NCBI GenBank assembly: GCA_946628745.1
Contig: CAMOXA010000002.1
Location: 1-35,140, forward strand
Direction of reading: 5' to 3'
Origin: an uncultured Verrucomicrobiota bacterium
GTDB lineage: Bacteria > Verrucomicrobiota > Kiritimatiellia > RFP12 > UBA1067
Length of the DNA stretch: 35,140 nucleotides
In this document: in pieces, positions 1-35,140 of the stretch
How the letters are laid out: each line of letters opens with the position of its first letter
Position numbering within the stretch: position 1 is the first letter of the stretch
Notes under the pieces: generated by a model
What the model was told of the DNA's origin: nothing
The model's database searches: none
Seen by the model: only the letters and a program-made list of their open reading frames with translations
Position numbers and translations under genes: made by a program

Positions 1-377
1 TTTCGACCAAGGGTTCCGCCGCAGGCGACCTTGTTGAAAAGGTCCAGAAGGCTGTCGAACTCGCGAAGCCGCGCTTTGCCGAGGCCGGGATAAAGATGGA
101 CGGCGAGATGCAGTTCGACGCCGCTATCGTCCCTGCCGTCGGCAGGCTCAAGAACCCCAAGGGCGAGATACAGGGCAATGCCAACGTGTTCATCTTCCCC
201 GACCTGCAGGCCGGCAACATCGGCTACAAGATCGCGCAGCGCCTCGGCGAGGCGGACGCGATCGGCCCCAATCTGCAGGGTCTCGCGAAGGCGATGAACG
301 ATCTCTCCCGCGGATGCTCCGCCGAAGACATCGTGGGGACAATCTGCGTAACGCTGCTGCAATCGGCGGCGAAGTAA
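1..377 (+). CDS. pta: Phosphate acetyltransferase, C-terminal fragment (5' end lies outside the window; reading frame starts at nt 3)
   Basis: The frame is open from nt 3 and translates STKGSAAGDLVEKVQKAVELAK...DGEMQFDAAIVP...GNANVFIFPDLQAGNIGYKIAQRLG...DLSRGCSAEDI. This matches the conserved C-terminus of Pta, which I recall from Bacillus and E. coli Pta. Stop at 375-377. Confidence 0.9.
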   Translation, partial: STKGSAAGDLVEKVQKAVELAKPRFAEAGIKMDGEMQFDAAIVPAVGRLKNPKGEIQGNANVFIFPDLQAGNIGYKIAQRLGEADAIGPNLQGLAKAMNDLSRGCSAEDIVGTICVTLLQSAAK

Positions 378-393
378 GGAGCGGGCAGGCGGC

Positions 394-1374
394 ATGACCG
401 GCGAAAAGATGCTAGAACGCGCGAGGGAGGTCTTCGACATAGAGCTCGAAGGCCTCCGGCGGACGCGCGACTCGCTGGACGGGAATTTCGTCCGGGCGGT
501 CGACCTCATGCTTGAATGCGTGCGGGCCGAAGGCATCATAGTAGTCACCGGCATCGGCAAGAACCTCGCCGTCGCCGAAAAGATGAGCGCGATATTCGCG
601 TCGACTGGTACGCGCTCGATCTGCCTCAACCCCGTCCAGGCGATGCACGGCGACCTCGGGATGGTCGCGCCGAGGGACGTCCTCGTGGCGCTTAGCTTCT
701 CCGGCGAGTCGGACGAGATTCTTCGCCTCATACCCGCCATACGCCGGCATGGGCTGAAGGTCGTGTCGCTTACGGGCCGGCCCGGTTCGTCGCTAGCCGC
801 GATGAGCGACATACACGTCGAGATACCCTGCGGCAAGGAGGCGTGCCCGTTCGGCATGGCACCGACGAACTCGACGACCGCTACGATGGCGATGGGCGAC
901 GCGTTCGCGATGGTGATGCTGGACGCGCTGAAGTTCGACGTTTCGAGCTACGCGATGAACCATCCGGCGGGCGCGATCGGCAGGGCGCTGGTGCTGAAGG
1001 TCACGGACGTGATGCGCACCGGCGAGCGTCTCGCGAAGGTCGCGCCGGACGCGACCGTCATGTCGGCGCTTATGGCAATGACAAAGGCCCAGGGAGGCTC
1101 TGCCGTCGTCGCGGACGCCGACGGGCGGCTCGCGGGCATTTTCACCGACGGCGACTTCAGGCGCATAATGAGCGAGGGGCGCGGCGATCTGGCCTCTCCG
1201 GTCGAAGCGTACATGACGCGTTCGCCGATGTTCGTGAGAGACGACGCGTACGCCGCCGAGCTGATAAAGATTTTCGAAGCGAAGAGGATAGACGACTTGC
1301 CGGTCTGCGACGCAGCAGGCAGGGTCGTCGGCCTCGTCGACATACAGGATTTGCCAAAAATGAAAGTACTGTGA
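394..1374 (+). CDS. kdsD: Arabinose-5-phosphate isomerase, KdsD/KpsF family (SIS domain plus tandem CBS)
   Basis: ATG at 394 with AAGGAG 13 nt upstream. SIS motifs are VVTGIGKN and LSFSGESDE. The C-terminal CBS pair includes VTDVM...LAGIFTDGDFRR and MFV...LPVCD..GRVVGLVDIQDL. At 326 aa it is a typical length. Confidence 0.88.
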   Translation: MTGEKMLERAREVFDIELEGLRRTRDSLDGNFVRAVDLMLECVRAEGIIVVTGIGKNLAVAEKMSAIFASTGTRSICLNPVQAMHGDLGMVAPRDVLVALSFSGESDEILRLIPAIRRHGLKVVSLTGRPGSSLAAMSDIHVEIPCGKEACPFGMAPTNSTTATMAMGDAFAMVMLDALKFDVSSYAMNHPAGAIGRALVLKVTDVMRTGERLAKVAPDATVMSALMAMTKAQGGSAVVADADGRLAGIFTDGDFRRIMSEGRGDLASPVEAYMTRSPMFVRDDAYAAELIKIFEAKRIDDLPVCDAAGRVVGLVDIQDLPKMKVL

Positions 1375-1388
1375 AAGGAGACACAAAA

Positions 1389-2114
1389 ATGAATATGAAG
1401 AAAACATTGATTTTCGCGGTTGCGGCCGTGTCCGCTGCCGCAGCGGTCGCGGCGACGCCCCGCAACTCGGCGCGCATGTCCCGCGGCGCGGCCGCCAAAG
1501 CGCCGCCGGCCCAGGCCGAAGAAGAGGGTGCCGTCGGCAAAGTCACTTTGACGCAGCTGCCCAAGACGGGCAGGTCCGCGACTCTCGCCGCGCCTTCTGT
1601 GCCCGGCGGCACAATCATCGGACCGTGCTTCACAAAGCCGAGAAAGTGGATCGTCCTCGAGACGAAGTACGATACCACCGCCAAATGGACCGACCAGCTG
1701 ACCTTCACCTGGCACGTTCTCCTTGAGACCAAGAGCGCGACCGAAAAGGACAAGAACGACCGCGAGAAGCTGCCGCCCTACTCCTATTTCAGCCAGACCG
1801 TCACCTACGTGAACATCCCCCGCGGCGCCCATGCCTCGTCGGTCTGCCTGCAGCCGTCCTATCTCGAACGCTACGGCGAACCCAAGGCCGTCGGCGTCGT
1901 CGTGACCGACGCGAACGGCAAGATGGTCGCCGGCGACAGCGTCAGCGAGATGGGCAAGGAATTCGAACACAAGCAGTGGTGGAACGAGAGCTCCATCATG
2001 GAGAAAAAGGACAGGGGCGAACCGATGATCGAGCGCAGGCAGGGTCTGCTGGAACGCTCCAAGACCATCTGGGCGCTCGTGAACCCGAACGACTACGAGA
2101 TGGTGGCGCAGTGA
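1389..2114 (+). CDS. Secreted hypothetical protein (241 aa), first gene of the pilus-like locus and positional equivalent of Amuc_1102
   Basis: ATG at 1389 is preceded by GGAG. The N-terminal signal peptide is MNMKKTLIFAVAAVSAAAAVAA. Codon usage is consistent with the neighbours. I recognise no catalytic motif. The functional label rests on position only. Confidence 0.6.
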   Translation: MNMKKTLIFAVAAVSAAAAVAATPRNSARMSRGAAAKAPPAQAEEEGAVGKVTLTQLPKTGRSATLAAPSVPGGTIIGPCFTKPRKWIVLETKYDTTAKWTDQLTFTWHVLLETKSATEKDKNDREKLPPYSYFSQTVTYVNIPRGAHASSVCLQPSYLERYGEPKAVGVVVTDANGKMVAGDSVSEMGKEFEHKQWWNESSIMEKKDRGEPMIERRQGLLERSKTIWALVNPNDYEMVAQ

Positions 2115-2169
2115 CGGCCCAGCGGCCGCCGGACGAGACGCATCTGTCAACAAAGCTCCAATACCAGCC

Positions 2170-4044
2170 ATGGCAAAGAAAATACTGACACTGAATATCG
2201 GCGCGTCGAGCGTGGCGCTTGCCGAATACGAGGCCGGCGGAAAATCGCTGAAACTCGTGAACTACGGAACTGCGGCCCTCGCGGCGCCGCTGGATTCCGG
2301 CAACGCCGAGACGATCCTCTCGCCCGCGCTGCTTGAAATCGTGCGCGAGAAGGGCATTCGCCCCGGCAAGGTTTCGGTGTCGCTCTCCGGGCAGATGGTG
2401 TTCCCGCGCTTTGCGGCGATACCGATGGCCGGGGGCGAGGACAAGTTCGACCAGATGGTCCGCGTCGAAATCGAACAGAACATACCGTTCCCGATCGACG
2501 AGATGGTCTGCGACAGGGCGATCCTCGGCGACACGGAGACCGGCGACAAGGCGGTCATGGTCGTGGCGGCGAAGATCGACCAGGTCGAGTCGATAACCAC
2601 GGCGCTTGCGGCGGCGGGCTTCACGCCCGAAATCGTCGATGTCGCGCCGCTTGCCGTCACGAACGTCCTGAAGGCCGTGCGGGGCGACGACGGCGCTTGC
2701 GTGGTCATCCTCGATATCGGCGCTAAGACGACATCGCTCGTCATATCCGAGGGCGAGAAGCTCTACAACCGCTCGATACCCGTAGCCGGCAACACGATCA
2801 CCAAGGAGATCGCGCAGCTTCTGGGCTGCACCCGCGAAGAGGCCGAGCAGATCAAGCGAGAGAACGCGTATGTCTCGATGGGCGGCGTCACCGAAGACGA
2901 AGACGAGACGCTCGACAAGATCTCCAAAGCGTGCCGCGCGGTCTTGACGAGGCTGCACGCGGAGATTTCGAGATCGATCAACTTCTATCGTAGCCAGCAG
3001 GGCGGCGGGATGCCCGTCAAGCTCTATCTGACAGGCGGCAGCTCGCTTCTGCCGCGGCTGGACGCGTTCTTCAGCGACTCGCTGCAGCTCGAGGTCGAAT
3101 ACCTCAATCCGTTCGAGATTATATCGGTCGGCGGCGGGGTCGACGGTTCGGCGCTCGAATCCGACACCGTGTTTCTCGCCGCCACCGCCGGCGTCGCGCT
3201 GCACGTCGCGGGACTCGCCGGAATCGAAATCAACCTTCTGCCGCCTTCGCTCGTCGAAGCGCGCGCCGAAGTCGCCCGCGTGCCGTTTGTCGCCGTCGGC
3301 GCGGCCGGAATCGTCGCGGCGCTCGCCTGCTGGCTCGTGGCCGCAATGGGCGAGAACGGCAGGCTCGACGAGAGCCTCGACGCCGCCACGCGCGAGGCCG
3401 ACAGGCTGGAGAGCATAACCAGGAGCATGGGCGCGGCGAAGGACGCCGAGGCGGCCGCGTGGAACTCGGCCACCAATCTCGCGGCGAGACTCGCCAGGCG
3501 CGGCGATGCGCTCGAACGTTTCGAGACCGTCCGCAAGGCGGTCGGCGCACACCCCGGCATATGGATAGCCAAGTGGGAGGTCCGCACCGAGAAGGAGCAG
3601 GTCAAGACTCCCGAGCAGGAAAACTCCGGACGCCGCGGCAGGCGCGCTTCGCAGGAGTCGGCCGAGATTGAAGTCGAAAGCACTTTCGTGACGATACGCT
3701 GCTGGGACTATATGGCCCGCAAGCTTACCGAAGGCGCAGCGCCCGAGGCGGCCGCGCCGGCGGAGGGGGATGACGCCGAAGCCGAAACCGCCGCGAATCC
3801 GCAGCCCGACGCCGAAGGCGCCGAGGCAGCCGACAACGCGGACGCCGCCGCTGCTGCGCACCGCGCCAGATCCCGCGCCACCGTGCAGAACACGGTCGAC
3901 ATGATCGTGGCCGCCGAGCTCAAGAAGTCCGAAATAATAGTCCCCGGTTCCGTCCGCACCGTCGGCCAGAAAGTCTACGGCAAGGGCGGGTGCCTGCAGG
4001 AGTTCGTTTTGAGAATGCAGTTCAAGGAGCCAGAATACAAATGA
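2170..4044 (+). CDS. PilM-like actin-fold ATPase fused to a PilN-like transmembrane segment, with a long acidic low-complexity C-terminal extension (Amuc_1101-like)
   Basis: The N-terminus is typical PilM: LTLNIGASSV, VVILDIGAKTTSLVI, IPVAGNTITKEIA, LYLTGGSSLLPRL. It is followed by IEINLLPPSLVEAR and the TM helix VPFVAVGAAGIVAALACWLVAAM, which form a PilN-type start. Then comes about 230 aa including an A/E/D-rich tract. The TGA stop overlaps the next ATG (ATGA at 4041-4044). Confidence 0.85.
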   Translation: MAKKILTLNIGASSVALAEYEAGGKSLKLVNYGTAALAAPLDSGNAETILSPALLEIVREKGIRPGKVSVSLSGQMVFPRFAAIPMAGGEDKFDQMVRVEIEQNIPFPIDEMVCDRAILGDTETGDKAVMVVAAKIDQVESITTALAAAGFTPEIVDVAPLAVTNVLKAVRGDDGACVVILDIGAKTTSLVISEGEKLYNRSIPVAGNTITKEIAQLLGCTREEAEQIKRENAYVSMGGVTEDEDETLDKISKACRAVLTRLHAEISRSINFYRSQQGGGMPVKLYLTGGSSLLPRLDAFFSDSLQLEVEYLNPFEIISVGGGVDGSALESDTVFLAATAGVALHVAGLAGIEINLLPPSLVEARAEVARVPFVAVGAAGIVAALACWLVAAMGENGRLDESLDAATREADRLESITRSMGAAKDAEAAAWNSATNLAARLARRGDALERFETVRKAVGAHPGIWIAKWEVRTEKEQVKTPEQENSGRRGRRASQESAEIEVESTFVTIRCWDYMARKLTEGAAPEAAAPAEGDDAEAETAANPQPDAEGAEAADNADAAAAAHRARSRATVQNTVDMIVAAELKKSEIIVPGSVRTVGQKVYGKGGCLQEFVLRMQFKEPEYK

Positions 4045-5027
4045 ACAAAAGCAAGCTCGCAATGGCCGTTATCGGCGGCGTCGCCGGTTTGATGGCGGTA
4101 GGCATAGGCGTCATGGTCTGGATGCAGACCGATGCGTGCGACGAGAAGCGGTTTGAACTCGATTCGCAGTTCTCCCGCCAGTCGGCGAACGCCGCGGCGA
4201 ACCCCGCCGTCGCCGAGGCGCACAGGAAGAACGAAAAGTCCCTCGTCGACTGGGCTAAGGCATCGTACGCGTTCGTCGGCGACAGGAGCGTGCGCGAACT
4301 TGACGCCGACCAGGAGGCGTCCGCGTTCAAGCAGCAGATGATGGACGAATGGCGCGCGCTCACGAAACTGCCCGCCGATTCCGACGTGAAGATCATCAAG
4401 GAGACGTTCTTCTTCGGCGACACCTTCAAGGATTTCATCTCGCAGGGGTCGATGCCGTCCGCCAAGGACAAGCCGAGACTGCAGCGCGAGTGGGACGACC
4501 TCATGCATATGATGGACATCTTCCTGAAGTCCGGTGTGACGGAACTTGTAGGCGTCGAGGTCGTCCGCAAGAAATCCGACGAACCCGCAGCCGACGAAAA
4601 GCGCCAGCGCAGGCGCCAGTCGTCCGGCGCGGCCGCGACAGTCGAGCCCTACCCGAGCTCAGAGGAGACGTACGTCCTCAGATTCACCGCGCGGCCGGAA
4701 GCGCTTGTGAAAACGCTTAACGCCATCGCGAGCGACGAAAAACGCTTCATGTCCGCGTCCATCCGCACGTTCGAACAGGCCGGCGACCCGCTCGTCATGA
4801 TGCTCGGCGGCGGCGACAAGGACAAGGAGTCGCGCCGCGGCAGGGGACGCCGCGGCAGGCGCGCCCAGGAAGCCGAGGCGGCCGAGACGGCTGAAGGCGT
4901 CGAGGCGGAAATCGCGAGGAAGGGCCTCGTGACCAATCCCGAGACTTGCGAGCCCTTTACTGTCACGCTCGAAGTGACGACATACGACTTCGTGCCTGCA
5001 GAAGCAGAAGAGGAGGTGAAGAAATGA
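4041..5027 (+). CDS. Amuc_1100-like (PilO-position) bitopic membrane protein, 328 aa
   Basis: The ATG is coupled to the upstream stop. The N-terminal TM helix is LAMAVIGGVAGLMAVGIGVMVWM. Blocks resemble my recalled Amuc_1100 sequence: YVLRFTARPEALVKTLNAIAS..RFMSASIRTFEQ versus LEIAFQGDRESVLKAMNAITG..YLFTVNSIRIRNE, and C-terminal FTVTLEVTTYDFVP versus VFVQVSLNLVHFNQP. Not verified by alignment software. Confidence 0.7.
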   Translation: MNKSKLAMAVIGGVAGLMAVGIGVMVWMQTDACDEKRFELDSQFSRQSANAAANPAVAEAHRKNEKSLVDWAKASYAFVGDRSVRELDADQEASAFKQQMMDEWRALTKLPADSDVKIIKETFFFGDTFKDFISQGSMPSAKDKPRLQREWDDLMHMMDIFLKSGVTELVGVEVVRKKSDEPAADEKRQRRRQSSGAAATVEPYPSSEETYVLRFTARPEALVKTLNAIASDEKRFMSASIRTFEQAGDPLVMMLGGGDKDKESRRGRGRRGRRAQEAEAAETAEGVEAEIARKGLVTNPETCEPFTVTLEVTTYDFVPAEAEEEVKK

Positions 5028-6112
5028 TTTCCCGTTCGGCTGAAAAGAACATATTCGCGAGACACTGGGAGTGGTTCGTCGCCCTCCTTGGCATTGTCGC
5101 GCTTGTCGCGTCCGTCGCCTTGAATTTCGTCCTAGCTGACGACGGCGAGGAGCTGGCGGGCGGCGTCCGTCCCTCCGGCGGCAACGCGAAGGTCGAGCCC
5201 GTGTCGCTCGAGCGTCTGGAGCAGACGCTGCTCGCTGTCAAGGCACCGCGGCTGCTCGACGACGTTCCCGAAGACAAAGGCAGCTTCCTCGCCTCGGAGT
5301 TCTGCGTCTTTTGCTCGAACGCCGAAGGCGGGCAGAGCTGCGGCAGGCCGATTCCGTTCGGCGTCGAAACCTGCCCCTACGCCGACTGCGGCGTCAGGCA
5401 GAACAAAGAAGAGAAGCCGACGCTTGACACTGACGGTGACGGACTCACGGACGAATACGAGAAGTTGCATGGCCTCAACCCGAGCGATCCGGATGACGCC
5501 GACGGAGACCTCGACGGCGACGGCTTCACGAACATCGAGGAGTTCGCGGCCGGCACGAACCCGTCCAGCAAGGACGACCATCCCGACTATCTCGACTCGT
5601 TCAAGATCGAGCTTCCGCTCAAGCAGACATTCACGTCTCTTTCGCTCACAAGCGCGTACAAGACGCCGAGCGGACTCAAGATCAACTTCAAAGACCCAAC
5701 CCACGCAAATGACTACACGCGCGGCGTGTATTCGGTCTACGCGGGCGACACGATCGGCGAAACTGGCTTTGTCGTCAAGTCCTGTGAACAGAAGACACGC
5801 GTCAAAAAGATGGGCGGCGGCATGACGAGGCGCGAGGAGTACTACGAGGCGGAATTGGAGCGCAAGGCCGACAAAAAGGTCGTGCGGCTCGTACAAGGCG
5901 TCGCGAAGACTCCAGTCGACGAGCAGGCAAAGGTCGTTTGCGAACGCGGCGGACGTGTCGAATTCTTTGTTGTAAACGGACAGGAAATCGACGTAAACGG
6001 GTGGAAATACACTGTTGTCAAGATGGAGGTTGTGCGTCCAAAAGGTGTCCGGCTGACGCTAAAGAGCGGCAAGACGGGCAAAGAACGTACAATCGAAGCA
6101 CTTGAACAGTAA
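5024..6112 (+). CDS. Membrane-anchored protein with a Cys-rich zinc-ribbon-like segment and thrombospondin type-3-like Ca-binding repeats (Amuc_1099 position), 362 aa
   Basis: The ATG at 5024 overlaps the upstream TGA (ATGA). The TM helix is WEWFVALLGIVALVASVALNFVL. The Cys cluster is CVFCSN...SCGRPIPFGVETCPYADCG. The D-rich repeats are DTDGDGLTDEYEKLHGLNPSDPDDADGDLDGDGFTNIEEFAAGTNP. Confidence 0.7.
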   Translation: MISRSAEKNIFARHWEWFVALLGIVALVASVALNFVLADDGEELAGGVRPSGGNAKVEPVSLERLEQTLLAVKAPRLLDDVPEDKGSFLASEFCVFCSNAEGGQSCGRPIPFGVETCPYADCGVRQNKEEKPTLDTDGDGLTDEYEKLHGLNPSDPDDADGDLDGDGFTNIEEFAAGTNPSSKDDHPDYLDSFKIELPLKQTFTSLSLTSAYKTPSGLKINFKDPTHANDYTRGVYSVYAGDTIGETGFVVKSCEQKTRVKKMGGGMTRREEYYEAELERKADKKVVRLVQGVAKTPVDEQAKVVCERGGRVEFFVVNGQEIDVNGWKYTVVKMEVVRPKGVRLTLKSGKTGKERTIEALEQ

Positions 6113-6130
6113 ACCAAAATAGGCTATAAT
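6102..6130 (+). promoter_or_regulatory. Candidate sigma70-type promoter for the secretin gene (TTGAAC-17 nt-TATAAT)
   Basis: TTGAAC at 6102-6107 and a perfect TATAAT at 6125-6130 are separated by 17 nt. They sit in an AT-rich 34-nt spacer that overlaps the stop of the upstream gene. Sequence match only. Confidence 0.4.
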
Positions 6131-6146
6131 AGTTGCCAAAATCTCA

Positions 6147-9100
6147 ATGGAGCATGTGTTTGCCATGACGAATCTAAAGAATCTCGTCGCCATCAGCGCG
6201 ACAGCGGCACTCGTTGCCATCGGTAACAATGTCATCGCGCAGGACGACCTGGACGATCTTTTGAAAGATCTTGCAGAGAAGCCTGCGGCTGAAGAGACCG
6301 TCAAAGCGGAGGAGCCCGCAGATGCGGAAGAGCCTGTCGCCGACGCCGACGAGCCTGCCGTAGAGGAGCCCGTTGCGGAGCCCGATGAGCCCGCAGTGGA
6401 GGAGCCCGTTGCGGAAGAGCCCGTTGCCGACGCCGACGAGCCTGCCGTCGAGGAACCGGTTGCGGAACCCGGCGAGCCTGCTGTGGATGAGCCCGTCTCG
6501 GACGATGATGCGGGCCCTGTTGCCGATGCTGACGAGACTCCTGTCGCCGACGAAGAGCCTGTGGCGGAAGAACCCGCTGTCGAGGAGCCTGCGGTCGTGG
6601 CGGAAGAACCCGCTGTCGAAGAGCCGGCGGTCGTGGCTGAGGAGCCTGTCGAGGAGCCGGCGGTTGCCGCTGAGGAGCCGGCGGTCGTTGCCGAAGAGCC
6701 CCCTGAAAACGATGTAAAACCAGTTGTCGATACGCTGGACGACATGGCCGCCGAAGAGCCCGCCGCTTTGATACCGGACAAGGATGCGGAACTTATCGAG
6801 AACCTGCGCACGACCCGCGAACTCAGCCTCAAGGCTTACGCTCTCCAGGCGCAGCGCGAACATGAAGAGGCCGGCAAATCCATGGCCGGCGAAGAGTACC
6901 TCGAAGCGGCCCGTCACTATGCAAATGCGGTCAAGCTCCTGAACGACAGCCCGAAATACGCCGAACTGCGCAAGGAATGCGAACAGGGCATCGCCGACGC
7001 CCTTTACCGCGCTGCCATGCAAGAGGACGCCATGGGCCGCCGCGATCGCGCCATGAAGCTTATGGAGAAGGCGGTCGCGCGCCGTCATCCGAAGGCACGC
7101 CGCCAGCTTCAGTCCTGGAAGGCCGCCGGCGACCCGGACGCGAACAAGACGGATGTCTCGGAGATCAAGCATTACCGCAACGACGAAGAGTTCAAGAAGC
7201 TCCGTGCGAAGAACAACCAGCATCTGAAGCGCGCCAACCAGCTGCTCGCCGCGCGTCAGCTCGACCAGGCCCAGGACGAGTGCGGTCTCGTGCTGGTTTC
7301 CGACCCGCACAACCAAGAGGCGATACGCCTCATGAATACGATCAATAAAAAGCGCCACACGGTCACAATGCAGGAGCGCGAGTCTGCCCGCAAAGGCATG
7401 ATAGCCGATGTCGACGAGGCGTGGCGCCCGGTGTACGCCCCCGACGTCCGCGAAGTCGAGGATGTAAAGGACACGGTGCGCGGGCCGGTGGACGTCAAAG
7501 ATCCGGAGCGCTCCGCCGAACAGCAGATTGTCAAGCGCATGAAAGAGATGCGTCTGCCGGCGATCTCGTTCAAGCCCCCGGCGACGATCATCGACGCCGT
7601 CGAATTCTTCAGAACGGCTTCAAAGGACTACGACCGTCCTGAGATTCCGCTTGAACAGCGCGGCTTCAATTTCTTCATCAAGCCCCGCGAGACAATCAAA
7701 GCTTCCGCTCCGGCCGGCGAAGAGGAGTCGTCCGGCTTCGGCGCGGAGGACGACGATTCCGCCATCGCCGCCCAGTCGGGCGTGCCGGTGATTCCGATGA
7801 TTACCGCGAGCGACATTTCCTTCTACGAGGCTTTGAAGCTCGTCTGCGAATCCGTCGAGTACAAGTTCAAGGTGCAGGGCCAGATGGTCGTCGTGATGCA
7901 TAAAGACGCGGCGATCGAAGACATGGTCACCCGTAGCTACCCGGTTCTTTCGTCCTTCATGGAGCGAATGGATTCCGCCTCCAGCGATATGAAGGAAATG
8001 CGCACGGGCGGCTTCGGCGGCTCCAGCAGCAACTCGAGGCGCGACGAAGGCGAGGAGAACCAGGAGCGCGACTGGAAGGAGTTCTTCGAGCTTCTGGGCG
8101 TCAAGTGGCCCGAGGGTTCGTCGATTATGTACATCAAGACGATCGGCAAGCTGCGCGTCAAGAACACCTACGAGAACCTGGCCGAACTTGAACAGGCTCT
8201 CACCGAGATGAACGCCGACCCGAAGCTTATCGAGATCGAGGCCCGTTTTGTCGAAGTCTGCCAGGACGACCTGAACTCCCTCGGCTTCGAGTGGATTCTC
8301 AACAGCGACTACTCTCTCAACCCCGGTTCGCACATCTCGCGCCTGTTCAACCTGAAGCACGGCGCGTTCGGCAAGAGTTCGGGTTCGTCGACCACGTCGA
8401 CCGACTATACGTCGACCACCGCTAGCTCGGCCACGACGGGCGGCGTCGTCAACAACGGCGGGACGACGACGACACTCGCGGCCAACAACACGACGAGCAA
8501 GTCTGCCTCGCGCACCGTCTTCGCGCAGTCCAACGGCGCCAGCTGGGTCCGCGCCCCGGGCCGCCCGCGCAATATCGGCATAAGCGGAATGGGCGGCGAC
8601 GCCGACTACACAGGCGGCGCCAACCGCTACCTCTCCACGCTCGACAACCACATTTCGGGCGAGGGGTACTCGACGAATGACAGATTCATGCGTCTCAACG
8701 CGTTTGTCGGCGCGGCCGACCTCTCGCTCATCCTGCACATGCTCTCGCAGCGTAGCGACACGGACTTGCTCTCGGCGCCCAAGGTGCTGACGAGGCCCGG
8801 CGAAGAGGCTGTCATCAAAGTCGTCACCGAGTACATCTACCCGACGGACTACGACGTGCAGTTGCAGTCCAGCTCGTCCGGTTCGAGCGGCAACTACGGC
8901 GGCAGCCAGTCCGCGATTCTCGCGGTCGTCGAGCCGCAGTCGTTCACGATGCGCGAGGTCGGCGTCATTCTCGACGTTACTCCGACGCTCACCGACGACG
9001 GCAACCTTATCGACCTCAAGCTCAACACCCAGGTCGTCGACGAGCCGACCTGGAAGAACTACGGCATGAGAATTCCGTTCACCGGCAACAGCAACAGCGG

Positions 9101-9563
9101 CGACATCAACTTCCCCGAGCTGCCGGCTATTGCGGCCGCGCGCCCGATCGGCGACGACATCATAGACACGGTCTACCATGCGTGGGCCACGGCGATCGAG
9201 AAGATAGCCGATGCTGTCGGCGGCACGTCGAACAACATAACCTACTACGACGCCCCGATGGAACAGCCGTTCTTCCACGTTCGCTCGATCGATTCGAACG
9301 TCTCGGTGTATCCTGGCGCGACGATTGTCATGGGCGGCCTGATCACCGAGCAGCGCAAGGCGATGGACGACAAGATACCGTTCCTCGGCGACATACCGTT
9401 TGTCGGCAGGCTCTTCCGCAGCCACTCCGAGCAGACGTCCAAGCGCAACCTGCTCATTTTCGTGACGACGCGTCTCGTCGACGTGAGAGGCCGCGAAGTG
9501 CCGATGGGTTCTTTTGACGTCAAGGACACCGACGTCAAGGCAGCGCCCTCTGACGGCGAATGA
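6147..9563 (+). CDS. Giant secretin (GspD/PilQ superfamily, Amuc_1098-like outer-membrane channel), 1138 aa
   Basis: Signal-like N-terminus NLKNLVAISATAALVAIGNNVIAQ, with an alternative ATG at 6165. Acidic E/P/A/V repeats are followed by TPR-like helical segments. The secretin core includes LIEIEARFVEVCQDDLNSLGFEW, LLSAPKVLTRPGEEAVIKV and the C-terminal signature GGLITE...DKIPFLGDIPFVGRLFRSHSEQTSKRNLLIFVTTRLV. Confidence 0.9.
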   Translation: MEHVFAMTNLKNLVAISATAALVAIGNNVIAQDDLDDLLKDLAEKPAAEETVKAEEPADAEEPVADADEPAVEEPVAEPDEPAVEEPVAEEPVADADEPAVEEPVAEPGEPAVDEPVSDDDAGPVADADETPVADEEPVAEEPAVEEPAVVAEEPAVEEPAVVAEEPVEEPAVAAEEPAVVAEEPPENDVKPVVDTLDDMAAEEPAALIPDKDAELIENLRTTRELSLKAYALQAQREHEEAGKSMAGEEYLEAARHYANAVKLLNDSPKYAELRKECEQGIADALYRAAMQEDAMGRRDRAMKLMEKAVARRHPKARRQLQSWKAAGDPDANKTDVSEIKHYRNDEEFKKLRAKNNQHLKRANQLLAARQLDQAQDECGLVLVSDPHNQEAIRLMNTINKKRHTVTMQERESARKGMIADVDEAWRPVYAPDVREVEDVKDTVRGPVDVKDPERSAEQQIVKRMKEMRLPAISFKPPATIIDAVEFFRTASKDYDRPEIPLEQRGFNFFIKPRETIKASAPAGEEESSGFGAEDDDSAIAAQSGVPVIPMITASDISFYEALKLVCESVEYKFKVQGQMVVVMHKDAAIEDMVTRSYPVLSSFMERMDSASSDMKEMRTGGFGGSSSNSRRDEGEENQERDWKEFFELLGVKWPEGSSIMYIKTIGKLRVKNTYENLAELEQALTEMNADPKLIEIEARFVEVCQDDLNSLGFEWILNSDYSLNPGSHISRLFNLKHGAFGKSSGSSTTSTDYTSTTASSATTGGVVNNGGTTTTLAANNTTSKSASRTVFAQSNGASWVRAPGRPRNIGISGMGGDADYTGGANRYLSTLDNHISGEGYSTNDRFMRLNAFVGAADLSLILHMLSQRSDTDLLSAPKVLTRPGEEAVIKVVTEYIYPTDYDVQLQSSSSGSSGNYGGSQSAILAVVEPQSFTMREVGVILDVTPTLTDDGNLIDLKLNTQVVDEPTWKNYGMRIPFTGNSNSGDINFPELPAIAAARPIGDDIIDTVYHAWATAIEKIADAVGGTSNNITYYDAPMEQPFFHVRSIDSNVSVYPGATIVMGGLITEQRKAMDDKIPFLGDIPFVGRLFRSHSEQTSKRNLLIFVTTRLVDVRGREVPMGSFDVKDTDVKAAPSDGE
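6276..6707 (+). repeat. Coding tandem-repeat tract for an acidic E/P/A/V-rich region of the secretin N-terminus
   Basis: An imperfect 87-bp duplication occupies 6339-6425 and 6426-~6497 (GCCGACGCCGACGAGCCTGCCGT...). A 36-bp duplication occupies 6561-6596 and 6597-6632 with 2 mismatches, followed by degenerate further copies. It encodes (EEPVA/EEPAV)n over aa 44-187. Confidence 0.85.
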
Positions 9564-9567
9564 CGCG

Positions 9568-10122
9568 ATGGTGAAAATCGCAATGACTGGAGGGATTGCC
9601 TGCGGCAAATCCCTCCTTTCGTCTTATCTCAGGGACCTGGGCGTCGAAACGCTCGACGCGGACGATGTGGTGCACGCGCTCGTCCCCGCCGAAGAGCGCA
9701 GGCGTCTGGCCAAAGTGGTCTTCGCCGACGCCAGCGCGCGGCGCGCGCTCGAGGCGCGTCTGCACCCGCTGGTGCGCGAGAGGATTCGCGCCTGGTTCGC
9801 AGAAGGAGGCTCCGCGCCGAAGGTTGCGATAATTCCTCTTCTTTTCGAGGTGCATTGGGAAGCGGATTATGATATAATATCATGCGTCGTCTCATCTCGG
9901 GAGAAGCAGATCGAGAGAATGACGGCACTGCGGGGCTACACCCGCGAGGAGGCCGAAGCCCGGCTCGCCGCCCAGATGGACGTGTCGGAGAAGGCCGCAA
10001 AATCCCAGTACGTGATCCGCAACGACGGGTCGGCCGCAGAGCTGAGGGCCGAGGCCGAAAAGTTCGTCTCGTGGCTCGCGCAGCAACAGCATGGCGCGCT
10101 GTTCCCGAAGCGCCGGATATAA
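9568..10122 (+). CDS. coaE: Dephospho-CoA kinase
   Basis: [15 protein letters not shown] carries the P-loop, and [10 protein letters not shown] is a typical CoaE block. Length is 184 aa. The longer track ORF from 9514 overlaps the secretin 3' end, so I prefer the ATG at 9568. Confidence 0.85.
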
Positions 10123-10136
10123 GGAGAGATACAAAG

Positions 10137-11687
10137 ATGGCAGATGAATTCGACGTTTTCGCGCAGGCTGAAAAACCTGCGCCGCAGCAGAGCGCCCAAC
10201 CGCAGCAGGGTGCACAGCCACCGCCGGCGCAGGGCGGTGTGAAGCGCCAATTCCACAAGGGCAGGTCGCCCCACAGAGGGCCGAAGACGAACACGTCCCC
10301 GATCAGGGGTTCAAACGGATCGGAGTCCGTCAACCCTCTTCTCAACGCTCCTCTCCCCACCGGGCAGGCGGCGACCGAGACTGCCGCACCGGTGAACCCG
10401 AACCGCGATCCGTCGCTTGAAGAATACCGTCTCGCCGACATCCAGATATGGCCGGCCCAGCAGATCGTCGACAGGATGATGCCGGGGGCCGATCCGGAGG
10501 AGCTCGGCACGTACCGCAAGCACGAGCTCATCTTCGCGGCAATCCGCGCGTACTTGGCGAAGGGTGGTGCGGTGCTCGCCTCGGGATGTCTCGAAATCGT
10601 CCGCGAGGGGCACGGTTTTCTGCGTTCGGCCAAGAACAACTTTCTCGCATGTCCCGAAGACGTCTTCGTCACGCAACAGCAGATACGCCGGCACGCTCTC
10701 CGAACCGGCGACATCATTGAAGGGCCGATTCGCGATCCGCGCGACCGCGACCGCTTTTTCTGCCTCGGCAACGTCAATACCGTAAACGGCAAGGAGCCTT
10801 CGGTCGCGGCTCGCGTCGTCCATTTCGAGAACCTGACGCCGACCTTCCCCACGCGCCGCATCGTGCTTGAGACAGTCGAAAACGAATATTCGATGCGCGT
10901 CATCGACCTTTTCACGCCGATCGGCTTCGGACAGCGCGGGCTGATCATCGCGCCGCCGCGCGTGGGCAAGACCGTGCTTCTGCAGAAGATGGCGAATGCC
11001 ATAACAGCCAACTACCCCGACGCGATGCTCATCGTCCTGCTTATAGACGAGCGTCCCGAGGAAGTGACGGACATGCAGCGCAACACAAAGGCGATGGTTC
11101 TTTCGTCCACGTTCGACGAGGAGCCGCAGCACCATGTCAATGTCGCCGAGATGGTGATAGAGATGTCAAAGCGCCAGGTCGAAAACGGGCGAGACGTCAT
11201 CATCCTGCTCGACTCCATAACCCGCATGGCGCGCGCATACAACACCGTCCAGCCGCATTCCGGCAAGATACTCACGGGTGGTGTCGACGCGCTCGCGCTG
11301 CACCGTCCGAAGCGCTTCTTCGGCGCGGCGCGGAACATAGAGGGCGGCGGCTCGCTGACTATCATCGCGACAGGGCTCGTTGATACCGGCTCGAGGATGG
11401 ACGAGGTGATATTCGAAGAGTTCAAAGGAACCGGCAACATGGAGATCGTGCTGGACCGTGGTCTCGCCGACAAGAGGATTTTCCCGGCGATTGACGTCGA
11501 GAAGTCCGGCACGCGCAAGGAGGATCTGCTGCTGGAACCCCTCGAGATGGAAAAGACATGGGGCATGCGCCGCATCCTCGCGGACGCCGGCCCGGAGTCC
11601 GCCATGAAGTCCGTTCTGAATTCTCTCAAGAAGACGAAGTCGAACCCGGAGTTTCTGCTCGCGCTCGATCTCAAGAATCTGCAATAA
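10137..11687 (+). CDS. rho: Transcription termination factor Rho with a ~100-aa Q/P-rich N-terminal extension
   Basis: AAGGAGAG lies 8 nt upstream of the ATG at 10137. Rho motifs are [33 protein letters not shown] (Walker A), [13 protein letters not shown] and [36 protein letters not shown]. Confidence 0.93.
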
Positions 11688-11699
11688 GGAGGAGCGATC

Positions 11700-14600
11700 A
11701 TGAAGTTTTCAGGCGCGCAACGCGCGGCAATTGCTTTAGCGGCGTTCGCCCTCGCCGGACCGGCCGGGGCGACGAGCGTGTATTCCGGCGATTTTGTCTA
11801 TCTCGAAGGGATTGTCTCCAGGCTGGCCGACGGCGCCGCCGTGACGCCTTCGGGCTACCTGAACAACTTCGGCCCTGGAACCGGCGCTGTCGAGTACAGC
11901 GCAGTCCCGCCAAAAGGATACTCTCTCTCGCAATGGGTCGTCGTCGATGTCAACGACCAGTACCGCACCCTCGGCGAGGCGAAGCATTACGCGACGTTCG
12001 CCGATGATGCCGCCGTGCTGTCCTGGAGCGACGAATACGGGGAAGACGGGGACGATCCCTGGCCGCTGGCGGTGGAAATCGCGCCTTGCTTCACATGGCT
12101 AAAGTACGACCTCTATTTCGACCCGAACGTACCGAACTCCGAAGGGCCCGACGGAGCGCTCACACAGACGGGGCTCGTCTACACGAACGACGTCGAGATA
12201 GGCGCCGCCCCGGTCGAAAGCCCCTGGCTGCGCCCGTATTATACGCTCGAGGGTCTCGCGACGGCGCCCGACGCCGAAGAGGCCATGTTCGGTTTCGGGA
12301 CGGTCGTCGAGTCCGCCGGCGCGAGTTTCGGCGCCACGGCGGATGGCGCCGTCACGCTCTATGGCGTGTGGCGGCCGCGGGTCGTGACGATCGAGCTTGA
12401 CGCGGACGGCGGCGAAGTTTCGTCAAACGCCGTATATGTCGTCGGCGCGGAGGCGTGCCCGGCCCTGCCTGTCCCGGTCAGAAAGCACTATGTCTTCGGC
12501 GGATGGTTCGTAGATGGCGCGAGAATCGCCGCCGGCAGCAAAATCGAAGAGGAAGACGGCGTGACGCTGCAGGCCGTTGCGGGATGGGTCCCCGAGACAA
12601 ACAGACTCGCTTTCGACAAGCGCGGCGGCGAAGGCGGCACGGATTTTGCGGAACCTTCCTACGGCGAGGACATGCCGGAAATCGAACCGCCGTCGCGCGA
12701 AGGCTTCGTCTTTGAGGGCTATTTCACTTTCTCTTGCGGGGGCGAGCAGTACTACGACGCCGCAGGGTGCGGCGTCCGCGAGTGGGATAGAGGCGCCGAC
12801 GGTACGCTGTATGCGCAGTGGAAGCCCGTTGTGCAGGCGGCGCGCCAATCGCAAATGGCCCGTTTCGCCAACGTGCGCATGCTCCTCGATACGCCGCCCG
12901 GCGAAGACCTCGGCGAAATCTCTGCGGCGACCGGTGCGGATTTCGCCATTGGTTCCGGCGGGCTTCTGTCAGCCGCCTGGACCGCAGACTCCGCCGTTTT
13001 CGCTGAAGGCGACAGCTCGCTCAAGATCTGCGGCGTACCCGATCTGCAGTATTTCTCGATGACCGGCACGGTCAGCGGGGCCGGCACGATTGTTTTCAAA
13101 TGCCGCGCCGACATCGCGATGGTCGCGTCTGGCGAGAGCGATTCGTCTGGCCTCAATATCGGTATCGGCCGAAAGCAGATGATGACGCTTCGTCCGCAGA
13201 CGCTGGAGCATATCGACATCGCCGAATCGAACAAGTGGATCAAGTGCAGCCGCCGCATCGAGGCCACCGGCGATACGCTCCTGTGGTGGGAGGCTTGGTC
13301 GCTTGATGTCTTTGGCGAAGGTTCGACGTTGTGGTTGGATGACATACGGTGGATTCCGCTCGGCCCCGCAGTGCCTTCGGCTGTTACCGTCTCTGATTTC
13401 AGCGGAGCATACGACGGCGCGTCGCATGGCCCCGTCGTGGAAACGGTAGATTCCGAAATGGCTCCCGCGGTGCGCTTCGCCGCGACAGAGGAGGGGCCGT
13501 TCGAACTGGAAGAGTTCGCTTTCTCGGACGTGGTTTCCACGACAGTATGGTATGTTGCAACGGCCGACTACTGCACACCTGTCACGAACAGCGTGACGAT
13601 TCAGATCTCGCAGGCCGAAAACAAGTGGAGTATCGAGCCTTTCATAGCGGATTGGAAAGCCGGCGAGACGCCGGTCGTCACGAACGGTGTCGCCAAGTTC
13701 GGCGGCACTGCCTCGGTCGCCTATTACACCGCGGCGGATTCGAAACTCTCCGGCCGCCCGTCGGAGGCCGGGGATTACCGTGCAGAGTTTTTCGTAGCCG
13801 GAACGGATAATTGGACCGCCCTCACCAAATCGATATCGTTCAGCATAGCCGAAGCAGACCCCGAACCAGGTACAAACCCGGAGCCCGGTACCGATCCCGA
13901 GCCCGGCACCAACCCCGAACCAGGTACAAACCCGGAGCCAGGCACCGATCCCGAGCCCGGTACCGACCCTGGATCAGATACGGAACAGTTGGCAGAGATG
14001 GCACTGTATGTTGTAGATTGCGAGGGTACATATGATAGGGACGGCCATACGATCGAGATAATTCCCGTGTCGGCGATTCCCGGCGTAGTGTTCAAGTATG
14101 CCGCGACGGAGGACGGCGAGTTCGGCACCGCACCGATTATGTTCACCAACGCGATGGATTCCGCAGCGACCGTATGGTATGCCGTCGAGGCCGCGGGCTA
14201 CACGAGCGTGACGAACAGTGCGACGGTCATGATACACGAAGCGCCCGAAGGCTGGCTCGAAGACCTTCCCGCTCCGGATACGGACCCTGACGAAGAACCA
14301 GGCGAAGACCCGGGTGCGGAGCCGGAACAGGGCGGCGGCAACGAGACGGTCGACCCCGAAACGGATTCGCCGGCATCCGGCGTAATCGATTCCACCTTCG
14401 CGAAGAGCCAGAAGCATCGCGGCGCCATGTACGCGAGCGATGGTTCTCTCGTCGGCGTCGCCGAGATTTCGTTCGGCAAGGCGAGCCGCAACGGTGCCGT
14501 CAGGGTGACCGGTGGCGTCACGCTCATGAACGGCAAGAAGGTCTCGGCGAAATCCTCCACTCTCGCTGCCGACGGCAGCGGCGGAATGCAGGGCGTGCTG

Positions 14601-15137
14601 GTGTTCAAAGCGCCTTTCGGCGCAATGGATCTCGCGGTCGCGGCGGACGGCGGTTTTCGTCTGGACAGCGCCGGCTTCAAGATGGTCGCGGCGGCGGTAG
14701 GCGGTCAGCCCGGCGGCGGCGCGAGAGGGGTCTTCCGGCTCGGCGGCGATTTTGATCTAGAGCCCGCCGGTGAACTGCAGACGTGGCTGCTGCCGGCGGA
14801 AGTCGGGTTCGACATCGTCAAGGGTAAATGGAAGTTCGCCAGGAATGCGTCCGTGAAAATCTCTAAGGACCCTGCAACAGGCGAATACATGCTCGCGGTG
14901 GATACGGGCAGGAACGGCGACAAGACGAACGTGTCGGCCGTGAAACTGACCTACACCGCCAAGACCGGCAAGTTCAAAGGATCCTTCAAGGTGTATGACG
15001 TCGTTTCGACTGGCAGCCGTCCTCGGCTGAAGAAGTATACGGTGAATGTCTCCGGCTTCGTGCTGGACGGCAAGGGCACGGGCCAGGCGACGTGCAAACG
15101 TCCGGCCGGCGGACCATGGAGCGTGACGGTAGAGTAG
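11700..15137 (+). CDS. Large secreted or surface repeat protein (1145 aa) with Listeria-Bacteroides-type repeats, a duplicated module and a PEPGT[ND] linker
   Basis: AAGGAGGAG precedes the ATG at 11700. The signal peptide is [18 protein letters not shown]. Repeat signatures are YYTLEGLAT...[18 protein letters not shown]...AGW and GFVFEGYF...LYAQWKP. Two related modules carry ..YDG..H...(F/Y)AATE(E/D)G.F....TVWY(V/A)...VTNS.T. The C-terminal beta-rich module is [19 protein letters not shown]...[16 protein letters not shown]. Confidence 0.8.
13860..13967 (+). repeat. Six in-frame 18-bp tandem repeats encoding PEPGT(N/D)
   Basis: The sequence reads CCCGAACCAGGTACAAAC CCGGAGCCCGGTACCGAT CCCGAGCCCGGCACCAAC CCCGAACCAGGTACAAAC CCGGAGCCAGGCACCGAT CCCGAGCCCGGTACCGAC. 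The tract lies between the two duplicated modules. Confidence 0.9.
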
Positions 15138-15139
15138 GT

Positions 15140-17971
15140 ATGCAGGCTGGAGAGATGGGCGACATAGTGATAACCGGCGCGCGGATGCACAACCTGCGCG
15201 GCATAGACGTTAGAATCCCCCGCAATTCGCTGACGGTCGTAACTGGGCTTTCTGGCAGCGGCAAGTCCACGCTCGCCTTCGACACGCTCTACGCCGAGGG
15301 GCAGCGCCGCTACGTGGAGAGCCTTTCGGCTTATGCGCGGCAGTTTCTCGACAGGATGCAGAAGCCGGACGTCGAAAAGATAGAAGGTCTGTCGCCCGCG
15401 ATATCGATTGAACAGCGCACCACCAGCGGCAACCCGCGCTCGATCGTCGCGACGGTCACCGAGATACACGACTATCTCCGGGTGCTCTACGGCTCGGCGG
15501 CCGAGGCGCACTGTCCGAAGTGCGGCAAGGCCGTCCGCCGCCAGTCAGCCGAAGAGATTGTGGACGCGATACTTTCCGGCGGGGCCCGCGGCGGGGAAAA
15601 GCGGCGCATCATCCTCTACGCGCCGGTCGTAAAAGGCAAGAAGGGCCGCCACGAGGCGGTTGTCGAGGAGTTGAAGCGCAAGGGCTTTTCGAGAATACGC
15701 GTCGACGGGACGGCGTGTCTTCTTGAGGAGGTGCCGGAACTCGACAAGAAAAAGGCGCACAATATCGATGTGACGATAGACCGGCTGGTAGTGCCGTGCG
15801 ACAGGACGCGCCTTACCGACTCCGTCGAACTGGCGCTCAAGACCGGCGCCGGGACGATGTTCGTCGAAGAGCAGACCGAAGGTTCGCCCGTGGAGACGGC
15901 GTATTCGGAACTGAACGCCTGCCCGGACTGCGGCATATCGTTCGACGAACTCAAGCCGCGTTCGTTCTCGTTCAACTCTCCGTTCGGCGCGTGTCCCGTC
16001 TGCTCGGGTCTCGGCCAGCTCTACTTTTTCGACGAGGATCTCGTCGTGCCCGACCGAACGCTGCCTCTCAGGGAATGCATACACCCGTGGCGGCGGGCCG
16101 GGCACAACGCGATCATGTACTACAACGCGCTGCTTGAGCAGATAGCCGGCCAGTACAAGGTCGACCTCGACACGCCCTACGAAAAGCTGCCGGCGAGGTT
16201 CCGCCACGACCTGATGCACGGTTTCAAGGACGATCTCGTCCTGCCGTGGCGCAATGTCGACCGTCCGTTCGAAGGCGTGCTGGCGACGCTTCAGCGCAGG
16301 CTCGAAGAGGCCGAGGACGACGAGACGCGCGCGAAGTGGGAAGCTTACCAGAGCTACCGCACGTGCCCTGAATGCCACGGCTCGCGGCTTCGTCCTGAAT
16401 CCCGTGCGGCGACGTTCAACGGGCGTACGATCGTCGAAACGATGGCGATGCCCGTCACCGGGGCGCTCGCGTTCTTCAAGTCCGTGACTCCGCCGCCCGG
16501 CCTTGGCGACGTTCTGGGCGAGATCGTCCGCCGGCTGCAGTTCCTGCTCGATGTAGGTTTGGAGTATCTTACGCTAGACCGTCCTTCCTCGACGCTTTCC
16601 GGCGGCGAGATGCAGCGCATACGCCTCGCGACGCAGATAGGCTCGGGCCTCACCGGGGTGCTCTATGTTCTGGACGAGCCGACAATCGGTCTGCACCCGC
16701 GCGACAACGAGCGCCTGATCGCGACGCTGAAGGGCCTGCGCGACCGCGGCAACACCGTCGTCGTCGTCGAGCACGACGAGGAGATGATGCGCGCGGCGGA
16801 TTACATTGTGGACCTCGGCCCGGGCGCCGGCCGGGAGGGCGGGCGCATAATGTACCAGGGCGGCTTCAAGGGCCTTCTGAAGTGCAAATCGCTGACGGCC
16901 GACTATCTCACCGGCCGCAGGCGCATCGCGGATGTCGCGGCGGACCGCGAAGGGCGGGCTTCGCGCGCGGCCGCCGCCGGACGGCGCTTCGACAGGTTCC
17001 TGACGATATCGGGCTGCAGCGAACACAATCTCAAGAACTTGACGGTGCGCTTCCCGGTCGGGGCGTTCACCGTTGTGTCGGGAGTTTCCGGCAGCGGAAA
17101 GTCGACGCTTGTCGAAGAGACTCTAAAGCGCGCGCTCATGCAGAGGTTCTACCGTTCCAAGGCGAAACCCGGCAAGTTCCGCAAGCTTTCCGGCGCGGAT
17201 AATTTCGACAAGGTGATCGAGATCGACCAATCGCCTATCGGCAGGACGCCTCGCTCGAACCCGGCGACGTATGTAGGGTTCTTTTCAGAGATACGCGAGC
17301 TTTTCGCCATGACTGAAGCGGCGAAGGCCCGCGGCTACACGGCCGGCCGCTTTTCCTTCAACGTCAAGGGCGGACGGTGCGAAGTGTGCGGCGGCGACGG
17401 CCTGCGAAAGCTCGAGATGAGTTTTCTGCCCGACGTGTACGTCACGTGCGAACAGTGCGGCGGACGGCGCTTCAACGCCGAGACGCTCGAAGTGACATAC
17501 GGCGGCCGCAACATATCCGAAGTCCTAGACATGACTGTCGCCGAGGCATGCGGCTTTTTCTCCAAGGTGCCGTCTCTTTCGCGCAAGCTCAAGACTCTCG
17601 CCGACGTGGGCCTCGGGTATGTCGCCCTCGGCCAGCCCGCGACCACTCTCTCGGGCGGCGAGGCGCAGCGCATAAAACTCGCCGCCGAGCTCTCGCGGCG
17701 CTCGACCGGCAAGACGCTATACCTCCTGGACGAGCCTACGACAGGACTGCACTTCGACGACGTCGCCAAGCTCATGCGGCTTCTCCTGCGCCTGCGCGAC
17801 CAGGGCAATACCATAATCGTCATAGAACACAATACGGACGTCATCCGCTGCGCGGACTGGGTCGTCGACCTCGGGCCCGGCGGCGGTGCCGCCGGCGGCG
17901 AACTCGTGTGCGAAGGAACGGTCGACGACGTGCGATCTTGTCCGCGCTCGGTTACCGGACGGTTCCTCTAA
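15140..17971 (+). CDS. uvrA: Excinuclease ABC subunit A
   Basis: Motifs are [35 protein letters not shown], the zinc modules CPKCG, CPDCG...CPVCSG and CEVCGGDG...CEQCGG, the ABC signatures LSGGEMQRI and LSGGEAQRI, and a second Walker [11 protein letters not shown]. The ATG at 15140 follows the upstream stop at 15135-15137. An alternative start is the ATG at 15155. Confidence 0.95.
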
Positions 17972-18022
17972 CCTGCGTGAAGATTTGACATGCCGACAAA
18001 CCCACATTGAAAGGAGCATACA

Positions 18023-19060
18023 ATGGCAAAAGAAACACCGAAAGAAACGAAGAAGTCAACCGGCAACACCGCGCTCGACGCGGTAATGAGCCAGATACGC
18101 AAAGAATTCGGCGAAATGTCGATCATGCGCCTCGGCGACCAGGAAGTCAAGGAGATTCCGGTGATTCCGACGGGCGCGCTCTCGCTCGACATGGCGCTCG
18201 GCGTGGGCGGACTGCCGCGCGGCCGCGTCGTGGAGTGCTACGGCCAGGAGTCTTCGGGCAAGACCACTCTCGCGCTGCACGTCGTCGCCAACGCCCAGAA
18301 GGCGGGCGGCACCGCGGCGTTCATCGATGCCGAGCACGCGCTCGACCCCGGCTACGCGAAAAAAATCGGCGTAGACCTCGACAATCTCATCGTCTCCCAG
18401 CCCAACAGCGGCGAGGAGGCGCTTACAATCTGCGAGCAGCTGTGCAAGTCGGGCGCACTTGATGTCATCGTTGTCGATTCCGTCGCGGCGCTCACTCCGC
18501 AGGCCGAGATAGACGGCAACATGGGCGACTCGCACATGGGCCTCCAGGCGCGTCTGATGTCACAGGCCATGCGAAAGCTTACGAGCGTGCTGGCCGCCAC
18601 GAAGACGTTGTGCATATTCACGAACCAGGTGCGCGAGAAGATCGGCGTCATGTTCGGCAACCCCGAGACGACGCCCGGCGGCAAGGCCCTGAAGTTCTAC
18701 GCCTCGGTGCGCCTGCAGGTGCAGCGCATCGGCGCGATAAAGAATACCGCCGGCCAGGTCGTCGGCAACCGTACGCGCGTCAAGGTCGTCAAGAACAAGG
18801 TGGCGCCGCCTTTCACCGAGGCTGAATTCGACATACTCTACACGTGCGGAATATCCTACGAGGGTTCCGTCCTCGACGCGGCTCTTGCGCGCGGCGTGGT
18901 CGAAAAGCGCGGCAGCTGGCTGTCGTTCGGCGACGAACAGCTCGCCCAGGGCTCGCTCGCGACGATAGACTACTTGCGCGCCAACCCCGAAGTCACGGCC
19001 AGGATTGTCGATCTCGTCAAGTCCTCCCCGGTCAACCCCGCCCTGGCGAAAAAGAAATAA
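18023..19060 (+). CDS. recA: Recombinase RecA
   Basis: AGGAG lies 6 nt upstream. Motifs are [71 protein letters not shown] and KNKVAPPF. Confidence 0.97.
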
Positions 19061-19093
19061 ACCAACGATTTTCCCCAATTCGCGCGCCGGATT

Positions 19094-19102
19094 TGGTAAA
19101 AT
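19094..19102 (+). promoter_or_regulatory. Candidate extended -10 element (TGgTAAAAT) upstream of tig
   Basis: It lies in the 80-nt recA-tig spacer. AAGGAG is at 19125-19130, 10 nt before the ATG at 19141. There is no convincing -35. Confidence 0.25.
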
Positions 19103-19140
19103 ATACGACTTCAATTTGACAAACAAGGAGATACAGTCCA

Positions 19141-20322
19141 ATGAATACCGAAACGAAGAAGCTGGACAAGTGCCAGGTTCAGCTCACCGTCAAGCTTGAC
19201 GCGGAAGAGATGAAAAAGATTGTGAAGGATGTCGAAAAGGCGTTCGTTCGCGAGGTGAAGGTTCCGGGGTTCCGTCCCGGCAAGGTGCCGGTCGAGCTTA
19301 TCCGCAAGGACTTTGCGCAGGGCCTGCGCGCCGAGACCGAGAAAATGATGTGCCGGCGCAACATCGCCGAGGCGATCAAAGCGGCCGCTCTCGACAGTGT
19401 CGGCGTCGCCGATGTGAAGGACGTCAAGTACGGTGCCGACGGCGGCGAGTTCACGGCCATCGTCGAGGTCAAGCCCGTCTTCAAGCTGCCCACCTACAAG
19501 GGCCTCAAGATTTCCAGAAACGACACGACGCTCAAGGAAGAAGACGTCCAGGCGCAGATCGAGCGCCTGCGCATCGCCCACGGCAAGTTCGAAGACGCCA
19601 AGGACGGCGACCTGGTGGCCGAAGGCGACTACGTGCAGATCGACTACGACGGCACCGCCGACGGCAAGCCGATCGCCGAAATAGCCCCCGAGGCCAAGAT
19701 TGTCGCTTCCGGCAAGGGCTTCTGGCTCCAGGTCGAAGAAGGGCGCTTCCTGCCCGAGATTCTCGAGGCTCTCAAGGGGATGAAGGTCGGCGAGACCAAG
19801 GAAGGCGTCAAGGCCAAGTTCGACAAAGAGGCCGCCCCAGAGCCGCTCAAGGGCGTCGAGGCGCAGTACAGTCTCGCCGTCAAGGCGCTCAGGCGCAGGA
19901 TTCTGCCGGACGACGCGGAATTAGCGAAACTCGCGAAGGCCGAATCGTTCGAAGCGCTTGTCGCCGACATGCGCAAGAAGATGCAGGCGCACGCCGACGC
20001 GCAGGAGGCCGCCCGCCGCCAAGACGAGGTCATGAACATGCTCCTCAAGAAATGCGACTTCGACGTTCCCGGCATCCAGGTCCGCAACGCGTCCGACCGC
20101 TATCTGATGGAGCTGGCCCAGCGCGCGCAGCAGACCGGACTCGACGCCAGCTACTTCGACAAGAACCGCGACCGCATCAAGAAGGACGCCGACGAGGCGG
20201 CCGAGCGGCAGGTTCGCATGTGGTACATAGTCGAGGCGATCGCCAAACAGGAGAAGATCGAGGCCGACGAAGACAGCCTCGGCCAGAAGGTCATCGAATT
20301 CATCCTCGCCAACGCGAAGTGA
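19141..20322 (+). CDS. tig: Trigger factor
   Basis: The N-terminal ribosome-binding signature is [10 protein letters not shown]. An FKBP-like middle domain includes [14 protein letters not shown]. Canonical tig-clpP-clpX synteny follows. Confidence 0.9.
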
Positions 20323-20329
20323 GGTGGGC

Positions 20330-20914
20330 ATGAAATCGTATATGGTACCGTATGTGGTCGAGCAGACCGGAAAGGGCGAGCGGACGTATGACATATACTC
20401 GCGGCTTCTGCTCGACCGTATCGTGTTCGTGTCGGGCGAAGTCAACGACGAAATGGCTAACGCCGTCTGCGCCCAGTTGCTCTTTCTGCAGTCCCAGGAC
20501 CAGAAAAAGGAGATAAGCGTCTACATCAACTCGCCGGGCGGCAGCGTCACGGCGGGGCTCGCGATCTACGACACCATGCAGTTCGTCAAGTGCCCGGTGG
20601 CCACTTACTGCATCGGGCAGGCCGCTTCGATGGGCGCCGTCCTGCTCGCGGCGGGAGCGAAGGGCCGGCGTTTCGCTCTGCCCAACTCCCGCATAATGAT
20701 CCACCAGCCGTGGGGCGGCGCGGAGGGCAAGGCCAGCGATATCGAAATCACCGCGCGCGAGATTCTTCGCCTGAAGGAAATCCTCAACGGCATCCTCGCG
20801 AAACACTCCGGCAAGAAGATGGAAGATGTCGTCAAGGATACCGACCGCGACCACTTCATGTCCGCGGCGGAAGCCCAGGAATGGGGTCTCGTGGACAAAG
20901 TGGTAGAGGTTTGA
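20330..20914 (+). CDS. clpP: ATP-dependent Clp protease proteolytic subunit
   Basis: Motifs are [33 protein letters not shown] (catalytic Ser), IMIHQP (His) and [10 protein letters not shown] (Asp). I chose the ATG at 20330. The track start at 20324 is an in-frame GTG two codons upstream. Confidence 0.95.
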
Positions 20915-20916
20915 GC

Positions 20917-22146
20917 ATGAAGGAGATATACTGCTCGTTCTGCGGACGCAGCTCGAAGGAAGTCTCGATGATTCCCGGGCCCGACGCGAACATATGCGTC
21001 GACTGCGTGCGGCACGCCAGCGAGATGATCGATCGCCACGCGAAGTCCAACGCCGCCAAGACGCCGCCCATGCCGCCGACGCCGTCGCCGCGGGAGATCA
21101 AGGCGTTCCTCGACCAGTACGTCATAGGCCACGACGAGACGAAGAAGGTGCTTTCCGTCGCGGTCCACAACCACTACCGCCGCCTTGAGGCGGCCTTGGT
21201 GCGGGACAAGACCGCCAAAGGCGCGAAGGCCGCGAAGGCCGACGAGTTCGACGGCGTCGAAATCGAGAAGTCGAACATATTGCTGCTCGGCCCGACCGGC
21301 ACCGGCAAGACGCTTCTCGCCCGCACGCTCGCCAAGATGCTCGGCGTCCCGTTCGCGATTGGCGACGCGACGGTTCTCACCCAGGCGGGCTATGTCGGCG
21401 AGGACGTCGAGAACCTCGTCAGGTATCTTCTGCAGAACGCCGACGGCGACGTCGAACTCGCCAAGCGCGGCATAATCTACGTGGACGAAATCGACAAGAT
21501 AGCCTCCAAGACCGACAACGTCTCGATAACCCGCGACGTATCTGGCGAAGGCGTGCAGCAGGCGCTGCTCAAGATTGTCGAAGGCACCGTCTGCCGCATC
21601 CCGCCGAAGGGCGGGCGCAAGCACCCCGATCAGGAGTACATCGAAGTCGACACGACCAACATACTCTTTATCTGCGGCGGCGCTTTCGTCGGCCTCGACA
21701 AGATCGTCGGCGAGCGCACCGGCCGCCGCCAGATCGGCTTCGGGGCTGAGTCCGGCGACGCCGCCGCCGTCGGGACGCCCGACATCCGCCCCGAAGACCT
21801 GGTCAAGTTCGGCCTCATACCCGAGTTTACCGGCCGCCTGCCGATTATAACGGCAATGAAGGAACTTTCCGAAGACGATCTCGTGCGAGTCCTTTCCGAG
21901 CCGAAGAATTCGCTCGTCAAGCAGTACCGCAAGCTCCTCGCCATGGACGGTGTAAATCTCGAGTTCGAGCCCGACGCGCTCAAGGCCCTCGCCAGAAAGG
22001 CCCTCGAGAGAAAGACGGGCGCGCGCGGACTGCGCGCCGAAATGGAGCGGCTTATGACCGATATCATGTACGAGGCCCCAGGCAACGCGTCCATGTCAAA
22101 TGTCGTCGTTACGCCGAAGATGATAGAAGAGAAGTTGGGCAAGTGA
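20917..22146 (+). CDS. clpX: ATP-dependent Clp protease ATP-binding subunit ClpX
   Basis: The zinc-binding N-terminus is CSFCGR...CVDC. Other motifs are [14 protein letters not shown] (Walker A), [10 protein letters not shown] (Walker B), [11 protein letters not shown] and TGARGLR. The upstream part of the long track ORF overlaps clpP out of context. Confidence 0.95.
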
Positions 22147-22147
22147 A

Positions 22148-22474
22148 ATGCATCTGACAATCTTAAAGTCCAAGCTGCACAGAATACGCGTCACCGAGTC
22201 GTGTCTCGACTACGAAGGTTCGCTCACGCTCGATCCCGACGACATGGAAGCCGTCGGCATCGTCCCCTACGAGAAGATACTTTGCGCCGATGTCGAAAAC
22301 GGCGCGCGCTTCGAGACGTACGCGATCGAGGGGCGCCGCGGCAGCCGCGTCTGCTGCCTGAACGGCGCTGCCGCCCATATGGGCAAGGTCGGCGACCGGC
22401 TGATAGTCATGGCGTTCGCGAGCATGACCCCCGAAGAGGCCCGCGGCTTTTCCCCGAAGGTGAAGCATTTCTGA
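22148..22474 (+). CDS. panD: Aspartate 1-decarboxylase proenzyme
   Basis: MHLTILKSKLHRIRVTESCLDYEGSLTLD places the self-processing Gly24-Ser25 at the canonical position. Downstream blocks are FETYAI.G..GS..CCLNGAAAH.G..GD.LI. Confidence 0.9.
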   Translation: MHLTILKSKLHRIRVTESCLDYEGSLTLDPDDMEAVGIVPYEKILCADVENGARFETYAIEGRRGSRVCCLNGAAAHMGKVGDRLIVMAFASMTPEEARGFSPKVKHF

Positions 22475-22490
22475 CGCGACCAGCACCGCA

Positions 22491-23756
22491 GTGACAGCCG
22501 CTCTGCCAGTCCTCGCCGCGCTCTTCCTGCTTTCGGCTTTCTTCTCGGGTTCCGAGACGATTCTCTTCTCGCTTACCGGCGTGCAGCGCTCGCGCATCCG
22601 CTCCCGGTCGAGAACGGCCGACGACGCCATAGCCAAGTGCCTCGACGACTCCGCCATGCTGCTTTCGACGCTGCTCGTCGGCAACACTCTTGTCAACTTC
22701 GCGATAGCGACGGTCGGCTACGGACTCTTCGCCCGGCTCTTCCCGCCGTGGGGAGGTTTCGCGGCGGTTCCCGTCATGACCGTACTGCTGCTGCTTTTCG
22801 GCGAGATAACCCCGAAGCGCCTCGCGCTTAAATACGCCGAGCGTCTCGCGCCGTGCTGTGCGCGCTTCCTTCTTTTCTGGCGCACCGTCCTCAAGCCGGT
22901 CAACTTCGCGTTCCGCTTCTCGGCGCGCGCGTTTTCCGGCGCTGTCGAGCGCGAACGCAGGGCGCTTTCGGACGCGGAGCTCGTTTCCGTCCTCGAAGTC
23001 GCCGCCGAGAGGGGTGATTTCGCGGCCGAGGACGCGGAGATGATCGCGGGGGTGCTGAGACTTTCGGAGCTTCACGCGAACGACGAGATGACGCCGCGCG
23101 TCGACATCGAAGGCTTTGATTCTGACTACCCCGACCATGTGCGCGCCGAACGCCTCAAAAGCGCGCGCCACCATTACCTGCCGGTCTTCCGCCGCACGCC
23201 CGACGCGATCGAGGGCATCATAGATTCCAGGACTGGCAAGATTGAACCCGCGCTGTTCGTTCCCGAACAGGTCACGCTCGACGACCTTCTCGTCACGCTC
23301 CGCAAGTCCGGCAAGCCTATGGCGGTCGTGACCGACGAGTACGGCGGCACGGCCGGTATAATAACGCTAAACGATGTTATGGAGCTCGTGCTGGGTCCTG
23401 CCGTCTTCGGCGACAGCGCCGGCGACGAGCCGCAGATCGTCCAGAAGTCGCGCAGGACGTGGATAATCGACGGACGCGCCTCGCTCGACGAGATCAACCG
23501 CGAACTCGGCCTCGAGCTTGAGGCCGAAGACGCCGACAGGCTCTCGGGCTGGATCGCCTACCATGCCGAGCGCATCCCCCATGTCGGCCAGCAGATCGAG
23601 GCGCAGGGGTGCCGCGCCACGATTCTCAAGCGCCGCCGCCGCCGCGTCACGCTCGTCAAACTCGAGATCCTCGAATATCCCGAGACTGACACAGACGCCG
23701 AACTCATCGCCGAGACCGACGAGCAGGTCGAAAAGACCGAGGAGGAGAACTCGTGA
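22491..23756 (+). CDS. CNNM/CorC-HlyC family transporter (DUF21 TM domain, CBS pair and CorC_HlyC C-terminal domain)
   Basis: GTG start at 22491. Motifs are FFSGSETILFSL, LLVGNTLVN and LLLFGEITPKRLA. The CBS region includes MTPRVDI...MAVVTDEYGGTAGIITLNDVME. The C-terminal block is WIIDGRASLDEINRELG. Confidence 0.85.
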   Translation: MTAALPVLAALFLLSAFFSGSETILFSLTGVQRSRIRSRSRTADDAIAKCLDDSAMLLSTLLVGNTLVNFAIATVGYGLFARLFPPWGGFAAVPVMTVLLLLFGEITPKRLALKYAERLAPCCARFLLFWRTVLKPVNFAFRFSARAFSGAVERERRALSDAELVSVLEVAAERGDFAAEDAEMIAGVLRLSELHANDEMTPRVDIEGFDSDYPDHVRAERLKSARHHYLPVFRRTPDAIEGIIDSRTGKIEPALFVPEQVTLDDLLVTLRKSGKPMAVVTDEYGGTAGIITLNDVMELVLGPAVFGDSAGDEPQIVQKSRRTWIIDGRASLDEINRELGLELEAEDADRLSGWIAYHAERIPHVGQQIEAQGCRATILKRRRRRVTLVKLEILEYPETDTDAELIAETDEQVEKTEEENS

Positions 23757-24397
23757 CCGTCTCGCTGCTGCTCGCCCTGTCGATGGCGCTCTCTCTCGTT
23801 CTCGCCGCGTTCTGCGCCGGCGTCGAGACCGGCTTTTTCAGCGTCAACCGCGGGCGCATCCTGCACCTCGTCCGCGAAGGCAGCGCCGCGGCGAAGGTTC
23901 TGCAGAAGGCGCTTTCGAACATGTCCTCGACGCTTACGTCGCTGCTCGTCGGCAACAATCTCGCGGCCGTTGCGTTCTCGGCATCCTCGGCCGCGCTCTC
24001 GGCGCGCGTCGTCGGCGAGTCCGCCGCGGGCCGCACGGCCTGGTCTGTCGCCGCGGCGTTCACGGTCCTCTACCTGAGCGAGTTCGTGCCGAAGCTTTTC
24101 TTCTCGTCGCGTCCGCTCTCGAGGCTCGTCAAGGCCGCCCCCGCTTTCGGAGTGTTCTACGCGGTGCTGAGACCGCTCACCGCGGTCGCCGCGTGGCTGA
24201 CCGGACTGTTCGTGCCGAAAGGCGAGCAGAAGTACAAGGTGACTGCGAACGATATTCTCGGCATCCTCCAGGACAGGAAGGACGGGGTGCGCCTCACGGA
24301 TTTCGAATCGGCGCTCATATCGCGAATCCTCGTCATGCGCCGCAAGGGCGAGCCGATTACAGTCGAAGGTCTTCTCGCCGCGCTCGACGACGAATGA
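23753..24397 (+). CDS. DUF21 (CNNM transmembrane) domain-only protein, 214 aa
   Basis: The GTG start overlaps the upstream TGA (GTGA at 23753-23756). Motifs are FCAGVETGFFSV, LLVGNNLAAV and LYLSEFVPKLFF. The short tail shows no CBS or CorC domain. Confidence 0.7.
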   Translation: MTVSLLLALSMALSLVLAAFCAGVETGFFSVNRGRILHLVREGSAAAKVLQKALSNMSSTLTSLLVGNNLAAVAFSASSAALSARVVGESAAGRTAWSVAAAFTVLYLSEFVPKLFFSSRPLSRLVKAAPAFGVFYAVLRPLTAVAAWLTGLFVPKGEQKYKVTANDILGILQDRKDGVRLTDFESALISRILVMRRKGEPITVEGLLAALDDE

Positions 24398-24426
24398 CCG
24401 CCAAACCGCCGCAAGGAGAAAAGACA

Positions 24427-25170
24427 GTGAAAAACATGAAAGAAACGGACCTGGCGAAATACATAGACCACACGTTCCTCAAGCCCGCGGGCGACCTCGG
24501 CGCGATCGAGCGGCTTTGCCGCGAGGCGGCCGTGTACGGCTTCGCGTCCGTGTGCGTCAACCCGGCCGAAGTCGCCGCCGCGAAGCGGCTCCTGGCGAAT
24601 ACGTCTGTAAAGGTATGCACCGTCGTCGACTTCCCGCTCGGCGCGGCCACCTGGGAGTCCAAAGCCCTGCAGATGGAGCTGGCTTGCAAAGACGGCGCGG
24701 ACGAGTGCGACATCGTGGTCGACATCCGCCGGCTCCAGGCCGCCGCGGACGGCGACGCGGCATCGCGCGAAAATCTGGAGGCCGGCCTCGCTCTTTGCGT
24801 CAGGCGCGCCGCCGACATGGCCGCGCGACGCGCCGGCGGCGTCGTTCTCAAGCTGATTCTCGAATGCTGCTTTCTCTCGGATGCCGCGAAGGTTCTCGGC
24901 TGCAAGATGGCGAAGGCGGCGGGATTCGATTTCGTGAAGACGTCGACCGGTTTCGGTCCGGGCGGCGCGACGGTGAATGACGTCCGGCTCATGCGCGAAA
25001 CCGTCGGCTCTGGGATGGGCGTCAAAGCCGCCGGCGGCATTCGCACCCGCGAAGACGCCCTCGCGATGATAGCGGCCGGCGCCGACCGTCTGGGCTGTTC
25101 GGCGAGCATCGCCATAGTCGGCGGCCGGAGCGGTGGAAATCCCGCGGAACCGGGCCGATTTTGCACTTGA
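24427..25170 (+). CDS. deoC: Deoxyribose-phosphate aldolase
   Basis: Motifs are IDHTFLKP, ASVCVNP, VCTVVDFPLG, KLILE, FDFVKTSTGF (Schiff-base Lys block) and GVKAAGGIR. AGGAG at 24414-24418 is 8 nt from the GTG at 24427. The first ATG, at 24436, is the alternative start. Confidence 0.88.
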   Translation: MKNMKETDLAKYIDHTFLKPAGDLGAIERLCREAAVYGFASVCVNPAEVAAAKRLLANTSVKVCTVVDFPLGAATWESKALQMELACKDGADECDIVVDIRRLQAAADGDAASRENLEAGLALCVRRAADMAARRAGGVVLKLILECCFLSDAAKVLGCKMAKAAGFDFVKTSTGFGPGGATVNDVRLMRETVGSGMGVKAAGGIRTREDALAMIAAGADRLGCSASIAIVGGRSGGNPAEPGRFCT

Positions 25171-25196
25171 TTTACCCGCGTCCAATCGGGTATAAT
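25167..25196 (+). promoter_or_regulatory. Candidate sigma70-type promoter (TTGATT-18 nt-TATAAT) upstream of the transglutaminase-like gene
   Basis: TTGATT at 25167-25172 and a perfect TATAAT at 25191-25196 lie in the 65-nt deoC-downstream spacer. The -10 is embedded in the near-palindrome CGGGTATAATACCCG. Confidence 0.35.
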
Positions 25197-25235
25197 ACCC
25201 GCCTGCAATCCACAGGATAGGGGAAGAACGAAGAG

Positions 25236-28200
25236 ATGGCAAACGAAATGACGAAATTGACGGCGCTGGTCGCCGGTATCGCCTTGGCAACAACCGCGTT
25301 CGCGGCGTTTGACGACATAACCGTCGAGAAATATCCCGACGCCGACGCGGTGCTCGTCGACGGTCTGGAGGAAATAACGTACAATCCTGACGGCACCTAC
25401 GTGTCGACCGACACGAGCGTCGTCAAGATTCTCACCGAGAAGGGCCGCCGCGAAGAAAGCGAGATAGAGCTCGGCTACAGCGCGCGCTACGGCAAGTCGG
25501 AGGTTCTTCGCGTCAGCGTGACCGGCGCGGACGGGCAGGAGCGCGAAATCGACGTGTCGAAGACGACGAAGGAATCGACCGACAATTCGTCCGAGGCCGA
25601 GAATATCTACGACCCCATGCATAAAAAGGTCGTTTGCACCATCCCCGGCCTCAAGGTCGGCGACGTCATACGCTACACGACGCGCCGCAGCGTCTTCAAG
25701 TCCCGCATCAAGGACCAGTTCGCGGATATCGCGGTCATGGAATGGAAAAGCCCGATCGTCCGCCAGACGGTGCGCGTCACGGCGCCGAAAGAGCGTCCGC
25801 TGCGCCGCATAGCCGTGCGCAATCCGCTGGGCAATGTGGACTACAAGACCGAGGAGCTGCCCGGCGGCAAGACGCTGCACACCTGGGTCGCGACGAACAC
25901 TCCCCAGGTGTTCGAAGAACCCGATACGCCGCCGCTCTACACGCTCGTGCAGAATGTCCGGTTCTCGACGGCGGCCGACTGGGAGGAGATTTCGCGCTGG
26001 TACTGGGACCTCAGCCAGGAGCATCTCGCGAAGGCCAACGCCGGCATAACCAACAAAGTCGAAGAGATTGCAAAGAGCGGCGGACCTGCCCTGAACGCGA
26101 TCTACAAATGGGTCGCGCAGGAGATACGGTACATGGGGCTGACCATGGAAGACACGTCGCCCGGCTACGCGCCGCACGATGTGGACATCACCTTCGAGAA
26201 CCGCTACGGCGTCTGCCGCGACAAGGCGGCGCTTCTCGTCGCGATGCTTCGCATAGCCGGCTACGAGGCCTTCCCGGTTCTCATACACGCCGGCGCGAAG
26301 ATGGACCCCGAAGTCCCCATGCCTTACTTCAACCACGCGATCGCGGCGGTCCGTGCGCCCGGCGACCCGGCCGCGAACAAGGACGGCTTCATACTGATGG
26401 ATCCGACGAACGAATCGAGCGCCGACCTCTGCCCCGCCTATCTCGGCGACAAGTCCTATCTCGTGGCCACTCCAGAAGGCGAGCCGCTGCACACCTCGCC
26501 GGTCTATCCGGCGGACGCGAACGCATTGAAGGCCGACAGCAAGGCGACGCTGGAGCGCGACGGCTCGATGGTCGTCGAAAGCGTGCTGGATTTCAGCGGA
26601 CTTAACGACAATGCGTACCGCCAGGCTCTTCTGAGGCGCAAGCCCGAAGAGCGCCGCCGCCTCTTCGAGCGCGTGGTCTCGTCCGCCGCGGCCGGCGCCG
26701 AGCTGCTCTCGTTCGAGATGTGGCCCAAGGACCTGCGCGAGACAGAGAGCCTGCTCAAGATCAAATTGATGTACCGCGTCAACGAGTCGGTGCTGCGCGG
26801 CGAGAGCCGCGACGAACTCACGGTGCCGTTCCTGACGCGCGTGCTCGGCACCGTCAACTGGGCGCTTTCGGGCAATACGTCGCTCGAGAAAAGGCGCTTC
26901 CCGCTCGTTCTCGACTCGACGGCCAAGACGGTCGAGACCGTGAGCGTCGACCTGGGCGGAGCGCTGGGCGGCAAGGCCCGCCTGCCCGAGCCTGTGGCCT
27001 TCAGCGGACCGTACGAATACAGCCGCGCCTACGCCGTCTCCGACGGCACGCTTCTCGCCCGGCGCACTCTCGCCGTGAACGCCGTGGAGTTCTCGCCTGC
27101 GGAATACGCCGCGCTGCGCGAGGACATAAAGCGGGTCGAGGCGGCGGACCGCCCGCGGCCCGTCTTCACGAAGAATCCGGACGCCGAGGCGAACGTCCAC
27201 TACCGCCTTGTCGAATCCGCCTACCATCTGTCCAGCCCGTATTCATGGGTCGCCACGAACAAAGTCGAGATGGAGGTTCTCACATACGACGGGAAGAAGA
27301 GTTCGGCGGAACTGAAGTTCGCCTTCAATCCCGAATGGAAGAACGTCGAGCTTGTGTCGGCGGTCGTTTCGAACAAGAACGGCCAGGTGTCCGCCGCGGG
27401 CGAGCGCGAGATGTCGCTCTTCGATTGCGGATGGGCGGCCGCCGCGCCGCGCTATCCCGCGTCGAAGCAGCTTGTCGTGAACCTGCCTTCGGTCGAAATC
27501 GGCAGCGTGATAACCTACACGACCGTCACAACGGTGAACGGATCCCCCGCGCCGTTCTACGCGACATGGATGTTCGACGTTCGCGAACCCACCGATGTCC
27601 TGTCTGTCGGCTACCGCGACTGGATGGGCGGCAACTTCGACGAAACAGTGCGCAACCCGAAAATGCTGCCTGCCGAGCCCATGCAGCCCGCCGGCGAACT
27701 GTGGCGCAGGACGCGCACCGTCTCGCACGGCAATTTCGCCGAGGCCGCCGAACGCCTCAAGGCGGCGACCGCTGTGTCCCCTGTCCGCAAGGGCGAGGCA
27801 ATCGCCGACGCGGCGAAGTGCGACACCCCGGCCGGCAAAATCGCCGCGGTCCGGAACTGGATGTCGAAGCACGTGAGAATCGCCGGACCGTCGCTTTATG
27901 AAGTGCCGCTCGCCGCCCAGCAGACCGACCCCGGGGCGGTGCTCGCCGAGCGCTACGCCTCGCGCCTCGACTACATACGTACGATGTGCGCTCTCATGAA
28001 GGGCGCAGGACTCGAGGCCGATGTCGTCTTCGCCGCGAACGACGCTCTCGACAGCGAGGCCATGCGCCGCCGCCACGTCGCCGAGCGCCAGACCTCGCGC
28101 TTCGCGATACCGCTGTGCCGCGTGACTGTCAAGCGCGGCTGGTGGCTCTGGTCCGAGACGGAAACATTCTTTGTCGGCACCGAGAACGAGTACACGCCGG

Positions 28201-28961
28201 TCGGCGCTTCGCCGTACGACGGCTCGTACTGCCTCGTGCCCGAAAGCGGAACAATCGAGACGATTCGCGAGGGGGCTTTCAAGTCCGCGGTCGTGAACAG
28301 TTACTCTATCGGCGTTCGCGAAAACGGCGCGATTGACGTGGACTACGCGAGCGAACTGTACGGACCCGGCGTCGGGTCGTTCCGCAAGCAGTATATAGAG
28401 ATGCTCTCCGAAGACCGCAGCCGCCACTTCCAGGAGCTGCTGGGCGGGCTCTCCCAGGCGGCGAGCGCGACTCGCGATCTGGTGACGGACACCGAAGGCT
28501 ACCCCGCCAGAATGTCGTTCAGCGCGTTCGTGCCGGACTATGCGACGGTGTCGGGCGACACGATAACGATCGTCCTGCCCGAAATCGGCTCGCGGCTCTT
28601 CCAGCTGACGGGGACTGTCCGCGAGAGCCCCCTCGGCGTGGGCGCGAAATCCGGCGACGGCACGACTGTGATAGAGACCGTGTTCCCGGCAGGTTACACC
28701 GAAGTCGAGCACCTGCCGAACGAGTTCGTCTTTTCGGAGACGTTCGCGACTGCTGATTCCCGCACCGGGGCGAAGCTGCGCCAGCTCAAAGTCTCCACCC
28801 GGCTGGACGAGAAGGGCCGGCTCGTGGTGACGGTCGTCGAACGCTCGCCCGAACATGCGGCGGGAATGCTGCCGGCGGACCGGTTCGCGTTGCTTAAGGA
28901 TTGGTCGCGTCTCGCGTCGAGCCGCGCCAACCGCACGATAGTCGTCCGCAAGCCGCAGTAG
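25236..28961 (+). CDS. Secreted DUF3857 / transglutaminase-like cysteine-protease-fold protein, internally duplicated (1241 aa)
   Basis: The signal peptide is LTALVAGIALATTAFAA. The transglutaminase core has YGVCRDKAALLVAMLRIAGYEA (Cys327, nt 26214-26216), FNHAIAAV (His) and ILMDPTN (Asp). A second DUF3857-like beta region starts near nt 27200, followed by a degenerate core, RLDYIRTMCALMKGAGLEA. Confidence 0.8.
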   Translation: MANEMTKLTALVAGIALATTAFAAFDDITVEKYPDADAVLVDGLEEITYNPDGTYVSTDTSVVKILTEKGRREESEIELGYSARYGKSEVLRVSVTGADGQEREIDVSKTTKESTDNSSEAENIYDPMHKKVVCTIPGLKVGDVIRYTTRRSVFKSRIKDQFADIAVMEWKSPIVRQTVRVTAPKERPLRRIAVRNPLGNVDYKTEELPGGKTLHTWVATNTPQVFEEPDTPPLYTLVQNVRFSTAADWEEISRWYWDLSQEHLAKANAGITNKVEEIAKSGGPALNAIYKWVAQEIRYMGLTMEDTSPGYAPHDVDITFENRYGVCRDKAALLVAMLRIAGYEAFPVLIHAGAKMDPEVPMPYFNHAIAAVRAPGDPAANKDGFILMDPTNESSADLCPAYLGDKSYLVATPEGEPLHTSPVYPADANALKADSKATLERDGSMVVESVLDFSGLNDNAYRQALLRRKPEERRRLFERVVSSAAAGAELLSFEMWPKDLRETESLLKIKLMYRVNESVLRGESRDELTVPFLTRVLGTVNWALSGNTSLEKRRFPLVLDSTAKTVETVSVDLGGALGGKARLPEPVAFSGPYEYSRAYAVSDGTLLARRTLAVNAVEFSPAEYAALREDIKRVEAADRPRPVFTKNPDAEANVHYRLVESAYHLSSPYSWVATNKVEMEVLTYDGKKSSAELKFAFNPEWKNVELVSAVVSNKNGQVSAAGEREMSLFDCGWAAAAPRYPASKQLVVNLPSVEIGSVITYTTVTTVNGSPAPFYATWMFDVREPTDVLSVGYRDWMGGNFDETVRNPKMLPAEPMQPAGELWRRTRTVSHGNFAEAAERLKAATAVSPVRKGEAIADAAKCDTPAGKIAAVRNWMSKHVRIAGPSLYEVPLAAQQTDPGAVLAERYASRLDYIRTMCALMKGAGLEADVVFAANDALDSEAMRRRHVAERQTSRFAIPLCRVTVKRGWWLWSETETFFVGTENEYTPVGASPYDGSYCLVPESGTIETIREGAFKSAVVNSYSIGVRENGAIDVDYASELYGPGVGSFRKQYIEMLSEDRSRHFQELLGGLSQAASATRDLVTDTEGYPARMSFSAFVPDYATVSGDTITIVLPEIGSRLFQLTGTVRESPLGVGAKSGDGTTVIETVFPAGYTEVEHLPNEFVFSETFATADSRTGAKLRQLKVSTRLDEKGRLVVTVVERSPEHAAGMLPADRFALLKDWSRLASSRANRTIVVRKPQ

Positions 28962-28998
28962 CTCCGTCGAATTATCGAATCACGGCGTCAGGAAAATA

Positions 28999-29007
28999 TG
29001 GTATAAT
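28999..29007 (+). promoter_or_regulatory. Candidate extended -10 promoter (TGgTATAAT) immediately upstream of the short secretin gene
   Basis: The match to TGnTATAAT is perfect. Its 3' end is only 8 nt from the ATG at 29016, and there is no Shine-Dalgarno between them. Confidence 0.4.
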
Positions 29008-29015
29008 ATAACTGG

Positions 29016-30701
29016 ATGGATCATATCAGAACATATTTGTTTTTGTTCGCGTTGGCGCTGGTGCTGACGGCTTTCCCGGCCGGCGCCGCCGCTACGCCCG
29101 CGGCCGCGGTCGACGGGACGGTCCGCAAGAGCGCGGCGCCCGCTGCACTGTATGCAGAGGCGGACGACCCCGTGGCGGCCGAGTGTATCGCCGACGAGTC
29201 TGCGTCCGAAGACCAGCTCGTAAGCGAGCCCGTCGTCATCGATGCGCAGGCTGTCGCGGAGGCCGCGGCGAAAGAGAAGGCCGTCGAAGAAGCGCGACTC
29301 GAGGCCGCCGCGAAGGAGAAGGCGGCGGCGGAACTCAAGGCCGAGGCCCAGCTTGAGCGCAGGCGCATCTCGACGCGGGTGTTCCGCCTCGCCCACGCCA
29401 GCGCCGAAGAGGTCGCGGCCCGGTTCAACGCCACTTGGAGCGGCGATTTCGGCACGACATGGAAGGTCGCCAAAATCGCGCAGGCCTTCCCGGAAGCGAA
29501 CGCTGTCATGGTCACCGCGCCGCAGATGGTACTCGACGCTTGCGAAAAGGTCGTCGAGGAAGTCGACGTGGAGGTTCCCCAGGTGTATATCGAGGCGCGT
29601 TTCATAGAACTCGCCAACAACGCGTCGCACAAGCTCGGCATCGACTGGCAGATGCTGGACGGCATGAAGGGGTCGCTCTCGCTCGACGCGGGTTTGAACG
29701 TGCGTAAAGTGAAAGGCGTCTCCTCCTACAACAGCGCCGACGGGACCTACACGCTGTCCGGTACGGACGGCGGCAAGTCCACCGCGAATCTCTCGCACAT
29801 AAACGGCACGATCGGCATGAGCGAGCTTTACGTGATTCTGCGCGCGCTGGAGTCGTCCGAAGACGCGCGCACGTTCTCCAACCCGAAGATTATAGTGTCG
29901 TCCGGCAAGAAGGCCAATATCGACATGACGACAAAATACCCGAACGTCAAGATATCGGCCAAGAGAACGACGAACTCGGGCGGCGACTCGCTCGACCTTG
30001 ACATGCAGATGGCGTCGATACCCGGCGAGGACAAGCTGATGTTCGCCAACGAATCGTTCTTCAGCTGGGGGATATCGCTCGACGTGACGCCTCGCATATC
30101 GACGAACGGTCTTATAAACGTGCAGATCGTGCCGACGATTTCGTCGCGCTCCGACTGGGTCGTCTCGGGCACGATGGACGATTCCGACGCGGGTACCATT
30201 TCGGCGAAGTATCCCGTCATAGACGTGCAGCGGCTCGTCACGGAATTCAACATGGCCAGCGGTTCCACGGCGGTCATTGGCGGGCTTTCGGTGACGGTCG
30301 AGACCCAGAAGGACAACGGCATACCGTGGCTTAGAGACTGGTGGTGGATAGGCCCGAGGCTCTTCGGCTCGAAGGTTCGCGTCAAGGAGCAGCGCGAAAT
30401 AGTCGTTTTCGTCACCGTCGGCATTGTCGACCCGAGAGACATAAAATCCGACGCGGGGCTGCCGAAAAACGCCGTTCTCGGCAGGCAGTACACCGAAGAC
30501 ATCCGCCGCGAACCCGGCGACCGCAAGCGCCAGCGGGCGGAAGGCATGAAGTCCCTTGATATGCGCTCGCTCGAAGAGCAGTACGCCGACCCGCGCCGCA
30601 CGAACCGCGTCCAGCGCGCGGAGTGGTCGCTCGGCGACATTGCGCTGCCGTTTACGAAAGATCCAAACTATAAACCAAACAACCAAAACGAAAGGCATTA
30701 A
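29016..30701 (+). CDS. Short orphan secretin (type II/III secretion system secretin family), 561 aa
   Basis: The signal peptide is YLFLFALALVLTAFPAGAAA. An A/E/K-rich coiled segment precedes an N-domain, RVFRLAHASAEEVAARF...VMVTAPQMVLDACEKVVEEVD. The secretin core includes QVYIEARFIELANNASHKLGIDW, ARTFSNPKIIVSSGKKANI and GGLSVT...NGIPWLRDWWWIGPRLFGS...REIVVFVTVGIV. Confidence 0.85.
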   Translation: MDHIRTYLFLFALALVLTAFPAGAAATPAAAVDGTVRKSAAPAALYAEADDPVAAECIADESASEDQLVSEPVVIDAQAVAEAAAKEKAVEEARLEAAAKEKAAAELKAEAQLERRRISTRVFRLAHASAEEVAARFNATWSGDFGTTWKVAKIAQAFPEANAVMVTAPQMVLDACEKVVEEVDVEVPQVYIEARFIELANNASHKLGIDWQMLDGMKGSLSLDAGLNVRKVKGVSSYNSADGTYTLSGTDGGKSTANLSHINGTIGMSELYVILRALESSEDARTFSNPKIIVSSGKKANIDMTTKYPNVKISAKRTTNSGGDSLDLDMQMASIPGEDKLMFANESFFSWGISLDVTPRISTNGLINVQIVPTISSRSDWVVSGTMDDSDAGTISAKYPVIDVQRLVTEFNMASGSTAVIGGLSVTVETQKDNGIPWLRDWWWIGPRLFGSKVRVKEQREIVVFVTVGIVDPRDIKSDAGLPKNAVLGRQYTEDIRREPGDRKRQRAEGMKSLDMRSLEEQYADPRRTNRVQRAEWSLGDIALPFTKDPNYKPNNQNERH

Positions 30702-31718
30702 ATGAAGTTGAAAATAATGGCGGCGGCCCTGGCGGCCGCGGTCGCCGCGGCCGCGCAGGCGGACAAGGTGACGCTCAAATCCGGCTCGTTCCTGACCGGC
30801 GTCGCGGGAGAGATCGCGGGCGACGAGCTTAAGTTCAAGTCGGACGACCTGGGCGACATCAAGATCAAGCTCGCGAATATCGCGTCGATGGAGTCCGCCA
30901 AGAAGCACGTTATCGTCTATACCGACAAGACCCGCGAAGAGGCGGAACTCGTCGTCGACGAAGGCGCTCTCATGAAAGACGGCGACAAGCTCGACATGGG
31001 CAAGGTCAAGACGATCGACCCCGAGGCCGAGGCGTGGCACGGCAGCGTCAACCTTTCCGCTTCGATGGCGCGCGGCAACACGGTCAGCGAATCGGCGACG
31101 CTTCTCGCGGACGCCAACCGCCGCTGGGAGTACAACCGCTTCACGTCTTCGCTCGGCTACTACTTCGCGCAGAGCGGCGACACCAAGGCGAGCAAGCAGA
31201 AGACCGCCAGCCGTTTCGAAGTGAACGGACAGGATGACATCTTCTTCTTCGGCGACGGCGTCTACGCCTATGTTAACGGCAAGTACGAGTTCGACAAGAT
31301 CATGGACCTCGAACGCCGCCTCCGCCTCGGCACCGGTCTCGGCTACCAGTGGCTCGAGGGCGTCGCGGTCGGCCCCGGCAAGCTCAGCTTCAACCAGGAA
31401 CTCGGCTTCTCCTGGGTTGATGAAAAGTACGAGCACAAGGACGGCGACGACTTCGCGACGCTTCGCTACGCCCACCACCTGGCGTGGTCCGTCGGCTGGA
31501 TCGAGAACTTCGACATCACTCACAACTTCGAATACCTGCCCGACCTCGAGGATCTCGGCGACAACTATCTCATTGATACGGATATCGGCTTCGGCTACAT
31601 GTTCCTGCCCAGCTGGCAGTTCGTCGCCAAGATCGAGTGGGACTACGCCCGCAAGACCGCGCCCGGCGTGAAGCACAGCGACCTTCGCTACATGCTCGGC
31701 GTCGGCTACAAGTGGTAA
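30702..31718 (+). CDS. DUF481-like (YdiY family) outer-membrane beta-barrel protein, 338 aa
   Basis: The ATG immediately follows the secretin TAA. The signal peptide is MAAALAAAVAAAAQA. The N-terminal block DKVTLKSGSFLTG...GDIKIKLANI precedes WHGSVNLSASMARGNT, alternating amphipathic strands, LGTGLGYQW and a C-terminal LGVGYKW with an aromatic terminus. Assigned from recalled family features. Confidence 0.65.
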   Translation: MKLKIMAAALAAAVAAAAQADKVTLKSGSFLTGVAGEIAGDELKFKSDDLGDIKIKLANIASMESAKKHVIVYTDKTREEAELVVDEGALMKDGDKLDMGKVKTIDPEAEAWHGSVNLSASMARGNTVSESATLLADANRRWEYNRFTSSLGYYFAQSGDTKASKQKTASRFEVNGQDDIFFFGDGVYAYVNGKYEFDKIMDLERRLRLGTGLGYQWLEGVAVGPGKLSFNQELGFSWVDEKYEHKDGDDFATLRYAHHLAWSVGWIENFDITHNFEYLPDLEDLGDNYLIDTDIGFGYMFLPSWQFVAKIEWDYARKTAPGVKHSDLRYMLGVGYKW

Positions 31719-31749
31719 GACCGCTCGCGGTGAAACGGGGTTCCGGGCT

Positions 31750-33180
31750 ATGAGAGTCGCGATAGCCTATCCGCCGCTCGAGAGCGGCAAAGGCGTGCCG
31801 CTCCTCACCCAGAACCGCCAGTTTCAGTGGTTCTCGCGCCCGACGTACATATTCCCGGTGGTCCCCGCTACAGCGGCGACCATGCTCAAGGAAGCCGGGC
31901 ACGAGATTCTTTTTTTGGACGGAATCGCCGCGGAGCTCTCCGCGGCGGAATTCGAGCGGCGGCTTGAGGCGTTCGCGCCCGACCTGGTCGTCCTCGAGAC
32001 CAAGACGCCCGTCGTCAAGCGCCATTGGCGCTGGATTCGCAACGCGGCCGGCCGGTTCAAGACTGCTCTCGTCGGCGACCATGTCACCGCTCTGCCGGAA
32101 GAGTCGATGGCGGCTTGTCCGGTGGACCTCGTGCTGACAGGCGGCGATTGGGATTTTCTTCTCAAGAACGTGGCCGACAGCGGCATGGACCCTTCGAAGT
32201 ACGAGCCGGGCATATGGTACCGCGACGGCGGCGAGGTCAAGTCGACGGGGCCCTTTCGCCTCGACCACGATCTCGCCCGGGCGCCGCGCATCGACCGCGA
32301 TCTCGTCGACTGGCGGCTCTATTCGAAAAAGAACGGCAACTTCAAGCGCACCCCCGGCACCTACATAATGGCCGGCCGCGACTGCTGGCACGCGAAATGC
32401 ACGTTCTGCAGCTGGACTACTCTCTACCCCTCGTACCGCACGCGCAGCGCGGCGGATGTCGTTGACGAAATCGAAATGCTCGTCGACAAGTACGGCGTCA
32501 AGGAGATAATGGACGATTCGGGCTCCTTCCCGGTCGGACGGTGGCTCAAGACGTTCTGCTCGCTCATGATCGAACGCGGACTGAACAGGAAGGTGCGAAT
32601 CGACTGCAACATGCGCTTCGGCAGGCTCGGCCCGGAGGACTACGCGCTCATGAAGAAGGCCGGCTTCAGGCTGGTCCTGTTCGGTGTGGAGTCCGCCAAC
32701 CAGTCGACGCTCGACCGCCTCGCGAAGGGATTGCGCACCGGGGACGTGGAGCAAGGCGCGGCATGGGCGTCGAAAGCGGGCCTCGCCGTGCACCTCACTT
32801 TCATGTTCGGCTATCCGTGGGAAGGCCCCGCCGAGATGGCGAACACCGTCAGGCTCGCGCGAAGGCTGCTCGCCAACGGTCACGCCGCGACGCTCCAGTG
32901 CACCTTGACGATTCCGTATCCGGGCACTCCGCTTTTCAGGGAGCTTCAGGCCGGCGGAGGGCTCGCCACGCTCGACTGGGACGAGTACGACCAGCGGCGC
33001 GCCGTGATGAAAACGCCGCTTGCGAGCGAGGCGGACGTCAAAAAGGCGATCCGCGACGTCTATCGCGGCTTTCTCCAGCCGCGCGCGCTTCTGCATCTGG
33101 CGCGGCGCAACCTTTTCGATTTCGGCTTCTACTGGCGCGGGCTTAAATACCTGCGCGGACACTTGACGGATTTTTCATGA
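31750..33180 (+). CDS. B12-binding-domain radical SAM enzyme, 476 aa
   Basis: The N-terminal Rossmann-like B12 domain includes VAIAYPP...MLKEAGHEILFLDG...PDLVVLETKTP...ALVGDHVT. The cluster motif is GRDCWHAKCTFCSW. TIM-barrel blocks are VKEIMDDSG and FRLVLFGVESANQSTLD. Confidence 0.85.
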   Translation: MRVAIAYPPLESGKGVPLLTQNRQFQWFSRPTYIFPVVPATAATMLKEAGHEILFLDGIAAELSAAEFERRLEAFAPDLVVLETKTPVVKRHWRWIRNAAGRFKTALVGDHVTALPEESMAACPVDLVLTGGDWDFLLKNVADSGMDPSKYEPGIWYRDGGEVKSTGPFRLDHDLARAPRIDRDLVDWRLYSKKNGNFKRTPGTYIMAGRDCWHAKCTFCSWTTLYPSYRTRSAADVVDEIEMLVDKYGVKEIMDDSGSFPVGRWLKTFCSLMIERGLNRKVRIDCNMRFGRLGPEDYALMKKAGFRLVLFGVESANQSTLDRLAKGLRTGDVEQGAAWASKAGLAVHLTFMFGYPWEGPAEMANTVRLARRLLANGHAATLQCTLTIPYPGTPLFRELQAGGGLATLDWDEYDQRRAVMKTPLASEADVKKAIRDVYRGFLQPRALLHLARRNLFDFGFYWRGLKYLRGHLTDFS

Positions 33181-33205
33181 TCAATCACAAGCGAGGGTTC
33201 GACAT

Positions 33206-33946
33206 ATGAAAGCGATAATACCTGCGGCCGGTCTGGGCACGCGATTCCTGCCCGTCACGCGCGCGGTCCCGAAAGAAATGCTGCCCATCGGCGCGAAGCC
33301 TGCGCTTGAACTCATCGTCGACGAGGCGCGCGAGGCCGGGGCGGACGAAATAGAAATCGTCATTTCGCCCGGCAAGGAACTCGTCCGCCGCTATTTCGAA
33401 GGCGCGAAGGGCGTGTCGTTCGCGTACCAGCGCGAGCAGAAGGGTCTCGGACACGCCGTCCTCCAGGCGGCGGAATTCGTCCGGGACGAAAAAGGGCCGG
33501 TGCTGATTCTGCTTGGCGACGCGCTGGTCGCCGGATGCAACGCCGCCGCCGAGATGGTGGCCGTCTCGCGTGCGCGCGGCGGCGCGAGCGTCATCGGCTG
33601 CGAACGCGTGCCGCGCGAAAAAACCGGCAGATACGGCATACTTGAACCCGTAGACGGCACGATGGACGGGCGGTGCTTCAAAGTCGAGACGCTTGTCGAA
33701 AAGCCGCGCCCGGAAGAGGCGCCGAGCGACATCGCCGTCGCCGGTCGCTACCTGCTCGACCCGGCGGTTTTTCGCTATCTTGCCGACCAGACGGCCGGAG
33801 TCGGCGGCGAGATACAGCTTACGGACGCGATACGCCGGATGCTCGCCGAACGCGCGCTGTACGGCTGCATCTATCCGGGCAGGCGCCAGGATATCGGCAA
33901 TCCGGACGGATATTTCAAGGCGCTTGAAGCGTTCAGAAACGCATGA
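33206..33946 (+). CDS. Short GalU-like sugar-1-phosphate nucleotidyltransferase (UTP--glucose-1-phosphate uridylyltransferase family), 246 aa
   Basis: Motifs are KAIIPAAGLGTRFLPVTRAVPKEMLPI, QREQKGLGHAV, ILLGDALV, YGIL, VEKP and AVAGRYLL...GGEIQLTDAI. Confidence 0.85.
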   Translation: MKAIIPAAGLGTRFLPVTRAVPKEMLPIGAKPALELIVDEAREAGADEIEIVISPGKELVRRYFEGAKGVSFAYQREQKGLGHAVLQAAEFVRDEKGPVLILLGDALVAGCNAAAEMVAVSRARGGASVIGCERVPREKTGRYGILEPVDGTMDGRCFKVETLVEKPRPEEAPSDIAVAGRYLLDPAVFRYLADQTAGVGGEIQLTDAIRRMLAERALYGCIYPGRRQDIGNPDGYFKALEAFRNA

Positions 33947-33965
33947 CGCGAGAATAAGGTGGCAC

Positions 33966-35021
33966 ATGATGGAAACGGTAAACACGCGCAGTTTCGCGAG
34001 AGCGGGCTTTTTGGGCAACCCTTCCGACGGATATTTCGGCAAGACGATCAGTTTCGCATTCAACGAGTTCTGGGTCGATCTCAGATTGACCGAAAGCTCC
34101 CGCCTCAGATTCGTGCCGGGCGAAGTGGACGACGCGACATTCGAGTCGCCGGAGCAGCTCGTCCGTGATCTGCGGCTCTACGGCTATTACGGCGGCATTC
34201 GCATTCTGAAGGCCGTCACGAAAAGATTCTACGAATATTGCGTGCAGCACGGCATACGCCTGCCGTCGCGCAATTTCACGGCGGAATACAAGATAAACAT
34301 TCCGCGCCTCGTCGGGCTGTCCGGCTCGAGCGCGATATGCAGCGCGATGCTCAAGGCGCTGATGCGCTTCTACGAGGTGTGCATTCCGCTGGAGGATACC
34401 CCGACGATATGCCTCGAAGCCGAGCGGGAGGAGCTTGGCATAGCGTGCGGACTCCAGGATCGCGTCATACAGATGTATGGCGGGGTTGTGTTCATGGACT
34501 TCGAGCGCGAGCTTGTCGAGTCGACCGGACACGGCCGTTACGTGCGAATCGACCCGGCGAAACTGCCTAACGTATACGTCGCGTACGATCCGAACCGGGC
34601 CGAAGAAAGCGGCAAAGCCCACCGCAAGGTAAAGAACCGCTTCCAGCAGAACGACGCGTCGGTCGTTTCCGCCATGAAGGAATTCGCCGCGATAGCGCAG
34701 AGCGGCTATGACGCGCTTGAGGCCGGGCGGCTTGACGAGTTGCCGCGGCTCGTGAACGCCAACTTCGATTTGAGAGACAGGATATTCAATGTCGCGGCCG
34801 AAAACCGGCGCATGGTCATGACGGCCAGGTCGTCCGGGGCGAGCGCGAAGTTCGCCGGTTCAGGCGGCGCGATAGTCGGCACCTACGAGGACGATGCGCA
34901 GTTCGCGGCGCTCGAACGCGCTCTTGCCGGCATAGGCTGCCGCACGATACGTCCGGTTATCGCGACCGTGGCCGACGAGACGGCGAATCTCTCGGCGGGA
35001 ACCGGCTGGCGCAATTCGTAG
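33966..35021 (+). CDS. GHMP-family sugar-1-kinase resembling plant glucuronokinase, 351 aa
   Basis: The sequence is near-collinear with my recalled Arabidopsis glucuronokinase. Shared blocks are ARAGFLGNPSDGYFGKTIS..FNEFW, YGYYGGIRIL, NIPRLVGLSGSSAI (GHMP motif II), ELGI.CGLQDRV.Q.YGG.V.MDF, NFDLR.R.F and SAKFAGSGGAIVG (motif III). Confidence 0.8.
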   Translation: MMETVNTRSFARAGFLGNPSDGYFGKTISFAFNEFWVDLRLTESSRLRFVPGEVDDATFESPEQLVRDLRLYGYYGGIRILKAVTKRFYEYCVQHGIRLPSRNFTAEYKINIPRLVGLSGSSAICSAMLKALMRFYEVCIPLEDTPTICLEAEREELGIACGLQDRVIQMYGGVVFMDFERELVESTGHGRYVRIDPAKLPNVYVAYDPNRAEESGKAHRKVKNRFQQNDASVVSAMKEFAAIAQSGYDALEAGRLDELPRLVNANFDLRDRIFNVAAENRRMVMTARSSGASAKFAGSGGAIVGTYEDDAQFAALERALAGIGCRTIRPVIATVADETANLSAGTGWRNS

Positions 35022-35140
35022 ATTCCGTATCCCCCGGGCGTTTGTCGCATATGTCCTTTTATTGCCGCCTCTATAGTGTCAATAGTGATGTGCAAAATGA
35101 GGTGTTCGACGTAAAAATTGTCAATACAGTGAATAAAATT

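Follow-up and report, generated by a model that had tools for sequence, protein, structure and literature searches.

A Kiritimatiellia counterpart of the Akkermansia Amuc_1102–1098 (MUL2) pilus-like gene cluster

Gene content and order of the locus

Five ORFs lie co-directionally on the plus strand between positions 1389 and 9563 of a 35,140-nt stretch of DNA from an uncultured Kiritimatiellia bacterium, hereafter the window (Table 1). An ORF check and direct reading of starts and stops gave an ATG start for each gene, with intergenic gaps of 55, −4, −4 and 34 nt, both −4 junctions being ATGA overlaps. The NCBIfam models Amuc_1102_rel, Amuc_1101_fam, Amuc_1100_fam, Amuc_1099_fam and Amuc_1098_fam matched genes 1 to 5 in that order (E = 5e-8, 2e-113, 7e-10, 5e-12 and 5e-127), and the same five genes in the same order, followed by coaE and rho, were found on an A. 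muciniphila contig. Pairwise similarity to A. muciniphila was significant for the 1102, 1101, 1099 and 1098 counterparts, and likeness of the 1100 counterpart was shown through profiles and structure. All five products scored below the NCBIfam equivalog cutoffs, so that a function identical to that in Akkermansia is not guaranteed.

An HMM survey showed that the order 1101-1100-1099-1098 is kept in 17 of 17 cluster loci. Three further loci carry the full five-gene set by Pfam annotation, while two soil loci (L018 and L028) keep 1101 to 1098 with no adjoining 1102 gene, indicating that linkage to 1102 is not obligatory. Homology, gene order, domain anatomy and the identities of the PilM domain and the secretin are directly established, and the locus is the Kiritimatiellia counterpart of the Akkermansia Amuc_1102–1098 (MUL2) pilus-like cluster. 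The original prediction had described a co-directional run with small gaps, collinear with Amuc_1102 to Amuc_1098, and had given each product an architecture; the ORF coordinates, the family models, the A. muciniphila contig and the domain, TM, signal and Cys/TSP3 analyses bear it out, and the products of genes 1, 3 and 4, on whose resemblance to Akkermansia it had staked its claim, match their family models at the E-values given above.

Table 1. Features of the locus, in window coordinates unless stated otherwise
Feature	Position	Strand	Evidence or remark
Gene 1, Amuc_1102-family (MUL2A-like) exported protein, 241 aa	1389..2114	+	NCBIfam, Pfam, BLASTP
Gene 2, Amuc_1101 family, PilM fused to putative PilN, 624 aa	2170..4044	+	Pfam, TIGRFAM, NCBIfam, PDB matches
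Cytoplasmic actin-like PilM domain	gene 2 aa 8-345	+	Pfam PilM_2
INLLP PilN motif of gene 2	3229-3243	+	Homologue alignment
TM helix of gene 2 (aa 371-394)	3280-3351	+	TM prediction; periplasmic tail follows
Gene 3, Amuc_1100-family PilO-like bitopic protein, 328 aa	4041..5027	+	NCBIfam, profile, AF2/Foldseek
Gene 4, Amuc_1099-family protein at PilP position, 362 aa	5024..6112	+	NCBIfam, Pfam TSP3_bac, AF2/Foldseek
Four-Cys module of gene 4	5312-5389	+	Alignment
Two TSP3 Ca-binding repeats of gene 4	5420-5563	+	Pfam TSP3_bac
Sigma-70-like match TTGAAC-17-TATAAT, possible internal promoter	6102..6130	+	10 of 12 matches, consensus match only
Gene 5, Amuc_1098-family secretin, 1138 aa	6147..9563	+	NCBIfam, Pfam Secretin, BLASTP, PDB matches
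Acidic E/P/A/V repeat region of secretin, strain-variable	6276-6746	+	Repeats, length variation
coaE, dephospho-CoA kinase	9568..10122	+	TIGR00152, 102 bits (cutoff 65.6)
rho	10137..11687	+	Pfam Rho_RNA_bind and ATP-synt_ab

Domain anatomy of the five products

The N-terminal part of gene 2 is a bona fide PilM domain, scoring 135.5 bits against Pfam PilM_2 (cutoff 27) and 168.5 bits against TIGR01175 pilM (cutoff 133), and matching PilM of M. xanthus, T. thermophilus and P. aeruginosa in the PDB at E = 1e-31 to 1e-22. An I/L-N/D-L-x-P motif and the TM helix are conserved in 11 of 11 aligned homologues, suggesting a PilN role for the tail. Pfam PilN did not match this C-terminal part, and profile–profile comparison of the tail with the PilO-like family gave no similarity beyond the TM helix and coil.

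The gene 3 product (AF2 model, pLDDT 74.8) combines a TM helix at its N-terminus with long helices and a ferredoxin-like alpha-beta-beta domain. Pfam Amuc_1100 matches a protein identical to it, a profile of 23 homologues matched PDB 6KNY/6LAD (E = 7e-7), and Foldseek placed Amuc_1100 crystal structures on top (E = 6e-8 to 4e-6, TM(target) 0.64-0.73) and PilO 2RJZ next (prob 0.98, E = 7e-3). Pfam PilO did not detect the protein, and its fold is consistent with a PilO role. Work on Akkermansia has located Amuc_1100 to the outer membrane or to pili, at odds with a PilO-like role in the inner membrane. Amuc_1100 has also been described as PilO/PilN-like (PMC13174399; bioRxiv 10.64898/2025.12.30.696933).

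The gene 4 product (Amuc_1099_fam, 45.9 bits, cutoff 50; Pfam TSP3_bac, 38 bits) has one N-terminal TM helix and an all-beta C-terminal domain, and is TM-anchored rather than a lipoprotein. C97, C106, C117, C122 and the TSP3 Asp residues are invariant among 29 homologues, and NCBI names Kiritimatiellia homologues 'Amuc_1099 family pilus-like system protein'. Pfam PilP did not detect it. Searching with its AF2 model (pLDDT 74.7), the sole high-probability Foldseek matches were PilP 2LC4 (prob 0.97, a weak match with E = 0.1 over 74 columns) and PilP of 3JC8 (prob 0.96), making the protein weakly PilP-like and a candidate for the PilP role.

Gene 5 encodes a signal peptide, the acidic repeats, a helical TPR-like region that Amuc_1098 also has, and a secretin domain carrying an S/T/G-rich insertion. 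It scored 113.6 bits against Pfam Secretin, showed 25% identity to Amuc_1098 over 904 aa (BLASTP, E = 5e-71) and matched GspD and PilQ secretins in the PDB (E = 1e-16 to 1e-9), GspD giving the best solved-structure matches of its C-terminus. The sigma-70-like match sits directly upstream of this gene. A second, shorter secretin, missed by the original prediction, is present in the window at 29016-30701.

Gene 1 scored 32.7 bits against Amuc_1102_rel (cutoff 55) and showed 33% identity to Amuc_1102 over 139 aa (BLASTP); Pfam PF28178 (Amuc_1102) has a precomputed match on a protein identical to its product, and a profile of the Kiritimatiellia family alone did not reach PDB 7DSZ. Its N-terminus resembles a Sec-type signal, with a hydrophobic segment at aa 3-25 and neither lipobox Cys nor prepilin motif. 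Since Amuc_1102-family proteins carry a Sec signal and not a class III prepilin signal, canonical pilin-type assembly is not possible for them.

Genomic neighbourhood

Tightly packed housekeeping genes (pta-kpsF-...-coaE-rho), not pilus genes, surround the cluster, and a giant Laminin_G_3 protein of 4000-6000 aa is conserved just upstream in all Kiritimatiellia-type loci. coaE, whose start was taken from candidates, begins 4 nt past the secretin stop and is likewise placed in Akkermansia and in other loci; Rho is at least 90% identical to Rho of a Kiritimatiellia MAG and 46% identical to the Akkermansia CoaE–Rho fusion. Both genes are syntenic markers, and coaE is not a functional part of the system.

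A six-frame scan of the window gave no prepilin motif and no GspE/PilB-type Walker A, none of the other genes there carries a T4P/T2SS ATPase or platform domain, and the surrounding ~10 kb of 22 related loci has no gene for a prepilin, PilB/PilT or PilC. The expectation that pilin, ATPase and platform genes are missing nearby thus held, and a complete adjacent set was not seen in these relatives. However, pilMNOPQ-type operons of type IVa pili usually lie apart from their pilin, ATPase and platform genes. Akkermansia encodes other pili and pseudopili proteins elsewhere, some of them needed for colonisation (bioRxiv 10.64898/2025.12.30.696933). Absence over 35 kb therefore proves no loss of fibre or motor. 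The proposal of an envelope-spanning alignment complex plus secretin is supported. Amuc_1102 has been discussed as a pilin-like subunit resembling archaeal pilins (PMC13174399; bioRxiv 10.64898/2025.12.30.696933).

Relation to MUL2 and proposed function

In A. muciniphila the cluster is named MUL2 (MUL2A, Amuc_1102; MUL2B, Amuc_1101; Amuc_1100, 'PAS' protein; Amuc_1098, PilQ) and is reported to be required for mucin acquisition (PMC13174399; bioRxiv 10.64898/2025.12.30.696933), so that the earlier view of the assembly's function as unresolved is outdated. No genetic phenotype other than mucin acquisition is reported for the homologous cluster, which has been tied to intracellular mucin or fucoidan accumulation and not to motility (PMC13174399). 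A survey of MUL2 across Verrucomicrobiota covers the secretin-coaE-rho synteny as well (PMC13174399; bioRxiv 10.64898/2025.12.30.696933). The novelty here is modest: a second PVC phylum has the cluster too, its synteny strongly conserved.

The locus shares with MUL2 the five families, their order and strand, the downstream coaE and rho, the PilM-plus-TM fusion, the TPR-like region before the secretin domain, the Amuc_1100 fold and the Sec-type signal of gene 1. It differs in phylum (Kiritimatiellia versus Verrucomicrobiota), in low identity (25-33%, with 1100 alike at profile level only and scores under the equivalog cutoffs), in the four-Cys module of the Amuc_1099-like protein, which Akkermansia lacks, in a longer secretin with acidic repeats, in separate rather than fused coaE and rho, and in the upstream ackA-pta-kpsF and giant Laminin_G_3 genes, where Akkermansia has peptidase/lgt genes.

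Gene order and logic also follow PilM-PilN-PilO-PilP-PilQ of type IVa pili (P. aeruginosa, M. xanthus, T. thermophilus), including the secretin, PilM above its cutoffs, the INLLP motif and TM helix, the PilO-like fold, the weak PilP likeness of the beta domain encoded at the pilP position, and unlinked pilin and ATPase genes. Unlike those systems, PilM and PilN are fused here, sequence models of PilN, PilO and PilP find no match, a TM-anchored protein with TSP3 and Cys modules takes the place of the PilP lipoprotein, a Sec-exported Amuc_1102 gene is added, the secretin has the TPR-like region and no AMIN domains, and no cognate pilin or motor was found in the window or related loci.

We consider it probable that the locus encodes an orthologue of MUL2, a type IVa-pilus-like trans-envelope scaffold for glycan attachment and uptake with unlinked pilin and motor partners. 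The cytoplasmic actin-like PilM domain would be joined in cis to its PilN partner, with INLLP as the PilM-binding motif, followed by the single TM helix and the periplasmic tail, which would pair with the PilO-like Amuc_1100-family protein in the periplasm. The membrane-anchored Amuc_1099-family protein would bridge to the N-terminal domains of the secretin, the presumed outer-membrane channel, and the Amuc_1102-family protein may be an accessory or fibre-like component in the periplasm or at the surface. Judging from the homology with MUL2, the most likely task of the machine is to attach to complex glycans of host or algal origin and to acquire them. It probably does so together with pilins of the prepilin type, a PilB/PilT-type ATPase and a PilC platform whose genes would lie elsewhere in the genome.

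A PVC-specific, self-contained envelope conduit lacking prepilins and a PilB-type motor is unlikely. The PilMN/1100/1099/secretin stack would gate a large outer-membrane pore passing partly degraded glycans into an enlarged periplasm, with an Amuc_1102 oligomer as fibre, plug or substrate-binding element, as would suit the missing pilus genes nearby, the housekeeping setting, the Sec-type signal of gene 1 and the accumulation phenotype of MUL2. However, in known systems PilM is coupled to the PilC/PilB motor, pilMNOPQ operons are normally unlinked, Akkermansia has its other pili and pseudopili proteins, and the soil loci dispense with an adjoining 1102.

We regard as quite improbable a type II secretion-like exporter, whose cargo would be enzymes or the upstream Laminin_G_3 protein. 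The series of fused cytoplasmic/TM/periplasmic protein, bitopic partner, TM-anchored secretin linker and secretin recalls GspL-GspM-GspC-GspD, one family member weakly matched the GspM model, and the secretin fits GspD TIGR02517 slightly better than PilQ TIGR02515 and has its best solved-structure matches in GspD. Against this, the GspD score is 128 versus a cutoff of 351, the cytoplasmic domain is PilM above curated cutoffs and not GspL, the INLLP motif is of PilN type, no GspE, F, G, H, I, J or K gene was found nearby, and the giant upstream gene is absent in Akkermansia. A PilQ/HofQ-type pilus machine for DNA uptake is very hard to credit: transformation in Thermus and Neisseria uses PilMNOPQ-type sets, and the secretin C-terminus matches HofQ and competence PilQ models, but the HofQ scores fall far under cutoff, ComEA, ComEC and DprA genes were not found nearby, and the sole reported genetic phenotype of the homologous cluster is mucin acquisition.

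A MUL2-type cluster in Kiritimatiellia

ORF calling and direct reading of the sequence recovered the five co-directional genes that the original prediction had described, separated by gaps of 55 and 34 nt or joined by ATGA overlaps at 4041 and 5024 (see table). We compared their products with NCBIfam models NF042424, NF045709, NF038287, NF042425 and NF042912 and Pfam models PF28178 and PF28028. All five matched the Amuc_1098-1102 families significantly and in Amuc_1102 to Amuc_1098 order, with NCBIfam E values for genes 1 to 5 of 5e-8 (Amuc_1102_rel), 2e-113, 7e-10, 5e-12 (Amuc_1099_fam) and 5e-127 (Amuc_1098_fam), and the locus products also carry precomputed Pfam matches to Amuc_1102 and Amuc_1100. 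The scores of 32.7, 380.6, 38.8, 45.9 and 425.1 bits all lie below the respective NCBIfam equivalog cutoffs of 55, 650, 180, 50 and 750 bits, so that the products are clear homologues and not certified functional equivalents.

Amuc_1100 was partly rebuilt from a PDB alignment, which led to the full protein and then to an A. muciniphila reference contig, L006. There, Amuc_1102 (238 aa) is followed by the PilM-type Amuc_1101 (612 aa), Amuc_1100 (317 aa), Amuc_1099 (337 aa), the TPR-bearing secretin Amuc_1098 (906 aa) and a CoaE-Rho fusion. The window and L006 run in the same order, coaE and rho neighbours included, which bears out the predicted collinearity. Similarity to the Akkermansia counterparts was likewise found for the products of genes 1, 3 and 4, by the family models and, for gene 3, by profile and fold as well. 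The Akkermansia cluster also shows differences: its coaE and rho are joined as one gene whereas those of the window are separate, its Amuc_1099 has no cysteine at all while the Kiritimatiellia-type proteins carry a four-cysteine module, and its upstream genes are unlike those of Kiritimatiellia-type loci.

The locus is a cluster of the MUL2 type, as the Akkermansia system is called, in a second PVC phylum, and not a new system. Ottman et al. 2017 (PMC5332112) reported that the Amuc_1098-1102 products are plentiful in the envelope and may build pili-like structures, and a 2023 review calls them a type IV pili cluster with PilQ (PMC10688800). More recently amuc_1102 (MUL2A) was likened to an archaeal type IV pilin and amuc_1101 (MUL2B) described as PilM, and synteny with a secretion channel protein, dephospho-CoA kinase and rho was drawn (ISME J 2026, PMC13174399). 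Other Akkermansia pili proteins, Amuc_1523-24, 1583, 0394 and 0745, are needed for colonisation (bioRxiv 10.64898/2025.12.30.696933). Kiritimatiellota are not covered in any of these publications.

Coordinates of the five-gene locus and of other features in the window and on related contigs (L-numbers), with BLASTP identity of window products to their Akkermansia counterparts
Feature	Coordinates	Strand	Remark	BLASTP
Gene 1, Amuc_1102 family	1389-2114	+	ATG start read directly	33% over 139 aa
Gene 2, Amuc_1101 family, PilM with PilN-like tail	2170-4044	+	ATG start read directly	32% over 374 aa, E 2e-58
Gene 3, Amuc_1100 family	4041-5027	+	ATG start read directly	not significant
Gene 4, Amuc_1099 family	5024-6112	+	ATG start read directly	38% over 50 aa, TSP3 region only
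Gene 4 cysteine module	5312-5389		C97, C106, C117, C122	
Sigma-70-like promoter match	6102-6130		TTGAAC-17 nt-TATAAT, 10/12	
Gene 5, Amuc_1098-family secretin	6147-9563	+	ATG start read directly	25% over 904 aa, E 5e-71
Secretin N-terminal repeats	6276-6746		acidic E/P/A/V tandem repeats	
coaE, then rho	9568-11687	+	coaE 4 nt past secretin stop; rho 14 nt past coaE	
Flg_new protein	11700-15137		1145 aa	
Region of second secretin	25236-31718		DUF3857/transglutaminase protein upstream	
Second secretin	29016-30701		561 aa	
DUF481 outer-membrane protein	30702-31718		right after second secretin	
CoaE-Rho fusion, L006	14890-16911		A. muciniphila	
Laminin_G_3 protein, ackA, pta and kpsF-like gene, L002	1-7334		upstream of cluster	
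1101-1100-1099, L018	6050-10460		soil metagenome	
1101-1100-1099 and 1098, L028	6237-13465		soil metagenome	

Conservation of gene order and neighbourhood

We scanned the window and 88 other loci with the family HMMs. A metagenome scan with the Amuc_1099 alignment keyed on TSP3 motifs, and 66 of its 80 loci held unrelated TSP3 proteins. Seventeen loci besides the window carried the cluster, whole or partial, and every one kept the order 1101-1100-1099-1098; coaE, with rho where the contig reached it, followed the secretin in six of the eight surveyed loci with downstream DNA. Three Pfam-annotated loci fetched after the survey (L090-L092) all had the complete five genes, one of them with coaE and rho downstream. 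The linkage of secretin, coaE and rho was seen in L001, L007 (coaE only, at a contig end), L009, L012 and L090, and since the same pair follows the secretin in the window and in Akkermansia, it is conserved across two phyla.

Where a Kiritimatiellia-type locus extends far enough upstream (L001, L002, L004, L009, L090, L091 and L092), the cluster always comes directly after a giant Laminin_G_3 protein, ackA, pta and a kpsF-like gene. The giant protein has 4000-6000 aa, in some cases with TSP3, and the upstream arrangement persists where the Amuc_1100-like protein has fallen to 27-29% identity. Synteny is strongly kept across the related loci, and a chance arrangement of ORFs was rejected, since the families and their order hold even at 27% identity.

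An exhaustive search with the Amuc_1100-like profile returned 1,869 representatives of 50%-identity clusters at E <= 1e-3 (289 at E <= 1e-30), and gene 3 homologues carry the precomputed Pfam Amuc_1100 domain. Gene 4 homologues numbered 678, some named by NCBI 'Amuc_1099 family pilus-like system protein [Kiritimatiellia bacterium]'. The MUL2 cluster is not a speciality of Akkermansia or Verrucomicrobiales: Kiritimatiellia of gut and rumen have every one of its genes, again next to coaE and rho, which supports the view that glycan degraders of the PVC group share it as a core envelope machine.

In the window, a kpsF-like SIS/CBS gene stops 14 nt before gene 1. Two starts are possible for rho, one at 9882 that overlaps coaE (601 aa) and one at 10137 (516 aa), the shorter form being backed by called genes in related contigs and by an exact-sequence look-up; the Rho protein shares at least 90% identity with one from a Kiritimatiellia MAG. 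The large gene after rho encodes a Flg_new (Listeria-Bacteroides repeat) domain with acidic repeats, and L002 and L090 have a large gene like it in the same place. Apart from this gene, the window holds housekeeping genes such as pta, uvrA, recA, tig, clpP, clpX and panD, among others.

Alignment-complex-like features of genes 2 to 4

The N-terminal part of gene 2 is a PilM domain by curated cutoffs (Pfam PilM_2, 135.5 vs 27 bits; TIGR01175, 168.5 vs 133) and matched solved type IVa pilus PilM structures in the PDB at E 1e-31 to 1e-22. Past this domain lie a canonical PilN motif, INLLP (aa 354-358), and a TM helix (aa 371-394), and the tail beyond is periplasmic. All 11 aligned homologues, Akkermansia included, retain the I/L-N/D-L-x-P motif, and the TM helix is conserved as well. 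The Pfam PilN model did not match the tail fragment, and hhalign of this tail against the PilO-like family aligned just the TM helix and coil, with low probability (12%).

Gene 3 belongs to the family of Amuc_1100, a therapeutically studied protein, and its product has a single N-terminal TM helix. A single-sequence PDB search returned nothing relevant, and Amuc_1100 came up only with a family profile: that of a 23-homologue alignment found the crystal structures 6KNY and 6LAD at E 7e-7. The AlphaFold (AF2) model (mean pLDDT 74.8) matched 6KNY, 6LAD and 6LAF in Foldseek at E 6e-8 to 4e-6, with target-normalised TM scores of 0.64-0.73, and gene 3 is thus predicted to have the Amuc_1100 fold of helices and two alpha-beta-beta motifs. 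The next-best fold matches were P. aeruginosa PilO (2RJZ; prob 0.98, E 7e-3) and the PilO of the M. xanthus machine model; the Pfam PilO model did not match the gene 3 domain fragment. These results reinforce a PilO-like reading of the Amuc_1100 family, which sits uneasily with the description of its members as outer-membrane pilus proteins.

Besides its Amuc_1099 family match, gene 4 has a TSP3_bac match, and its four cysteines and two Ca-binding TSP3 repeats are invariant in 29 homologues. The cysteines of these Kiritimatiellia-type proteins lie on the predicted periplasmic side and could form a zinc-ribbon-like or disulfide module. A single-sequence PDB search with gene 4 gave nothing relevant, and its model (pLDDT 74.7) had no significant whole-chain match in Foldseek, where the only high-probability hits were PilP 2LC4 (prob 0.97, E 0.1) and the PilP of 3JC8 (prob 0.96), both weak at E 0.1-0.3. 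The product has no lipobox and carries a TM anchor in its place, and the Pfam PilP model did not match its domain fragment. As neither the Pfam PilN, PilO and PilP models nor hhalign lent support, the case for these assignments is built from position, topology, a single motif and resemblance of fold, which supports the gene 2 tail, gene 3 and gene 4 as parts that work like PilN, PilO and PilP and not as proven members of those families.

Gene 1 and the secretin

The gene 1 product has a Sec-type hydrophobic N-terminus, with neither a lipobox nor a prepilin motif. Its homology to Amuc_1102 is supported by the Amuc_1102_rel model, by the Pfam Amuc_1102 match on an identical protein and by BLASTP. 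A Kiritimatiellia-only profile scored just 9.7 bits against the Amuc_1102 structure (PDB 7DSZ), and a single-sequence PDB search found nothing relevant. Gene 1 is not always linked to the others, since two soil metagenome loci, L018 and L028, have a permease-like gene where an Amuc_1102-like gene would be expected upstream.

Gene 5 is clearly a secretin (Pfam Secretin, 113.6 vs 27.5 bits) and scored 112 against a cutoff of 284 with the PilQ-specific TIGR02515. The length of its N-terminal repeats differs among near-identical strains, and in-frame repeat indels account for 1138 aa in the window versus 1194 aa in L002. The sigma-70-like promoter match, a consensus match only, lies 17 nt before the secretin start codon.

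Probable function of the cluster and the lack of linked motor genes

In six frames, the window, which is an entire contig of 35,140 bp, holds no prepilin-type motif and no GspE/PilB-type Walker A, and the related loci hold no prepilin motif, GspE-type Walker A or T2SSE/T2SSF Pfam domain in the available DNA, up to 10 kb on each side. The earlier finding that no prepilin, PilB/PilT or PilC-like sequence lies near the locus thus held for the 35-kb window and the related loci alike, from which a PilD peptidase is absent too, and an ordinary complete type IV pilus operon was rejected, because pilin and motor genes are adjacent in no locus.

The cluster probably encodes a type IVa pilus-like alignment scaffold with its secretin, orthologous to MUL2. 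By homology with MUL2, scaffold and secretin would serve attachment to, and acquisition of, complex glycans, and the pilins, motor and platform would sit elsewhere in the genome. It is normal in Pseudomonas, Neisseria and Thermus for these components to be encoded apart from the pilMNOPQ operons.

An autonomous conduit that needs neither pilins nor a motor, and in which Amuc_1102 would be the element in the periplasm or at the surface, is unlikely, although the Sec signal on gene 1 and the lack of linked motor genes throughout speak for it. It is doubtful, too, that the MUL2-type module is an ancient cross-PVC machine devoid of prepilins and a PilB-type ATPase, acting as a secretin-based gate for the import or attachment of large glycans and not as a pilus scaffold; if it were, the unbroken coaE-rho linkage would reflect constitutive, housekeeping-level expression. 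A T2SS-like exporter is improbable, given that the cytoplasmic domain is PilM and not GspL, that the INLLP motif is present, that gene 5 scores 128 against a cutoff of 351 with GspD TIGR02517, and that neither a GspE-type Walker A nor a pseudopilin motif lies in the window. A DNA-uptake machine is highly improbable.

A requirement of the cluster in acquiring mucin or glycans is a genetic phenotype reported only for A. muciniphila, as cited in PMC13174399 and bioRxiv 10.64898/2025.12.30.696933. Of the earlier interpretation, the homology, the collinearity and the missing linked motor genes stand; the description as a poorly understood system does not, the locus being of the recently characterised MUL2 kind. 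The Kiritimatiellia cluster sharpens the question of which fibre and motor it serves, if any, as already posed for its Akkermansia counterpart.

A second secretin in the window

The GspD, PilQ and MshL models match a second, shorter secretin with scores under their cutoffs, and partner genes of a T2SS or T4P are absent nearby. A 1241-aa DUF3857/transglutaminase protein stands upstream of it. The pair of second secretin and DUF481 protein, together with its downstream genes, was found again on the related contig L089.
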